Below, one piece after another: positions 1 through 62,810 of a DNA stretch of 62,810 nt; the stretch's first letter is position 1, and each line of letters starts with the position of its first letter. This DNA comes from Arcobacteraceae bacterium (GTDB taxonomy: Bacteria > Campylobacterota > Campylobacteria > Campylobacterales > Arcobacteraceae): positions 1 to 62,810 of the forward strand of contig JBLWVX010000014.1 in assembly GCA_048268245.1 (NCBI GenBank), written 5' to 3'. The notes under the pieces were generated by a model that made no database searches, had not been told where the DNA came from, and saw only the letters and a list, made by a program, of their open reading frames with translations. Both the position numbers and the translations under genes were made by a program.

Positions 1-647
1 TAAAAGATATATATTAAAAATTAAGTTTGTATATTTAAAATAGGTTTTACTACTAGACAGTAATTTATAAAACTAAAATTGAAGAATAAAATTTTATGCA
101 CTTAATTATTTATGCATAAAATTACGTAGAATTATAATTGTTCTTATTACTTAATATATCTTGTAATGAGTTTTTTACAACATTACTTAGATCACTAGAT
201 GTTAACTGAGTATTTTTAGGTTTGTAGTTTTGAAATAAATCCATTGTTTGATTTTTTGCATCGTCATTTAAACTCAAAATTCTACTTGTATAATCTAAAA
301 TACCATTAAATATTATAATAAAATCACTATAAGCATCAAATTTGAAAGCACTTTATTTATTATATCAAGATTTTAGCTAAGTTAGATAAATAAAGATTTA
401 ATAGAAAGTCAATAGAGATTTTAAAAAAAAATTAAGTTAAACCATTATACAAAATTAACAAAATATATTAGTAAAAATACTATTAAAATGTTACATATTT
501 TAAAATAAAAACAATAAAATTTAAGCCTAATTTACTTTTATGTGTAATCTTTAAAGGTCTATTTTTATTATCTTTATTTGCATTAGAGTCACTATTTTAA
601 GGGGTTTTGATTAGTTTTATGAATATTTTATTTATCTTGATGAAGAG

Positions 648-674
648 AAAAGATTTACTTTAAGTAAATCTTTT
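648..674. terminator. Intrinsic terminator-like hairpin downstream of the recombinase-like gene
   Basis: AAAAGATTTACTT-T-AAGTAAATCTTTT perfect inverted repeat 20 bp past the stop of 695..1336(-). Confidence 0.6.
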
Positions 675-694
675 TTACCCTTGATATTGATTTT

Positions 695-1336
695 TTAGCT
701 TGCAATATCAAGGGTGCTTGGCAAATTTTCTCTAATTTTTCTCTTTTTAACATAATTATTTAATCCAATATGATTATTATATCCAAGGAGTTTTGCTATC
801 TTTCTTACTGATAAACCTACAGCTAGAAGCTCTTCAATTTTATCTCTTTGTTTATCAAATTTAGATTTTTGAATAGTACCTTTTGGTTTCCCTAAACTTG
901 CACCACTTAATTTTTTAGCAGTTAAAGCCTCTTTTGTTCTTAAACTCATTAAATCTTTTTCAAGATTTACAGTCATCGATATTACACCTAAAATCATTTG
1001 AGTTAACATATCTTTGTCATCAACTAAATCTAAATTCTGGTTTGAAACAAGAATTCTAATCTTATTTGAAAGTAAAAATTTCACAATCTCTAAAATATTC
1101 TCTACAGTACGACCAAATACATTTAAATCTGCAACAATTATTGTTGAATTTTTTTCACAACTCTTCAAAAGTTCTAAAATATTTTTTTCATCACTTGAAC
1201 TATTTATCTCAATCTCTATGCATTTATAAACATCGATTTTATTCTTTTGGATGTAAGCATCTAAACTATCTTTTTGTGCTTGTGTATACTTTTCATTATT
1301 TTTATTAATTCTTACGTATGTGAAATTCTTAGACAT
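695..1336 (-). CDS. Resolvase/invertase-type serine recombinase family protein, catalytic motif degenerate
   Basis: N-terminal TYVR, helix 'EKDLMSLRTKEAL..KKLSG..LGKP', C-terminal HTH 'GLSVRKIAKLLG'; YxRVS reads YVRIN. Confidence 0.8.
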   Translation of the reverse strand: MSKNFTYVRINKNNEKYTQAQKDSLDAYIQKNKIDVYKCIEIEINSSSDEKNILELLKSCEKNSTIIVADLNVFGRTVENILEIVKFLLSNKIRILVSNQNLDLVDDKDMLTQMILGVISMTVNLEKDLMSLRTKEALTAKKLSGASLGKPKGTIQKSKFDKQRDKIEELLAVGLSVRKIAKLLGYNNHIGLNNYVKKRKIRENLPSTLDIAS

Positions 1337-1558
1337 ATTTTAACCTTTACAATAAGTATATTATTTAAATTAATATAAAAACATAGTGTTTACTTATATA
1401 CATTTAAAATTTATACAAAATGTTATTATACATACACTTAATAATTGCTTAAAACATTATTATAAACAAGTGCTTTTTATTATTAATTTTCTTTGTTTGA
1501 ATTCAAAGCTTTTTTTTGATATTATTTTTTTACTTTATAAACAGCAGAAAGGTTTCAT

Positions 1559-2113
1559 TTGAAAATTACAGTTGCTATATCTGGGGCTAGTGGGTCTAAT
1601 CTTGGGCTTAATTTCATAAAAAAAATCCCTGAAAATATTGAAGTTTTTTTGGTTGTTTCAAAAAGTGCAAAAACTGCACTAAAACTTGAAACAGGACTAA
1701 GCTTAAGAAAAGAGTTTGAACAAAAAGACAATGTCACTATTTTTGATGATTCAAATATAGCTGCACCAATAGCATCTGGTTCTTTTCAAGTCGATAAAAT
1801 GATTGTAATTCCTTGTTCAATGAATACTTTAGCTAAGTGTTCAGTGGGAATTTCTGATTCTTTGATAACAAGAGCTTTTACTGTTATGCTAAAAGAAAGA
1901 AGAGAAATCATTCTATGTCCAAGAGAAATGCCTTTTAATCCTATAGCTTTAGAGAACATGTTAAAACTATCAAAACTAGGAGTGACTATTGCTCCTCCTG
2001 TTTTAGGTTACTACTCTGAACAAAAAAGCTTAGAGGATATGGAAAACTTTTTAATTGGGAAATGGTTTGATTTATTAAAAATAGAACACAATTTATTTAA
2101 AAGATGGGAATAG
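1559..2113 (+). CDS. ubiX: UbiX family flavin prenyltransferase
   Basis: AISGASG, APIASGS, PCSMNTLAK, RAFTVMLKERR..PREMP motifs; TTG start after AAAGG. Confidence 0.92.
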   Translation: MKITVAISGASGSNLGLNFIKKIPENIEVFLVVSKSAKTALKLETGLSLRKEFEQKDNVTIFDDSNIAAPIASGSFQVDKMIVIPCSMNTLAKCSVGISDSLITRAFTVMLKERREIILCPREMPFNPIALENMLKLSKLGVTIAPPVLGYYSEQKSLEDMENFLIGKWFDLLKIEHNLFKRWE

Positions 2114-2117
2114 TAAA

Positions 2118-2606
2118 ATGTCTGAAACACAAGATAATACAACATATAGAAAAGCTATTTATAGTGGAACTTTTGACCCTATTACAAATGGTCATTTAGA
2201 TATTATTAGAAGAGCTTCAAATATCTTTGATGAAGTAATCATTGCAGTTGCAAAAAGTGAAAGAAAAGGACCTATGTTCTCACATGAAGATAGAGTTAAA
2301 TTCACACAAGCTTCAACATCTCATATAAAAAATGTAAGAGTTGAAGGCTTTGATACTTTACTTGTAGAATTTGCTACACAACAAAAAGTTAATACAATTA
2401 TTAGAGGATTAAGAGCCGTATCTGATTTTGAGTATGAACTTCAAATGGGTTATGCAAACTCTTCAATCAATAATAAAATAGAGACTTTATACCTAATGCC
2501 TACATTAGAAAATGCCTTTGTTTCATCTACAATTGTAAGAGAAATTATTAGGTTTGATGGAAAATTCCAACACCTTATACCAAAAGAAGTATTAGAATGT
2601 ATGTAG
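2118..2606 (+). CDS. coaD: Phosphopantetheine adenylyltransferase
   Basis: GTFDPITNGHLDII, RGLRAVSDFEYE, VSSTIVRE. Confidence 0.97.
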   Translation: MSETQDNTTYRKAIYSGTFDPITNGHLDIIRRASNIFDEVIIAVAKSERKGPMFSHEDRVKFTQASTSHIKNVRVEGFDTLLVEFATQQKVNTIIRGLRAVSDFEYELQMGYANSSINNKIETLYLMPTLENAFVSSTIVREIIRFDGKFQHLIPKEVLECM

Positions 2607-3166
2607 TAATTGAAGGAATTGACACAGCAGGAAAATCAACACAACTTGCATTATTACAAAAAAAATATCCTGATGCAGTTTTTACAAAAGAACCAGGAGG
2701 AACTCCTATTGGTTCAAAATTAAGAACTATGGCATTAAATGGAGAAGCTAACTCAAACATTGCAGAAATGTTTTTATTTTTAGCAGATAGAGCTGAACAT
2801 ATAGAAGAAGTTGTAGTTAAAAATAAAGAAAAAGTTGTAATATCAGATAGGTCTATGATTTCAGGAATTGCGTATGCATCACTTTTTGAATTAGATAAAA
2901 TGATAGAGTTAAACTTATTAGCAACTAATAACACTCTTCCAACTCATGCTATCTTATTGGAACTATCTCCTTCTGAGTTAAAACATAGACTATCGCAAAA
3001 ACAAAATGATGCTATTGAGCTTAGAGGAATTAATTACTTATTAAACATTCAAAACAGAATGAAAGAAACAATAAAAAAACTAGCTATCAATCATAAATTT
3101 ATTGATGCAAGTTTAAGTATAGAAGAAATAGAAAAACAAATAGAGGAATTTTTAAATGGCAAATAA
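2597..3166 (+). CDS. tmk: Thymidylate kinase
   Basis: IEGIDTAGKST P-loop, KEPGGT, LFLADRAEH, ISDR. Confidence 0.96.
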   Translation: MYVVIEGIDTAGKSTQLALLQKKYPDAVFTKEPGGTPIGSKLRTMALNGEANSNIAEMFLFLADRAEHIEEVVVKNKEKVVISDRSMISGIAYASLFELDKMIELNLLATNNTLPTHAILLELSPSELKHRLSQKQNDAIELRGINYLLNIQNRMKETIKKLAINHKFIDASLSIEEIEKQIEEFLNGK

Positions 3167-4391
3167 ACAAAACAATCAAACTATTCAAAGTCTAAGAGGA
3201 ATGAAAGATATAGTAAATGATGAAAGTAAATTATTTACCTATTTCATAGATAATGCATGTGCCATTGCTAAGAAGTATGGCTTTTCATATATCGAAACTC
3301 CAATTTTAGAAGAGACTGCACTATTTAAAAGATCAGTTGGTGAAAGCTCTGATATTGTAAACAAAGAGATGTATAACTTTGTTGATAAGGGTGAAAACAA
3401 TGTTTGTATGAGACCTGAGGGAACAGCAGGTGTTGTAAGACACTTCGTAGAAAAGAAGCTTGATAGAGCTGGTGGAACTCAAAGATGGTACTACTATGGG
3501 CCTATGTTTAGATATGAAAGACCACAAAAAGGAAGATTAAGAGAATTCCATCAATTTGGTTGTGAAGTATTTGGTGTTGATTCTGTAATAGAAGACGCAA
3601 ATATTATTATGATGATAAAAGATATTTTAGACTTTTTCCAAATTGGATTTAAACTTCAACTAAACTCACTAGGTGATCATAACTGTATGCCTCAATATAA
3701 AGAGAATTTAGTTGAGCATTTAAACTCATTTAAAGATGAGCTTTGTGAAGATTGTCAAAAAAGAATTGAAACTAACCCTATTAGAGTTTTAGATTGTAAA
3801 GTTGAGTCTTGTCAAGAAAAACTTGTAGATGCTCCAAAAATTACTCATAATTTATGTGAGTCTTGTGATACTGATTTTGAGAAATTAAAAGAGATTTTAG
3901 ACTTCAATGGTGTAGAATATGAAATAGATACAAACTTAGTTAGAGGATTAGATTACTACTCTAAAACTGCATTTGAATTTGTAAGTGATGAAATTGGTGC
4001 ACAAAGTGCAATAGCAGGTGGTGGAAGATATGACAGATTAGTTGAGTTCCTAGGTGGAAGACCAACTCCTGGTGTTGGTTTTGCTATTGGAATTGAAAGA
4101 CTACTTGAACTTGTAAAAATGAAAGAAGAAAAAGAGGATGTAATTTATATTGGAGCTTTAGATGAAGTTTCTTTAAATACAGCTATTAAACTTGCTATTC
4201 AAAAAAGAAAAACTACAAAAACTTTAGTAGAGTATACACCAAGAGGTTTTGGTAAACACTTTAAACTAGCAGAAAAACAAGGTGCTAACATAGTTGCCCT
4301 AATTGGTGAAAAAGAGTTAAATGATGGAACAATATTTGTAAAAGATATTGAAAAAAGAGAAGAAAGTACTATTAAACAAGAGGATTTTTAA
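3156..4391 (+). CDS. hisS: Histidine--tRNA ligase
   Basis: RPEGTAG, FRYERPQKGRLREFHQ, LVRGLDYY, GGGRYD. Confidence 0.98.
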   Translation: MANKQNNQTIQSLRGMKDIVNDESKLFTYFIDNACAIAKKYGFSYIETPILEETALFKRSVGESSDIVNKEMYNFVDKGENNVCMRPEGTAGVVRHFVEKKLDRAGGTQRWYYYGPMFRYERPQKGRLREFHQFGCEVFGVDSVIEDANIIMMIKDILDFFQIGFKLQLNSLGDHNCMPQYKENLVEHLNSFKDELCEDCQKRIETNPIRVLDCKVESCQEKLVDAPKITHNLCESCDTDFEKLKEILDFNGVEYEIDTNLVRGLDYYSKTAFEFVSDEIGAQSAIAGGGRYDRLVEFLGGRPTPGVGFAIGIERLLELVKMKEEKEDVIYIGALDEVSLNTAIKLAIQKRKTTKTLVEYTPRGFGKHFKLAEKQGANIVALIGEKELNDGTIFVKDIEKREESTIKQEDF

Positions 4392-4393
4392 TA

Positions 4394-6190
4394 TTGAATA
4401 ATTATGGTATTGATATTTGGAGTGATGAGAACTTCATAATTGAAGATGGTTTAGCAAAAGTAAACTATAACTGTAAACCATCTTTAATCTCACTTGTAAG
4501 ACAAATAAGAGAACAAGATTTTAAAGGTCCCCTACTTTTAAGATTTCCACACATTACAAAAAAACAAATAGGTACACTTTATGATACTTTTAATAACAGT
4601 ATTAAAGAGTATAACTATAATGGAAATTTTAATGCTGTTTTTCCTTTAAAGGTAAATCAATTACCCAATTTTGTTCACCCTTTAATAAAAAATGGTGAAG
4701 AGTTTAACTATGGTTTAGAAGCTGGAAGTAAAGCAGAACTTGTTATTGCTATGACATACAATAACTCAAACTCTCCTATTACTGTAAATGGATTTAAAGA
4801 TAAAGAGATGATTCACTTAGCTTTTATCGCAAAAAGCAAGGGCCATAATATTACTGTTATAATTGAAGGTTTAAATGAACTTGAAACAATTATTCAAGTT
4901 CAAAAGGAAACAAACCTTCCATGTCCAAATATTGGATTAAGAGTAAGACTTCATAGTGGAGGAAGTGGACTTTGGGCTAAAAGTGGAGGTATAAACTCAA
5001 AGTTTGGTTTATCTTCAACTGAGATTATTGAAGCTTATGAGTTACTAGAAGAGAATAAAATGCTTGAGTTCTTAACAATGATTCATTTTCATATTGGTTC
5101 AGATATGAATTCAATTAAACCTTTGAAAAAAGCTTTAAGAGAATCAGGGCATATTTATGCAGAACTTAAAAACCTTGGAGCAAGTAGTTTAAATAATATA
5201 AACATTGGTGGAGGATTAGCAGTAGAGTACTCTTCTTATGAAAGAACAAGATTTTATTCATTAAGAGAGTTTGCAAGTGATGTAATCTTTACATTAAAAG
5301 ATATTGCAAAACAAAAGGGTGTTGAAGAACCAAATATCTTTACAGAATCAGGAAGATTTATTTCTGCTGGGTCAACTGTTCTAATTACACCTGTACTTGA
5401 ACTATTCTCTTCTGAATATGATTTAAAACATTTAAATCTAAAAGAAAAAAATCCTCCTTTAATTGCTGAATTAAATGCCCTATATCGTGATATGGTAAAA
5501 AGAACAGCATATGAATATATGCATGATGCAATGGATCATATGGAATCACTTTTAACTCTGTTTGATTTAGGTTATATAAATTTACAAGATAGATCAAATG
5601 CAGAAATTTTAACTCATCAAATTATCAAAAAAGCAATTGCTTTACTTGAAGTTGAAGATTATGAAGATTTAAAAAAGCTTGATGAGAACATTCAAGAAAA
5701 ATATCTTTTAAATTTTTCTATGTTTCAGTCACTTCCAGATTACTGGGGTATAAATCAAGAGTTTCCAGTGATGCCTTTAACTCATCTAGACAAAAAGCCA
5801 ACAAGAAGTGCAAGCTTATGGGATATTACTTGTGATAGTGATGGAGAACTTCCTTTTAATTCTCAAAGACCATTATATTTACATGATGTAAATTTAGAAA
5901 AAGAAGATTACTTTTTAGGATTTTTTAATGTGGGAGCATATCAAGACACATTAGGTATGAAACACAACTTATTTTCACAACCAACAGAAGTAAATGTCGT
6001 TTTTAAAGAAAATGAGGTAAAACTTGAAAAAATCATAGAATCACAAAAGATTATTGATATTCTTGATGATATTGACTATGATACAAGAGAAATAAAAGAT
6101 AAATTAAAAGAAAATTTAGATATTAATACATATCAGATATTAAAAAAATATTTAAATGAGAACAGTTATTTAAAAACAACATGGAGTTAA
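4394..6190 (+). CDS. speA: Biosynthetic arginine decarboxylase
   Basis: FPLKVNQ PLP lysine, GLEAGSKAEL, HFHIGS, GGGLAV, ESGR, SLPDYWGI, TCDSDG, GAYQ. Confidence 0.95.
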   Translation: MNNYGIDIWSDENFIIEDGLAKVNYNCKPSLISLVRQIREQDFKGPLLLRFPHITKKQIGTLYDTFNNSIKEYNYNGNFNAVFPLKVNQLPNFVHPLIKNGEEFNYGLEAGSKAELVIAMTYNNSNSPITVNGFKDKEMIHLAFIAKSKGHNITVIIEGLNELETIIQVQKETNLPCPNIGLRVRLHSGGSGLWAKSGGINSKFGLSSTEIIEAYELLEENKMLEFLTMIHFHIGSDMNSIKPLKKALRESGHIYAELKNLGASSLNNINIGGGLAVEYSSYERTRFYSLREFASDVIFTLKDIAKQKGVEEPNIFTESGRFISAGSTVLITPVLELFSSEYDLKHLNLKEKNPPLIAELNALYRDMVKRTAYEYMHDAMDHMESLLTLFDLGYINLQDRSNAEILTHQIIKKAIALLEVEDYEDLKKLDENIQEKYLLNFSMFQSLPDYWGINQEFPVMPLTHLDKKPTRSASLWDITCDSDGELPFNSQRPLYLHDVNLEKEDYFLGFFNVGAYQDTLGMKHNLFSQPTEVNVVFKENEVKLEKIIESQKIIDILDDIDYDTREIKDKLKENLDINTYQILKKYLNENSYLKTTWS

Positions 6191-6192
6191 TC

Positions 6193-6972
6193 ATGAATGA
6201 AGAAAAAGACATACATGAACAAATAAAAGAAAAAATATTAAAAGAACAAAGTAAGATCAGTCTTTGGCAACAAATAAAAGAAGACTTTTCTGTACCAAAA
6301 CAAAATGACCCTGCGCTTAATTCAAATTTTGAACTATTTTTTAATTACCCAGGTGTTTGGGCAATTGTAAATCACAGAATCGCAAATAGATTATATAACA
6401 AAGGTTGGACTAAACTTTCAAGATTTATTGTAGGAATTAGTTCACTATTTACAAAAACTGATATTCACCCTGCTGCAACTATTGGAAGAAGAGTATTTAT
6501 CGACCATGCTATTGGTGTAGTTATTGGTGCAACTTGTGTAATTGAAGAAGATGTATTAATCTACCAATGTGTAACACTTGGTGGAGTAAGTCTTGATAAA
6601 GGGAAAAGACACCCTACTGTAAAAGCAAATGCAGTTATAGGAAGTGGTGCAAAGGTTTTAGGAAACATCATAATTGGAAAAAACTCAAAAGTTGGAGCAA
6701 ACTCTGTTGTAGTTTGTGATGTGCCAAAAAACTCAACAGCTGTTGGTGTTCCTGCAAAAATTATCAAAAAAGATAATAAAAACTGCAAGCTTGCCCATGG
6801 TGATTTACCTGATATTAATAAAGAGATGTTTAAATACCTTATTGAAAGAATTCATGTTTTAGAAGTAGCACTAAAAGAAGAAGATGGAATTGATGTAAGT
6901 GATAAAGATAAAAAACTTGAAGAAGATTATAATAAGTTTATTAATGCAATGAACTCAATAAAAAAGAAATAA
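6193..6972 (+). CDS. cysE: Serine O-acetyltransferase
   Basis: DIHPAATIGRRVFIDHAIGVVIG, VTLGG..KRHPT hexapeptide repeats; start moved to ATG 6193 after GGAG and after the speA stop. Confidence 0.93.
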   Translation: MNEEKDIHEQIKEKILKEQSKISLWQQIKEDFSVPKQNDPALNSNFELFFNYPGVWAIVNHRIANRLYNKGWTKLSRFIVGISSLFTKTDIHPAATIGRRVFIDHAIGVVIGATCVIEEDVLIYQCVTLGGVSLDKGKRHPTVKANAVIGSGAKVLGNIIIGKNSKVGANSVVVCDVPKNSTAVGVPAKIIKKDNKNCKLAHGDLPDINKEMFKYLIERIHVLEVALKEEDGIDVSDKDKKLEEDYNKFINAMNSIKKK

Positions 6973-6973
6973 T

Positions 6974-7705
6974 ATGTTTGAATTAGCATCTTTTGGAATA
7001 TTAACTGGATTTATATCAGGTTTCTTTGGTGTAGGTGGAGGAATGATTCTTATACCTATGCTTTTAGTGTCTGGATTCATGATGAAAGAAGCTATTGCTA
7101 TATCTATTATGCAAATGGTTTTTTCATCTATTTATGGTACTTTTTTAAATACAAGAAAAGCAAAAAATATTCTAAAAGATGGTCTTATAATTGGTATTGG
7201 TGGTTTTGTAGGAGGTTTACAAAGTGGATTTATCGTATCAAATGTATCAAATCTTACTTTACAATACTTATTTATAGCTATTTTAATCTTCTCAATTATA
7301 AAAATATTTATAACGCCTGCTGAACATAAAGAAGAACCTCAAATAAAAAATAAGTTTACTCTTTTTATGATTGGTTTCTTTACAGGAATTATTGCTATGA
7401 GTATTGGAGTTGGTGGTTCTGTAATTTTAACTCCAATTTTGATAGGCTTTCTAAGATATGATTTAAAAGCAGCTACAGCTTTAGGTCTATTTTTTGTAGT
7501 ATTCTCATCTATTGCTGGATTTAGTTCTTTATCTTTAAATGGGCATATGCTTTTTACTGAGGGAGCTATAGTTGGACTTGCATCACTTGTGGGTGTTTAC
7601 TTTGGTATTAAAATTAAAAACATAGTTCATTCTAACTCATATAAAAAATATATTCTTTTACTAAATACAATTATCTTAATTGTAATGTTGTACAAAACTT
7701 TATAA
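6974..7705 (+). CDS. Sulfite exporter TauE/SafE family membrane protein
   Basis: Duplicated GF(I/F)(S/T)G..GVGG motif, about 8 hydrophobic segments. Confidence 0.85.
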   Translation: MFELASFGILTGFISGFFGVGGGMILIPMLLVSGFMMKEAIAISIMQMVFSSIYGTFLNTRKAKNILKDGLIIGIGGFVGGLQSGFIVSNVSNLTLQYLFIAILIFSIIKIFITPAEHKEEPQIKNKFTLFMIGFFTGIIAMSIGVGGSVILTPILIGFLRYDLKAATALGLFFVVFSSIAGFSSLSLNGHMLFTEGAIVGLASLVGVYFGIKIKNIVHSNSYKKYILLLNTIILIVMLYKTL

Positions 7706-7776
7706 ATTAGATAAAAAATTTGATTTGTAAACTACTTTTCAGTACTATTCGTTGTAAATAAAATATAAGGTTTAAT

Positions 7777-9594
7777 TTGAAAAATAACTTTTTAAAATTT
7801 ATTATTGAAAATAGTAGTGATATAGCTTATGAAATCAATTTAGAAAGTAAGAAAATAAAATGGTATAAAGACTTAAATGCCTTATTAGAGTATGATAAGA
7901 GTAAAAATTTATCAGATATTGACTCTTTTATTCAAATAATAAAAAAAAGTCATCGTAATATTTTTTTGGAAAAACTTACTATAAATGATGCTGAAAAAAG
8001 AAGTCTAAAGTATAAAATCAAAAAAAATAATAAAGAATTCCAAGAATGGATTGATACTTTTATAAAAGATGGAAACAAAATATTTGGTGTTTGTAAAATC
8101 AATTACAAAAAATTATCTCTTGAAGTAAAAAGAAGTAAAAAAAGATACCAAAAACTTTTTGAAGCAAATAAAATTCCAGTACTTGTAACATCTCTAAAAA
8201 CAGGTAAAATTATAAAAGCAAATAAAGCTGCCAATAAATTTTATGGTTATACATCAAAAGAGTTTAAAAAACTGCATATTACTGATATAAATACCCTGCC
8301 TTATGAAGACTTACAAAAAGATATCCAAAAAGCTTTAACTGATGAAAAAGAGTGTTTTAACTTTAAGCATAAAATCAAAACAGGAAAAATAATTGATGTT
8401 GAAGTTTATACAGGACCAATAAGTCTAAAAAAAGAAAACCTTATTTATTCTATTGTTTTTGATATTACAAAAAGAAAACAAGCCTTAAAGAAACTAAAAC
8501 TATCTGATACTATCTATGAAAATACTAAAGAAGGAATTTTTATTACTGATTTAGATACAAGAATTCTATCTGTAAATAAAGCCTTTGAAGACATCACAGG
8601 ATATAAAGAAAAAGAAGTACTAAATAAAAAAGTAAGCATTTTAAAATCAAACAAACACTCAAAAGCCTTTTATAATAATCTATGGAGTTCTATAAAGTCA
8701 AAAGGTTCATGGGAAGGTGAGATAATAAACAAAAATAAAAGAGGTGACTTTTTCCATCAATGGGTTACAATAAATTGTGTTTATGATGATAATAATCAAC
8801 CTACAAACTATATCTCTGTATTTACAGATTTTACAAAGTTAAAAGAACAAGAAAATCTTTTAAGAGAAAAAGATAAAATCATGTTCCAACAATCAAAAAT
8901 GGCTTCAATGGGTGAGATGTTAAAAAACATAGCTCATCAGTGGAGACAACCTTTATCTGTTATTACTTCATCTGCATCAGGTCTTAAACTAAAAAAAGAA
9001 TTTGGAATGTTAAGTGATGAAGATTTTAATGAATTTGCAGAAGGTATTTTAAAATCAGCAACTTATCTTTCTCAAACAATAGATGACTTTTCAAACTACT
9101 TCAAAAATAGCTCAGACCAAGAAGTGTTTTTAGTAAATGACGTAATAGAAAAAGCTATTCAATTAACTGATTCATCTTTAAAAAGCTTGGATATAAATGT
9201 AAATACAAACTTTGAAAAAGATAGTAAAATATTTGGAATTAAAAATGAACTTATTCAAGTTTTACTAAATATTATAAATAATTCTAAAGATGCTTATAAA
9301 AACTCTAAAGATATAAAAAAGACAATTGAAATTGAAACAAAAGAAGAGTTACTAAATGCGAGTATCACAATCAAAGATTTTGCAGGTGGAATTGATGAGG
9401 GGATTTTAGATAAAATATTTGAGCCATACTTTACAACAAAACATCAAAGCCAAGGAACAGGAATAGGACTTTATATGTCGAAGCAAATTGTTGAAGATAG
9501 ATTAAATGGCTCTATAAATGTTCAAAATATAAATGAAGACAATAAAAAAGGTGTAATGTTTAAAATACTTATTCCTATAAATGAGAAGAATTAA
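7777..9594 (+). CDS. Cytoplasmic multi-PAS sensor histidine kinase
   Basis: PAS segments (ANKAANKFYGY, VNKAFEDITGY..WEGEIINK), H-box IAHQWRQP, N/G boxes, FEPYFTTK, GTGIGL. Confidence 0.92.
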   Translation: MKNNFLKFIIENSSDIAYEINLESKKIKWYKDLNALLEYDKSKNLSDIDSFIQIIKKSHRNIFLEKLTINDAEKRSLKYKIKKNNKEFQEWIDTFIKDGNKIFGVCKINYKKLSLEVKRSKKRYQKLFEANKIPVLVTSLKTGKIIKANKAANKFYGYTSKEFKKLHITDINTLPYEDLQKDIQKALTDEKECFNFKHKIKTGKIIDVEVYTGPISLKKENLIYSIVFDITKRKQALKKLKLSDTIYENTKEGIFITDLDTRILSVNKAFEDITGYKEKEVLNKKVSILKSNKHSKAFYNNLWSSIKSKGSWEGEIINKNKRGDFFHQWVTINCVYDDNNQPTNYISVFTDFTKLKEQENLLREKDKIMFQQSKMASMGEMLKNIAHQWRQPLSVITSSASGLKLKKEFGMLSDEDFNEFAEGILKSATYLSQTIDDFSNYFKNSSDQEVFLVNDVIEKAIQLTDSSLKSLDINVNTNFEKDSKIFGIKNELIQVLLNIINNSKDAYKNSKDIKKTIEIETKEELLNASITIKDFAGGIDEGILDKIFEPYFTTKHQSQGTGIGLYMSKQIVEDRLNGSINVQNINEDNKKGVMFKILIPINEKN

Positions 9595-9780
9595 AATAGA
9601 GGTTTTCTAAAGTTCAATATTCTATTATATATATGATAAAAGCAGTAGCTATTAAATGGCTATTGTGGATTATTATTCTTTTTATAATTGATTTATAGAC
9701 TTATTCGATAGCATAGTCTCCTAAGAAAAAAAATGCTAACATATATTATAAATCATGGATATATTTCCAAAAGGTTAACA

Positions 9781-11568
9781 TTGAAAATTATATTAATTTT
9801 TCTATCAGTAATAAGCACTTTATATTCAAATATAATTATAGACAATGATATTCGTAAAAAAGATAATTTCACTCTAGAAATGTTTTACGATGATTCTAAA
9901 AAACTTACAATTGAAACCCTTCAGAATAAAACATTTAAAAAAATACCTAGTCAATTTACTTTTGGACATAAAAGAGGTAATTTTTGGTTCAAATTTACAA
10001 TTGAAAATCATAGCTCTAACAAAGATTTTATTTTAAATTTTAGCGAACCATATTATGAAGAAATGAGTCTTTACAAAAAGGTAAATAACTATTGGGTAGA
10101 AGAGAAAAATGGTTTAATAAAACCTTTAAAACAGCGAGAGGTTTTAAACCACAATCCAAGTTTTGAGCTAAAAATAAAACCAAACAAAATCAAGACTTTT
10201 TATATTAAATCAAACTCTAAATTAACTACATCAGGAGAGCTTGAAATATATAAAAAAAAGTATTTCAATTCTATAGATGGCTATTATCATGATAACTTAT
10301 ATATGTTTTACTTTGGAATACTCTTTATTATTACAATAATAAATTTATTTATCTATTTTAGATTAAAAGAAAATATTTATCTTTATTACAGTGGATACAC
10401 ATTTTTTTATCTTCTATGGGTTAGTGCTTATAGTGGGTTGATTTTATATACTCCTTTAGAAGGGTATTACTATAATTTTCTTATGGTTACACCTATGTTT
10501 ATTATGTTCTTGATTCTTTTTTCATCTGAGTTTTTAAATGTAGAAAAATATTTACCAAAAATCTATAAACCCTTAAATATCTTTGGATATATTTTTGGGG
10601 TGTTAGCACTTCTAATAGCTTTTAATTTTGAACCTTGGTTTGAAATCATGAATAAATTAGCTTCTGTATTATTTTTAGTTTTATTCTCTGTAGCTATTTA
10701 TATTTTAAGAAAAAAGAATAATATAAACACAAAATATTATCTTTTTGCTATGAGTATTTACATGATAACAATTTCATTAATGTCTGCAATGGTAAATGGC
10801 TGGATTGAGAACAATGACATCAATAGATACTCATTCTTATATGGATCAATTTTTGAAATATTGTTTTTCACAATGTTTCTTGTAAATCGATTTTATGTAT
10901 TTCAAAATGAAAAACTTACTATACAAAAAGAACTTTTAGAGTTGAAAGATAAAAATGAGATTATTTTAGAGGCAAAAGTACAAGATAGAACAAATAGCTT
11001 AACAATTGCAAATGAGGAGCTGAACCATTTAATGCAAGAAAAAGAATTGTTACTCAAAGACTTAAAACTACTTGCAATTACTGATTCAATGACAAAGTTA
11101 TATAACAGAAGATATTTTACTGAAGTATCAGAAAATATTGTATCTTTATCTAGAAGAAAAAAAGAATTATTGTCAATAATTATGATTGATATTGATAAGT
11201 TTAAAAATATAAATGATACATACGGACATCAATCTGGTGATGATGTGATAATATTATTATCAAATATACTTATTAAGAGTCAAAGAAAAAGTGATATTAT
11301 TTGTAGATATGGGGGAGAAGAATTTGCAATATTACTTCCTTATACCTCACTTGATTCAGCAGTAGCTGTAGCAGAAAAAATACGCCTGCTTGTAGAATCC
11401 TCAAGTATTACTCTTTTATCAAATAAAGATTTTCATTTTACTATAAGTTCAGGTGTATCTCAAGTAAACCTAGAAAATGAAAATTGTATTGAAACTGCTT
11501 TAGGAAGAGCTGACAATGCACTCTATCAAGCTAAAAATAGTGGTCGTAACAAAGTTTGCATAGGATAA
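9781..11568 (+). CDS. 7TM-DISM sensor diguanylate cyclase (GGDEF)
   Basis: Periplasmic DISM-like domain (WFKF), 7 TM segments, DIDKFKNINDTYGHQSGD, RKSD I-site, YGGEEF; TTG 9781 follows AAGG (track start 9733). Confidence 0.88.
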   Translation: MKIILIFLSVISTLYSNIIIDNDIRKKDNFTLEMFYDDSKKLTIETLQNKTFKKIPSQFTFGHKRGNFWFKFTIENHSSNKDFILNFSEPYYEEMSLYKKVNNYWVEEKNGLIKPLKQREVLNHNPSFELKIKPNKIKTFYIKSNSKLTTSGELEIYKKKYFNSIDGYYHDNLYMFYFGILFIITIINLFIYFRLKENIYLYYSGYTFFYLLWVSAYSGLILYTPLEGYYYNFLMVTPMFIMFLILFSSEFLNVEKYLPKIYKPLNIFGYIFGVLALLIAFNFEPWFEIMNKLASVLFLVLFSVAIYILRKKNNINTKYYLFAMSIYMITISLMSAMVNGWIENNDINRYSFLYGSIFEILFFTMFLVNRFYVFQNEKLTIQKELLELKDKNEIILEAKVQDRTNSLTIANEELNHLMQEKELLLKDLKLLAITDSMTKLYNRRYFTEVSENIVSLSRRKKELLSIIMIDIDKFKNINDTYGHQSGDDVIILLSNILIKSQRKSDIICRYGGEEFAILLPYTSLDSAVAVAEKIRLLVESSSITLLSNKDFHFTISSGVSQVNLENENCIETALGRADNALYQAKNSGRNKVCIG

Positions 11569-11599
11569 GTTTACAATGGTTCCTTTTTTACTAAAAAAA

Positions 11600-11654
11600 G
11601 GTACAGGTGTTGAATTGTGAATTTAGTTTTAAAAGTGGGAATCATAACCTGACC
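11600..11654. repeat. Palindromic intergenic repeat, copy 1
   Basis: GGTACAGGTGTTGAATTGTGAATTTAGTTTTAAAAGTGGGAATCATAACCTGACC; closely similar to 12314 and 14104. Confidence 0.9.
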
Positions 11655-11688
11655 TATATTTTTCAATGATTTGTGATAAGTAAGTTAT

Positions 11689-12201
11689 TTAGCGAAAGTT
11701 TTTTAATATATAATTTCGCCCTTTGCCATTTAATGCAAATGTAGTATTCTCATTAAATTTGTCATAACGTTGCAAAAGATTCAAATTATGTGATAATTTT
11801 AAGACTGATTCTTCTACTCTTAACATATCATTACTGTTTACTAGTCTTTCTATTTCTAAAATATCAAGTCTTCTGCCAAAATTTCTATTATTGTCAAAAA
11901 TTGTAAGTATCTTCCTATCAAGTTCTGTTAAACTTTCCATTTCAATATATTCTTGTTTTTTTTGATTCTTAGCATATAAAAATAGAATTCCCACTATTAA
12001 TATAAAAAATAGAATTAATTTCCATATTACTACTTCATATGTAATAATGAAAATTAGACCGTTAAGTAGATAATTGTAAGAAGTTTTTATATATTGCCAT
12101 AATGTATCAAATATTGTTAAACTAACACCTCCTCCAATTAACAAAAGTAAAATTCCAGATAAAACAGGATGCTCTGTAATTTTCAAAAGTTTATTCAGCA
12201 A
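11689..12201 (-). CDS. Hypothetical membrane protein lying between repeat copies 1 and 2
   Basis: 170-aa ORF, TTG start after AAAGGA, two N-terminal hydrophobic segments, soluble C-terminal domain that may be winged-helix-like. Confidence 0.7.
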   Translation of the reverse strand: MLNKLLKITEHPVLSGILLLLIGGGVSLTIFDTLWQYIKTSYNYLLNGLIFIITYEVVIWKLILFFILIVGILFLYAKNQKKQEYIEMESLTELDRKILTIFDNNRNFGRRLDILEIERLVNSNDMLRVEESVLKLSHNLNLLQRYDKFNENTTFALNGKGRNYILKNFR

Positions 12202-12313
12202 AAATCCTTTTTAATTATTCACTTATAACTATTTATTAAACTTACATTATATACAAGATAAGCTAAAAATTAATTAATAATATATTTTATGTATATAAGA
12301 TATTAAGAACGAA

Positions 12314-12370
12314 GGTGTCAGGTGTTGAATTATAATTTAGTTTTAAAAAGTGGAAATTCAAGACCTGACC
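12314..12370. repeat. Palindromic intergenic repeat, copy 2 (most complete)
   Basis: GGTGTCAGGTGTTGAATTATAATTTAGTTTTAAAAAGTGGAAATTCAAGACCTGACC; arms GTCAGGTGTTGAATT / AATTCAAGACCTGAC pair with one mismatch. Confidence 0.92.
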
Positions 12371-12520
12371 CTTATTTATTTAAGTCCTTTTAAAGTGATG
12401 GCTGCCCCTATTTTTCTGCTATTTTTAAAAAGATCTATTTATTAACTCAAATACATGGATTTATCAATCATTAAGTTACTATTAAGTATATTTCTAAATT
12501 ATTTTCAAATAGGATTATTA

Positions 12521-13801
12521 ATGAAAAAGTTTTTATTTATACTTGTATTATTTTTTGGTGGATTGTTTTATTCAATTTATAATTTTGGGTTTAATTATTC
12601 ATATCTAAAACTAGTTGGGCTCTTCACTTCTACAGAACAATACTCAGTGAAAGTAAAAAAGTTTATTACTGATGACAAGATGTATGAAAGAACATCTTTT
12701 ATTTCTTTTATTACTGAAAAAGATTATGAAACTATTAAATATATAACGAAGAAGAAAAAGCTTGAAAATGAAATAATTGATGAGCTAATAAAACTAAATA
12801 ATACTGATATAATAAAAGATTTATTAACTAATAAAGATTTAATAAACAAAACAATTACAAGACTTATAGCTATTGGAAATAAAGAGCAAAAAATACTTGT
12901 TAGTAAATATGAGAATATTCCAGAAGAAGCTATATTAATAATGTTAAATCAAAAAGAGTTTTTTCTAATCAAGAAACTACTTAATAATAAAGTCGTATTT
13001 CCAACTTTTTTAAAAGCTTACAAAAAGTATTTAAGTAATAGTAGAAATATGGATTTTATTAATAATAAATATATAGACTTTAATTTATTTAAAACTATAA
13101 CATTAGGTGATTATGAAGATGTTCTATTTTTTACCGTTGCAAATGAAAAGACAGGACTATTTGAACTTATATATATTCAGAATAATAAAATTATCATTAA
13201 TGATAAAAATATATTTAGGTATGGTATTGAACCAAAGTATGCAAAAGGTATAGAATATTTCTCACCAGGATTCCAAAAAGCAAGAAAAAAAGCTGAAACT
13301 TTCGGGATTAAAACAAATAAAAAAGTATTAAAAAGATTAAATAAAATTGGTGAAGATATTAAAAAACATACAATAGCAGAAACATCATATGAAACTGGAC
13401 AACTTAGTATACCAACTCTTCTATCTATTGGTCTAGCAGCAGGAAAAACTTATCTTAATAGAGAAAAAGCTATTAAAGAAGCTCCAAGAAATAGAGAAAC
13501 TGTATTGAAATATTTAATTAAAGCAGAAGCATATCAGACTTTAAAAAGAAAATTTCAAAAAGCTTCTACTAAAGAAGTATTACTACTTTGGAAACAGTTA
13601 TTAAATGCTAATGATGATGCGATGTACGGTTCATTTGTTATTCAATTATCAAAAATGAAAAAAATCAATAATACTATTCTTAATGAAATAGTTAAATCAA
13701 AAGTTAAACCTATGTATAAAATGATGGCTGACCTAAAAAATATACCAAGAAAGTATAAAAAAATATTTGCCAACTACGAAAATATAAAAAGTGAAAATTA
13801 A
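12521..13801 (+). CDS. Hypothetical membrane-anchored protein between repeat copies 2 and 3
   Basis: Long ORF; ATG 12521 follows AGGA and gives MKKFLFILVLFFGG signal/anchor (track start 12455); no recognisable motif. Confidence 0.72.
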   Translation: MKKFLFILVLFFGGLFYSIYNFGFNYSYLKLVGLFTSTEQYSVKVKKFITDDKMYERTSFISFITEKDYETIKYITKKKKLENEIIDELIKLNNTDIIKDLLTNKDLINKTITRLIAIGNKEQKILVSKYENIPEEAILIMLNQKEFFLIKKLLNNKVVFPTFLKAYKKYLSNSRNMDFINNKYIDFNLFKTITLGDYEDVLFFTVANEKTGLFELIYIQNNKIIINDKNIFRYGIEPKYAKGIEYFSPGFQKARKKAETFGIKTNKKVLKRLNKIGEDIKKHTIAETSYETGQLSIPTLLSIGLAAGKTYLNREKAIKEAPRNRETVLKYLIKAEAYQTLKRKFQKASTKEVLLLWKQLLNANDDAMYGSFVIQLSKMKKINNTILNEIVKSKVKPMYKMMADLKNIPRKYKKIFANYENIKSEN

Positions 13802-14059
13802 ATGAAAAAATATGAAAACTTTTTTTGGTTTAGTATACTAAGTCTCTTTTTATTCTTATTAAGTATAGCTTCAATTGATACTATCTTAAAAATAATTAGT
13901 ATTTTAAATGACACAAATAATGATAAATCAACAAGTGAATATATAGTTGTTACTCTATTTACACTTTTTGCTGTAATCACATGGACTTATTTGTGGACAA
14001 ATATGAAATATTATGAGAAAAAATGTGTAGAAGACTGGGAAAGAATTAAAAAAAAATAG
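13802..14059 (+). CDS. Small hypothetical 2-TM protein
   Basis: 85 aa, starts immediately after the previous stop, two hydrophobic segments. Confidence 0.6.
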   Translation: MKKYENFFWFSILSLFLFLLSIASIDTILKIISILNDTNNDKSTSEYIVVTLFTLFAVITWTYLWTNMKYYEKKCVEDWERIKKK

Positions 14060-14103
14060 AGATGTTATTTTTGGTATTGAGGGTACAATCTATTTAATAC
14101 TAA

Positions 14104-14152
14104 GGTCAAGTATTGAATTGTGAATTTAGTTTTAAAAAGTGGAAATTCATGA
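14104..14152. repeat. Palindromic intergenic repeat, copy 3 (right arm truncated)
   Basis: GGTCAAGTATTGAATTGTGAATTTAGTTTTAAAAAGTGGAAATTCATGA, then diverges (no CCTGACC). Confidence 0.88.
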
Positions 14153-14182
14153 TATACAAAAATAACTTATAAAACAAATAAT

Positions 14183-16684
14183 CTACCTATTCAACAAGTA
14201 GTTTATAACACCTTTATTTCTAAAATACTCTAACTCTAAATCATTCAGAAGTTTTACTTGAACCTCTATAATCTCAACCTCATCAAATCTTTTTATTTTT
14301 ATTTCTGTTTTACTATTTGAAGTTATATTTTCACAATCTATTGAAATAGTTTCATGACCTTTTAGTTTCAAACTATCAATATCATCTTCTATAAAACATA
14401 AAGGAAGAATTCCCATCTTTACCAAGTCTGCTCTATGTTCTTCATCAAAAGATTTAGCAATCACACAATTAATTCCTAAAAGTTTTGTAGCTTTAGCAGC
14501 CCAATCAGTAGACTCTCCTACTCCATAGTTCTGTCCTGCTATCAAAACTAAATCATGGTTTTGCTCTTTCATTCTATGGCAAAACTCATATATTGGTAAA
14601 ACTTCATAAGAATCAAAATCTTTAGTATATCCACCCTCTTTTGGTAAAACCATTCTATTTTTTACACCAATATTCGAAAAAGCTCCTCTTTTTAACAACT
14701 CACTATTTGATCTTCTTTTTGAAAAAGTATTAAACTCATCTGGTCTTAATCCCTTATCCAATAAATAAAAAGCAGCAGGAGAGTAAGGAGTGATATTTTC
14801 ACTAGGTGAGATTAGCTCACTTGGAATATCATCGCCTAATAAAGCAACAATCTTTGCATCTTTTATTTCTAAGTTTTCTTTATCTATTATATGATAATCA
14901 GATTTTTGGATATAACTTGAATCTTCACTCCAAGGGTAAGTTTCACTTTGCTTATACTCTATACCTTGCCAGTAATCATCGCCTTTAAAAATATCCTTAT
15001 ATACATTTTGATACATTTGACTACTAATTTTTGATAGATACTCATTTACTTCTGAGATACTAGGCCATAAATCACTTAAAAATATATCTGTATTAACTGG
15101 CTCTTTTGTAACAGAAAAATTCATATTTCCTTTTAAACAATAAGCAACAACTAAAGCAGGTGACATCAACCAGTTTGATCTTACTTGATCCCTTGATAGA
15201 GTTTCTAAGTCAACTCCTGAATTTACAGAAGATACATTTAGATTAAATTTTTGTATATCTAAAACTACACTTTCTCTTAGCTTATGTGAGTCATTTACTA
15301 AATCTAAGCTATTTATATCAACTATTTTAAATCCTAGTTGCTCAAAATACTTCAATAAATCCAACTCTTCTAAATAGTTCTTGATTACAAGTGAGCCTAA
15401 AATCAAACTTCTATTAATATTTTTATTTATTGTAAGATTTAGCATACAAGCTTTTTTAGCTAATAAACCTGCTTGAATCAACAAGGTAGGATTTGAAGTT
15501 AAAGTACATGAAACAATATTTGCTAAAACAATATCATTGTCTTTTACAAAGTTTCCTATTTTAAAAGATTGAAGTTTTGATGGTACATGCTCAACTGTTA
15601 CTCTTTGCTCTTCAGTTTTTGGACCTGAAACCAAAGGTTTTATTTTTGAAAGCTCAAAGATAAACTTTTTATCATAATCAAAATCCCAAATATCTATAGA
15701 GTTATTGAATAAACCTTGTTTTTGAAAATAAGTTTTTATTAAAGTAGCATCAACACCTCTTGTTTTCTCAATAAAATCGATTGTATTACTATCAATACAA
15801 AAGTATCCACAAGCAGCTCCACACTCAACAACTATTTGAGATAAATAGGCTCTATCTTCAACTGAAATATTTTTTATTCCAGGTCCAAAGAACTCTATTA
15901 TTGTATCGCTTAAATCATCTTTTTCTAAAAGAGTTGATAGGTTTAGTGTTGCATCTAAGATACTAACTCCTTGAGCTAGTGAACCTACAACTTCTACACC
16001 TATTACTTTTGGAATATGCATTTTTACTTTTGGCTCTAAAATAACAGCTTGAGTTTCTAAAGTATTTAACTTCCAAGCTAAAATACCTAAAGAGTTTGTC
16101 ATAATTGCATTAAAATCCGTTCCTACAACACTTTCAGGATATAAAACTATTTTTTCTTCTAAGGACTCTATTGAAACCATTGTTACTAAGTGTTCCAAGT
16201 TCACTTGATGATAAATACCAAAGCCAGGAGGTACAACTGTTAAATTTTCATATCTATTTTGACACCATTTTATAAAATGATGTCTTTGTTTATTTCTTTG
16301 TAAAGATTTATCTCGATTATCATTTACACTATCTTTTACTACTAAATCTAGAGGGATTTTTGGTTTTATAAAGTCATTTTTTTCTAAATTTGATCTATCT
16401 TCATTTAACGAACTTAAATCAACTAATACAGGAACGCCATAATAATCATCCATTATTGCTCTATTTGGATAAAAGCTAACTCTTCTAAAACTATTTCTTT
16501 TAATAAAAGCATCAAGAATATAATTTAAGTTTTCTTCTTTTTCATTTCTAATATTTGCTTCTAAAAGTAATTTTAAACTTGCAGGCAGTTTTCTTAAAGA
16601 TAAATCAGAGTCAATTATCTTTTTTAAATCATAATAAAAAAAAGTATTGCCATTAAATTCAAAACTACTTATAAACTTATTCAA
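14183..16684 (-). CDS. Aconitase A/IRP family homologue, predicted catalytically inactive
   Basis: LPASLKLLLEANIR, VVPPGFGIYHQVNLE, YPESVVGTD, EFFGPG, SCTLTSNP, SPALVVAY, DWAAKATKLLG match AcnA architecture; active-site motifs altered. Confidence 0.88.
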   Translation of the reverse strand: MNKFISSFEFNGNTFFYYDLKKIIDSDLSLRKLPASLKLLLEANIRNEKEENLNYILDAFIKRNSFRRVSFYPNRAIMDDYYGVPVLVDLSSLNEDRSNLEKNDFIKPKIPLDLVVKDSVNDNRDKSLQRNKQRHHFIKWCQNRYENLTVVPPGFGIYHQVNLEHLVTMVSIESLEEKIVLYPESVVGTDFNAIMTNSLGILAWKLNTLETQAVILEPKVKMHIPKVIGVEVVGSLAQGVSILDATLNLSTLLEKDDLSDTIIEFFGPGIKNISVEDRAYLSQIVVECGAACGYFCIDSNTIDFIEKTRGVDATLIKTYFQKQGLFNNSIDIWDFDYDKKFIFELSKIKPLVSGPKTEEQRVTVEHVPSKLQSFKIGNFVKDNDIVLANIVSCTLTSNPTLLIQAGLLAKKACMLNLTINKNINRSLILGSLVIKNYLEELDLLKYFEQLGFKIVDINSLDLVNDSHKLRESVVLDIQKFNLNVSSVNSGVDLETLSRDQVRSNWLMSPALVVAYCLKGNMNFSVTKEPVNTDIFLSDLWPSISEVNEYLSKISSQMYQNVYKDIFKGDDYWQGIEYKQSETYPWSEDSSYIQKSDYHIIDKENLEIKDAKIVALLGDDIPSELISPSENITPYSPAAFYLLDKGLRPDEFNTFSKRRSNSELLKRGAFSNIGVKNRMVLPKEGGYTKDFDSYEVLPIYEFCHRMKEQNHDLVLIAGQNYGVGESTDWAAKATKLLGINCVIAKSFDEEHRADLVKMGILPLCFIEDDIDSLKLKGHETISIDCENITSNSKTEIKIKRFDEVEIIEVQVKLLNDLELEYFRNKGVINYLLNR

Positions 16685-16744
16685 GAGTATTCCTTAAATT
16701 ACTATATATTATTAATATTAAGATAACTAAGTTATGATTAATAA

Positions 16745-17245
16745 CTATTTAAAAATATTAGATAATATTGAGTAAAGAAAAACAATAAAGAAAAAAGATA
16801 CAAGAACTATTAAAACATCTAGTAATATCTTTTTGTTCTCTTCTTTTCTTGTAGATGAGACATAAAGTTTTTTTAAAAAGTCTTGATTTTCTTCTTCTTT
16901 TAGAATTTTTAAACTATTTATTTTTCCTAAAGAAGTATAAGAAATAGTTTTAAGTAAAGATATCCAAAATGATAATATCATAGGTAAAATCAACCAATCT
17001 TGTTTGAAAAAAGCAATCAAAAAAGATCCAATAAAACCAGTAATATAAAAATAGATTACTGTTTTATATGAAAAATAATAGTTTCTTCTTAAAAAGAAAA
17101 ACATACTAAAACATACCAGCATTAAAATAGAGCTAATACCCACTGCTTTATATGTAGAGTAATCTAAAATTTGAAAAATTGCAACTGTTAATGGAACCAT
17201 TGCTATTAATGCATAAGGCCATTGTATTTTAGTGTTTAAATTCAT
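16745..17245 (-). CDS. Hypothetical membrane protein
   Basis: 166 aa, about 5 hydrophobic segments. Confidence 0.65.
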   Translation of the reverse strand: MNLNTKIQWPYALIAMVPLTVAIFQILDYSTYKAVGISSILMLVCFSMFFFLRRNYYFSYKTVIYFYITGFIGSFLIAFFKQDWLILPMILSFWISLLKTISYTSLGKINSLKILKEEENQDFLKKLYVSSTRKEENKKILLDVLIVLVSFFFIVFLYSILSNIFK

Positions 17246-17362
17246 TTTAAGCCATTCTTTTATTATTCTCTATTATATATTTTATTTTATAAAACTTCCT
17301 TTATCGATAATTATACATATGTATCATATAATACTAGCTTCAAAAATTCAAAGGTTATATTA

Positions 17363-20185
17363 ATGCAAGATACTATTAAGATTTTTAACGCAAAAGAAAA
17401 CAATTTAAAAAATATAAATTTAGAGATACCAAAAAACAAGCTTATTGTATTTACGGGACTTTCAGGGTCTGGTAAGTCTACACTAGCTTTTGATACATTA
17501 TATGCAGAAGGTCAAAGACGATATATAGAGTCACTATCAGCATATGCAAGACAGTTCTTAGATAAGGTTGGTAAGCCTGATGTTGAAAGAATTGAGGGAT
17601 TAACACCTGCAATTGCTATTGATCAAAAAACAACATCAAAAAACCCAAGATCAACTGTTGGAACTATTACAGAAGTTTATGATTACTTTAGACTTTTATA
17701 TGCAAGAGTAGGAAAACAACACTGTCACCAATGTGGAGAGCCTATTTCAGAAATGAGTGCTTCTGATATTATTGATCAAGTGCTTAAACTTCCTGAGAAT
17801 TCAAAAGTTGTGATTTTAGCTCCACTTATCAATAGAAAAAAAGGTACCTTTGCTGACTTACTAGAAAGCCTTAGAGGAAAAGGTTATGTAAGAGCTATGA
17901 TTGATGGAGTTATGGCTAGACTTGATGAAGATATAGAATTAGAAAAAAATAAAATGCACACTATTAAAGTAGTAATTGATAGAGTTGTAGTAAAAGAAGA
18001 AAATAAAGAAAGAATCGCACAAGATGTAGAAAAAGGTCTAAAAGAGTCTTATGGGGAACTTGAAGTTGAAGTTTTAAATCACGAAGACGTTGGCTGCGAA
18101 AAACATATACATTATAGTGAACACATGGCATGTTTTTCTTGTAAAATCTCTTTTGAACCTTTAGAGCCTTTATCTTTCTCATTTAACTCACCAAAAGGAG
18201 CTTGTTCTTCTTGTGATGGCTTAGGAATAAGATATGCTTTAGATATGAAAAAAGTTGTAAATGAAGATTTACCTTTAGAAGATGGAGCTATTAGAATTAT
18301 CTATGGATTTAATAAAGGTTTTTATTTCAAAATGCTTATAGCTTATTGTGAAGCTGCCCAAATTGATACTACTATTCCTTTTAGAGATTTACCACAACAT
18401 CAACAAAAAGCCGTTTTACATGGTGGTGTTGAAGAAGCTAAATTTACTTGGAAAAGACATAATCTTACTAGAAAATGGGAAGGAATTGTAAAACTTGCCT
18501 ATGACATGATAAAAGATGAAAAAGATATGGCTGAATACATGACAGAAAAAGTTTGTGATTCATGTAATGGTAATAGACTAAAGCCCTCTTCTCAAAGTGT
18601 AATTGTAGCTAACAAAACAATAGGTGATATTATAAATAAACCTATCGAAGAAGCCCATGCTTTCTTCCAAGATGAGAAGAATTTCGAATACTTCAATCCT
18701 CAAGAAAAAATGATTGCTGCACCAATTCTAAAAGAGATAAAAGAAAGAATATTCTTTTTACATGATGTGGGTCTTGGATATATTACTCTAGGTAGAGATG
18801 CAAGAACTATTTCAGGTGGTGAAGCCCAAAGAATTAGAGTTGCAAGTCAAATTGGTTCTGGTCTTACAGGTGTTATGTATGTATTGGATGAACCTTCAAT
18901 TGGTTTACACGAAAGAGATACAAATAAACTTATCAAAACATTAAAAGCCTTACAAGAAAAAGGAAATACTGTAATAGTTGTTGAACATGATAAGGAAACT
19001 ATTGAAGCTTCTGACTTTATAGTTGATATTGGTCCAAATGCTGGTAAATATGGAGGGGAAGTTGTATTTGCAGGTACTTTAAAACAAATGCAAAAAGCAA
19101 AAACTTTAACAGCAAAATATATGACTGGTCAAAAGAAAATTGACTATGTACATAATAGACCTCAAGAAGAATTTATTAAAATTAAAAATGTAACTATCAA
19201 TAATATTAAAGATTTAGATGTTCAAATTCCACTTAAAAACCTTTGTGCAATTACTGGTGTTTCAGGAAGTGGTAAATCTTCTCTTATATTACAAACACTT
19301 CTTCCTGTTGCAAAAGAGCTTTTAAATCATGCTAAAAAAGTTAAAAAAGTTGATGGAGTTGAAATTGAAGGTTTAGAAAGTCTTGACAAAGTAATCTACC
19401 TTGACCAAAGCCCTATTGGAAGAACGCCAAGAAGTAATCCAGCAACATATACAGGTCTTATGGACGAAATAAGAACACTATTTTCTAAAACAAAAGAAGC
19501 TCAACTTAGAGGTTATAAAATAGGAAGATTCTCATTTAATGTAAAAGGTGGAAGATGTGAGAAGTGTCAAGGTGAAGGTGAAATAAAAATTGAAATGCAC
19601 TTCCTACCAGATATTATGGTTAAATGTGATGATTGTGGTGGACAAAGATATAACCCTCAAACTTTAGAGATTTTATACAAAGGAAAAAATATCTCTGATG
19701 TATTAAATATGAGTGTTGATGAAGCCTTAGAATTCTTTATTAAAGTTCCAAAAATTCATGCTAAATTAAAAACACTTTCTGATGTTGGTTTAGGATATAT
19801 TACACTAGGACAAAATGCAGTTACACTATCAGGTGGAGAAGCACAAAGAATCAAACTATCTAAAGAGTTATCTAAAAAAGATACTGGAAATACTTTATAT
19901 GTATTAGATGAGCCAACTACTGGACTTCACTTTGCAGATGTTGATAGACTTACAAAAGTTTTACATCACTTAGTTGATTTAGGAAACTCCGTACTAGTAA
20001 TTGAGCATAATTTAGATGTTGTTAAAAACTCTGATTGGGTTATTGATATAGGACCTGAGGGTGGAAATAAAGGTGGTACACTTGTTGATGAGGGAACGCC
20101 TGAACAACTAGCTTCAAGACATAAGAAAACTGGTTCATATACAGGATACTATTTAGAAAAAGAACTTGAAGAAATGAAAAAATAA
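17363..20185 (+). CDS. uvrA: Excinuclease ABC subunit A
   Basis: GLSGSGKS and GVSGSGKS Walker A motifs, YAEGQRRY, zinc-finger CxxC pairs, two SGGEAQRI signatures. Confidence 0.99.
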   Translation: MQDTIKIFNAKENNLKNINLEIPKNKLIVFTGLSGSGKSTLAFDTLYAEGQRRYIESLSAYARQFLDKVGKPDVERIEGLTPAIAIDQKTTSKNPRSTVGTITEVYDYFRLLYARVGKQHCHQCGEPISEMSASDIIDQVLKLPENSKVVILAPLINRKKGTFADLLESLRGKGYVRAMIDGVMARLDEDIELEKNKMHTIKVVIDRVVVKEENKERIAQDVEKGLKESYGELEVEVLNHEDVGCEKHIHYSEHMACFSCKISFEPLEPLSFSFNSPKGACSSCDGLGIRYALDMKKVVNEDLPLEDGAIRIIYGFNKGFYFKMLIAYCEAAQIDTTIPFRDLPQHQQKAVLHGGVEEAKFTWKRHNLTRKWEGIVKLAYDMIKDEKDMAEYMTEKVCDSCNGNRLKPSSQSVIVANKTIGDIINKPIEEAHAFFQDEKNFEYFNPQEKMIAAPILKEIKERIFFLHDVGLGYITLGRDARTISGGEAQRIRVASQIGSGLTGVMYVLDEPSIGLHERDTNKLIKTLKALQEKGNTVIVVEHDKETIEASDFIVDIGPNAGKYGGEVVFAGTLKQMQKAKTLTAKYMTGQKKIDYVHNRPQEEFIKIKNVTINNIKDLDVQIPLKNLCAITGVSGSGKSSLILQTLLPVAKELLNHAKKVKKVDGVEIEGLESLDKVIYLDQSPIGRTPRSNPATYTGLMDEIRTLFSKTKEAQLRGYKIGRFSFNVKGGRCEKCQGEGEIKIEMHFLPDIMVKCDDCGGQRYNPQTLEILYKGKNISDVLNMSVDEALEFFIKVPKIHAKLKTLSDVGLGYITLGQNAVTLSGGEAQRIKLSKELSKKDTGNTLYVLDEPTTGLHFADVDRLTKVLHHLVDLGNSVLVIEHNLDVVKNSDWVIDIGPEGGNKGGTLVDEGTPEQLASRHKKTGSYTGYYLEKELEEMKK

Positions 20186-20541
20186 TGAAAATAGACTATT
20201 CAATATTTAATCAAAAAACAGCAATAGATAGATTTATCTTTGCTGTTGAAGAAGGTTATTATAGAGAAGCACATGAGCTTCTTGAAGATGATTGGAATGA
20301 ATATAAAAGATTAGGTTTAAAGAAAAAAGCTTTAGCACTTAAAGGTTTAATAAATGGTGCAACTGCACTTGCTTTGTATCATATAAAGAAAAGACCTCAT
20401 GCTTACGAAAAAGTATGGCCTGTTTTTATAAAATATATGCCTTTATTAGATGAAGTTGAATTAGAAAATAAAGATAAGTTTTATTATGCAAGAGATTTAT
20501 TAATAAAACTTAATAAAAAAATAAAAGTCAAGCTATATTAA
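20185..20541 (+). CDS. DUF309 family protein
   Basis: YREAHELLEDDW motif and KGLINGATALALYH; overlaps the uvrA stop (TAATG). Confidence 0.8.
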   Translation: MKIDYSIFNQKTAIDRFIFAVEEGYYREAHELLEDDWNEYKRLGLKKKALALKGLINGATALALYHIKKRPHAYEKVWPVFIKYMPLLDEVELENKDKFYYARDLLIKLNKKIKVKLY

Positions 20542-20549
20542 CTTGACTT

Positions 20550-20909
20550 TTATGAAGCACTCTCTTTAGCTTGATTCATTAAAAAAGCTTTTAGTTTCAT
20601 CATATCTTCTGTAGGAAATTGATTTTCAGACTCCCCTCTTTGAGTTCTTACATAGAAATCTTTTGAAGAATTATTAAAACCAAAATTCATATTAGTTAAA
20701 GTATATTCATAACTATTAGTTGCTGTTTCATTTTTTACTTTTTCAATTTGAGCTACTTCACCTGCTTTTAAGAATTCTTCCCTTCTTAGCTCAGATAAAT
20801 TGTTTCTTTCACCAAGTTTTGAAGTTTCTGTTGATGCGTGTACTTGTTCTAATTCTAGTGATCTAGTGTCTCTAAATTGATCAATTTTTGGTATTAATCC
20901 ATATTCCAT
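20550..20909 (-). CDS. FlaG-like protein
   Basis: C-terminus 'MNFGFNNSSKDFYVR...NQFPTEDMMKL' resembles the FlaG LxFxxD..V..RQIPxEExL pattern; strong AAGGAG RBS. Confidence 0.55.
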   Translation of the reverse strand: MEYGLIPKIDQFRDTRSLELEQVHASTETSKLGERNNLSELRREEFLKAGEVAQIEKVKNETATNSYEYTLTNMNFGFNNSSKDFYVRTQRGESENQFPTEDMMKLKAFLMNQAKESAS

Positions 20910-20946
20910 AACATACTCCTTTTATTAAAACTCGCTTAATAAATTT

Positions 20947-20976
20947 ATTATACACAATTTTGCTTATGATTGTCAA
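20947..20976 (-). promoter_or_regulatory. Sigma70-type promoter for the FlaG-like gene
   Basis: Minus strand TTGACA-N18-TATAAT about 38 nt upstream of the ATG. Confidence 0.65.
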
Positions 20977-21080
20977 AAATTAAGTTTATTTTGATATGAT
21001 TAGTTACTATTTTTTAATTTAAAGGAGTCTTTATTGGAAGATAATTCCCCGAGGTGCAGTTTAATACAAAGTGAGCCCCA

Positions 21081-22133
21081 ATGGAAATTTTAGTCTTACT
21101 ATTCTTAGTAGTTGTTGGAACATCTTTCTTATGTTCTATTTTAGAATCAATCCTACTTTCAACTAATGTATCATACATTTCTGTTCTTGAAAATAAGAAT
21201 CCAAGTGCAGGAAAGCTTCTTAAAAAACTTAAAACAGATATTGACAGTTCTATTGCTTCAATTTTGATTTTAAATACTATTGCAAACACTTTAGGTGCAA
21301 CTGCAATTGGTGTTCAAGCCCAAAATGTATTTGGTGGTGATAAAACTTTAGTAATGGTAACTTCAATTGTTTTAACTTTCTTGATTTTGTTTTTTGCTGA
21401 AATAATTCCTAAAACAATAGGTGCAGTTTATTGGAAGCAACTAGCTCCTTTTGCAGCAAGAATTATAAATATGTTTATTTTCGTAACATACCCTATTATT
21501 AAAATTACGCAGTTTGTAACTAAAAAAATAGGTTCAGATAACAGTGACTCAATATCAAGGGAAGAGCTTATACACTCCACTCTACTGAGTGAAGAGGAAG
21601 GTGTGATTGGTGATTTAGAATCTGATATTATTGAAAATACTTTAACTTTAAACAATATGAAGATTAAAGAGATTTTAACACCTAGGTCTGTAGTATATGC
21701 AGTGGATAAAGAAACTTCAATAAAAGATATTATTGAAGACAAGAGAACTTTCAAGTTCTCAAGAGTTCCTGTATATGATGAAAGCATTGATAATATTGTA
21801 GGTTTAGTTCTAACTAAAAAACTATTCAAGCAAGCTATCATTGACCAGGATGTTAGTATTGAGTCAATAATGAAACCTGTAATTTCATTAAATGAAAACA
21901 TTCCTGTTTCAAAAGCATTAAATATGTTTATCCAAAAAAAGGAACATATGTTTATTGTTGCTGATTCTTATGATCAAACTGAAGGTATTCTTACATTAGA
22001 AGATTGTATCGAGACACTTCTAGGATTAGAAATAATGGATGAGTCTGATACTACAGCTGATATGAGAAGACTTGCTTTAAATAAAATGAAAGCAAAGAGA
22101 AAAGAGAAGGAGAGAGAAAAAAATGAGTTCTAA
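21081..22133 (+). CDS. CNNM (DUF21)-CBS domain protein, CorB/hemolysin-like
   Basis: SFLCSILES, ILILNTIANTLGA, FAEIIPKT, LTPR, FSRVPVY, GILTLED. Confidence 0.9.
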   Translation: MEILVLLFLVVVGTSFLCSILESILLSTNVSYISVLENKNPSAGKLLKKLKTDIDSSIASILILNTIANTLGATAIGVQAQNVFGGDKTLVMVTSIVLTFLILFFAEIIPKTIGAVYWKQLAPFAARIINMFIFVTYPIIKITQFVTKKIGSDNSDSISREELIHSTLLSEEEGVIGDLESDIIENTLTLNNMKIKEILTPRSVVYAVDKETSIKDIIEDKRTFKFSRVPVYDESIDNIVGLVLTKKLFKQAIIDQDVSIESIMKPVISLNENIPVSKALNMFIQKKEHMFIVADSYDQTEGILTLEDCIETLLGLEIMDESDTTADMRRLALNKMKAKRKEKEREKNEF

Positions 22134-22869
22134 AAGCACAATAATTAGTATTTTTGTTGTATTTATTGTAGCATTAATGTTGGCTGATGGTGAGCCAAAG
22201 CCACTAGCACCATGGTCTTATTCAGAGGATCAAGGTCCTTCGAAATGGGCTGAACTTGATGAAAGATATGCTATGTGTGAAAATGGTTTAAACCAATCAC
22301 CAATTAACATTACAAATACAATTGATGCTAATTTAGCTGCATTAAAATTTGAAGGTAATTCAAAAGGAACTGTATTTGAAAATACAGGTAATGGAGTAAA
22401 AGTTTTATTTTCTGGTGGAAATAAACTAGTAGTCGATGGTCAAGAATATTCTTTAAAACAAATACATTTTCATACACCAAGTGAAAATACAATTGATGGT
22501 AAATCATTCCCAATGGAAGCACACTTAGTTCATACTAAAGGTTCAAGTTTAGCAGTTGTTGCTGTTATGTTTGAAGTGGGAGAAGATAACTTAGTATTAA
22601 ATAAACTATTAAGAAACTTACCTGAAACAGAAGGTGACAAAAATGAATTAAAATCTGATGTTGAAGGATATGAGATTTTATCAGCTAACCAAGAATATTA
22701 TAGATTTAATGGTTCTTTAACAACTCCTCCTTGTACAGAGGGTGTTAAATGGTTAGTTTTAAAAACACCAGTAGAATTATCTCAAAGCCAATTAAACGAT
22801 TTTGAAGCTGTAATGGGTCAAAACAATAGACCTGTTCAAGATATTAACGCTAGACCTGTTCTACACTAA
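22123..22869 (+). CDS. Periplasmic alpha-class carbonic anhydrase
   Basis: WSY..GPSKW, NQSPINI, QIHFHTPSE, EAHLVH zinc ligands, GSLTTPPCTEGV, NNRPVQ; N-terminal signal. Confidence 0.95.
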   Translation: MSSKSTIISIFVVFIVALMLADGEPKPLAPWSYSEDQGPSKWAELDERYAMCENGLNQSPINITNTIDANLAALKFEGNSKGTVFENTGNGVKVLFSGGNKLVVDGQEYSLKQIHFHTPSENTIDGKSFPMEAHLVHTKGSSLAVVAVMFEVGEDNLVLNKLLRNLPETEGDKNELKSDVEGYEILSANQEYYRFNGSLTTPPCTEGVKWLVLKTPVELSQSQLNDFEAVMGQNNRPVQDINARPVLH

Positions 22870-22874
22870 ACTTA

Positions 22875-22902
22875 TACATTAAAGGAGAAATCCTTTAATG
22901 TA
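22875..22902 (+). terminator. Intrinsic terminator hairpin after carbonic anhydrase
   Basis: TACATTAAAGGA-GAAA-TCCTTTAATGTA perfect 12-bp stem. Confidence 0.75.
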
Positions 22903-22976
22903 AAATCTTTTATAAAACCTACACTTAAACTATTTCATGTTATAACTACTTCAAATTTAATATAAGAAGTAATTTA

Positions 22977-23471
22977 ATGAAAAATGAAAAGCTAATAGAA
23001 TTCCTTGATTCATTTAAAAGTATCATCATAAACTCTTTAGATGAGAATAAAAACCCTTTTTCTTCATATGCACCTTTTGTAAAATATGAAAATGCATATT
23101 ATGTATATTTATCTGGTATGGCAAAACATTCACAAAATCTAAAACAAAACCCAAAAGCAAGTATTTTTTTCTGTGAAGATGAAAGCTCTTGTGAAAATAT
23201 ATTTGCAAGAAAAAGAGTAGTTATGCAGTGTGATACAAGTGTATTAGAAAAAAATAGTTTACAATATGAAAATATACTTGATTTATTTGAAGAAAAATTT
23301 GATAAAAGTATGGTTCAAACACTAAGAGGAATGAGTGATTTTAATCTTTATGAATTTAAAGCCTTTTATGGGGAAGCTGTTTTTGGATTTGGTAAAGCCT
23401 ATAATCTAGGTGGAGAGAACTTTAATGAGTTAGTTCAAAGAGAAAATACAAAAGGTCATGGACATAAATAA
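22977..23471 (+). CDS. HugZ/HutZ-like pyridoxamine 5'-phosphate oxidase family (heme utilisation) protein
   Basis: PFSSYAPFV, YLSGMAKHSQNL, EDESSCENIFARKR, DFNL..GFGKAY. Confidence 0.82.
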   Translation: MKNEKLIEFLDSFKSIIINSLDENKNPFSSYAPFVKYENAYYVYLSGMAKHSQNLKQNPKASIFFCEDESSCENIFARKRVVMQCDTSVLEKNSLQYENILDLFEEKFDKSMVQTLRGMSDFNLYEFKAFYGEAVFGFGKAYNLGGENFNELVQRENTKGHGHK

Positions 23472-23494
23472 AGTAGTTTAAAGACTACTTTATT
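23467..23494. terminator. Bidirectional terminator-like hairpin between convergent genes
   Basis: AATAAAGTAGT-TTAAAG-ACTACTTTATT. Confidence 0.65.
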
Positions 23495-24001
23495 TTATAG
23501 TAAAGACTCAAATTTCTTTACAAGATATTCGATTTTTAAATCATATGCTAAACTTAGAGCACTATTTCCTAACATATCCTCATGCTTAACACAAGCATTA
23601 TTATCAACTAAATAATCTATACTTTGTATTTTATTGTACAAAACTGCATAAATTAAGGCTGTTGATTTTATATCATCAAGTTCATTTAAATCTATACCAC
23701 AACTTTTTAGGCATTTTAAAACTTTTATATCATTCTTATAAACAGCATAATTTACAGCACTTAGTGAACTTGTAACCTTAGTATCTATACCTAAATTTAC
23801 TAGCTTTTTTATTAGGTTTGTTTTTCTATAATAAATAGCCCAAAATAATGCATTTCTTCCTCTTGTGTCCCTAGCATTAATGTTTGCACCTAGTTTTATC
23901 AAATCATCTATTTTTTGCTCTGAACCTTTTGATATTGCAGTAAAAAGTTCATTACTTAGAATGTTCGAAAAGTCTTTATTGATTAATATATTATTTGACA
24001 T
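23495..24001 (-). CDS. Ankyrin repeat protein
   Basis: GANINARDTRGRNALFWA, STALIYAV, GNSALSLA repeats. Confidence 0.9.
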   Translation of the reverse strand: MSNNILINKDFSNILSNELFTAISKGSEQKIDDLIKLGANINARDTRGRNALFWAIYYRKTNLIKKLVNLGIDTKVTSSLSAVNYAVYKNDIKVLKCLKSCGIDLNELDDIKSTALIYAVLYNKIQSIDYLVDNNACVKHEDMLGNSALSLAYDLKIEYLVKKFESLL

Positions 24002-24092
24002 TTTTCTTCTCTCTTTATTTAATATTGATAATTGTTATCATATATAAGTTATTCTTAAAAAGAGATAAATATATAAAAAGACAAAAAACTAA

Positions 24093-25211
24093 TTATTGTT
24101 TTTTGTCTTTTTTATTAGGATCAAAAATCTTACCATCTCCTGAGATAAGAATTGCTAAGCCTTTTGTATTTTCAAATTGAGACAAGATGATTAGTAAAAT
24201 CATCATTAATGGAACTGATAAAAACATACCTACCGTACCCCACATAGCACCCCAAAGTACAAGTGATAAGATTACGACAAATTGAGAAATATTTAGTTTA
24301 TTACCCATTAATCTTGGATAGATGATATTACCAACTGTAAACTGCACTACGGCTAAGGAAGCTAATAAAAATAGTACAGGTGATAATTCATTAAATTGTA
24401 CTAATGAAAAAAGTGTTGGTATAACAACAGCTATAATACTTCCTATTGTTGGTATAAAGTTAAGAATAAAAGCTAAGAACCCCCAAAGAACAGCACCTTG
24501 TAAAGAGAAAAACTCACATATAAAATAAGTCAGTATTCCTGTAAATAAACTTATAATTGTTGTAATTGATATATACATTCTAATAGTTTTTGAAATAGAT
24601 TCTAAAACCTCTTTTGCTTTTGCTCTTGTATCATAGTTTTTAAATAAAGCATTTATCTTAGCATTAAAAAATCTTTGATCTATTAAGAGAAATAGTACAT
24701 ATAAAAGTATTTGCATTATATTACTTACGATAGAACTAAAAGCAGAGATTACTTTATTTATAAGAGATGCTAAACTAAACTGTTCAAAAAGTTTTTCAAA
24801 CTTTTGTGACACATCAAAACCTGCCATTGATGACAACTTTTCTATTATTGAAGTGAATTTACTATCTAGTTGTGATATTGTACCACTTAATTCAACCATA
24901 TTTGAAGCAATAAAACTTCCTATTTCAAACATAAGATAAACAATAATAACCAAAGATAGAGGAATAGCAATAGTATTTCCTATATTTGAGTCAAAATAAG
25001 GAAGTTTTTTTATTTGATTTGCAAGAGCATTTATTAAAAACCAAATTAAAACAGCAATAGCTAAAGGTGTTAAGATATTATTTAAAGTAGATAATGTATA
25101 AACTACTAAAAACATAAAAGCTAAGAAATAAAATGCTGAAGCAAAATTTGTGTTATAGATTCTGTCTTCTGATTTTGTTTTTGTGACAATATTTTTATCT
25201 AAATGATCCAA
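24093..25211 (-). CDS. AI-2E family transporter
   Basis: ILNFIPTIGS, IIYPRLMG..LNIS, LWGAMWGTVGMFLSVP. Confidence 0.9.
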   Translation of the reverse strand: MDHLDKNIVTKTKSEDRIYNTNFASAFYFLAFMFLVVYTLSTLNNILTPLAIAVLIWFLINALANQIKKLPYFDSNIGNTIAIPLSLVIIVYLMFEIGSFIASNMVELSGTISQLDSKFTSIIEKLSSMAGFDVSQKFEKLFEQFSLASLINKVISAFSSIVSNIMQILLYVLFLLIDQRFFNAKINALFKNYDTRAKAKEVLESISKTIRMYISITTIISLFTGILTYFICEFFSLQGAVLWGFLAFILNFIPTIGSIIAVVIPTLFSLVQFNELSPVLFLLASLAVVQFTVGNIIYPRLMGNKLNISQFVVILSLVLWGAMWGTVGMFLSVPLMMILLIILSQFENTKGLAILISGDGKIFDPNKKDKKQ

Positions 25212-25270
25212 TATATTAACCTTGTATTAGTTTTAGCTAATAATAACAAATTAAATATTTAAAAGATATT

Positions 25271-25921
25271 TTAGTTTTCTAAGTGTTTTGATTCAAGTTC
25301 TTTTTGAAAGTCTGTTTTTAGCATCTCTTCAATTTTTTTATCAATTATATCAAGAGTTTTAAACTCTGTTTCTTTAGAAACAGCAGGTAGTTCTTCTTGG
25401 AAAAGTTTTTGAGCTTCAAAGAAACCGTCTTCTATTCCTTGTCTTGACTCTTTTAAAGCTTGAGGTTCATTTCCAGTTAAAGTCTCAACAAATTTAACTA
25501 ATCTTTTTGAAGTCTCTTCTGAACCAAAAAAACCTTCATCAGAAAGTAATTCTTTAGCTTCTTCTTTTGTAAGTTGAGATAAAGGTTTTCCTGTATATCC
25601 CATCTCTTCTAAAGTTAAAGTTTTTTCAAACTTTCTACCTTCAAAAAAGTTAACATAATCAACCTTTCCTACTTCAAGATTTGATAAAACTTGTTGTGCA
25701 TTAGTGTTTCCTTTTGAAAACTCTGCACTTTTTACATTTAAATAGTTTTGGATATTGTGTGTAGAAATAGAAATAGTTACAGCTGCATTATGAAGCTTAC
25801 TCTCGCTTACTTTATCAATATAGTTAGAAGCTGTTATATCTTTATTATCAAGTAATGTTGTGTTCTTTTCATTAAAATTATTAAGATTCAAACTTAATTG
25901 ATCTAGTCCTAAGCCGTACAT
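25271..25921 (-). CDS. Conserved Campylobacterota hypothetical protein (DUF5610-like C-terminus)
   Basis: GYTGKPLSQLTKEEAKELLSDEGFFG.EETSKR..F...GIEDGFFEA pattern; family recalled, not verified. Confidence 0.55.
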   Translation of the reverse strand: MYGLGLDQLSLNLNNFNEKNTTLLDNKDITASNYIDKVSESKLHNAAVTISISTHNIQNYLNVKSAEFSKGNTNAQQVLSNLEVGKVDYVNFFEGRKFEKTLTLEEMGYTGKPLSQLTKEEAKELLSDEGFFGSEETSKRLVKFVETLTGNEPQALKESRQGIEDGFFEAQKLFQEELPAVSKETEFKTLDIIDKKIEEMLKTDFQKELESKHLEN

Positions 25922-25961
25922 TATGTATCCTTTATGATACTATATTATACTTTTACAATTC

Positions 25962-26552
25962 TTATTTTTTTCTTAAAGAGTTTTTAAACTCTTCAATCTC
26001 CTCTTTCATAGTATTTGTATACCCCTTTGCACTTGTATATAAATAGAATATTGATTGAATCATAAAGAAATAAAATGCATTTGTATACCCTATATAAACA
26101 AATATTACATCTGCAACAAAAAAACAAATAAATGCAATTCCTCTTGTTTTATGATTTTTACTTGATAATAAAAAGCTTCCATAAATTGCAATAGCTGATG
26201 CAATTAAATCTATAGGGAGTAGTGTAAAGTCAATATTTGACATATTTGGAAGAACTTTTAAATATAAAACAAAAAGATAAATAAATAAAACTATACTTAT
26301 TAAGGATACATCTCTTTTTCTTTCATTTGTTAGTTTATATATACCTAAAACTGCTGTTACAAAAAAGAGAATCATTTGAACAATTACAGGGACCTTTCCT
26401 TTTAAAGTAAAGAAAGTTAAAAGTGCTAAGTTTGAAATAAAGAAACTAACAAAACCCCAATAAATTGGACAAGTATTAGCTTTTGTACTTCTTGACATTA
26501 GATATGCACCTATTATAGAAAAGATAGCCCCTATTGCTTCTAGTATTATCAT
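25962..26552 (-). CDS. Membrane protein with an internal 3-TM duplication (PnuC-like)
   Basis: Repeats EAIGAIFSIIGAYLMS / DLIASAIAIYGSFLLS, each followed by (G/A)F..FF..(N/D) and a QxI motif. Confidence 0.55.
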   Translation of the reverse strand: MIILEAIGAIFSIIGAYLMSRSTKANTCPIYWGFVSFFISNLALLTFFTLKGKVPVIVQMILFFVTAVLGIYKLTNERKRDVSLISIVLFIYLFVLYLKVLPNMSNIDFTLLPIDLIASAIAIYGSFLLSSKNHKTRGIAFICFFVADVIFVYIGYTNAFYFFMIQSIFYLYTSAKGYTNTMKEEIEEFKNSLRKK

Positions 26553-26662
26553 GTATTCACTTTTTTATTAAATTTTTGCAATTATATTCAATTTAACAAA
26601 AATTATAATAAATATAATATGTATTTAACTATAATTCTAAAAAAATTTAAAGATTAAAATTA

Positions 26663-27286
26663 ATGAATGAACAAGAATTTAAAAAGTGCTATAAATGTTT
26701 TAGACCCAAAAGCTCATGTAGTTGTAAAAATATTGAAACTTCCCTTGATACAAATACAAAATTTGTAATCCTTATGCACCCAAAAGAGTTTAAAAAAACA
26801 AAAAATGGTACAGGATATATGACTAAAAATTCTATCAAAAACTGTGAAATAATAATTGGCATTGACTTTTCTAAAAATAATAGAGTAAATGAACTAATAA
26901 ATAACAAAACTTATAGTCCATATCTTTTATATCCCCATGAAAACAGTATAAAAGTCAATAAAGAAATTATAAATGAAAATAAAAAGCTTCTTATATTTAT
27001 ACTTGATTCAACATGGCCTTGTTCTAAAAAAATGCTAAAATCAAGTTTGAACTTACAAAACATTCCAAAACTTAGTTTTGAACATGATTTAAAATCAAAC
27101 TTTAAAATTAAGGCCCAACCAAAAGATTACTGTTTATCGACAATAGAGTCTACTTTTTGTTTACTTCAAGAACTAAATAATCAGAATTTAGAAGATATTA
27201 AAAAGAAAGATCTAAATATGTTTTTGCAACCTTTTAATAAAATGGTAGAATATCAAGTAAGTTGCAATAAGTTGCATAGCTATTAA
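26663..27286 (+). CDS. DTW-domain tRNA-uridine aminocarboxypropyltransferase (TapT-like)
   Basis: CxxC..CxC N-terminus, MHPKE..NGTG, ILDSTW, LSTIES. Confidence 0.88.
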   Translation: MNEQEFKKCYKCFRPKSSCSCKNIETSLDTNTKFVILMHPKEFKKTKNGTGYMTKNSIKNCEIIIGIDFSKNNRVNELINNKTYSPYLLYPHENSIKVNKEIINENKKLLIFILDSTWPCSKKMLKSSLNLQNIPKLSFEHDLKSNFKIKAQPKDYCLSTIESTFCLLQELNNQNLEDIKKKDLNMFLQPFNKMVEYQVSCNKLHSY

Positions 27287-27336
27287 AGATATATTTGTAT
27301 ATAATTTAATAAATCAAAAGGATTATACGATTTATT

Positions 27337-29226
27337 ATGTTTAAAATTTTACTTACAATTTTTATATTACTTAATTTAAGTGCTTATGCAAATGAAATCA
27401 CTTACGAAAATGATACACAATTAGAAGAAGTTAAAGAACTTACTTTTAAAGAAAAAAGCCAAGAGACTACTAAAAAACTTTTAAAAAACAAAAAGACAAA
27501 AACTATGTTTTTATCAAGACACTCTTTGAGAAAATACTATAAACAGTTTGATTATCAATTAATTTGGGTTGATGAAAATGGAATAAAAGATATTGCAATA
27601 AATCTTTTAAAAACAATCAAAACAGATCCTGTTTTAAAACCTGAAGTTGAAAAAATATTTAGATTTAAAACTCTTATAAAAAAACTAGATAAACTAGATA
27701 AAAGTCCTGAAAAATATATTGAGAATATAGCAAAAATTGATTTTATGCTTATAAGTATTTATAGTAAATATATGACTTACTTAGGAAGTGGATATATAGA
27801 TTGGAAAGGTTTTAAAGCAACAATTAAAGAGCTTGAAGAAAAAGATGACATTCATGTAGGATGGGAAAAATACAATATTAAAAAAAACAAAATTAAACTA
27901 CTAAAGGAAGCTTTAGAAAAAGATGATTTAAATATTGCTTTTAATGCTGTAAACTATACTTTCCCTCAAGCAAAACAATTAGAAAATAAAATAAAAGAGT
28001 TTGAAAATCTTGCTTTATCAGGTGGCTATATAAAACTACCTAAATTCAAAGTGCTGAAAGAGGGTTCAAAAAGTAATGCAGTAAAGATTTTAAGACAAAG
28101 ACTTCAACAAAGTAATGACTTAGTAGAAAATGAATGTGAAGTTACAATAGATACAGAAAATCTAGTTACTAACACAATTGTAAAAAACAATTCTTTAGAT
28201 ACAAATTTACATAAAGAAGAGATTTATACTCAAGACTCAGATATACTAGAAAATGATTGTTATAATGTTTTTGATAAATATGTAAAAGAAGGTGTAATAT
28301 CTTTTCAAAAAAATCATGGCTTAGTTGCAGATGGTGTAGTTGGAGCTCAAACAAGAAGAGCTTTAAATATGTCAGTTGAAAAGAAACTTGTAAAAATGAG
28401 ATTGAACTTAGAGCGAATGAGATGGATGCCAAGAACTCTAGGAGAAAAATTTTTACTAGTTAATATACCTGAGTACAAACTAAGAATGTATAAAAACAAT
28501 GAAGTAGCTTTAGATATGAATATAGTTGTAGGAAAAAGAAAATACCCTACTCCAATTTTTTCAAATAAAGTATCTTTTGTAGTTTTAAATCCATATTGGA
28601 AAATTCCTGAAAGTATTGTTGAAAAAGAGCTTATCCCAAAAGTTTTAGAAAATCCTAATTACCTAAAAGAAAAAGGTATTAACATTCATGAAAACTGGGA
28701 TTATAAATCAGATACATATGAGCTAAATGAAATTGATATTAAAGCTATGTTACCAAAAGAAGAAAATGATAATATGGATGAAACAAATCTTGAAGATGAA
28801 ACATTTGTTCAAAACCAAGAAGTTATAGAAGAACAACCTAAATATAGATTTATACAAGTTCCAAGTGATACTAACCCTCTTGGTAGAATGAAATTTATGT
28901 TTCCAAATAGATACTCAGTTTATTTACATGACTCTCCTGTTAAAAAATACTTTAAATATACTAAAAGAGCATATTCACATGGTTGTGTTAGATTAGCTGA
29001 ACCTAAAAAACTTTTAGAAGCTATATCAAAAGACAATAATTTTGATTTTGATGAAGCAAAAGAAGTGTTAACTCAAATTGATAAGAAATCAATTGACTTA
29101 AAAAAGCAAATACCAGTACACATGGTATATTTAACATCATGGGTTGATGAAAACGGTAAGTTACAATTTAGAAATGATATTTATAAATATGATAAGATTC
29201 AAAAAAAGCTTTTATATAGAATGTAA
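27337..29226 (+). CDS. L,D-transpeptidase, YcbB/LdtD type
   Basis: FQKNHGLVADGVVG peptidoglycan-binding domain, NLERMRW, LVNIPEY, NPLGRMKFMFPN, YLHD...SHGCVR. Confidence 0.93.
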   Translation: MFKILLTIFILLNLSAYANEITYENDTQLEEVKELTFKEKSQETTKKLLKNKKTKTMFLSRHSLRKYYKQFDYQLIWVDENGIKDIAINLLKTIKTDPVLKPEVEKIFRFKTLIKKLDKLDKSPEKYIENIAKIDFMLISIYSKYMTYLGSGYIDWKGFKATIKELEEKDDIHVGWEKYNIKKNKIKLLKEALEKDDLNIAFNAVNYTFPQAKQLENKIKEFENLALSGGYIKLPKFKVLKEGSKSNAVKILRQRLQQSNDLVENECEVTIDTENLVTNTIVKNNSLDTNLHKEEIYTQDSDILENDCYNVFDKYVKEGVISFQKNHGLVADGVVGAQTRRALNMSVEKKLVKMRLNLERMRWMPRTLGEKFLLVNIPEYKLRMYKNNEVALDMNIVVGKRKYPTPIFSNKVSFVVLNPYWKIPESIVEKELIPKVLENPNYLKEKGINIHENWDYKSDTYELNEIDIKAMLPKEENDNMDETNLEDETFVQNQEVIEEQPKYRFIQVPSDTNPLGRMKFMFPNRYSVYLHDSPVKKYFKYTKRAYSHGCVRLAEPKKLLEAISKDNNFDFDEAKEVLTQIDKKSIDLKKQIPVHMVYLTSWVDENGKLQFRNDIYKYDKIQKKLLYRM

Positions 29227-29234
29227 AAGCTTTT

Positions 29235-30374
29235 TTATTTTTTGATTAAAAAAATTTTGTCTTTTATAAAGTTGATATTTTTTACATAAAGTCTATGTTT
29301 GTCTTCTAAAACTTTCATAAAAAATCTTACTTCTGCATTTGTAAAACCATCTGGTTCTTTATCTTTTATAGACACTTCACAATCTTCCATAAGTCTTATT
29401 CTTTTCAATACACCACTTGTAAGTTTTACATAGTATACAATATCAAGTTGTGTTTGATTTACCTTCTCAATTGTTACAATAACTCTATTGTCTCTGGCAC
29501 TCATATTAAAAGCAGGATATAAAGTAGTAAAATCTTCACTACTTATATATCCAATATAAAGTTTAGTATAAATATCAAAATAAAGTCCTAATTTATAAGA
29601 AGAGAAGAATTTTAAATCAACGATAAACTTAGGATTAGACCTTGACTTTGTCAAAATCCACTCTAATGTTGGGAAATACTGAAACTTTTTATATCTTACA
29701 TTTAAAGCCTCGATAAACTTTTTATGAGTAGGAGGCTTGAGAGTTTTTATATTTTTTTTATTTCTTTTTGAAAAGATAATTTTTTTAATTAAATCTTCAT
29801 CAGATAAATCTTTTGTAACCCATATAGTTGCATAATCTGGAAAGTTTCTGATTCCAATAGAACCTTGTGTTAAAACTATTAAAGCTCTTATTTGTAAAGT
29901 AGGAAAAATCATTTTAAGTAAGGCGTATTTTTTTGCAAGTCTTTTATTTAGACTTGAAGTTTTCTTTGAAGTACTCATTTCAACAAAATAAACTGAGTCT
30001 TTTGTAAAAAACATTGCATCAAACTCACTTATATCTTTATAAGCAGATTTATAAACTATTTGAGAGCTTCTATCTATTAAAAGTCCACTTTTAATATATT
30101 TGTTTTCTTTATCTTGATATGGACCTTTTACTACAAATCTAGTAATAAGCTCTTCAGTTTGAGCAAATTCCATTAGCAATTCATAAACTATATTTTCGTA
30201 AACTTCTCCTCTAAAACTTCCATATGCTGATATATAAGAAGGATCATCTTCTGATATATTTTTTTTAAATAAAGCCCTTAAGCTCTTACTATCATAAGAG
30301 TAGTGAAAAAGATTGTTTTTTATATTTGATATATCTAAATTTTTTATTTTTTGTGTAATTTTAAATTGATGCAA
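29235..30374 (-). CDS. Hypothetical protein with PD-(D/E)XK-like motif
   Basis: 379-aa ORF; GEVYE...EFDAMF...YFVEMS spacing. Confidence 0.6.
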   Translation of the reverse strand: MHQFKITQKIKNLDISNIKNNLFHYSYDSKSLRALFKKNISEDDPSYISAYGSFRGEVYENIVYELLMEFAQTEELITRFVVKGPYQDKENKYIKSGLLIDRSSQIVYKSAYKDISEFDAMFFTKDSVYFVEMSTSKKTSSLNKRLAKKYALLKMIFPTLQIRALIVLTQGSIGIRNFPDYATIWVTKDLSDEDLIKKIIFSKRNKKNIKTLKPPTHKKFIEALNVRYKKFQYFPTLEWILTKSRSNPKFIVDLKFFSSYKLGLYFDIYTKLYIGYISSEDFTTLYPAFNMSARDNRVIVTIEKVNQTQLDIVYYVKLTSGVLKRIRLMEDCEVSIKDKEPDGFTNAEVRFFMKVLEDKHRLYVKNINFIKDKIFLIKK

Positions 30375-30494
30375 TTGTCTTTAAGTCTATAATAAACTTA
30401 TTTCCTTTTTAAGTTGAAATTATTATATCTAAATAGATTTTAATAAAGATTAACATAATATAATACACTAAATAATACATATAAAAGGTACTTA

Positions 30495-31184
30495 ATGTCA
30501 AAAAATATTTTAATCACAGGATGTAGTTCAGGTCTTGGTTTAGCCTTAGTAAACTTGTATTTGAAAAAAGGTTTTAAAGTTTATGGAATAAGTAGAACTA
30601 AACCTGAAATACAAAATGATAATTTTATTTATAAAAGATTTGATTTAGCAAATGTTGAAGAGATAAAACCTATACTTCAAGAGTTTATACAAAGTATAAA
30701 TGATATTGACACAGTATATTTAAATGCTGGGATGTTAGGTGAAATAAAATCTTCAATAGAGTTAAAAGTATCACAATTAAAAGAAGTATATGAATTAAAT
30801 GTATATGCTAACAAAGAGCTTTTAGATATATTTTCAACTATTAAAGTGAATAATATTATTGCTATTTCTTCAGGAGCTTCTGTAAATGGATCAAAGGGGT
30901 GGGCTTCATACTCTTTATCAAAAGCAGGAGTAAATATGCTTATAAATCTTTATTCTAAAGAGTTATTAGATACAAAGCTATTAGCTGTAGCACCAGGAGT
31001 TATTGAAACACCAATGACAGATTACATAAGATTTGATATAGATGATGAAAAATTTCCTTCAGCAAAAAGATTAAAAGAATCACATATTCAAAAACCTGCT
31101 CAAGCTGCCCAAAGATTAGATAATGTAATAGAAAATATTAATAAATTTACAAGTGGAGAATTTATTGATGTGAGAAACATCTAA
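30495..31184 (+). CDS. Short-chain dehydrogenase/reductase
   Basis: TGCSSGLG, LNAG, ISSGA, YSLSK, APGVIETPM. Confidence 0.92.
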   Translation: MSKNILITGCSSGLGLALVNLYLKKGFKVYGISRTKPEIQNDNFIYKRFDLANVEEIKPILQEFIQSINDIDTVYLNAGMLGEIKSSIELKVSQLKEVYELNVYANKELLDIFSTIKVNNIIAISSGASVNGSKGWASYSLSKAGVNMLINLYSKELLDTKLLAVAPGVIETPMTDYIRFDIDDEKFPSAKRLKESHIQKPAQAAQRLDNVIENINKFTSGEFIDVRNI

Positions 31185-31434
31185 GTATTATTTATTTGAT
31201 TCATTTCATATGAGACCGTTAAATCTTGTTTTACAGAGTTATTATTAAATCTTAAAATAATATTCTAAATATTAATAAGTTGCAATATAAAATCTTTGTA
31301 AAATAAGGTTTCTTATACAAAAAACTTTCAAAAACTACATATTCTCAATTAAAATTCTGTTGGTATAAATTATATTTATTATATATTTTATTTTTAGTAC
31401 ATACTTGCATACCACCTTAACAAAAGAAGAAGCA

Positions 31435-32142
31435 CTAAACTAGTGCTTCACTTAACATCCCAATAATAAAACCTAAGTTAACTCCAATAGCTAGAAACCT
31501 ACTATTTTTAATTCTAATTGATGGAGCAATATCTTGAAAAATCAAATATAGTATTCCACCTGCTGCAAAAATCATCAAAGCTGATGTTATTTCATAAGTA
31601 TCTTTTAGTAAATAGTATCCTATCAAAGAAAAAATCACCCCCACAAAACTTAAACAAAAAAGTATAACTAATGCTTTATATTTTGAAAAATGAGAACCTC
31701 TTAATTCTATATAAGAGTTAAAAGACTCTGGAAAATTTTGAAATGCAATAAAAATAGCAAGTAAAATACCCACATTATGATCATATACAAAAAGTGCACC
31801 TAAAGCTATTGACTCAGGTATAAAATCTAAAAGCATCGCTAAAACCTGAGGAATATTTGCACTATTTTTTTCAATAAAACTATCTAAATAATAAAAAATA
31901 AAAGCACCAAGCAAAAAGATAACAACACTAGATACTATATTTAAACCTTCCATACCCTTGGGAATTAAAACAAACGCTACAGCTGATAACATAATTCCTG
32001 TTACAAAGGCAGTTAAAAAATGCACTACTTTTCTTTTTAAAACTCTATTTGTAATAGTTTTTTCAAAAAAATAAGAACTAACACCACCTAAAAAAACTGT
32101 AGTACCCGCAATAAATGAAAAGAAAATAACTTCAAAAAGCAT
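31435..32142 (-). CDS. ZIP family metal transporter-like protein
   Basis: LLDFIPESIALG, QNFPESF, AAGGILYL. Confidence 0.85.
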   Translation of the reverse strand: MLFEVIFFSFIAGTTVFLGGVSSYFFEKTITNRVLKRKVVHFLTAFVTGIMLSAVAFVLIPKGMEGLNIVSSVVIFLLGAFIFYYLDSFIEKNSANIPQVLAMLLDFIPESIALGALFVYDHNVGILLAIFIAFQNFPESFNSYIELRGSHFSKYKALVILFCLSFVGVIFSLIGYYLLKDTYEITSALMIFAAGGILYLIFQDIAPSIRIKNSRFLAIGVNLGFIIGMLSEALV

Positions 32143-32197
32143 AATTTAACCCTATAAATATAATATTTTTATTATACCATAGAGTTAATTTTAAAGA

Positions 32198-33445
32198 TTA
32201 ATTTTTTTGTTTTTTCTTTTTTTCAATACTTTTAATATTTATAAGCATTAATATGGAAACTATAAAAGCTACTACAAAGAACCCTGCAAATACATATAAT
32301 GTTTGAGAGTAAGACCCTGTTGAGTCTTTTACAAGAGATATGATTAAAGGACCAACTAATCCTGCTGCTGCCCATGCAGTAAGAATATAACCATGAATAG
32401 CACCTAATTCTTTTGTTCCAAAAATATCTCCAATATATGCAGGAATTGAAGCAAAACCTCCACCATAACAAGTCATAATAAAGTAAATAACCACTTGGAA
32501 AATAATAATCTCAGTAATAGAAGGAAGAACATAGAATGCAATTGCTTGTGTTAAAAAGAAAATTATATAAACAACAGGTCTTGTTAAATAATCAGATAAT
32601 GAAGCCCATACAATTCTTCCTGCTCCATTAAAAATCCCCATAAGTCCAACAGCTGCAGCTGCTGCTATTGCTGAAATACCTATAACTTCTTGAAGTAAAG
32701 GTGAAGCAACACCTATTAATGCAATACCACATGTAACATTTATAAATAGCATTATCCAAAGACCATAAAATCTTGGTGTTTTAACTGCTTCATTTAAAGA
32801 TAATGAAGCTAAATCTTCTTTTAGTTTTTTCTTACCCTCTTTTAGTTTCTTCTTAAACTTTTTAGGAAGATAGTTCTCTTCTGGCTTTTCTAAATATAAT
32901 GCAGAAGCAAACATAACTACAAAATAAATTGCCCCCAAAATGAAGAAAGTCCCAGAGATTCCAACTTTTTCAATTAAGATTTTTATAGTAGGACCCCAAA
33001 CAGCAGAAGCAAAACCAAAGCCCATAATTGCTAAACCTGTAGCCATACCTCTTTTATCAGGAAACCATTTTACTAAAGTTGATACAGGTGAAATATACCC
33101 TATTCCTAATCCACATCCACCTAAAACTCCATAAAAAAAGTATAAAAGCAATTTTGATTCCATCATAATTGCTAATCCTGAACCAGCTGTTCCTAAACCA
33201 AAAAGTGAAGCTGCAATTATTGCAGATACTCTAGGACCATTTTTTTCAACAAACTTCCCCATAAGTGCTGCTGATAATCCTAAAAAGAAAATTGCAATAC
33301 TAAATGCAATTGTAACATCAGTTAATGTCCAAGACATTTGCTCTTGTATTGGATTTACATATACACTCCAAGCATATACAGACCCAATACAAATATGTAC
33401 ACCTACAGCACTAAGTGCCATAAGCCATCTATTTTTTTCAACCAT
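32198..33445 (-). CDS. MFS transporter, oxalate:formate antiporter / L-lactate family
   Basis: NRW..IGSVYAWS, KWFPDKRGMATGLAIMGFG, NGAGRIVWASLSD, CYGGGF. Confidence 0.92.
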   Translation of the reverse strand: MVEKNRWLMALSAVGVHICIGSVYAWSVYVNPIQEQMSWTLTDVTIAFSIAIFFLGLSAALMGKFVEKNGPRVSAIIAASLFGLGTAGSGLAIMMESKLLLYFFYGVLGGCGLGIGYISPVSTLVKWFPDKRGMATGLAIMGFGFASAVWGPTIKILIEKVGISGTFFILGAIYFVVMFASALYLEKPEENYLPKKFKKKLKEGKKKLKEDLASLSLNEAVKTPRFYGLWIMLFINVTCGIALIGVASPLLQEVIGISAIAAAAAVGLMGIFNGAGRIVWASLSDYLTRPVVYIIFFLTQAIAFYVLPSITEIIIFQVVIYFIMTCYGGGFASIPAYIGDIFGTKELGAIHGYILTAWAAAGLVGPLIISLVKDSTGSYSQTLYVFAGFFVVAFIVSILMLINIKSIEKKKKQKN

Positions 33446-33529
33446 AACTCTTCTTTCTTATAAAATGTAAACGAATTTTATAAAAAGATTGTATAAGAGT
33501 ATATTAAGTATATGACTTACATAAGTAAA

Positions 33530-34438
33530 TCATTTTTTAAAAACTAAGTTTTTAAGACTTCTTTCATCATCACTATTTGGGAAAGTGTCTAAATTACTTA
33601 ATCTTTTTACATATTGAAAATCTGGTGCATTTTTTGAAAATATATCTTTTAAAAATTGAACATCTAGTTCTGGTGCATTTAAACAAGCTAAGACAACACA
33701 CTCATCATTTGCTAATTCATTAAGTTTTTTTATAATCTTTTCATAATCTTTTGTAGCTGCAAAACTTCCTTTTTGAAAACTTGGGGGATCAATTATGATA
33801 ATATCATAAGGTCCTTCTTTTCTTATTCTACTCCATGATTTCAGAATATTATATGGCATAAATTTAATATTTTTTGTATCTAAATTATTTAGATGATGGT
33901 TTTTACGACCTTGACTTAAAGCACCTTTAGACATATCTACATTTACTACTTTTGAAGCTTTAGCACTACTTGCTACAACAGAAAAAGCACAAGTATAAGA
34001 AAATAAATTTAAGACATTTTTATTTTCACAAATTGAAGAGATAAATTCACGACCTTTTTTCATATCAAAAAACAAACCTATATTTTTGTTTTTAAAATTT
34101 AATGAATACTTCAAAGAGTTTTCAACAGCAAAAGAGTCTTCTTTTAAATCTCCTTTTAGAAGTTCTATTTCACCATTATTTAAAAATCTTTTTTGAAATA
34201 GAAGAGATTTAAAACCATATTCCTCATATATTTCAAAAAATAGTTTTTTTAAATCCTCTTCTAAGCCTTGTGGAATATTTTCATATAAACTAATAAGTAA
34301 GATTTTATCAATAGAATCAACAGTCAAAAAGTTATAAGCACCATAAAAGTTTCCCCTACCATGAAAAACTCTTTTTACTTCATTTGTATTATTCTTCAAA
34401 TTGTTTTTAATAATTAATTGTAATTCATCTATATTCAT
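33530..34438 (-). CDS. Class I SAM-dependent methyltransferase, RlmI/RlmK-like
   Basis: RVFHGRG, GLFFDM, VLNLFSYTCAFS, IIIDPPSF. Confidence 0.88.
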   Translation of the reverse strand: MNIDELQLIIKNNLKNNTNEVKRVFHGRGNFYGAYNFLTVDSIDKILLISLYENIPQGLEEDLKKLFFEIYEEYGFKSLLFQKRFLNNGEIELLKGDLKEDSFAVENSLKYSLNFKNKNIGLFFDMKKGREFISSICENKNVLNLFSYTCAFSVVASSAKASKVVNVDMSKGALSQGRKNHHLNNLDTKNIKFMPYNILKSWSRIRKEGPYDIIIIDPPSFQKGSFAATKDYEKIIKKLNELANDECVVLACLNAPELDVQFLKDIFSKNAPDFQYVKRLSNLDTFPNSDDERSLKNLVFKK

Positions 34439-34446
34439 TGTTTACC

Positions 34447-34929
34447 TTATGACAAAGATGCCATTTTTATATCTATAATTTCATATTCAAAATTTTTAGA
34501 GTTTATAGTAAGTTCAATCTCATCATCTAAACTTTTACCAAAAAGTGCTTTTCCTAATGGAGATTTTATAGAAATCTTATTTTCACTTGGATTTGTTTCA
34601 TATGTCCCAACTATTGTAAACTCTTTTGTTTCATCATTTTCTAAATCTAAAAGTTTTACCTGTGAACCAAAATTTACTTTTTGATGATTCAATGTTCTAA
34701 TATCAATAACTTCAGAATTATTAATAATTTTATCTAAAAATCTCAATCTCTTATCTATATTTCTTATTTGCTCTTTTGCACTTATGTACTCTGCATTTTC
34801 ACTTCTATCACCATGTTGGGCTGCTATTTGTTTTTCTTGAACCCAATAAGGCTTCTCTTTTTCAAGTAAGTTTTTAAACTCTTTGAGGATTTTGTCATAT
34901 CCAATTGAACTAATTAATTCTTTTTTCAT
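34447..34929 (-). CDS. Transcription elongation factor GreA/GreB family (GreB-like)
   Basis: AAQHGDRSENAEY..AK..R.IDKRLRFL, ISIKSPLGKAL. Confidence 0.9.
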   Translation of the reverse strand: MKKELISSIGYDKILKEFKNLLEKEKPYWVQEKQIAAQHGDRSENAEYISAKEQIRNIDKRLRFLDKIINNSEVIDIRTLNHQKVNFGSQVKLLDLENDETKEFTIVGTYETNPSENKISIKSPLGKALFGKSLDDEIELTINSKNFEYEIIDIKMASLS

Positions 34930-35069
34930 TCCCTTATTATATTTAATTTTTCAAAAAAAGGCATAAAATTTGTGTTTAAACTATCTTTATATTAAAATAA
35001 TTTTAGTACTAGATTTTATATTTAAAAAATATATTAAAATACAAATAGGTATACTCTAAGATAAATACC

Positions 35070-35390
35070 ATGAAATCTATATTTTTCAAACTTATTACTA
35101 CACTACTTTTAATCAATACACTATTTGCAAATTCTAGAATACGAGAAAATAATGAAAATATAATATTACAACTTCAATGGAAAAACAAATTTCAATTTGC
35201 AGGATATTTTATAGCAAAAGAGAAAGGTTTTTATAAAGACTACAACATAGATGTAACCATAAAACAAAGAGAATATGGACAAAATGTTGTACATGAGATA
35301 TTAGAAAGAAAAGCAGATGTAACATTATACAATATCAAAGAGAATGGAAAAAACTCTATTACCTTTAAGGATGATTTACCTAAAAAGTAG
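35070..35390 (+). pseudogene. Internally deleted NMT1/THI5 sensor - GGDEF gene remnant
   Basis: Signal peptide plus LQLQWKNKFQFAGYFIAKEKGFY (NMT1 N-terminus) joined to ADVTLYNIKENGKN (GGDEF C-terminal helix) in only 106 aa. Confidence 0.72.
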
Positions 35391-37230
35391 GTAAATCAAC
35401 ATAAAAACATGCTCCTTCTTTTCCATTATAAACTCCGATCTCACCATTGAAGTGTTTTTGAATAATTGTTTTACACATATAAAGACCTAATCCCGTACCT
35501 GACTTTTCATCTTTTGTACTAAAATAAGGTTCAAATAGTTTATCAATTATATTTTCTGGAACACCACCTGCATTATCACATATTGTTGTTCTTAAAATCT
35601 TATCATTTAAAGGAAATATTTTAACTGTTATTACTCTTTGTTCTTTTCTATTTTGAACCAATGCTTCTTTAGCATTTTTAAGTATATTTAAATACACTTG
35701 AAGTAATTCCCTTGAATACACCATTACTTCAATAGAACTTGCCTCATCAATAATAAGTTCTATTTCATTATTTTCTAAGGCTTTCCCCATGATTTTTAAA
35801 GATTCATCTAAGACTTTAGAACAATTTGTCTTCTCTTTTTCTTTATTTGGTCTAAAAAAATCTCTAAAGTCTTCTATAGTTTGAGATAAATATTTAGTTT
35901 GCTCTAACATAGACTCTGTATTTTCTTTTAGCTCTTCGTTATCAAGCATTTCAAGTTCTATATCAGCTAAAGTATTATTTGCAGCCATTGCAATTACAGA
36001 TATAGGTTGTCTCCATTGATGAGCAATCATTGAAATCATTTCACCCATAGCAGCATGTCTTGACTGTGCTATCATAATCTCTTCTTTATCTTTTAATTCT
36101 TGTTTTAACTCTTCTATTTTTGTAATATCAGCATGAACACCAAGCATTCTAACAGCTTGACCATTATCATCGAAAATTGTTTTCCCTTTATCTAAAATAT
36201 AAACCCATGAGCCATCCTTATGCTTAAGTCTATGAATATTCTCATAAAACTCAGTTTTACCTTCTTGATTTGCTTTTATACTAGATATTGCTTTTTGCTT
36301 ATCCTCAGGATGAATATTTTTATCCCAAGACTCTAATAAATTAGGCAACTCTTTGTCTTCATAACCTAACATTTTTTTCCAAATCTTTGAAAAATAAACT
36401 TCATTAGTTTTTAAATTCCAATCCCATAAACCAAGATTTGATCCAGTAACTGCATAATCATATCTATCGTAAAGAATTTTATATTTGTTTTTTAACTCTC
36501 TTAGGTGCAACTGGTTTTTATAAATTCTATTTATAATGAAAAATAAAATAAAAAAGATAATAATTGCAAAAATAACAACTAATACTCTTTGATAAGTATA
36601 GTTTTCATTTAATATTTCAAAATTTTCTTCATAAACATTTAAAGGTATAGTAACTCTAATTCCACCTCTTGTTTCACCTAGCTTATAGCCTTGTACTGCA
36701 TGACATTGTAAACAGCTTTCTTTTACTGTTAACTTACCCATAAAATTAAAAACTTCATTTTCTTTATCCAATTTTGTATAATAATTTATATCAGGATTTT
36801 TATCAAACTGACTCAAAGCTTCTACTTCAAAACCATAAGCTTTATTGTCAGGATTCATTGGCTTTAAACTTGTAATTTTATAATTAAAGTTAGTTAAACT
36901 ATTCATCATCTCTGAAACTTGTTTTGTCATCCAAGCAGGATTAATTTTGATTAACCTCTCTCCTTCATTTGTAAATAGTTGATTATTTACTAAGTACTTA
37001 TTGGGTTTTATACCTTCTTGTTCTTTTACATAAACACCATTGTATTGAGCATTCCAAGCTCTAAATACTTTAAAATACTCAAAATGAGTTTGTGCTTCTT
37101 GAAATATCGTTTTATTAAAATACTCTTTATTAGCTTCATGTATTTTTTTCTGATATGTTAATATTTGAAAAGTAAAAATAAATACCAAAAGGAAAACACT
37201 TAAAATTATTAGATTTTTAATATTTTTCAT
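35380..37230 (-). CDS. Heme c-binding (DUF3365/Tll0287-like) PAS sensor histidine kinase
   Basis: Periplasmic INPAWMT, KITSLKPMNPDN, SCLQCH (CxxCH), RGGI; PAS (GLWDWN..IHPED); IAHQWRQP; GTGLGL. Confidence 0.9.
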   Translation of the reverse strand: MKNIKNLIILSVFLLVFIFTFQILTYQKKIHEANKEYFNKTIFQEAQTHFEYFKVFRAWNAQYNGVYVKEQEGIKPNKYLVNNQLFTNEGERLIKINPAWMTKQVSEMMNSLTNFNYKITSLKPMNPDNKAYGFEVEALSQFDKNPDINYYTKLDKENEVFNFMGKLTVKESCLQCHAVQGYKLGETRGGIRVTIPLNVYEENFEILNENYTYQRVLVVIFAIIIFFILFFIINRIYKNQLHLRELKNKYKILYDRYDYAVTGSNLGLWDWNLKTNEVYFSKIWKKMLGYEDKELPNLLESWDKNIHPEDKQKAISSIKANQEGKTEFYENIHRLKHKDGSWVYILDKGKTIFDDNGQAVRMLGVHADITKIEELKQELKDKEEIMIAQSRHAAMGEMISMIAHQWRQPISVIAMAANNTLADIELEMLDNEELKENTESMLEQTKYLSQTIEDFRDFFRPNKEKEKTNCSKVLDESLKIMGKALENNEIELIIDEASSIEVMVYSRELLQVYLNILKNAKEALVQNRKEQRVITVKIFPLNDKILRTTICDNAGGVPENIIDKLFEPYFSTKDEKSGTGLGLYMCKTIIQKHFNGEIGVYNGKEGACFYVDLPTF

Positions 37231-37237
37231 TTTAATC

Positions 37238-38377
37238 CTATGAATATTGGAACTTATCTTTAAATTCTTCGATTAACTCTGCTTCTCTTTTAAAAATATA
37301 CTTTTGCAATATAGCTTGAGTCTTACTATCCTCTTCTTTTATCAAAACTCTCATATCAATACTATTATTGTCCTGATGTTCAATTTTAAATAAAGTAACA
37401 TTTAAATTTAAATACTCAATAGGTTTTAGGTTTTCATCAATTGATAAAACAAGTATTAATTTTAATACATCATGTTTGTCATATATAAATTTATCTTCTT
37501 CAATATTTAAAAATAGTTCTTTTTTTGAAATACCTAAAACTTTAAGCTCTACTCTTGTTTTTGCATCTTTTAAAATATAAGCTTTCATAGACTCATGGGG
37601 TTGTACAATAATTTCATCTCTTTGTTTAGAATCAGGATAAAAAACTTCTTCTTTTTTTAATATTACTTCATAGTCATCATCTTTTATCTCGACTAATGAA
37701 CACTTTATATCTTCACTAACTAGTGAGGAATCAAGAATAGCAAAGCCTTCTTCTTTTATTGCTAGAAGTTGTATATTTGTAGTTCTTAACGTAATATTAT
37801 TATCTTGAATTTCAACTATCTTTCCACTATTTATAATAGGAACACCTTTATAATGGTTTACAATATCAAGCTTTGTTCCATTTTCATAAAGGAAATTTAA
37901 AATTTCAGTACTATTTTTACTTAACTCTCCAACTCCTCCTGCTAATTCCAAAAACTGATACTCTTTTCTTTTTAAATTTGATAAAACTTTTAGAAATACA
38001 GCTATCATTTTTGGAGCACTTACAGGTTTGGCTATAAAATCACTAACTCCTATATGAAAAGACTTCATTAGAGTTTCACTATCAGAATGAGCAGATAAAA
38101 TTATAATCTCAGCATCAGGGTTTATCTTTTTTATCTCTCTTATCATTTCATGACCTGTCATCTTTGGCATAGTAAGATCTGTCAAAATTAAATCAGGCTT
38201 TTTATTTTCATACATAATTAAACCTTCTTGCCCATCAGAAGCCACATAAACTTCTTTAAATAGTTTACTTAAAAACTTCATAATTTGCTTTTGTAAAGCC
38301 TTGCTATCTTCAACAAAAAGTATTGTATGGTTTTGTGCAATCTCTTTTAATTTAACTATATGTTCCATATTTTCCAT
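37238..38377 (-). CDS. Response regulator with long C-terminal (possibly PilZ-like) domain
   Basis: ILFVED, LILTDLTMPKMTG, ILSA, FIAKP receiver motifs; C-terminal NHYKGVPI region. Confidence 0.85.
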   Translation of the reverse strand: MENMEHIVKLKEIAQNHTILFVEDSKALQKQIMKFLSKLFKEVYVASDGQEGLIMYENKKPDLILTDLTMPKMTGHEMIREIKKINPDAEIIILSAHSDSETLMKSFHIGVSDFIAKPVSAPKMIAVFLKVLSNLKRKEYQFLELAGGVGELSKNSTEILNFLYENGTKLDIVNHYKGVPIINSGKIVEIQDNNITLRTTNIQLLAIKEEGFAILDSSLVSEDIKCSLVEIKDDDYEVILKKEEVFYPDSKQRDEIIVQPHESMKAYILKDAKTRVELKVLGISKKELFLNIEEDKFIYDKHDVLKLILVLSIDENLKPIEYLNLNVTLFKIEHQDNNSIDMRVLIKEEDSKTQAILQKYIFKREAELIEEFKDKFQYS

Positions 38378-38387
38378 GTTTCAACCC

Positions 38388-39182
38388 TTATGCTTTATAT
38401 TGTTTTTCTAAAATATCAATTACATCTTTTAATTTCATTGTATCTAAGCCAAAATTTTCACTAAGTTCTAATGCTTTTAAAATATTGTCTTTTCCAAATG
38501 GTTTTGAAAAATCACCTAAGGCACTCAAAACTCTTAGAACCCTACTCTCATAAGTTGTATTTACATCATCTAAAGACTCAATTATACTTATAAAAGAGTC
38601 ATTCAATTCCCACTTTCTTAGTATCTTAGCACTTAATTCATTTGATTTTATACCCACAAAATTCTCTTCAACTTGATAAGCATTACCCTGATTTATTAAA
38701 ACACTAAACTTTGTACTTTTACCTTCTTTTACCAAATAATCAGATATAAAAAACTTACCAATATCTTTTAAGAAAAGTGGTAAAATCAAATTCTCTTTTA
38801 AAGAAGCTTTATCTTCATTTATCCAAGAGAAAAGTGTTTTAAATAAAAAATCATTCAATTTTGTAAATTCGCATATTTGGACACCATAAGGTTTTAGATT
38901 AAATCTAAGAGAGTTTAATATTAACTCAACTACACAAACACAAACTGTAAAATTTAAACCAAATAAGCTTGAAGCCTGAGTGGCACTGTAAATTCTATTT
39001 GTAAAACCAAAATGTTGCGAGTTTGCCAATTTAAGTATCCTTGTAGATAAAATTGGATCATACTCAATAATTTGTGATAATTTTTTTGTATCATAATTTC
39101 CACTACTTTTTATAGCTAAAAGTGTGTTCACTTTATCAGGTAATATAGGTAGTTTTTCAAGTTTTTTGGGAATATCTAGCAT
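38388..39182 (-). CDS. HDOD domain protein
   Basis: LPILP, IIEYDPILSTRILKLANS..FG, LKDIGK (HD altered), ILRKWEL; start placed at MLDIP (track 39269 runs into the sfsA promoter region). Confidence 0.85.
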   Translation of the reverse strand: MLDIPKKLEKLPILPDKVNTLLAIKSSGNYDTKKLSQIIEYDPILSTRILKLANSQHFGFTNRIYSATQASSLFGLNFTVCVCVVELILNSLRFNLKPYGVQICEFTKLNDFLFKTLFSWINEDKASLKENLILPLFLKDIGKFFISDYLVKEGKSTKFSVLINQGNAYQVEENFVGIKSNELSAKILRKWELNDSFISIIESLDDVNTTYESRVLRVLSALGDFSKPFGKDNILKALELSENFGLDTMKLKDVIDILEKQYKA

Positions 39183-39288
39183 GATGTTATACTTTATTAT
39201 TTTTACTAATAATAACATAATATTTTTTACTTTAACGAAAAAAAAGATAAGTTTAGTATTATTGTACAATTTATTGTAAAGGTATGTA

Positions 39289-39981
39289 ATGAAATTTGAA
39301 AAACTATATAAAGGTAAACTTGTAAAAAGATATAAAAGATTTTTAGCTGATATTATTTTAGAAAATAAAGAAGAGATAACAGCACATGTACCAAATAGTG
39401 GTGCTATGACTTCTTGTATTGAGGAAAATTGTCCTGTTTGGGTTACTCACCATGATAATCCAAAAAGAAAGTTAAAATATACACTAGAACTTACAAAAAT
39501 GGGTAATAACCTAATTTGTACAAATACAGGAGTTGCAAATAAAATAGCAATTGAGGCAATTGAAAACAAAACTATAAAAGAACTGCAAGGTTATGATACG
39601 TTAAAGCCAGAACAAAAATATGGACAAAATAGCAGAATTGATATTTTACTTTCAAATGAAAATGATGAAAAAAAATGTTATGTAGAAATAAAAAGTGTAA
39701 GTCTAAGACTTGATAATACATTAGCATTTCCTGATGCTGTTACAACAAGAGGAACAAAACATCTAAATGAGTTAATGGCTATGGTAGAAGAAGGTCATAG
39801 AGCTGTTATGCTTTATATCATTCAAAGAACGGATGATTTAGGATTTGAAATTGCAAAACAAATTGATCCTAAGTATTTTGAAGCTTTCCAAATTGCTAGG
39901 CAAAAAGGTGTTGAAGTTTTAGTTTATCAATCAGATATAAATTTAGATGAGATAAATGTTGCAAAAAAAGTAGAGTTTTAA
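39289..39981 (+). CDS. sfsA: DNA/RNA nuclease SfsA
   Basis: KRYKRFLAD, AHVPNSGAM, SRIDILL, YVEIKSV, FPDAVTTRGTKHL. Confidence 0.95.
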   Translation: MKFEKLYKGKLVKRYKRFLADIILENKEEITAHVPNSGAMTSCIEENCPVWVTHHDNPKRKLKYTLELTKMGNNLICTNTGVANKIAIEAIENKTIKELQGYDTLKPEQKYGQNSRIDILLSNENDEKKCYVEIKSVSLRLDNTLAFPDAVTTRGTKHLNELMAMVEEGHRAVMLYIIQRTDDLGFEIAKQIDPKYFEAFQIARQKGVEVLVYQSDINLDEINVAKKVEF

Positions 39982-40101
39982 ACCCTATAAAAATATAATA
40001 TAAGTAATTCCTAATTTTAATATAACTATGACTAATTCTTATTAAATTTAATATAAGTTATATAAGTTATAATTATATCATAAAATAAAAAAGGAATTAA
40101 A

Positions 40102-40296
40102 ATGAATAAGTTTGATAAATTTAGAGCATTTTGTAGACCGTTTAGAGTTGTTATTGGATTAGTTCTTATTGCAATAGGTTTTTTTACAGGGATTGCTTGG
40201 TTTTATTTAGGAGTTATTCCACTTATTGCAGGACTATCTGATTTCTGTCCTTTATGTATGATAACAAAAAAGTGTACACCAAAAAATTTAAATTAG
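40102..40296 (+). CDS. DUF2892/YgaP-like small membrane protein
   Basis: RVVIG...GVIPLIAG..FCPL. Confidence 0.8.
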   Translation: MNKFDKFRAFCRPFRVVIGLVLIAIGFFTGIAWFYLGVIPLIAGLSDFCPLCMITKKCTPKNLN

Positions 40297-40304
40297 ATAT
40301 AAAA

Positions 40305-40328
40305 AAAGCTTAGCATATGCTAAGCTTT
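40305..40328. terminator. Bidirectional terminator-like palindrome
   Basis: AAAGCTTAGCATATGCTAAGCTTT, perfect 24-bp palindrome between convergent genes. Confidence 0.65.
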
Positions 40329-40614
40329 AATTTAATTCTACCCCACAGTTTTGACAATTTTTCCTAAACCATCCACGTCCTGGATACTTACCACATTTTG
40401 GACATTTCCACATCAAAAACATAAATCCAAGATATATAACAAATCCTGCAATTGAAGCATTTAGCCATGTATCTTTTGGCAATCCAAACATTTCTGTTTT
40501 TTCTTTCACTGTAAGTACTAAACTTGGAGTGAATAGTATAAAAAATAGTGCAGCTGTTATCTTAGCATTTCTAATAACCTTTGCAAACTCTTTTTTTACA
40601 TCTTGATCTTTCAT
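40327..40614 (-). CDS. Hypothetical 2-TM protein with C-terminal zinc ribbon
   Basis: WKCPKCG...CQNCG; AAGGGA RBS. Confidence 0.72.
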   Translation of the reverse strand: MKDQDVKKEFAKVIRNAKITAALFFILFTPSLVLTVKEKTEMFGLPKDTWLNASIAGFVIYLGFMFLMWKCPKCGKYPGRGWFRKNCQNCGVELN

Positions 40615-40724
40615 TCACTTCCCTTAAAAAAATTTGAATATTGTATCTTTTTATATTTTTTTTGTCAAAATAAACATAGAAAATGATAGAATTATGAAAA
40701 TTCAAAATAATAAGGTAAATATAA

Positions 40725-41786
40725 ATGTTGATGTTGACATATTTCCTAATAGCAGTAGGAATATCATTTTTATGTTCAATACTTGAAGCAGTATTACTAT
40801 CAATAACACAAGCTCATATCGAAATAGTAAAAAATAAAAACTCTACACTTGGTAACTTAATGCAACACCAAAAAGATAATATTGATTTATCAATTGGTGC
40901 TATTTTAACTTTAAATACATTCGCACATACACTAGGTGCAGCAGGAGTAGGAGCAGAAGCTGTGAAAATGCTTGGGGAAGAGTATATGTTTTATATATCA
41001 GCTATTCTAACTCTACTAATTTTAGTATTTTCAGAAATTATCCCTAAAACGCTAGGTGCTTACTATTGGAGTTCACTAAGTGGGATTTGTAGTAGAATAA
41101 TAAAAGTATTAGTTCTTATAACTTACCCTCTTTTAATAATCATGAATAAAATGACAAATCTTCTAACACCAAAAGAAAAAAGGGATAAAATCACAAAAGA
41201 AGAGATAAATGCAGCTGCAAATATCGCCCAAGAAAATGGAATCATAAAAGATAAAGATAGTGATATTATTGAAAACCTTTTAAATTTAGAAGATATTAAA
41301 GTAAAAGATATTCATACACCAAGAAGTGTAATGGTTGCTTTTGATGAAGATGAAGTAATTGAGAGTTTTGAAGATGATGAGAAAAGCTTAGACTTCTCAA
41401 AATTAAAAGAGTACTCAAGAATTCCTGTATACTCATCAAATGTAGATAATATCGTAGGTATGTTTTTCTCAAAAGAGTACTTCCATGAGTATGTTGAAAA
41501 CAATATGAAAGATAAAAGTAAAATTATCAAGCCTATTTTCAAAGTAAATGAAAATATCCCTATCTCAAAACTTTTAGATTTATTTTTATCAAGAAAAGAA
41601 CAACTATTTTTAGTAGTTGATAACTATGGACAAACAGAAGGAGTTGTAACTTTAGAAGATGCAATTGAAACTCTTTTAGGTATTGAGATAGTTGATGAGC
41701 ATGACAAAAATATAGATATGAGACAAGTTGCAAAAAATAGAATGAAACTTGTAAGAAACAATATCCTTAAAAAGAAAACTAAATAA
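40725..41786 (+). CDS. CNNM (DUF21)-CBS domain protein, second paralogue
   Basis: SFLCSILEA, ILTLNTFAHTLGA, FSEIIPKT, HTPR, YSRIPVY, GVVTLED. Confidence 0.9.
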   Translation: MLMLTYFLIAVGISFLCSILEAVLLSITQAHIEIVKNKNSTLGNLMQHQKDNIDLSIGAILTLNTFAHTLGAAGVGAEAVKMLGEEYMFYISAILTLLILVFSEIIPKTLGAYYWSSLSGICSRIIKVLVLITYPLLIIMNKMTNLLTPKEKRDKITKEEINAAANIAQENGIIKDKDSDIIENLLNLEDIKVKDIHTPRSVMVAFDEDEVIESFEDDEKSLDFSKLKEYSRIPVYSSNVDNIVGMFFSKEYFHEYVENNMKDKSKIIKPIFKVNENIPISKLLDLFLSRKEQLFLVVDNYGQTEGVVTLEDAIETLLGIEIVDEHDKNIDMRQVAKNRMKLVRNNILKKKTK

Positions 41787-43539
41787 GATTTTTTGGTAAA
41801 GAGATTTTAAAAACAGCTCCCTCTTTACCATTTTCTACACTAAGTTCACCCTCAAAATGTTTTTCAATTATAGTTTTACACATATAAAGTCCTAATCCTG
41901 TACCTTTAAACTTATGTTTAGTTGTGAAATAAGGATCAAAAACTTTCATTAAATTTTGCTCACTTATCCCACCTGCATTATCTTCAATAATGATTTGTAC
42001 ATATTTTTTACTTTGTAAAAGACTTAGCTTTATAAATCTATTGTTTTTTATATCATTTTGAACAAAAGCATCTTTTGCATTATTTAATATATTTATTAAA
42101 ACTTGAGATAACTCCTGACCAACAATTTCTAGTATTACTTCATTTTCATAATCTATGTCTTTTATAAGTGTGATATGGTTGTTTTTTAAAGAGGCACTAA
42201 CTATTTTAATACTTTCATCAATTCTTTTTTGAAGAAGTTCTTGATTTTTAACTTTCTTTTCTTTTATAAAATCTTGAAATGTATCAATTGTTTCTGATAA
42301 ATATTTACAATTAGATACAATAACATCCATACTTTTGGGAATATCTTCTTTTTTAATTAATTCTAATTCATGATTTAACTTTACACCACTTGCAACTGTT
42401 GATATAGTACTTAAAGGCTGTCTCCATTGATGAGCAATATTTGCTATCATTTCTCCCATTTGTGCCATCTTAGACTGTTCTAATAGCTGTTTATCTTTCT
42501 GTATTATTTTATTGAAATTTTCTCTTTGTATAAGTCGCTTTAGATTTTGTTGATACACTACAAAAACAATTAATGCAATTAAAATAAACAACATAAGTTT
42601 TATCATTTTATAGTACTCATTTAAAGCTCTTAACTCATGCCCTTGACTAATAATTGCTACAAATGCTAACTGCTCATAACTTATACTATTTAGTATTGGT
42701 ATAGTTGTGATAATTACATCATCACTATCTAAAAACATTGAGTTAATAGTTTTTCTTTCAGCCTGAGCATAAATAGTTTTGGATGTGTTTTTTGAAGGCT
42801 TGATTTCTGTTACACTTTTATTAGCTACTTTTTGAAGTTCTTTTAAAATATTATTATTATGTAAAAAGCCTTTTTGGTGAGCTTTTTGATATATATTAGT
42901 TTTTTTCAAAAACTCTTTGTCAAAATATTTTTCTTTTATGACTATATTACTTAGGACCTTATAGTCTCTCATTAAAAAAGAAGTTAAAAACTGTTCTGTA
43001 AAAGAAATTTCCATTAAGCCTATATATTCATCATTTTTAAATATAGGGTAAACTGAGCTAAATCCTGTACTATTGTTTTCAATATCATAGGTATGAAGTG
43101 GAGTTTTTTTCTTATAAACATAACTATAAAGTTTAGAGTCCTTATTTATTTTACTTGTACCAATGAAAAAATCATGTTTAAAAGAAACTAACTTTATACT
43201 TTTTACAAAAATTTTATCTAAACTATTTACTCGTTTTTTTAACTTACTTAAAACTGTATTATTAATATAGTTTTTTTGTTCTTGAGTTTTGTTTTTATAA
43301 TTTAAAATAATGTCTTGAAATTCTGTTATTTCTAATATCCCTAAATAAATAACTTGTGATAGTTGTTTTTGTTGTGAAATAATATTCTTATATGCATTAG
43401 TATATACTTTTTGTACATCTTTTAAGTATTTTTTATTGTTTTCATTTTTATTAAGCCCTACTATTAGGTAGCTTAAAATAAATGTAATTATAAAAATGAT
43501 AAAGAATTTTATTTTTAAAGATAATTTATTCCGTTCGAT
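41779..43539 (-). CDS. Membrane sensor histidine kinase; probable non-canonical ATC start
   Basis: IAHQWRQP, FDPYFTTK, GTGLGL; frame stays open 175 codons upstream of track ATG 43014 and supplies the first TM helix; AAAGGA-N5-ATC at 43539. Confidence 0.8.
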   Translation of the reverse strand: MERNKLSLKIKFFIIFIITFILSYLIVGLNKNENNKKYLKDVQKVYTNAYKNIISQQKQLSQVIYLGILEITEFQDIILNYKNKTQEQKNYINNTVLSKLKKRVNSLDKIFVKSIKLVSFKHDFFIGTSKINKDSKLYSYVYKKKTPLHTYDIENNSTGFSSVYPIFKNDEYIGLMEISFTEQFLTSFLMRDYKVLSNIVIKEKYFDKEFLKKTNIYQKAHQKGFLHNNNILKELQKVANKSVTEIKPSKNTSKTIYAQAERKTINSMFLDSDDVIITTIPILNSISYEQLAFVAIISQGHELRALNEYYKMIKLMLFILIALIVFVVYQQNLKRLIQRENFNKIIQKDKQLLEQSKMAQMGEMIANIAHQWRQPLSTISTVASGVKLNHELELIKKEDIPKSMDVIVSNCKYLSETIDTFQDFIKEKKVKNQELLQKRIDESIKIVSASLKNNHITLIKDIDYENEVILEIVGQELSQVLINILNNAKDAFVQNDIKNNRFIKLSLLQSKKYVQIIIEDNAGGISEQNLMKVFDPYFTTKHKFKGTGLGLYMCKTIIEKHFEGELSVENGKEGAVFKISLPKNLI

Positions 43540-43612
43540 AATAATCCTTTAGAAAATTACTTTGAAATATTATAACATTATTTTGTGATTTTTGAAATGT
43601 AAGTGAAAGAAT

Positions 43613-43689
<77 letters not shown>

Positions 43690-43803
43690 TCTTGTCTTTG
43701 TATGATGGGATTGTAGCTGTTTAAACTTAAAGGAATATCAATAAAGACTCTTTTATCAAGTAATTTGTGATATTATTGCAAATTCGCAAAAAAAGGATTG
43801 AAA

Positions 43804-44091
43804 TTGTCAAAAGCCAGTGCAAGACACATACTAGTAAATAGTGAAAAACTAGCAAAAAAGCTAAAAAAAGAGATAATTGCAAAAGACATTACATTTGAAA
43901 AAGCTGCAAAAAAGTTTTCAAAATGTCCATCAGGGAAAAGAGGTGGAAATTTAGGAACATTTTCAAAAGGGGAAATGGTAAGAGAGTTTGATAATGTAAT
44001 CTTTACTAAAGATGCACAAATAAACAGAATCCAAGGTCCTGTAAAAACACAATTTGGATTTCATCTAATAGAGATTTTAGCTAAATATTAA
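43804..44091 (+). CDS. ppiC: Parvulin-type peptidyl-prolyl isomerase
   Basis: ASARHILV, FSKCPSG..GGNLG, MVREFD, GPVKTQFGFHLI; TTG 43804 follows AAGGA. Confidence 0.9.
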   Translation: MSKASARHILVNSEKLAKKLKKEIIAKDITFEKAAKKFSKCPSGKRGGNLGTFSKGEMVREFDNVIFTKDAQINRIQGPVKTQFGFHLIEILAKY

Positions 44092-44128
44092 AAAGAAGGT
44101 AAAATAAAATTCCTTCTTTTTATATTTG

Positions 44129-44566
44129 TTAAGAGTTATGTCCACTTCCAGCTGCTACTAATACAGCTAAAATTGGTATTAAAATTAAAAATAGTAATTG
44201 AACCCTTTGAAACATGATTATCTTCTTTGGTATAACAACTATTTCATCTGTTGTATTCTTATTTTTAAGATAAAACATTGTTGGAACTATTGAGAAAAGC
44301 CCCATAAGTACAAACATTGTAAACTTCACATGAAAAAGTGCGTTTGAACTATAAAAACTAGCTTCTTTACCAACACCTAGCCATAATAATAGACCAGTTA
44401 TTAATACAACTAAAGCACTTAAACCATAAAAAATGTCAATACTACATGCATTTTTAAAGTTTGCATTTGTAACATTTCCTCTTAAAAGTAAATGCTGAAC
44501 CGTTAAAGTACCACTTAAAAATATAATTCCGATAAAATGAAAATATCTAACAATTAAATCTTCCAA
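44129..44566 (-). CDS. DUF2214 family membrane protein
   Basis: YFHF, DIFYG, TGLLLW..GK..FY..N.LFHVK, SIVPT. Confidence 0.8.
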   Translation of the reverse strand: MEDLIVRYFHFIGIIFLSGTLTVQHLLLRGNVTNANFKNACSIDIFYGLSALVVLITGLLLWLGVGKEASFYSSNALFHVKFTMFVLMGLFSIVPTMFYLKNKNTTDEIVVIPKKIIMFQRVQLLFLILIPILAVLVAAGSGHNS

Positions 44567-44578
44567 TAAAAATTCCTT

Positions 44579-45673
44579 CTAATATTTTGGTTTTAAAAGA
44601 AGTATTTTACCACTATCTGTAGAAAAATAGATTAAACCATTTGGCGATTGAACTATATTTCTTATTCTTTCATTTAAATTTTCAAGAATTCTTGTCTCTT
44701 TTACGATATTGTTTTTATCATCAACTGTTAAAATATTTATATGAGTTAGCTTTAAAGCTCCTGCTAAAAGCTTACCTTTTAACTCTTTATATACATCACC
44801 CTTATAGATAATAAGTGAACTTGGAGCAATTGAAGGGACATAATACGTTATAGGTTGAAGCATGCATTTTTTATGAGTACCCTCACCCACATCAAGTGGT
44901 ACCCAATACTCTTTTCCATAAGATATTACAGGCCAACCATAATTAGCTCCTTTTTGTATAAGATTTACCTCATCACCACCTCTTGGCCCATGTTCTATTG
45001 AGAATAAAAGATTTTTCTTTTTATCAAAAAACATACCTTGAGGATTTCTATGACCATATGAATATATCTCATCCAAAGCATTTTTATCATTTACAAAAGG
45101 ATTGTCTTTAGGAACTGTTCCATCTAAATTAAGTCTTATTATTGTTCCAGCATGATTTGAAAGATTTTGAGCTTCATCTCTTACTCCTCTATCTCCTACA
45201 CTAAAAAATAAATGTCCCTCTTTATCAAAGGTTATTCTACTTCCAAAATGTCTTGATGTTGAAGTATTTGATTTTGTAATAAGTAAATCCTGATGATTTA
45301 CAAAACTATTGTTATTTAGTTTTGCTCTTGCAAGAGTAGTTGAGCCTTGGTTATTGATATTTTTTGAATATGTAAAATATATCCAAGAATCTTTTTTATA
45401 GTTTGGTGATACTTTTATATCAAGTAAACCACCCTGCCCTTTATAAAAAACTTTAGGAATATTTTTTATTTTTTGTAAAGCTTTTGCTTTTAAATCTAAA
45501 ACAAAAACCTTTCCATCTTTTTGAGTTAAAATAAGTCTATTTTTATCTAAAAAATCCATACCCCAAATAACACCAAGATTTGAGACAATTTCTTGAGTTT
45601 TATAAGTTGTACTTGCAAATACACCTAAATTTAAAAGTATTAAAAAAACTAAAGATTTTGATAAAACCTTCAT
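44579..45673 (-). CDS. PQQ-dependent sugar dehydrogenase (YliI-like)
   Basis: GQGGLLDI, HFGSRI, YSYGHRNPQG, EHGPRGGDE, NYGWP; signal peptide. Confidence 0.92.
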   Translation of the reverse strand: MKVLSKSLVFLILLNLGVFASTTYKTQEIVSNLGVIWGMDFLDKNRLILTQKDGKVFVLDLKAKALQKIKNIPKVFYKGQGGLLDIKVSPNYKKDSWIYFTYSKNINNQGSTTLARAKLNNNSFVNHQDLLITKSNTSTSRHFGSRITFDKEGHLFFSVGDRGVRDEAQNLSNHAGTIIRLNLDGTVPKDNPFVNDKNALDEIYSYGHRNPQGMFFDKKKNLLFSIEHGPRGGDEVNLIQKGANYGWPVISYGKEYWVPLDVGEGTHKKCMLQPITYYVPSIAPSSLIIYKGDVYKELKGKLLAGALKLTHINILTVDDKNNIVKETRILENLNERIRNIVQSPNGLIYFSTDSGKILLLKPKY

Positions 45674-45684
45674 AGTAACTCCTT

Positions 45685-46920
45685 TTATTTACTATTTGTT
45701 TTTCCTTGTTGTTCTCTTAATTTATCTTTTTTACTCTTTCTTTTACCTTTTACAGGAGCTTTGCCTTTAGGCTTTGTAAACTCTCCAATTAACTCAAACC
45801 CTTCAATAGTTTCAAGTTCTAGATTTATTTTTGAACGCTTTTGTATTAGTTTAAAATGCTCGTAATTATTTAATGTAATAAAAGATATAGCAATACCAGT
45901 TTTTCCAGCTCTAGCAGTTCTTCCAATTCTATGAACATAATCAGCAGGAGACCTTGGTAAATCATAGTTTACAACACAGTCAATATCATCTATATGTAAA
46001 CCTCTTGAAGCAATATCAGAAGAAAAAAGAATATTTATTTTTTTAGCTTTAAAATCTTCTAAAGTATAGTTTCTCTCCTCTTGATCTAAATGCCCATGAA
46101 AAGACTCTGCATTAAAACCATATTTTCTAAACTTATTTGCTATATTATCAGCTGCTCTATTATTTGCCATAAATACTAAAACTTTTTTATACTTATTTGT
46201 CTTTATCAACTCTCTTAAAAGAGCTGATCTATTTTCTTGATTTACTTTTATAGCTCTTTGATTTATCAAGTCAACTGTTTCATTTTCTTCTAAAATAACT
46301 TCTTTATATTTTGAGCTAATCTTTGAAGCTATTTGTAATATTTTTGGTGAATATGTAGCTGAAAAAAGTAGATTCTGTCTACTATTTGGTAGTTCCTTTA
46401 AAAGTTGTTCTAACTCTTCACTAAAACCTAAATCAAGCATTTTATCAGCTTCATCTATTACAAACTTTTCTACTTTTTCAAAAGTTATTTGATTTTTTCT
46501 ATAAATATCAAGTAGTCTTCCTGGAGTTGCCACTACTATATCACAGCCTTTTTGTACATCCAAAAGCTGTTGAGAGATACCCTCTCCACCTATAATAGTT
46601 ACAATTTTAGGTGTTTTTTTGAAGTATTTACTTAAAATTTCAAAGTTATTTGAAACCTGTAAAGCTAACTCTCTTGTAGGAGCTAAAACTAGTACTTTTA
46701 ATTTTGCTTTTCCTTTATAGGGATTATTTAGCCAATCATTTAAAATAGGAAGTGTAAAACTAGCTGTTTTTCCTGTACCTGTTTGTGCTTTTGCTAATAT
46801 ATCATGACCTTCTAAAACTAAAGGTATTACCTCTTTTTGTATTTGTGTAGGGTTTACGTAGTTATTTTCTTCTAAAGTTTGATTAAATAAAGAAGATAAA
46901 TTAAATTGAGAAAATGCCAT
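45685..46920 (-). CDS. DEAD-box RNA helicase
   Basis: AQTGTGKT, PTRELA, TPGRL, DEAD, SAT, HRIGRTAR. Confidence 0.96.
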   Translation of the reverse strand: MAFSQFNLSSLFNQTLEENNYVNPTQIQKEVIPLVLEGHDILAKAQTGTGKTASFTLPILNDWLNNPYKGKAKLKVLVLAPTRELALQVSNNFEILSKYFKKTPKIVTIIGGEGISQQLLDVQKGCDIVVATPGRLLDIYRKNQITFEKVEKFVIDEADKMLDLGFSEELEQLLKELPNSRQNLLFSATYSPKILQIASKISSKYKEVILEENETVDLINQRAIKVNQENRSALLRELIKTNKYKKVLVFMANNRAADNIANKFRKYGFNAESFHGHLDQEERNYTLEDFKAKKINILFSSDIASRGLHIDDIDCVVNYDLPRSPADYVHRIGRTARAGKTGIAISFITLNNYEHFKLIQKRSKINLELETIEGFELIGEFTKPKGKAPVKGKRKSKKDKLREQQGKTNSK

Positions 46921-46985
46921 ATATGATTGTCCTTTTAAATCTATATGGCATTTTAGAGTTTTTTTCCTTTAATATACTCTTATAT

Positions 46986-47678
46986 CTACTTTTTCATCCA
47001 TTTATCAATTAAAGTACTTAAATCTTCTGGCACTTCCAAAGGAATGTTATGACTAGTACCCTCTCTACATATTACTTTCATTTTATGCTCTATAGTATCA
47101 AGTCTATGAATTGAGTTTTGATTTAGTAATCTATCATCTTTACTATAGAAGAACCAAATAGGTATATCTAAGTGCGTTAAATCTTCAAACAAATCTTTTC
47201 TGTAAAAAGTTGATGTAAGTTGTGTCACAAAAGTCTCTTTACCTAAATCCAAAAACATATCTTGAATTATTTTTATAAGTTCTTCATCATCTTGTTTTTC
47301 CACTAAAGACTTTGCTTTTTCATATGTAAGTCCTTGAAAACCTTCTTTTTCTATTACAACAAACTTTTCTTTTCTTCTCTCAATTTCTGCTTCTGTTGAA
47401 GCCCCTGGAGTTGCTGCTACTGTAAAAAGTCTGTTTACTCTATTTGGATAAGTAATAGCAAAATATGAAGCAATATAACCACCTAAAGAAAAACCTATAA
47501 GATTTACTTTTTCTTCTGTAAACTGCTCAAATAATATATCAATAATCTCATCAAAATCTTCACTATGAGGAATAGGAGTATGTACTATTTCATATTTATC
47601 TTCTAATAATGGCGTTATTCTACTCCAAAGTCTTTCATCAGTCATAAGACCTGGTATCATATAAATTTTTTCTTTCAT
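46986..47678 (-). CDS. Alpha/beta fold hydrolase
   Basis: IPGLM, GFSLGG nucleophile elbow, D..L, SHNIPLE. Confidence 0.85.
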   Translation of the reverse strand: MKEKIYMIPGLMTDERLWSRITPLLEDKYEIVHTPIPHSEDFDEIIDILFEQFTEEKVNLIGFSLGGYIASYFAITYPNRVNRLFTVAATPGASTEAEIERRKEKFVVIEKEGFQGLTYEKAKSLVEKQDDEELIKIIQDMFLDLGKETFVTQLTSTFYRKDLFEDLTHLDIPIWFFYSKDDRLLNQNSIHRLDTIEHKMKVICREGTSHNIPLEVPEDLSTLIDKWMKK

Positions 47679-47833
47679 AACAATCCTATACTTTATAATA
47701 TTTATAATGTTGTATCAAAAATATTATTAAAATAGTTTTAACATCAAAAAATTAAAAAATAAAATTTCATATAAATAATCTATTTATTACATAAAAATTG
47801 CTATATTGTAATTATCAAAACATTAGGAAAACT

Positions 47834-48682
47834 ATGGATAAACTTTTAAAAAATGAAGAGTTTAAAGATTATATTCTTATCACCTTTGCCTCTATTATTT
47901 TAGCTTTAGGTGTTGTTGGATTTTTCACTCCAAATATGATTATTACAGGTGGAACAGCAGGTCTTTCACTTCTTTTATATTATATAACAGATTTAAGTAT
48001 TGGTACTTTAATTGTAGCTGTTAATCTTCCCTTACTTATTGTAGGCTGGAAATACTTAGGAAAAATGTTTGCAGTAAAAACTGTATTTACTATTGCTATT
48101 ATCTCTTTATTAATTGATTTTTTTGATAAAGTTTTAAATCTTAAAGCTTTTGTACAAGATCCAATTTTAGGTTCAATCTTTGGTGGTATTTTCATAGGTA
48201 TAGGATTAGCACTAGTTATAAAAGCAAATGCAAGTGCAGGTGGTTCAACTATTGTTGCAAGAATAATAGCATCAAAAAGTGAGATAAAACCCTCAACTGT
48301 GATTATGGTAATAGATTCGCTTATTATTCTTTCATCTTTATTTATCTTTGATGATACAGCAAGAGTTTTATATAGTATTGTAAGTATCTATGTAAGTTCT
48401 AAAATAATTGATACTATTTTAACAGGTAGACTAAATAAAAAAGTTGTATACCTTGTGACAAATGAAACAGAACTTCTAAGAAAACTAATCACAAAACAAC
48501 TTGGACCTGAAGGAACTATCATAAAAGGTGATGGTTTATATCAAGATCAAGAGAAAAAAATGATTTTACTTGTTGTAGAGGTTGGTAAACTTCAAGTCTT
48601 AAGGCAAATTGTAAAACAAAATGACCCTGATGGTTTTCTAATCATCACAGAAGCTACTGAAATGTTAGGAAGAGGTCATTAA
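47834..48682 (+). CDS. YitT family membrane protein
   Basis: TGGTAG, NLPL, ASAGG, DPDGF; ATG 47834 follows AGGA (track start 47798). Confidence 0.88.
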   Translation: MDKLLKNEEFKDYILITFASIILALGVVGFFTPNMIITGGTAGLSLLLYYITDLSIGTLIVAVNLPLLIVGWKYLGKMFAVKTVFTIAIISLLIDFFDKVLNLKAFVQDPILGSIFGGIFIGIGLALVIKANASAGGSTIVARIIASKSEIKPSTVIMVIDSLIILSSLFIFDDTARVLYSIVSIYVSSKIIDTILTGRLNKKVVYLVTNETELLRKLITKQLGPEGTIIKGDGLYQDQEKKMILLVVEVGKLQVLRQIVKQNDPDGFLIITEATEMLGRGH

Positions 48683-48692
48683 GACCTCTTTT

Positions 48693-49154
48693 CTAATTTC
48701 GTAAGTTTGAAACTTCATCTTTAGCATTTGCCATTCTAGCAGCTTGTGCTACTTCTTTATCAACTACTGTTTTTCCAATAGGAGCTAAAGATATCGCTGC
48801 TAGTTTTAAATGTTGTATAGAAAAAGGGATTCCTATGATAGTGATAAAACAAGCAATTGCAGAAATTATATGACCAATTGCTAACCAAATACCTGCAAAA
48901 ATAAACCATAAAATATTTCCAATAAGTCCAAACTCACTAGTTCCAATATCTTCTTTATGTGTTAGCTCATCTCTTGAAATAGCTTCTCTTCCAAAGGGGA
49001 AAAAAGAAAAGCCAGATATCACAAAACAAGCCCTACCCCAAGGTATTCCAATAATACTTACAAAAGCTAAAAGACCAAAAAATGCCCAAGCAATTCCCAT
49101 AAACACTCCACCAAAAATAAACCAGATTATATTTCCTAGTAGACTTAACATCAA
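48693..49154 (-). CDS. YccF domain inner membrane protein
   Basis: Duplicated GNI(I/L)WFIF(G/A)G...IIGIP...P(F/I)G. Confidence 0.92.
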   Translation of the reverse strand: MMLSLLGNIIWFIFGGVFMGIAWAFFGLLAFVSIIGIPWGRACFVISGFSFFPFGREAISRDELTHKEDIGTSEFGLIGNILWFIFAGIWLAIGHIISAIACFITIIGIPFSIQHLKLAAISLAPIGKTVVDKEVAQAARMANAKDEVSNLRN

Positions 49155-49233
49155 TTTCCTTTTATTTTATAATATCATATATTATCTAATTAATATTTAG
49201 ATAAAATACAAAAAATAAAACAGAAAGGTAAAT

Positions 49234-49881
49234 ATGAAAAATTTCTTAATTTTAGCAACAAGTATATTTATAATCTCACTATTTAGTGGATGTGCAAACA
49301 GTATGTATTATGCAGGAATGGAAAAAGCAGGTTTCCATAAAAGAGATATTATGGTAAGTAGAGTACATAAAGTACAAGAATCACAAATTGAGACACAAGA
49401 AGAGTTTAAATCTGCACTTGAGCAATTTGGCTCACTAGTGACTATAAAAGATACTAACTTAAAACAAGCCTATGAGAAATTTAATAATGAATATGAAGAT
49501 GTGAAAGAAGCAGCAGAAGATTTATCTACTAAAATTAATAAGCTTGAAGATGTATCTCTTGCACTATTTGAAGAATGGGAAGAAGAGCTTAATTTATATA
49601 AAAATCAAAAGCTAAAAGCACAAAGCCAAAAGAATCTAAAAGATACAAAATTTAGATATACAAAAATGATGAAGTCAATGAGAACATCAGAAAAAAGTAT
49701 GAAGCCAATACTTGATACACTTCAAGATAATGTACTTGTATTAAAACACTCATTGAATGCTCAAGCTATTGGAGCACTTCAAGGTGAATTTGGAACACTA
49801 AAAAAAGAGATTTCAAATTTACTTGATAAGATGACTATATCTATTAAAGCATCTGATACTTTTATAAAAGAGATGAAATAA
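49234..49881 (+). CDS. DUF2959 family lipoprotein
   Basis: Lipobox FSGC, YY..MEK.G.HKRDI, ALFEEWEEEL, LKHSLNAQAI. Confidence 0.88.
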   Translation: MKNFLILATSIFIISLFSGCANSMYYAGMEKAGFHKRDIMVSRVHKVQESQIETQEEFKSALEQFGSLVTIKDTNLKQAYEKFNNEYEDVKEAAEDLSTKINKLEDVSLALFEEWEEELNLYKNQKLKAQSQKNLKDTKFRYTKMMKSMRTSEKSMKPILDTLQDNVLVLKHSLNAQAIGALQGEFGTLKKEISNLLDKMTISIKASDTFIKEMK

Positions 49882-49884
49882 AAA

Positions 49885-50274
49885 ATGACTCCAAGAAACC
49901 TTTTTATAATTACATTTATTGCAATTATTAGTGTATATTTATATGTCTTTGGAGAAGCAAAAACAATAGAAGTGTTAAAAGAAGAATATCTCTTTCTTTT
50001 AGCATTAGTTCCATTATCACTAGTATTTGTATTTTTTAGAGTTAAGCTGAAAAACTATGAATTAATAGATTTTAATAAAAATAGTAATCTATCCCTAAAA
50101 ACTACTATTATATTTTTCTTAGTATTTCAAGTAATTGACTATATATCTTATGATGGTTTTATAGGAATGATAAGTCAATGGATTTTATACTGGATTATGG
50201 GACTTATTGCCCTATTAGTAATAGAAAATATAAACTTTTATAGAAATTATAAGCTAATCTATAATAAGTCTTAA
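49885..50274 (+). CDS. Hypothetical membrane protein
   Basis: 129 aa, 4 hydrophobic segments, 3 bp after the upstream stop. Confidence 0.7.
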   Translation: MTPRNLFIITFIAIISVYLYVFGEAKTIEVLKEEYLFLLALVPLSLVFVFFRVKLKNYELIDFNKNSNLSLKTTIIFFLVFQVIDYISYDGFIGMISQWILYWIMGLIALLVIENINFYRNYKLIYNKS

Positions 50275-50290
50275 AGACTTGTTATTTTAA

Positions 50291-50857
50291 CTACTTTATT
50301 TTGATAGGTAGTAAACTTAAAAAGCTTAAAGCCTCAGGCAAAGAAAATACTGCATTTTCTATATCATTTTGTTTGGGGTTAATTAAATAGTTTTTTGAAG
50401 TCTCAAAATTTGCATTTTTTAAATCATTGTTATAAAAAGTAGCAAGTTCTAAATCACAGTTTTGAAATACTGCTTTTTGTAAATCACACTCTTCAAAACC
50501 AGTATCTTTAATAAGTGAATCTTTAAACTTCATACTTCTTAAATTCATAAGATGAAAAGAATTTTGAGAGATATTACAATTATTGAAAGTTATATCATAA
50601 GGTTCATCACAAGAACTCCATGAAATGCCAATTAGTTTAGAGTCTTTAAACTCTACATCATTAAAAGTACAGGATTTTAAACTTGTAAGGGATAAATCAC
50701 AATTTATAAAAGTACATTCTGTAAACTTACAGCCTTGCATAATACTCTTTGTGAAATCACACTTTACAAAAGTACATGAGTCAAAATATATTTTATCAAA
50801 CTTTTTTTCTTCAAGTTGAATAAACTCTTCTTCCCAATAATCATTAGTTTTAAACAT
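50291..50857 (-). CDS. Pentapeptide repeat protein
   Basis: Repeating CxF/CDL/AxF pentapeptides; C-terminal FSLPEALSFL. Confidence 0.9.
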   Translation of the reverse strand: MFKTNDYWEEEFIQLEEKKFDKIYFDSCTFVKCDFTKSIMQGCKFTECTFINCDLSLTSLKSCTFNDVEFKDSKLIGISWSSCDEPYDITFNNCNISQNSFHLMNLRSMKFKDSLIKDTGFEECDLQKAVFQNCDLELATFYNNDLKNANFETSKNYLINPKQNDIENAVFSLPEALSFLSLLPIKIK

Positions 50858-50900
50858 GCAAATCTTTTTTATTTGGATTTTAACATATTTTCAAAAAAGT

Positions 50901-51788
50901 CTATTTAAAAAACTTCCTAAACTCTTCTATTACTTGTGTTGCTGATTCTTCTGCTAAAAAGTGACCACAATCTAAACTTTTGCCTTCAACATATGAAGCA
51001 TACTGTTTCCAAATATCTACTACATCATAAGTTTTTTCTATAAAACCTTTTGCTCCCCATAAAACAAGTAAAGGCATTTCGATTTTTTTTGATAAATCTT
51101 TTTCATCATCTTCTAAATCAATAGTAGCTGCAGCTCTATAATCTTCACATGTTGCATGAATATCTTCATAAGTTTTAAAACATCTTATATATTCATCAAC
51201 TGCTTCTTTTTTGAAAGTTGAATTATTTGAGCTCCATCTAAAAAGTTTTTCCATTAGATAATACTTAGGATTACCACCAATCATATTTTCAGGTAAATCA
51301 TTTGGTTGTATTAAAAAATACCAATGATAATAACCTGTTGCAAAATCTTGGTCTGTATTTTTAAACATATGATATGTAGGAACAATATCAAGCATGCAAG
51401 CTTTTTCAATCATTGAAGAATAATCTTTAGTCATTCTATGTAAAACTCTAGCTCCTCTATCGTGTCCTGCTGCAAAAAACTTATCATATCCCAAGTGCTT
51501 CATTAAAGCTATAATATCTTTACTCATATTTTTTTTACTATAAAGTTCATGATTGATATCTTTAGAGTTAGGTTTTGAACTATCTCCATAACCTCTTAAG
51601 TCAGGACAAACAATATGATAATTTAGATTTAATTCATTTGCTATGTGATGCCACATTACATGAGTTTGCGGAAAACCATGTAGTAAAAGTAATGGCTTTT
51701 TTCCGTAATTATCATTGTGTCTAAAGTTTATAATTATATCTTCTTGTACTTCTAATTGTTCAAGCTTAAAATTTTTTTCAAATAACAT
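50901..51788 (-). CDS. Haloacetate (fluoroacetate) dehalogenase-like alpha/beta hydrolase
   Basis: LLHGFPQTHVMWH, DLRGYGDS, GHDRGARV, LDIVPT, YYHWYF, CEDYRA, CGHFLAEE. Confidence 0.85.
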   Translation of the reverse strand: MLFEKNFKLEQLEVQEDIIINFRHNDNYGKKPLLLLHGFPQTHVMWHHIANELNLNYHIVCPDLRGYGDSSKPNSKDINHELYSKKNMSKDIIALMKHLGYDKFFAAGHDRGARVLHRMTKDYSSMIEKACMLDIVPTYHMFKNTDQDFATGYYHWYFLIQPNDLPENMIGGNPKYYLMEKLFRWSSNNSTFKKEAVDEYIRCFKTYEDIHATCEDYRAAATIDLEDDEKDLSKKIEMPLLVLWGAKGFIEKTYDVVDIWKQYASYVEGKSLDCGHFLAEESATQVIEEFRKFFK

Positions 51789-51918
51789 GATGACTTTCTT
51801 TATAGTGTTTGTTTAAATATGATTAGAAGTTTATAAACTTTTATAACTTCACCTTTTATATAACCCAAAAAGATTATATAAAAGGATTGTAGCAATAAAA
51901 TAGTAATTAGTTATATTT

Positions 51919-52389
51919 CTAATTTCTTAAAGTAGCGATTAGTCTATTTTCATCTTTTATGTATGCAAAAACATCAAAAATACTCTTAACTAAAATATCA
52001 GAATTTAGTAGAGTTTCAGTACATAATCCCTCATCTTGTAATATAGCAATTCCCAATACTGAATGCTTTAACATAAACTTATCATTTCGTCCATTTCCAA
52101 CACTTAAAGTATTTTTTGCACCAATACTTTCTATAAACTCTTGCTTACTTTTATCTTGATTGTTTTTATCTATTGTTATAACCTTACAATTTGTATTCTC
52201 AAGCTCTTTTTGTACGCTTCCATATGTATCAGCAGTTATCACATAAAAGTTGAAACTATTTGCAAATTCATTTATAGATTCAGATACACCTTTTATTAAT
52301 TTTCCATCAATAGCAATAGTACCATTGTAATCAAAAACTATATTTTCTATTTCTAAAACTTCTCTTCCTGGAATTTCTATTTTCATCAT
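51919..52389 (-). CDS. HAD family hydrolase (soluble P-type ATPase-like)
   Basis: DYNGT, ITADTYG, VGNGRND. Confidence 0.85.
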   Translation of the reverse strand: MMKIEIPGREVLEIENIVFDYNGTIAIDGKLIKGVSESINEFANSFNFYVITADTYGSVQKELENTNCKVITIDKNNQDKSKQEFIESIGAKNTLSVGNGRNDKFMLKHSVLGIAILQDEGLCTETLLNSDILVKSIFDVFAYIKDENRLIATLRN

Positions 52390-52461
52390 TAACCTTAAAT
52401 AAGATTTTTAATTTATATTTTTCATTTTAAATATATATAAAAAAAGAGTATACTAAATATT

Positions 52462-53286
52462 ATGAAAAAGTTATATTTAATAATTTGCGTTTTACTTTTA
52501 AATTGCAATATTATTTATGCTTTTACTTGGGAGGATTGTGTAGAAAGATATGAGAAAGTAAAACAGTTTAGTGATAATATCCGGTTATCATATCTGTATT
52601 TAAAATCTACAAAAACTTGTTTAGTAAAATTCAAAACTATTTTACTACAAAATCCCAACCCAGATTTTACAGTAGAAGCTATGAATGATAATATCAATAT
52701 GATTGATAAAAATATAAAAAACTTATTACCAAAATATATACACCCTAAAAATAGCTTACTAGATATTCCAAAATATATAAATATAAATACAAAAAAGCCC
52801 TTAATAAATGAGAACTTTGCTTATATAAAAAAGTTTAAAAACTGCAATGGCATACATGCAAATGACAAAATATACACAGCAAAACATTGTAATATCAAAG
52901 ATTCAAAAAATCTTCATTTTGACCTTGATTATATAAAAACAAAAAACAATTCTAAACTAAAAATAGGAAGACTTGACTTAAATAAAACAGGTGTTTTTAA
53001 ATACTACTCCATGTCAAAAGCAGGAAGATTTTATACAACTCCACTAAAAGAAGAAAACTGTAAATTTTATGAAGCTAAAAATAGTATGACAGGACTTAAT
53101 CTTACTCTTGATTTAACTGATCTTAGTAAAAAAGTAGAGATTAGAAGTACTTGTTTGGCAATTCCTTCAAATAGTGGTGGTGGAGTATTTCAAAATGGAA
53201 AACTTGTTGCTATTATTTCAAAAACTGTTTTTAATAAAGATAGGTTTTTATATAGTGTTGTTGAACCTATTATTCCAACAAGTTAA
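52462..53286 (+). CDS. Secreted trypsin-like serine protease-like protein
   Basis: Signal peptide; CNG..IYTAKHC and PSNSGGGVFQNGKLVAI motifs. Confidence 0.68.
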   Translation: MKKLYLIICVLLLNCNIIYAFTWEDCVERYEKVKQFSDNIRLSYLYLKSTKTCLVKFKTILLQNPNPDFTVEAMNDNINMIDKNIKNLLPKYIHPKNSLLDIPKYININTKKPLINENFAYIKKFKNCNGIHANDKIYTAKHCNIKDSKNLHFDLDYIKTKNNSKLKIGRLDLNKTGVFKYYSMSKAGRFYTTPLKEENCKFYEAKNSMTGLNLTLDLTDLSKKVEIRSTCLAIPSNSGGGVFQNGKLVAIISKTVFNKDRFLYSVVEPIIPTS

Positions 53287-53305
53287 ATAATAGCTTCAAA
53301 TTAGA

Positions 53306-54181
53306 CTATTTCTTACTAACTAAAATACCACCTAAAACAATAAGTGAAATTCCTATAAATGTATACATATCAGGTAATGAGTCACCTAAAATAACCCCAA
53401 AACCAATAGCAAATGGTATATTTGAGTAACTTACAACTCCAATAATACTTGCCTTACTTAAACTATATGCACGAGTCAAAAACCATTGTGAAGCAGTTGA
53501 GATTATAGCCATAAAACAAATCAAAGCCCAAATAAAAGGGTCTGTATGTAATTTAAAATCTGCATAAGGAGTAAAAAATAAAGCAACAGGAATAATTATT
53601 CCTATCCCCATAAATGAAAGCATAATCAATCTTGCATCATATATCTCTTTTATTCTTTTGATAGTTGCATAAGCTGCTGCTGCAAAGAAACCACCTAAAA
53701 CACCTAAAATATGTTCAAATGATACCTCAACACCAAAAGGTTTCATAATAAATATAATTCCTAAAAAACCAATAATTAAAGCAAAAAAAGTTCTAAGGTT
53801 TATAGATTCTTTCATCAAATAATATGCAAGAATTGTTACAAAAAATGGCGAAGTTTTATTTAAAACAACAGCCTCACCTAAAGGAATTGTAGCAATTGTA
53901 TAAAAAAACAGTACCATAGCAAGAGCTCCAAATACTCCTCTTAAAATTAGTAAATGAACCTTTGATGTATCAAAAGAAACACTTACTTTTTTTAAGCTAT
54001 AAAGAACTATTAAAACCCCTAAAAAATTCCTATAAAAAACAATTTCCATAGGGTCCATGCTTTGAGATAAAAACTTAGCAACTGCTCCATTTAAAGCACC
54101 AATTAAGGCACTAAGAAGCATAAACAGTACGCCTTTGTCTATAGATTTAAAAAATGATAAATTATTTGTATTTTCTGACAT
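53306..54181 (-). CDS. DMT/EamA family transporter
   Basis: About 10 TM segments, EIVFYR, LRG..G, SPFF, LTRAY. Confidence 0.9.
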   Translation of the reverse strand: MSENTNNLSFFKSIDKGVLFMLLSALIGALNGAVAKFLSQSMDPMEIVFYRNFLGVLIVLYSLKKVSVSFDTSKVHLLILRGVFGALAMVLFFYTIATIPLGEAVVLNKTSPFFVTILAYYLMKESINLRTFFALIIGFLGIIFIMKPFGVEVSFEHILGVLGGFFAAAAYATIKRIKEIYDARLIMLSFMGIGIIIPVALFFTPYADFKLHTDPFIWALICFMAIISTASQWFLTRAYSLSKASIIGVVSYSNIPFAIGFGVILGDSLPDMYTFIGISLIVLGGILVSKK

Positions 54182-54231
54182 TAAATTCCTTTGAAGATGG
54201 AATTGTAGTCAAAATTTATAAAAAAAGAGTT

Positions 54232-55035
54232 TTAACTACAACTCTTTTGATATTGCTCTTGAAAAAATGAAGGCATTACTTCTAGTGTAAAAGGATACTC
54301 TTTTAAAATCTGAATTAATACATCATAAATAACTGTCGTATCTTCAGAGGCATATTTGATTTGACTTATACTTAAATCTTTTGCTTCCCAGTTTGATTTT
54401 GACATTTTTTTAGATTTTTGAAGATTTTTATCTAAAATTATTAAGGCTGCTCTTTTTGCTCCTAGTTGGTTCTTTGAAGATAGACTTTTGAAAATATTTT
54501 CTAAATCAATAGTTGATTTTAACTTTAATCTAAACTGTGTATAAAGTGCCTCTTTATCACCTCTTAAACCACTACCAACTTTTATTATATTTTCATCTTC
54601 TAAGATAGCTATAAGTGGCTTTAAATCTCTTACTTGTTTTGTTTGAATAATATAACATTTTGATTTTGTTGCAAGTTGAATAATAGATATACCATGTGAA
54701 GCTTGTCCTTTTTTAAATGTAGGTTTTTGCTCACTATCAAAAGCTACAAAAGGAGTATGTTCAATAGTTTTCATAGCATTAGCTAATTGTTCTGAGGTGT
54801 TGATTATCTCAATAGTTCTATTTCCTATATTATAAGAAGCTTCGTTTGGATTTATTTGCATATCGTGGGCATTGTCTATTAATGTGAAAAGTTTTATCAT
54901 TGATTTTAAAGACTCTGAACCATTTGCTATAAGTTCTTGTAAGTTTTTTTCTACTTTCTCTTCAAAGTCATCATTTGAAAACTTCTGAATAAGATTTAAT
55001 CTATCTTTATTAAATAAGGTATTTGCTATTTTGAT
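54232..55035 (-). CDS. 3'-5' exonuclease (DEDDy, WRN/RNase D-like); probable ATC start
   Basis: VAFDSE, IIQLA, KVG, SNWE..LS..QIKYASED; frame open 45 codons upstream of track ATG 54900 to AGGAG-N6-ATC at 55035. Confidence 0.82.
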   Translation of the reverse strand: MKIANTLFNKDRLNLIQKFSNDDFEEKVEKNLQELIANGSESLKSMIKLFTLIDNAHDMQINPNEASYNIGNRTIEIINTSEQLANAMKTIEHTPFVAFDSEQKPTFKKGQASHGISIIQLATKSKCYIIQTKQVRDLKPLIAILEDENIIKVGSGLRGDKEALYTQFRLKLKSTIDLENIFKSLSSKNQLGAKRAALIILDKNLQKSKKMSKSNWEAKDLSISQIKYASEDTTVIYDVLIQILKEYPFTLEVMPSFFQEQYQKSCS

Positions 55036-55153
55036 TTGATACTCCTAAATAGTTTGGAAATGTTTAGTGTATTGTAGCATAAATTAGTAGTTTATTTTTT
55101 AAGAAATAAGGAAAAACAAAGAGGAAAAGAGATATTTCTCTTTTTATCTTTGA

Positions 55154-55546
55154 TTATACAAATTTAGATGATAATTCATTTAAAATTTTTGGTGCTTCTA
55201 ACGACTCACCATTGTATTTTACTATTTTTATACCTTCACTTGTAAATGACCTTGCAGTATTTTTACAAGCAGTTTTAACTACTATATAATCACACTCAGT
55301 TAAAACTCTTCCCATTTTATTGTGCTGTTCTATATGTTCAGCGTCATCTGAAGAGTGATCACAAGCATGATCTTCTTCTGGATTATCATGGTCTATATCA
55401 TTTCTTGGGTTTTGTTTTATTTCATTTAGATTAAACGATTTAAACATCCCAGCTCCAGCCATAGTGTATACAGCAAACTTTGGAGTATGCCCTGCATTTG
55501 GGAAAAAGCTTAAATTTTCATCTTTTACTGGAATTGCTATTTTCAT
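55154..55546 (-). CDS. NifB/NifX (FeMo cofactor-binding) family protein
   Basis: MKIAIPV..GH..F, His-rich loop, CDYIV. Confidence 0.72.
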   Translation of the reverse strand: MKIAIPVKDENLSFFPNAGHTPKFAVYTMAGAGMFKSFNLNEIKQNPRNDIDHDNPEEDHACDHSSDDAEHIEQHNKMGRVLTECDYIVVKTACKNTARSFTSEGIKIVKYNGESLEAPKILNELSSKFV

Positions 55547-55600
55547 TTTTTATCCTTTTTTTTAGTATATTAATTTTATCACTTTTATTTTATAAAATTA

Positions 55601-56182
55601 TTAATTTTTTAGATTTTTTAAAAGTAGTTTTTCTTCTTCAAGAGACAAAAACCTATGCTCACCACTTTTAATATCTAACTTTAAAGAACCTATACTTACA
55701 CGAGTTAAAGTTATAACTTTTAAGGGTGTTCCAAACTTATGGTCTTTTAAACTTCCAAAAAGCCTTCTTATATGTCTATTTTTGCCCTCATCTATTTGAA
55801 CTCTTAGTTTTGTTTTTACACCACCCATACCTATTTTTTCAACTTTTAGGGCTTTTAGTAAACCATATTTACTATCAACTCCTTTTAACGCTTGCAAGAT
55901 ATGCTCCTGTGATACATGACCTCTAACCCATATTTCATATATTTTCACACAACTTCTAGGTTTTGTTAAAGCATTGTTTATCTGTCCATCTTGACTAAAC
56001 AACAAAAGCCCTTTTGATTCTAAATCCAAACGCCCTATTGGCATCCATTGATTATCATATACCCAGCTAGGTAAAATATCATAAACCGTTTTTCTTTTTA
56101 AATCATCAGATCGTGTAACTAAATAGCCTTTAGGTTTATTTAACATAAATAGTTTTGTACTTGAATTAGAAGTATTATTCAT
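55601..56182 (-). CDS. Pseudouridine synthase, RsuA/RluB/E/F family
   Basis: NKPKGY, IGRLDLESKGLLL, EGKNRHIRR. Confidence 0.9.
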   Translation of the reverse strand: MNNTSNSSTKLFMLNKPKGYLVTRSDDLKRKTVYDILPSWVYDNQWMPIGRLDLESKGLLLFSQDGQINNALTKPRSCVKIYEIWVRGHVSQEHILQALKGVDSKYGLLKALKVEKIGMGGVKTKLRVQIDEGKNRHIRRLFGSLKDHKFGTPLKVITLTRVSIGSLKLDIKSGEHRFLSLEEEKLLLKNLKN

Positions 56183-56293
56183 ATAAAGTATTCCTTTTAG
56201 TTTTAGGAGTTAAAAACTAGGATTACTTATAAATAATAATAGTGAGATTCTCTGTATTAGATATATTATAGTGTAATTATTCTATTTATACTA

Positions 56294-56641
56294 TTATTCA
56301 CCATTTAAAACAGACATTACTGTAGCTCTACTTGTTTTAAGTTCATTTGTAATCTTTGATATATCTATATCTCCACTTGGGGTGTAGTACTCTTCATCAT
56401 CCAGCATTCGTAAGATTGCATCTTTTTTTTCAATAATTTGTTGTGATGTTGATTTTTTTTGAAAAGTAAAATCCTCTTCACTCATAGTCTGCATAGCTTC
56501 TAAATCTCTTTTGATAGTAGGCACTGTAACTTTTAGCTCTTTAGCTAAATCTTTTGGGTCTTCAACACCTGCGTTTATCAGTTCTCGCAGTGCTATTCTT
56601 CTTGTTTTTATTTTTCTTCTTCTATGATATGAAATCTTCAT
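56294..56641 (-). CDS. Small HTH DNA-binding protein
   Basis: DLAKELKVTVPTIKRDL (DeoR-like HTH) and a second KITNELKTSRATV HTH-like motif. Confidence 0.7.
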   Translation of the reverse strand: MKISYHRRRKIKTRRIALRELINAGVEDPKDLAKELKVTVPTIKRDLEAMQTMSEEDFTFQKKSTSQQIIEKKDAILRMLDDEEYYTPSGDIDISKITNELKTSRATVMSVLNGE

Positions 56642-56752
56642 TTTTCTTTATTCCATAAGTTTTTTTCTATTATATCATCAAAAAGAAACAGCCAAATTAA
56701 AAAAATAAGGTTAAGAAGATATAATTTTATAAACATAACTACGGACGGATAA

Positions 56753-57559
56753 ATGAACTTAAAAAAATGGATATTTATAGCAGTACTTTTAGTAATATTT
56801 TACTATGCATTTATTGTTAATTTTTTTATTACTCTTTCAATTATTGCTTCTTTATATATAGCATTTAGAGTATATAAATTTTATGCAAGAAAGAAGCTAA
56901 ATAAACTATCAGCTTCAAAAGAGGTATTTAGAGCAAGTGAACTTGGACACTTTATAGCACTTGTTGCAAAAGTTGCAAAGGCAGATGGAAGAGTAGATGA
57001 ACTTGAAGCTCAACTAATAAGTATGATGTTTGATGACATTACAAAAGTTTTCGATGAAAAAGATAAAACTAGAGCTATCATGAAAGAAATCTTCAATGAA
57101 GAAAAACAAAAAGAAGATGACACAAAGCAAGTAGCACAATCTTTAAACCAGCTATTAGGCAAAGGTTTACATAAAAGAAAACAATTTGTAGGTTTTTTGA
57201 TTCAACTTGCATTTATAGATAATGGAATAAGTGAAGAGGAAGATAAGGTCCTAAGAGTCATCACAAATGAGCTTGGAATTTCAACAGAAATTTATGAGTC
57301 TATCATAAGAAACTTTGAAAACAAGATGAAAAATAAACAGCAAACTATGAGTGCCCAAGAAGCCTATAAAATTTTAGGTGTAAATGAAAATGATGATATA
57401 AATAAAATCAAAAAAGCATATAGAAAACTAATAAGAGAATACCATCCAGATATTATAAGTTCACAAGATAAAGACGAGGCTTATATAGAAGAAGCTACAG
57501 CAAAAACTCAAGAAATAAACCAAGCGTATCAAGTAATCAAAGACTTAAAAGGGAAATAA
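56753..57559 (+). CDS. djlA: DjlA-like co-chaperone (TM-TerB-J domain)
   Basis: AKVAKADGRV..E, AYKILG, IKKAYRKL..YHPD, INQAY. Confidence 0.85.
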   Translation: MNLKKWIFIAVLLVIFYYAFIVNFFITLSIIASLYIAFRVYKFYARKKLNKLSASKEVFRASELGHFIALVAKVAKADGRVDELEAQLISMMFDDITKVFDEKDKTRAIMKEIFNEEKQKEDDTKQVAQSLNQLLGKGLHKRKQFVGFLIQLAFIDNGISEEEDKVLRVITNELGISTEIYESIIRNFENKMKNKQQTMSAQEAYKILGVNENDDINKIKKAYRKLIREYHPDIISSQDKDEAYIEEATAKTQEINQAYQVIKDLKGK

Positions 57560-57567
57560 ACTCCCTT

Positions 57568-58038
57568 TTAAACAACTATATATTTACAGTTGTAAGTATC
57601 ATCAGATAGTATTTTCATTGCAGACTTATGCAATACAGCAGGATATACTATCGCATATCTAAACTCTACTTCTTTATCTTCTAAATCATTTTTTGGAATA
57701 TAACTCTTTGCATCTTTTATAAAATCTTTTATATCTTCTGCTAAGATTGATTTTGATTTATTTGTATTATTACATTTTATAAGTAGTATTTTATTGGCTT
57801 TTGAACAGTATACATCTATGTCTTGTTGTTTATCATATGAAACTTCATAATCTAAATCTTCGTATTTTTTCCCTACACGAAACTGTAAACTTAAACCTTG
57901 TTTTTCGTGGTCTTCACTAATTTTGATTCTTCTTTTCTTGTCTTTTGAACTTAGAAATTTTCTAAACAATATAATACCTATAATTATTGGTATAATATGC
58001 CAAATTTTTAGGAAGGATGCGATTACCATATCAAGCAT
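57568..58038 (-). CDS. Membrane-anchored Mrr/restriction endonuclease-like protein, degenerate
   Basis: N-terminal TM; VGKKYEDLDYEV..DIDV..LLIKCN resembles the GIDL..LIQCK motif. Confidence 0.55.
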   Translation of the reverse strand: MLDMVIASFLKIWHIIPIIIGIILFRKFLSSKDKKRRIKISEDHEKQGLSLQFRVGKKYEDLDYEVSYDKQQDIDVYCSKANKILLIKCNNTNKSKSILAEDIKDFIKDAKSYIPKNDLEDKEVEFRYAIVYPAVLHKSAMKILSDDTYNCKYIVV

Positions 58039-58052
58039 TGGGACTCTCTTTT

Positions 58053-58190
58053 TTATTCTTGCGATTCAGTAGAATTGTCAGGTTCTTTATTCTCTTTTGC
58101 AGTTTGTTTCTTAAGACGTTTTTCTTCTTTTTTCTTTTGTTTTTCTATCTCACGAGCTCTTTTTTCGTAGTTGTAATTTGGTTTAGCCAT
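58053..58190 (-). CDS. 45-aa small basic protein (absent from ORF track)
   Basis: AAGGA-N5-ATG; MAKPNYNYEKRAREIEKQKKKEEKRLKKQTAKENKEPDNSTESQE*. Confidence 0.8.
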   Translation of the reverse strand: MAKPNYNYEKRAREIEKQKKKEEKRLKKQTAKENKEPDNSTESQE

Positions 58191-58340
58191 TTATTTCCTT
58201 CTTTCTATTTAATAAATAGAACAATTAATAATCTCTAATAAAAGGAATATACCAAATGCCCTAAAAACTAATGTTTTTATAATATATTGAGTATAACAAA
58301 GTTTTTAATATTTTATCTTAACTGAAATACAATTTTTGTT

Positions 58341-59285
58341 TTAATAACCTTTTTTTACATCCACAAAGCTTGGTTTTACACCCTTTTCATAATACTTGCA
58401 AATATGTTTAGCAGCTATTCTTGAAGCACTTTTTATATTTGTAGGAGCTGAGATATGAGGTAAAACTGTTATATTTTCATTTTCCCATAAAGCAGAGTCT
58501 TTATGCAGTGGCTCTTCATTAAATACATCTAGAACAGCATGAGATAGCTCAGAGTTTTCAAGCTTTTGTAGTAAATACTCATAATCAACAATAGCACCTC
58601 TTGCAAAGTTTATAAGACTTGCACTTGATTTAAGTAAATCTAGCTTTTCTTTATTTAATAAGTTTTTTGTTTCACTTGTTAGAGGTAATAGACAAACTAC
58701 AATATCTGCATTTTTAAGAGCTTGCGTTAAACCAGTATCTTCATGATAAGTAGATATACCATCAATATGCTTTTTAGTCTTTGACCATCCACTTACACTA
58801 AAACCATTTTCTTTAAGTTTTAAAGCACTTAATAAACCTAACTTACCTAAACCTAAAACTAATATACTCTTCTCTTCAGGGAGTAATTCTAAATGCTGTT
58901 TCCATAACTTTTGGCTTTGTTGTTTTCTATATAAAGGCATATTTTTATGTAAGTATAAAGTCCATGCTAAAACTGATTGAGCCATAGTATCTGCTAAAAC
59001 AGGGTCAGTCATACGAGCTATTTTAAAAGAAGCATTTGGAATATCCAAAAGAAGTTTCTCAACTCCTGCCCAAAGACTTTGAACCCAAACTAAGCTTTTC
59101 ATCTGTGAAATATCAGATGGCTTAGGGTTTGCCACTATTGCAACTTGGGCATTTTGTATTTGACTTTTTGATAAATCTTTGAATAATACTATTTCGTATT
59201 CACTCATTTGATTTTGTAAGTACTCTATCCATAAAGAAGTTGAAAGCTCATCAATATCACTTACAAAAGGAATTATTTTTTTCAT
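58341..59285 (-). CDS. D-2-hydroxyacid dehydrogenase, GhrA-like
   Basis: WAGVE, GLGKLG, LLPLTSET, INFARG, LDVFNEEPL, LPHISA. Confidence 0.92.
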   Translation of the reverse strand: MKKIIPFVSDIDELSTSLWIEYLQNQMSEYEIVLFKDLSKSQIQNAQVAIVANPKPSDISQMKSLVWVQSLWAGVEKLLLDIPNASFKIARMTDPVLADTMAQSVLAWTLYLHKNMPLYRKQQSQKLWKQHLELLPEEKSILVLGLGKLGLLSALKLKENGFSVSGWSKTKKHIDGISTYHEDTGLTQALKNADIVVCLLPLTSETKNLLNKEKLDLLKSSASLINFARGAIVDYEYLLQKLENSELSHAVLDVFNEEPLHKDSALWENENITVLPHISAPTNIKSASRIAAKHICKYYEKGVKPSFVDVKKGY

Positions 59286-59290
59286 TAAAG

Positions 59291-60205
59291 CTATTTATCC
59301 TTTGATAAGTTATCTTTTATCACCGTATAAAGTCTATCAATATCAGTTTTTCCTACGAAACTATCTGCTCCAATTTTAGCCATTCTGCTTTTTACTGCAT
59401 TTGTTGTCATAGAAGAGTTTATTATCACTGGAATATTTGAATATTTACTATTTTGTTTTATAAAAGAAGCAACTTCGTATCCATCAGCACCTGGCATTTC
59501 TATATCACTTATTATTACGCCAATTTCATCAAGGTCTATGTTTTCTACCCTATTCATAAGTGATTTACCATCATTGTATATTTCATAGTTTGCTTTTATT
59601 TTATCTAAGAAATCAATAATCACACTTCTTGCAATAGCTGAATCTTCTGCAACAAGTATTTTTTTATCTGATTCTAAAATTACATTATCATACTTCTCCA
59701 TCTCTTTACTTACATTTTTTTCTAGACCAATATCTTGAAGAAGTTGTTCTGCATTGAAAACTGTACATAAAGTAGGTTCTTCTTCAATATCTACATAAGT
59801 TGTATGTGTAACTTTTGAGTTTCGCTCTTCTGAATATCTCAATTCATTTGTAGCTTTTTCAACAATATTTACCATATCTTTCACTAATAAACCTACATGC
59901 TTATTACTAAACTCACAATAAATTATAAGTTTATATTCAGACATATCTTTGGCTTTATTTCCTAGCCAAACATCTAAGTTTACTAAAGTAATTGGTTCAC
60001 CTCTTATTGTAGCTATTCCTGCTATTACATCACTATCTGAGGGGGTGTCATTTATCATAACATCTGAAGTGATTATAAAAGCTTTTACCTTTGCAATATT
60101 TATAGCATATACACTATCATCACCTGTATAAAATACTGCAAATTGTTGAGTAACATTTTTTAAAACTTTTTTCTCATGTTTATTTCTATTTAATGTATTT
60201 ATCAT
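59291..60205 (-). CDS. cheV: Chemotaxis protein CheV (CheW-REC)
   Basis: YAINIAKV..IRG CheW domain; LVAEDS, ISDIEMPGADG receiver. Confidence 0.88.
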   Translation of the reverse strand: MINTLNRNKHEKKVLKNVTQQFAVFYTGDDSVYAINIAKVKAFIITSDVMINDTPSDSDVIAGIATIRGEPITLVNLDVWLGNKAKDMSEYKLIIYCEFSNKHVGLLVKDMVNIVEKATNELRYSEERNSKVTHTTYVDIEEEPTLCTVFNAEQLLQDIGLEKNVSKEMEKYDNVILESDKKILVAEDSAIARSVIIDFLDKIKANYEIYNDGKSLMNRVENIDLDEIGVIISDIEMPGADGYEVASFIKQNSKYSNIPVIINSSMTTNAVKSRMAKIGADSFVGKTDIDRLYTVIKDNLSKDK

Positions 60206-60262
60206 GACAACCCCTTTTATTAACTATTAAAAATATTATATCAGCTTTCACTTCAAGTTATT

Positions 60263-60646
60263 TTATTTGTAAAGTTTATTTTTATGTTTTATCCATCCTG
60301 TAACGTGTCTACCTCTAGGGTCATGATGTGTCCAGTGTATAACTCCACCTTTTGAATTCCATTCATATTCCCCATAAAATTCAACTTTATCACCATTACT
60401 AAGGTTTTTAACTCTAGGTGATAAATCAATATTATGAGCAACTAAAACAGTTAAAGAATTATTTAGTCTTAAAATAAACCTTTGATGTTTTATTCCTTTT
60501 GTATCATCTCTCAAAATCTTCACAACTTTTCCATGACCTTGGACTTGTAAATCACTGATTTTATTTGAGTAAGCTTTTTGTATATCTTGGTTACTTGCAA
60601 AAAGTAATGTAAATGTTGATAGTAAGACAAGTAGTATTTTTTTCAT
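60263..60646 (-). CDS. DUF3465 family exported protein
   Basis: HQRFIL, AHNIDL, GEYEW..GGVIHWTHHDP. Confidence 0.88.
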   Translation of the reverse strand: MKKILLVLLSTFTLLFASNQDIQKAYSNKISDLQVQGHGKVVKILRDDTKGIKHQRFILRLNNSLTVLVAHNIDLSPRVKNLSNGDKVEFYGEYEWNSKGGVIHWTHHDPRGRHVTGWIKHKNKLYK

Positions 60647-60675
60647 AAGTTTCCTTTTATTTTTATTATTGTTTA

Positions 60676-61296
60676 TTAGTTTAGTGCATTATTAACATCA
60701 GGTAGACAAACTACTTCACCAGGTAATAAATCATCAATATGAATATCACCAATTCTAACTCTAACTAATCTTAGAGTAGGAAAACCAGCAGCTGCTGTCA
60801 TCTTTCTTACTTGACGTTTTTTACCTTCACAAATTGTGATAGATGCCCAACTAGTTGGACCATGTCTCGAATTACGAATATTACGTCCACGACTAGGTAG
60901 ATTTGGTTCACTTTTTAAGGTGTATGCTTTGCAAGGTAGAGTTAAATACTTTTTACCACTTACAGTAATCTCAACACCATTTTGTAGCTTTGATATTGCT
61001 TCTTCTGTAATCTCTCCATCAACTTGAACGTAGTACTCTTTTTCTATACTTTTGTTTCTTACTTTATGACTTGATATACCATTAGTTGTAAGCAGTAGCA
61101 AGCCTTCTGAGTCATGGTCTAACCTTCCAATAGCCATAGTCTTTTGTGGAAAATCAAAGAAATCACCAAGTAAGCTTTTGTTTTTCATCTTTTCTTGAAC
61201 AAACTGACTTAAACATCCATATGGTTTAAACATCTTAAAATGATGATGAGTATTGTCTAAATCATTTTGTTGTATTTCATTTTCTTGTTTTGAGAT
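60676..61296 (-). CDS. Pseudouridine synthase, RluE-like; probable ATC start
   Basis: KPYG.LSQF, GRLDHDSEGLLLLT, EGKKRQVRKMTAAAGFPTLRLVR; frame extends 21 codons above track ATG 61233 to AAGGA-N7-ATC at 61296. Confidence 0.85.
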   Translation of the reverse strand: MSKQENEIQQNDLDNTHHHFKMFKPYGCLSQFVQEKMKNKSLLGDFFDFPQKTMAIGRLDHDSEGLLLLTTNGISSHKVRNKSIEKEYYVQVDGEITEEAISKLQNGVEITVSGKKYLTLPCKAYTLKSEPNLPSRGRNIRNSRHGPTSWASITICEGKKRQVRKMTAAAGFPTLRLVRVRIGDIHIDDLLPGEVVCLPDVNNALN

Positions 61297-61395
61297 AGTT
61301 TATTCCTTTTGATAGTTTTGTTATAGATTTTTTGATTTGGAATAATATTTAAATTAAATAGTTTAGTCAATGTTACTAAAATATAGAATATAAAT

Positions 61396-61424
61396 TTGAC
61401 ATCTAGTTAGTTTTGATATATAAT
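61396..61424 (+). promoter_or_regulatory. Consensus sigma70 promoter of the toxin-antitoxin operon
   Basis: TTGACA-N17-TATAAT, 30 nt upstream of the antitoxin ATG. Confidence 0.78.
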
Positions 61425-61453
61425 ATTTATATATTAATTTATAGGATATAAAT

Positions 61454-61714
61454 ATGTTATCTTTAGAACAATTAGAAAAACAACAAGTAGGACTTAGGCT
61501 TCCTAAATATCTGATAGATGAATTAGATGAGCTTACAAAAGAGTATTCACTAAATAGAAGTGATTTAATTACAGAATCAGTTAAAGCTTTTTTAGTTGAG
61601 CAAAAACAAAAAAAATTTTATTCAGATTTTGACCAATCAGCAAAAGAATTAAAATCAATTTTAAATAAAGAAACAAATGAAACAAGTTTAGATGAGCTAA
61701 TAAATGAACTTTAA
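61454..61714 (+). CDS. Ribbon-helix-helix antitoxin
   Basis: QVGLRLPKYLIDELD...NRSDLITESV RHH pattern; acidic tail SLDELINEL; overlaps the toxin. Confidence 0.82.
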   Translation: MLSLEQLEKQQVGLRLPKYLIDELDELTKEYSLNRSDLITESVKAFLVEQKQKKFYSDFDQSAKELKSILNKETNETSLDELINEL

Positions 61715-62024
61715 ACTTATAACCACTCCACAATTTGCAAAATCAGTTAAAAAGCTTTCCAAGAAATATAAACAGATAAAAAATGATTTACAAAATATAC
61801 AAAAAGAAATAGAAAATGAAAACTTCATAGATTTAGGATATAGCTGTTTTAAACTAAGATTGGCAAACTCATCTATACCTACAGGAAAAAGTGGAGGTTT
61901 TAGAGTAATCTACTATAAAAAAATAGAAGATAAAATCTATCTTTTAGAAATATACTCTAAAACAGAGTTAGAAAATATTGATGATTCTAAAATCATTGAA
62001 ATTTTGAAAGACAATGATTTATAG
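61704..62024 (+). CDS. RelE/ParE family type II toxin
   Basis: FAKSVKKLSKKY, KLRLANS..GKSGGFRVIY, LLEIYSK. Confidence 0.9.
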   Translation: MNFKLITTPQFAKSVKKLSKKYKQIKNDLQNIQKEIENENFIDLGYSCFKLRLANSSIPTGKSGGFRVIYYKKIEDKIYLLEIYSKTELENIDDSKIIEILKDNDL

Positions 62025-62049
62025 AAAGTGGAAATTCATGACCTGAGCC
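62025..62049. repeat. Right-half copy of the palindromic repeat
   Basis: AAAGTGGAAATTCATGACCTGAGCC, directly after the toxin TAG; matches the right half of the copies at 12314 and 14104. Confidence 0.85.
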
Positions 62050-62059
62050 TATTTTCTTG

Positions 62060-62371
62060 TTATACACTTCCTTCTTTTTCTATTACTAATATTCTTGCTT
62101 CGCCAATAGGATGTGCATAATGTTCTGTTCCTAATGTTGCATAAAATATATCACCACTTTCTAAAATCATAAATTCTTCAATACCATCTTTTTTGTAAAA
62201 CATTTTTACTGTCCCATCTAAAACTGCAAAAACTTCTTCACCATCATTAATGTGCCATTTATATGGTTTATCAGTCCAATGTAATTTGGTAGTAATACCA
62301 TTCATATTTGCAATACTTTGTGAATCCCAAGCTTTCTGGGGTTTGAAAGTTTTACTTTTTATGATTTTCAT
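62060..62371 (-). CDS. Cupin domain protein
   Basis: WHINDGEEVFAVLDG, GTEHYAHP, ILVIE. Confidence 0.88.
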   Translation of the reverse strand: MKIIKSKTFKPQKAWDSQSIANMNGITTKLHWTDKPYKWHINDGEEVFAVLDGTVKMFYKKDGIEEFMILESGDIFYATLGTEHYAHPIGEARILVIEKEGSV

Positions 62372-62404
62372 TGTATATTTTCCTTTGTGTATAATGGTGG
62401 AATT

Positions 62405-62501
62405 GAAAAACGAGGGAAGATTTCATCTGTTAATTCAATAACACTTTTAAATTATACTTACAATTTATCAGTTTAAAATTGCAAGTACACCCTCGTTTTT
62501 C
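62405..62501. repeat. 97-bp element bounded by 12-bp perfect inverted repeats
   Basis: GAAAAACGAGGG (62405-62416) ... CCCTCGTTTTTC (62490-62501). Confidence 0.72.
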
Positions 62502-62515
62502 TTTCCAATGTTTTG

Positions 62516-62737
62516 TTAAACTTTCTTAAATTTTAAAGTTTCATTTCGATTAGTATTTGTTATGTCATAGTCCATAAATGATTTTTTAACAATAGCTCTA
62601 TTTGTAGCAAGCCATAATGGTAATTTAAATGAATTTATACTTTCAACTTCCCATTCTGAGCCATCTATAAGTTTAATTCTATTTTGTGATAAATCAATTG
62701 ATATTATGATTTGTTCTTTTCCTTCATTAATATACAT
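62516..62737 (-). CDS. Small hypothetical protein
   Basis: 73 aa, AAAGGA RBS, IKLIDGSEWEV motif. Confidence 0.65.
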   Translation of the reverse strand: MYINEGKEQIIISIDLSQNRIKLIDGSEWEVESINSFKLPLWLATNRAIVKKSFMDYDITNTNRNETLKFKKV

Positions 62738-62810
62738 ATTTTACATCCTTTTTGTTTTTTAGTTTAACTATTTATTGAATATACATTATATAAATAAAGT
62801 ACTTAAATCC

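What the first reader, a model, noticed from the sequence alone, without database searches (positions are those of the whole stretch)
11600..14152. Orphan genes arranged as cassettes between copies of a ~55-bp palindromic repeat
Seen: three same-orientation copies (11600, 12314, 14104) of GG(T)GTCAGGTGTTGAATT-(GTG/AT)AATTTAGTTTTAAAA(A)GTGG-AAATTCAAGACCTGACC. Arms of about 15 bp pair around a conserved asymmetric core. Each interval holds only unrecognisable genes with their own RBS (170 aa on minus; 426+85 aa on plus), between a GGDEF gene and the aconitase-like gene. Outer copies are more eroded than the middle one. A short related-looking remnant (TGGCTGCCCCTATTTTT, 12399-12415) shares the CC(C/T)TATTT tail. 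Known: integron attC sites have RYYYAAC/GTTRRRY cores, which these lack; the intervals are far too long for CRISPR; REP/REPIN hairpins are substrates of HUH tyrosine transposases (RAYT). Inference: these hairpins may be recombination or insertion sites of a non-integron gene-capture system whose enzyme is encoded elsewhere. I recall GGTCAGGTCTTGAA-type repeats beside RAYT-like genes in other bacteria but cannot verify that here.
Basis: partly seen in the sequence, partly recalled or inferred. Interest (0 to 1): 0.85.

Follow-up and report, generated by a model that had tools for sequence, protein, structure and literature searches.

The report
Transposase-end hairpin repeats between variable genes
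The three hairpin repeats are gene-less leftovers of the ends of a small hairpin-cutting transposase element, and in this group of marine bacteria such leftovers sit exactly at the joints between strain-specific genes in a few variable spots of the chromosome.

Summary
Three same-strand copies lie at 11591-11665, 12306-12381 and 14110-14153; the third has lost its right arm. They bracket genes with no family match.

They are not attC sites. The genome has a true integron on another contig, and its attC-like palindromes are unrelated in sequence.

The repeat derives from the ends of a RAYT-like Y1 (HUH) transposase unit. A congener (G001) carries that gene in this same locus, flanked by inverted copies. 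The conserved right half of the repeat holds the gene's last codons and stop. Homologues in other genera are flanked by similar 24-41 nt inverted repeats.

The family is low-copy: 0-11 copies per genome at E<=0.001. All 24 such copies in six species lie in four variable spots. Cargo there differs between species, and some sites are empty with no repeat. Where I aligned the junctions, homology stops at the repeat's ends.

This genome has no Y1 transposase, so its copies are probably fossils. Some cargo also sits in these spots without repeats.

My reading: REPIN/MITE-like relics serving as joints of accessory modules, most likely through recombination between copies. Enzyme-driven gene capture is possible but not shown. 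I found no published description in five searches.

The parts
7777..9594 (+). PAS histidine kinase; conserved left border of variable spot A
   Evidence: Pfam PAS/HisKA/HATPase_c. It is syntenic in G001, G002 and G003.
9733..11568 (+). 7TMR-DISM GGDEF diguanylate cyclase. It is itself variable cargo: present here and in G001, replaced in G002, absent in G003.
   Evidence: Pfam. In G003 the aconitase gene stops 1 bp from the kinase gene with nothing between (L060). G002 has a 642-aa zinc-finger protein in its place.
11591..11665 (+). Repeat copy 1: full length, slightly eroded, shared with G001 together with the GGDEF flank
   Evidence: 70.4 bits. Homology to G001 runs through the copy and stops right after its ...TATTT tail.
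11689..12201 (-). 170-aa ORF with a hydrophobic N-terminal half; no family
12306..12381 (+). Repeat copy 2: the best-preserved hairpin. Its reverse strand carries a promoter-like TTTCCA-16-TATAAT facing the 170-aa ORF.
   Evidence: 78.6 bits; fold z -6.2; promoter-like site 12356->12329 (consensus match only)
12391..12416 (+).
   Evidence: Reading only; no search flagged it.
12455..13801 (+). 448-aa ORF (426 aa from the ATG at 12521, which has an AGGA before it). N-terminal membrane segment, lysine-rich. No relative found.
   Evidence: Found only in G000 at E<=0.001 apart from one marginal hit in G007 (E 2.8e-4, 20.8 bits), among 184 family genomes searched. It is the only hit among the 8000 candidates scored from a 5.8-billion-protein set. 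No atlas hit. Pieces at 99% identity or more occur in contigs of runs X2, X3 and X4.
13802..14059 (+). 85-aa ORF, hydrophobic; no family
14110..14153 (+). Repeat copy 3: left arm, loop and inner right arm only. The outer right arm was lost, together with a ~250-bp module that G001 and G002 keep here.
   Evidence: 42.2 bits, model positions 17-62; comparison
14183..16684 (-). Aconitase-family gene; conserved right border of variable spot A
   Evidence: Pfam; synteny
61454..62024 (+). Antitoxin-like 86-aa ORF plus RelE-like 106-aa toxin; cargo of variable spot C, next to the pseudouridine synthase gene (60676-61233)
   Evidence: Pfam RelE 33.8 bits. G001 has a different ParE pair here between repeat copies. 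G003 has a decayed copy of this pair.
62017..62055 (+). Right-half copy of the repeat, starting at the stop codon of the RelE-like gene
   Evidence: (21.8 bits)

Best explanation
The three repeats are gene-less hairpin derivatives (REPIN- or MITE-like) of the ends of a RAYT-like Y1 (HUH) transposase unit that circulates in Arcobacteraceae.

The conserved, asymmetric right half is the unit's terminal inverted repeat. It overlaps the last codons and the stop of the transposase gene. The left half is a diverged inverted copy of it.

In this genus the family is low-copy and confined to four variable spots of the chromosome. There the copies, all on one strand within a spot, sit at the joints between accessory modules. 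These modules include genes without relatives, toxin-antitoxin pairs, defence-like genes and orphan Rhs toxin tips.

In the window, two such modules (the 170-aa gene, and the 448 + 85-aa genes) were added beside the copy that follows the GGDEF gene.

How the joints arise is inferred, not shown. I think it most likely that the copies act as short portable homology. DNA from the same spot of another strain would recombine through one conserved flank and a repeat copy, or through two copies, so modules are added, lost and reshuffled at the repeats.

Catalysis by the Y1 enzyme on folded single strands is the second possibility. This genome has no such enzyme, so here the array is a fossil of either process.

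My odds:
- repeat derived from the transposase unit: about 0.85
- copies are the actual joints of module turnover: about 0.6
- joints made by homology: about 0.4
- joints made by the enzyme: about 0.2
For: Origin of the repeat (shown):
- G001 has a 255-aa protein in the same locus, between the kinase and GGDEF genes. It matches Y1_Tnp (PF01797, 51.8 bits, cut-off 23). Its best NCBIfam match is REP-associated tyrosine transposase (65.8 bits, below the 80-bit cut-off).
- That gene is flanked by a full copy upstream and an inverted right half at its 3' end. The right half encodes the gene's last residues and stop.
- Homologues (38-51% identity) occur in 26 of 61 relatives.
- In 8 of the 9 homologue loci I scanned, the gene is flanked by inverted repeats about 800-940 nt apart. 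In 7 these are 24-41 nt and 85-100% complementary; the eighth (L050) is 24 nt at 79%. Several share the GGGGTCAGG or TGAAT..CCAC motifs of the window repeat.
- The HUH motif and the tyrosine are invariant in 8 of 8 aligned proteins.
- The family profile hits E. coli TnpA-REP (4er8) at E 9.5e-4.

Confinement (shown):
- 24 of 24 copies at E<=0.001 in the six species genomes of the genus lie in four loci: A 6, B 11, C 1, D 6 (placed).

Variable cargo and empty sites (shown):
- Spot A is empty in G003, with 1 bp between the aconitase and kinase genes. It holds four different contents in G000, G001 and G002.
- Spot B holds 1 copy in G000, 1 in G001, 2 in G003 and 10 in G002, the last with about 16 ORFs that have no Pfam match.
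- Spot D is empty in G003.

Joints (shown):
- In the aligned comparisons, homology between genomes stops directly after the ...TATTT tail. This holds for window copy 1 against G001, for G001 against G002 in spot D, and for the right edge of the G001 transposase insert.
- In other comparisons it starts at the left foot of the stem. This holds for G001 against G002 in spot A, and for G000, G002 and G003 in spot B.

Parallel case (shown):
- In another genus, G029 has ten same-strand ~190-bp gene-less derivatives of its own transposase unit. They are spaced 563-1971 bp apart with mixed cargo between them.

For homology over enzyme (inferred):
- The transposase was not found in G000, G002 or G003, yet G002 has the largest array.
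- Copies do not disperse to new loci.
- Variants cluster weakly by spot: the nearest neighbour shares the spot in 14 of 26 copies and the genome in 9 of 26.
- In G002 the repeated unit includes 130-210 bp of extra shared sequence.
Against: - Cargo can sit in these spots without repeats. In this genome, spot D holds the ankyrin and acetyltransferase genes (93% identical to those of G001) with no copy. In G001 a copy precedes each gene, and the junction sequences differ, so it is not a clean insertion.
- Spot B is also variable in G004, where this repeat was not found. The spots may therefore be variable for reasons unrelated to the repeat.
- Copies are 75 nt long and only about 73-77% alike on average in my trimmed alignment. 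That is poor substrate for RecA.
- No chimeric copy or crossover point inside a repeat was demonstrated.
- No cassette was found in two different spots.
- The species are related, so shared positions may be plain descent. Counts across them are not independent.
- In G029 some cargo is truncated at the element, for example a TauE gene cut to 78 aa. That looks more like insertion or deletion damage than neat cassettes.
- The own genome is a 57-contig draft (99.3% complete), so a transposase gene in a gap cannot be excluded.
Confidence: 0.55

Rival explanations
1. Enzyme-driven gene capture. The hairpins are single-strand recombination sites of the RAYT-like Y1 transposase. It would excise a module with one hairpin as a circle and paste it beside another hairpin, working like an integron without an integrase.
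For: - An intact Y1 gene with the HUH motif and tyrosine lies inside spot A of G001, flanked by the repeat.
- Copies within a spot are all on one strand.
- Homology ends exactly at the feet of the hairpin.
- Empty sites carry no repeat.
- In cargo orientation, the repeat lies 12-80 bp after stop codons and 100-230 bp before the next start.
- Similar arrays occur in G029, which has several transposase copies.
- In spots B, C and D the repeat strand tracks local GC skew. That would fit action on one replication strand, but there are only four independent loci.
Against: - The enzyme was not found in G000, G002 or G003, although G002 has the largest array.
- No module was seen in two different spots.
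- No dispersal to new loci: 24 of 24 copies lie in four loci.
- Cargo exists without repeats.
- Known Y1 elements are not known to carry passengers in this way (recalled).
- No circles or joints were seen, but the only data were short low-depth contigs.
Confidence: 0.2
2. Passive passengers. The copies are old, decaying mobile-element relics that merely survive in DNA under weak constraint. Cargo turnover in these spots would be driven by other means, such as recombination in the conserved flanking genes after DNA uptake.
For: - Spots vary without the repeat (G004 spot B, G000 spot D).
- No covariation, and many eroded or half copies.
- No enzyme in this genome.
Against: - In all the junction comparisons I aligned, homology starts or stops at a repeat end, or within a repeat, on at least one side.
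- Empty sites lack the repeat.
- Copy number rises with the number of modules: 1, 1, 2 and 10 in spot B.
- Copies are same-strand within arrays.
- The design recurs in G029 with a different element sequence.
Confidence: 0.17
3. Integron attC sites in clusters that lack an integrase (CALIN), serviced by the integron integrase encoded on contig C5.
For: - The genome has an integron integrase (TIGR02249, 407 bits, cut-off 265).
- The arrays of same-strand palindromes with unknown small genes and toxin-antitoxin pairs look like cassette arrays.
Against: - The palindromes beside the resident integrase start with ..TAAC and end with GTTA.. (L041 about 3449-3579 and 3900-4030). They share no sequence with the repeat.
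- In the repeat, the GTTGAAT word lies in the 5' arm and ATTCA(T/A)G in the 3' arm. This is the reverse of the attC order, and the GTT faces a mismatch.
- No array is next to an integrase. The integrase is missing or fragmentary in G001, G003, G004 and G005.
- The repeat is explained by the transposase ends.
Confidence: 0.03
4. A family of transcription terminators or another structured RNA element attached to accessory genes.
For: - A hairpin followed by a T-rich tail.
- Copies 1 and 3 and the half copy lie just after stop codons or between convergent genes.
Against: - Copy 2 lies between divergent genes.
- The loop is about 25 nt, and the terminator scan found none.
- No Rfam match on the repeats at E up to 1; the one weak hit in 9000-17000 lies elsewhere.
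- No covariation.
- The conserved core is accounted for by the transposase gene end.
- A side role as terminator or promoter is not excluded.
Confidence: 0.05

Closest known systems
REP/REPIN sequences with their RAYT (TnpA-REP) genes, as in E. coli and Pseudomonas (PMC3116915 and PMC3337134: search listing and abstract only; PMC5581495: passages read)
   Same: - Two inverted arms form a hairpin without a gene.
- A Y1 HUH transposase relative is flanked by the same sequence in inverted orientation.
- The enzyme family is related to 4er8.
- Low-abundance flanking repeats are reported for RAYT groups 1 and 4, at 12-14 occurrences (PMC5581495, passages).
   Different: - Only 0-11 copies per genome (at E<=0.001), against tens to hundreds.
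- Copies are confined to four variable loci and are not dispersed.
- The gene is patchy (26 of 61 relatives) and multi-copy in some genomes.
- The protein has an extra C-terminal helix-turn-helix.
- The arms do not start with the GTAG or CGTC tags named in the abstract of PMC3733652.
- The NCBIfam equivalog score is below its cut-off.
MITEs, meaning internally deleted non-autonomous derivatives of an insertion sequence
   Same: - Both ends of the parent unit are kept and the gene is lost.
- G029's 190-bp form still holds the last ~43 codons.
- The window form keeps the last five codons and the stop.
   Different: - The parent encodes a Y1 HUH enzyme. By recall, such elements usually have subterminal hairpins and no inverted ends.
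- No target-site duplication was seen.
- Copies do not spread through the genome.
Integron cassette arrays and CALINs
   Same: - Same-strand imperfect palindromes 0.5-2.3 kb apart.
- Cargo is mostly unknown small genes and toxin-antitoxin pairs.
- Content differs between close relatives, and empty sites exist.
   Different: - Core words are in the reverse order.
- No adjacent integrase or attI.
- The resident integron uses other palindromes.
- ORFs usually have 100-230 bp of their own upstream DNA.
Repeat-bounded variable islets exchanged by recombination, such as Neisseria minimal mobile elements and pdif modules of Acinetobacter plasmids (both recalled, not read here)
   Same: Different genes occupy the same slot between conserved flanks. 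Short repeats mark the module borders.
   Different: - Here the repeat is a transposase-end hairpin, not an uptake sequence or a Xer site.
- I saw no 11-6-11 dyad of the Xer type by eye, and did not test for one with a tool.
Orphan toxin-tip and immunity arrays of Rhs/polymorphic toxin loci
   Same: The G002 array holds Rhs-core C-terminal fragments (TIGR03696, 48.8 bits) with related pre-toxin stretches repeated between modules.
   Different: - No Rhs-related sequence occurs in the window's modules.
- The hairpin repeat is also present in spots with quite different cargo.

Membership tests
   GTTGAAT lies in the 5' arm and ATTCA(T/A)G in the 3' arm, so the order is reversed. The G and first T of GTT face a conserved G/T mismatch.
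Integron attC site | Array adjoins intI/attI, or shares the attC type of the resident integron | tested here: not met
   intI lies on another contig (C5:101305-102267) beside unrelated palindromes. In relatives, intI is never next to an array.
Integron attC site | Significant score with the IntegronFinder attC covariance model | not testable with these tools
   The model is not available here.
REPIN/REP-RAYT system | Hairpin made of two inverted REP-like arms | tested here: met
   16 pairs, 82% of cells paired in 20 copies; fold z -6.2 for copy 2.
REPIN/REP-RAYT system | A RAYT gene flanked by the same sequence in inverted orientation | tested here: met
   Met in G001 (L024 8039-8806, with copies at 8030-8061 on the minus strand and 8994-9072 on the plus strand). 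In 8 of the 9 homologue loci scanned, the gene is flanked by its own inverted ends. No such gene was found in the window's own genome.
REPIN/REP-RAYT system | Tens to hundreds of copies dispersed in extragenic DNA | tested here: not met
   0-11 copies per genome at E<=0.001. All 24 lie in four loci.
REPIN/REP-RAYT system | Single-copy, vertically inherited RAYT (groups 2 and 3 of PMC5581495) | tested here: inconclusive
   Found in 26 of 61 relatives. Several genomes have 2-5 full or partial copies, and G029 has 24 matches that are mostly fragments. No tree was built.
REPIN/REP-RAYT system | Protein reaches the NCBIfam REP-associated tyrosine transposase cut-off | tested here: not met
   65.8 bits against a cut-off of 80. 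Pfam Y1_Tnp is met, at 51.8 bits against 23.
Y1 HUH transposase (IS200/IS605 superfamily) | HUH motif and catalytic tyrosine | tested here: met
   H59-Y60-H61 and Y118 are invariant in 8 of 8 aligned proteins. The profile hits 4er8 at E 9.5e-4.
MITE | Short gene-less element keeping both ends of an autonomous parent | tested here: met
MITE | Target-site duplication and dispersed insertion sites | tested here: not met
   No duplicated flank appears in the junction alignments. Copies are confined to four loci.

The most novel reading that the evidence does not exclude
A Y1 (HUH) transposase-based counterpart of the integron. The RAYT-like enzyme would cut folded single-stranded hairpins at their feet and exchange strands between two same-strand copies. 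Any module lying between copies could then be lifted out with one hairpin and pasted beside another. This would build the arrays seen in G002 and G029 and the two modules in this window.
Probability: 0.2. Interest if true: 0.85.

Novelty: new variant of a known kind. Interest (0 to 1): 0.5.

Why it matters
REPIN/RAYT systems are described mainly as high-copy, vertically inherited hairpin populations with no cargo. Here a related family is low-copy and confined to a handful of variable loci. It sits at the borders of strain-specific genes, toxin-antitoxin pairs, defence-like genes and orphan toxin tips, and the same design recurs in a second genus.

If the copies are true joints, they offer a simple marker for finding module borders and new accessory genes in Arcobacteraceae. 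They would also be a case of transposase relics reused as recombination points.

If the enzyme itself moves the modules, this would be a second, unrelated way of building cassette arrays from folded single-stranded DNA.

In five full-text searches I found no description of such arrays. Subscription journals are not covered.

Tried and rejected
- Genome-wide REP family: rejected. Only about five copies occur in the own genome.
- Rfam: no family on the repeats. There was one weak unrelated hit, E 0.76.
- RNAalifold found no consensus pairs in the 20-copy alignment. With my own structure there is no covariation beyond the shuffles.
- attC reading: rejected after reading the resident integron.
- Y1 transposase in the own genome: none, with either PF01797 or the G001 protein.
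- The single G001 protein against solved structures: no hit. Only the family profile reached 4er8.
- Function of the window's cargo: nothing from Pfam, NCBIfam, PADLOC, the family-wide genome search, the 5.8-billion-protein search or the protein atlas.
- Shared modules between different spots, or between genera: none. Only same-spot sharing was seen.
- A clean insertion site for a copy between the ankyrin and acetyltransferase genes: not found. The junctions differ over about 310 bp.
- Exact 19-mer scan of 185,579 species genomes. It returned 16 loci, some overlapping or repeated. Nine are in Arcobacteraceae or one unclassified MAG and are true copies. Seven are in unrelated phyla, lie in ABC-ATPase coding DNA and are chance matches.
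- Strand against replication: the repeat strand tracks local GC skew in spots B, C and D. Spot A is ambiguous, and there are only four independent loci, so the hint is weak.
- Clustering of variants by spot: weak. Across genomes, copies in the same spot are 76.1% alike and copies in different spots 72.6%.
- Sequencing runs: no run holds more than 23% of the sampled words, and no RNA holder is listed.
- Laying contigs of X1-X4 gave only short low-depth pieces. No contig bridges a repeat. The 170-aa module has little or no cover, which shows nothing. One X1 record joins 12377 to 9557, which I could not interpret.
- Earlier notes of this scan: none concerns this repeat or locus.
- Not examined: weak blast hits such as G001:2855874, G003:C1:471252 and G005:C44:11770.


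Full report
**1. The observation**

The window holds three + strand copies of a repeat of about 75 nt, at 11591-11665, 12306-12381 and 14110-14153. A covariance model built from 20 copies in three genomes scores them at 70.4, 78.6 and 42.2 bits. Apart from a right-half copy at about 62019-62055 (21.8 bits), the rest of the window is at noise level.

The middle copy is the best hairpin (-24.5 kcal/mol, z -6.2). Copy 1 is eroded and copy 3 has lost its outer right arm.

The intervals hold a 170-aa ORF on the minus strand, and a 448-aa ORF (426 aa from the ATG at 12521) plus an 85-aa ORF on the plus strand. None matches a family in Pfam, NCBIfam or PADLOC. In 184 family genomes the 426-aa protein was found only in this one, apart from one marginal hit in G007 (E 2.8e-4, 20.8 bits). 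It has no relative in a 5.8-billion-protein set. Short contigs from three other public runs carry pieces of it at 99% identity or more, so the gene exists outside this assembly.

The flanks are a PAS histidine kinase, a 7TMR-DISM GGDEF protein and an aconitase-family gene.

**2. Not a genome-wide REP family and not attC**

The own genome (2.68 Mb, 57 contigs, 28% G+C) has only these copies plus one on contig C1.

It does encode a true integron integrase on contig C5 (TIGR02249, 407 bits, cut-off 265). Beside that gene lie palindromes that begin ..TAAC and end GTTA.., as attC sites do. They share no sequence with the repeat.

In the repeat, the word GTTGAAT is in the 5' arm and ATTCA(T/A)G in the 3' arm. 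This is the reverse of the attC order, and the GTT faces a conserved mismatch. In relatives the integrase is never next to an array, and it is missing or fragmentary in four of the five congeners.

**3. What the repeat is**

In G001, the locus syntenic with window 5003-20820 (90-95% identity) carries an extra 1.6 kb between the kinase and GGDEF genes. It holds a 255-aa protein of the Y1_Tnp family with a C-terminal helix-turn-helix. Its best NCBIfam match is REP-associated tyrosine transposase, below that model's cut-off.

A full repeat copy lies upstream of this gene and an inverted right half lies at its 3' end. The right half contains the gene's last five codons and its stop.

Homologues at 38-51% identity occur in 26 of 61 relatives. 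In 8 of the 9 homologue loci I scanned, the gene is flanked by inverted repeats about 800-940 nt apart. In 7 these are 24-41 nt and 85-100% complementary; the eighth (L050) is 24 nt at 79%. Several share the GGGGTCAGG or TGAAT..CCAC words of the window repeat.

The HUH motif and the tyrosine are invariant in 8 of 8 aligned proteins. The family profile reaches E. coli TnpA-REP (4er8) at E 9.5e-4.

The window repeat is therefore the two ends of such a unit without the gene, a REPIN- or MITE-like derivative. The own genome has no Y1 transposase.

**4. Where the copies are**

The genus is represented by six species genomes. At E<=0.001 they hold 11, 7, 3, 2, 1 and 0 copies. All 24 lie in four loci (placed):
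- A, between the kinase and the aconitase genes
- B, between rpsB and a 195-aa gene next to a TonB receptor gene
- C, beside a pseudouridine synthase gene
- D, after a 696-aa gene

A search with filters off adds degenerate copies in the same loci. Within a locus the copies are on one strand, except the half copy at the transposase gene.

**5. Variable cargo and empty sites**

Spot A has a different content in each genome:
- G003: the aconitase gene stops 1 bp from the kinase gene, with nothing between and no GGDEF gene.
- G002: a 642-aa protein, a copy, a 226-aa lipoprotein-like gene, a copy, then a ~250-bp module.
- G001: a degenerate copy, an 84-aa gene, the transposase unit, a copy, GGDEF, a copy, then the ~250-bp module.
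- This genome: GGDEF, copy 1, the 170-aa gene, copy 2, the 448 + 85-aa genes, then truncated copy 3.

Spot B holds one copy here, one in G001, two in G003 and ten in G002. In G002 about 16 ORFs without a Pfam match lie between the copies.

Spot C holds different toxin-antitoxin pairs in this genome and in G001. Spot D is empty in G003 and holds defence-like, HipA and other cargo elsewhere.

Where I aligned the junctions, homology between genomes stops directly after the ...TATTT tail or begins at the left foot of the stem.

**6. A parallel case in another genus**

G029 has ten same-strand, ~190-bp gene-less derivatives of its own transposase unit. Each keeps both ends and the last ~43 codons. 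They are 563-1971 bp apart, with regulators, transporters, a ParE toxin and unknown ORFs between them. Several ORFs end right at the element, and one TauE gene is cut to 78 aa.

**7. What argues for caution**

- In this genome, spot D holds the same ankyrin and acetyltransferase genes as G001 (93% identity) but no repeat. The junctions differ over about 310 bp, so this is not a clean insertion.
- Spot B is variable in G004 without this repeat.
- The transposase was not found in G000, G002 or G003, yet G002 has the largest array.
- No module was found in two different spots.
- There is no covariation in the stem.
- In G002 the repeated unit includes 130-210 bp of additional shared sequence, and the array contains Rhs-core fragments. 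The usual build-up of orphan toxin tips by homologous recombination may explain part of that array.
- The species are kin, so counts across them are not independent.

**8. Mechanism**

Shown:
- the origin of the repeat
- its confinement to four loci
- the variable cargo and the empty sites
- junctions at the repeat ends

Inferred:
- The copies are the joints at which modules are added or lost.
- The most likely way is recombination between copies of the same spot in different strains, anchored by a conserved flank. I put this at about 0.4.

This fits the lack of an enzyme in array-rich genomes, the absence of dispersal, and the weak clustering of variants by spot (nearest neighbour shares the spot in 14 of 26 copies). 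Catalysis by the Y1 enzyme on folded single strands is the bolder reading, at about 0.2. Pure passenger status is about 0.17. In this genome the array is most likely a fossil.

**9. Comparison and novelty**

The system works like a REPIN/RAYT or MITE family in origin and shape. It fails the copy-number and dispersal features of REPINs and the NCBIfam equivalog cut-off. It resembles integron arrays in layout only.

Passages of PMC5581495 report RAYT groups with low-abundance flanking repeats. They do not mention arrays with cargo. Five full-text searches found no description. For PMC3116915, PMC3337134 and PMC3733652 I saw only the listing and abstract. For PMC7923331 I read passages, which concern an IS200/IS605 element beside a CALIN and not this design.

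I file it as a new variant of a known kind, of moderate interest.

Noticed in passing
G000 contig C5, locus L041 1305-6200 (not in the window): A canonical-looking chromosomal integron. It has intI (320 aa, TIGR02249 407 bits), then MarR and polyketide-cyclase genes. Two related attC-like palindromes follow at about L041 3449-3579 and 3900-4030, then a ParE/antitoxin pair. Integron integrases above the cut-off occur in 14 of 61 relatives.
   Followed up: partly
L024 11093-11342 (G001) and L022 7203-7474 (G002); deleted in the window at about 14153-14183: A conserved ~250-bp module between the repeat and the aconitase gene. It has a near-consensus promoter, a terminator-like hairpin with a T run, and then a ribosome-binding site with a 20-codon hydrophobic ORF. 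It looks like a type I toxin-antitoxin or small-peptide locus.
   Followed up: no
L021 6353-16478 (G002:C12): The ten-copy array holds fragments of polymorphic toxins. A 316-aa ORF starts with the end of an Rhs core (TIGR03696, 48.8 bits). Related pre-toxin stretches are repeated in 260-, 163- and 80-aa ORFs, whose listed starts run through the repeat itself. No full-length rhs gene is nearby.
   Followed up: partly
L067 1-14000, L068, L069 (G029): Arrays of a 190-bp gene-less derivative of a RAYT-like unit. Whole modules are duplicated within the array (L067 8686-9560 and 12663-13538, 99-100% identical). In L069 the array lies about 2 kb from an integron integrase gene that carries in-frame stops.
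   Followed up: partly
L005 1240-1600 (G010) and L072: Two tandem 232-bp units, each ending in a right-half copy. They enclose a fragment coding for the first ~54 residues of the RAYT-like protein. This looks like a decayed unit in another genus.
   Followed up: no
window 12329-12356, minus strand: The reverse strand of copy 2 carries TTTCCA-16 nt-TATAAT, facing the 170-aa ORF. It is the best promoter-like match in 11000-14600, but it is a consensus match only.
   Followed up: no
window 12377 and 9557 (run X1): One metagenome contig joins the right end of a copy-2-like repeat to sequence matching the 3' end of the kinase gene, with one extra base between. It may come from a relative with a copy in the kinase-GGDEF gap, as in G001.
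   Followed up: no
L063 8846-10518 (G000:C37) versus L023 6533-8513 (G001): The ankyrin-repeat and hexapeptide acetyltransferase genes overlap by 4 bp here. In G001 they are 308 bp apart with a repeat copy between. G001 also has a 477-bp duplicate of the acetyltransferase 5' part placed right after another copy (L023 6860-7336 and 8689-9163).
   Followed up: partly
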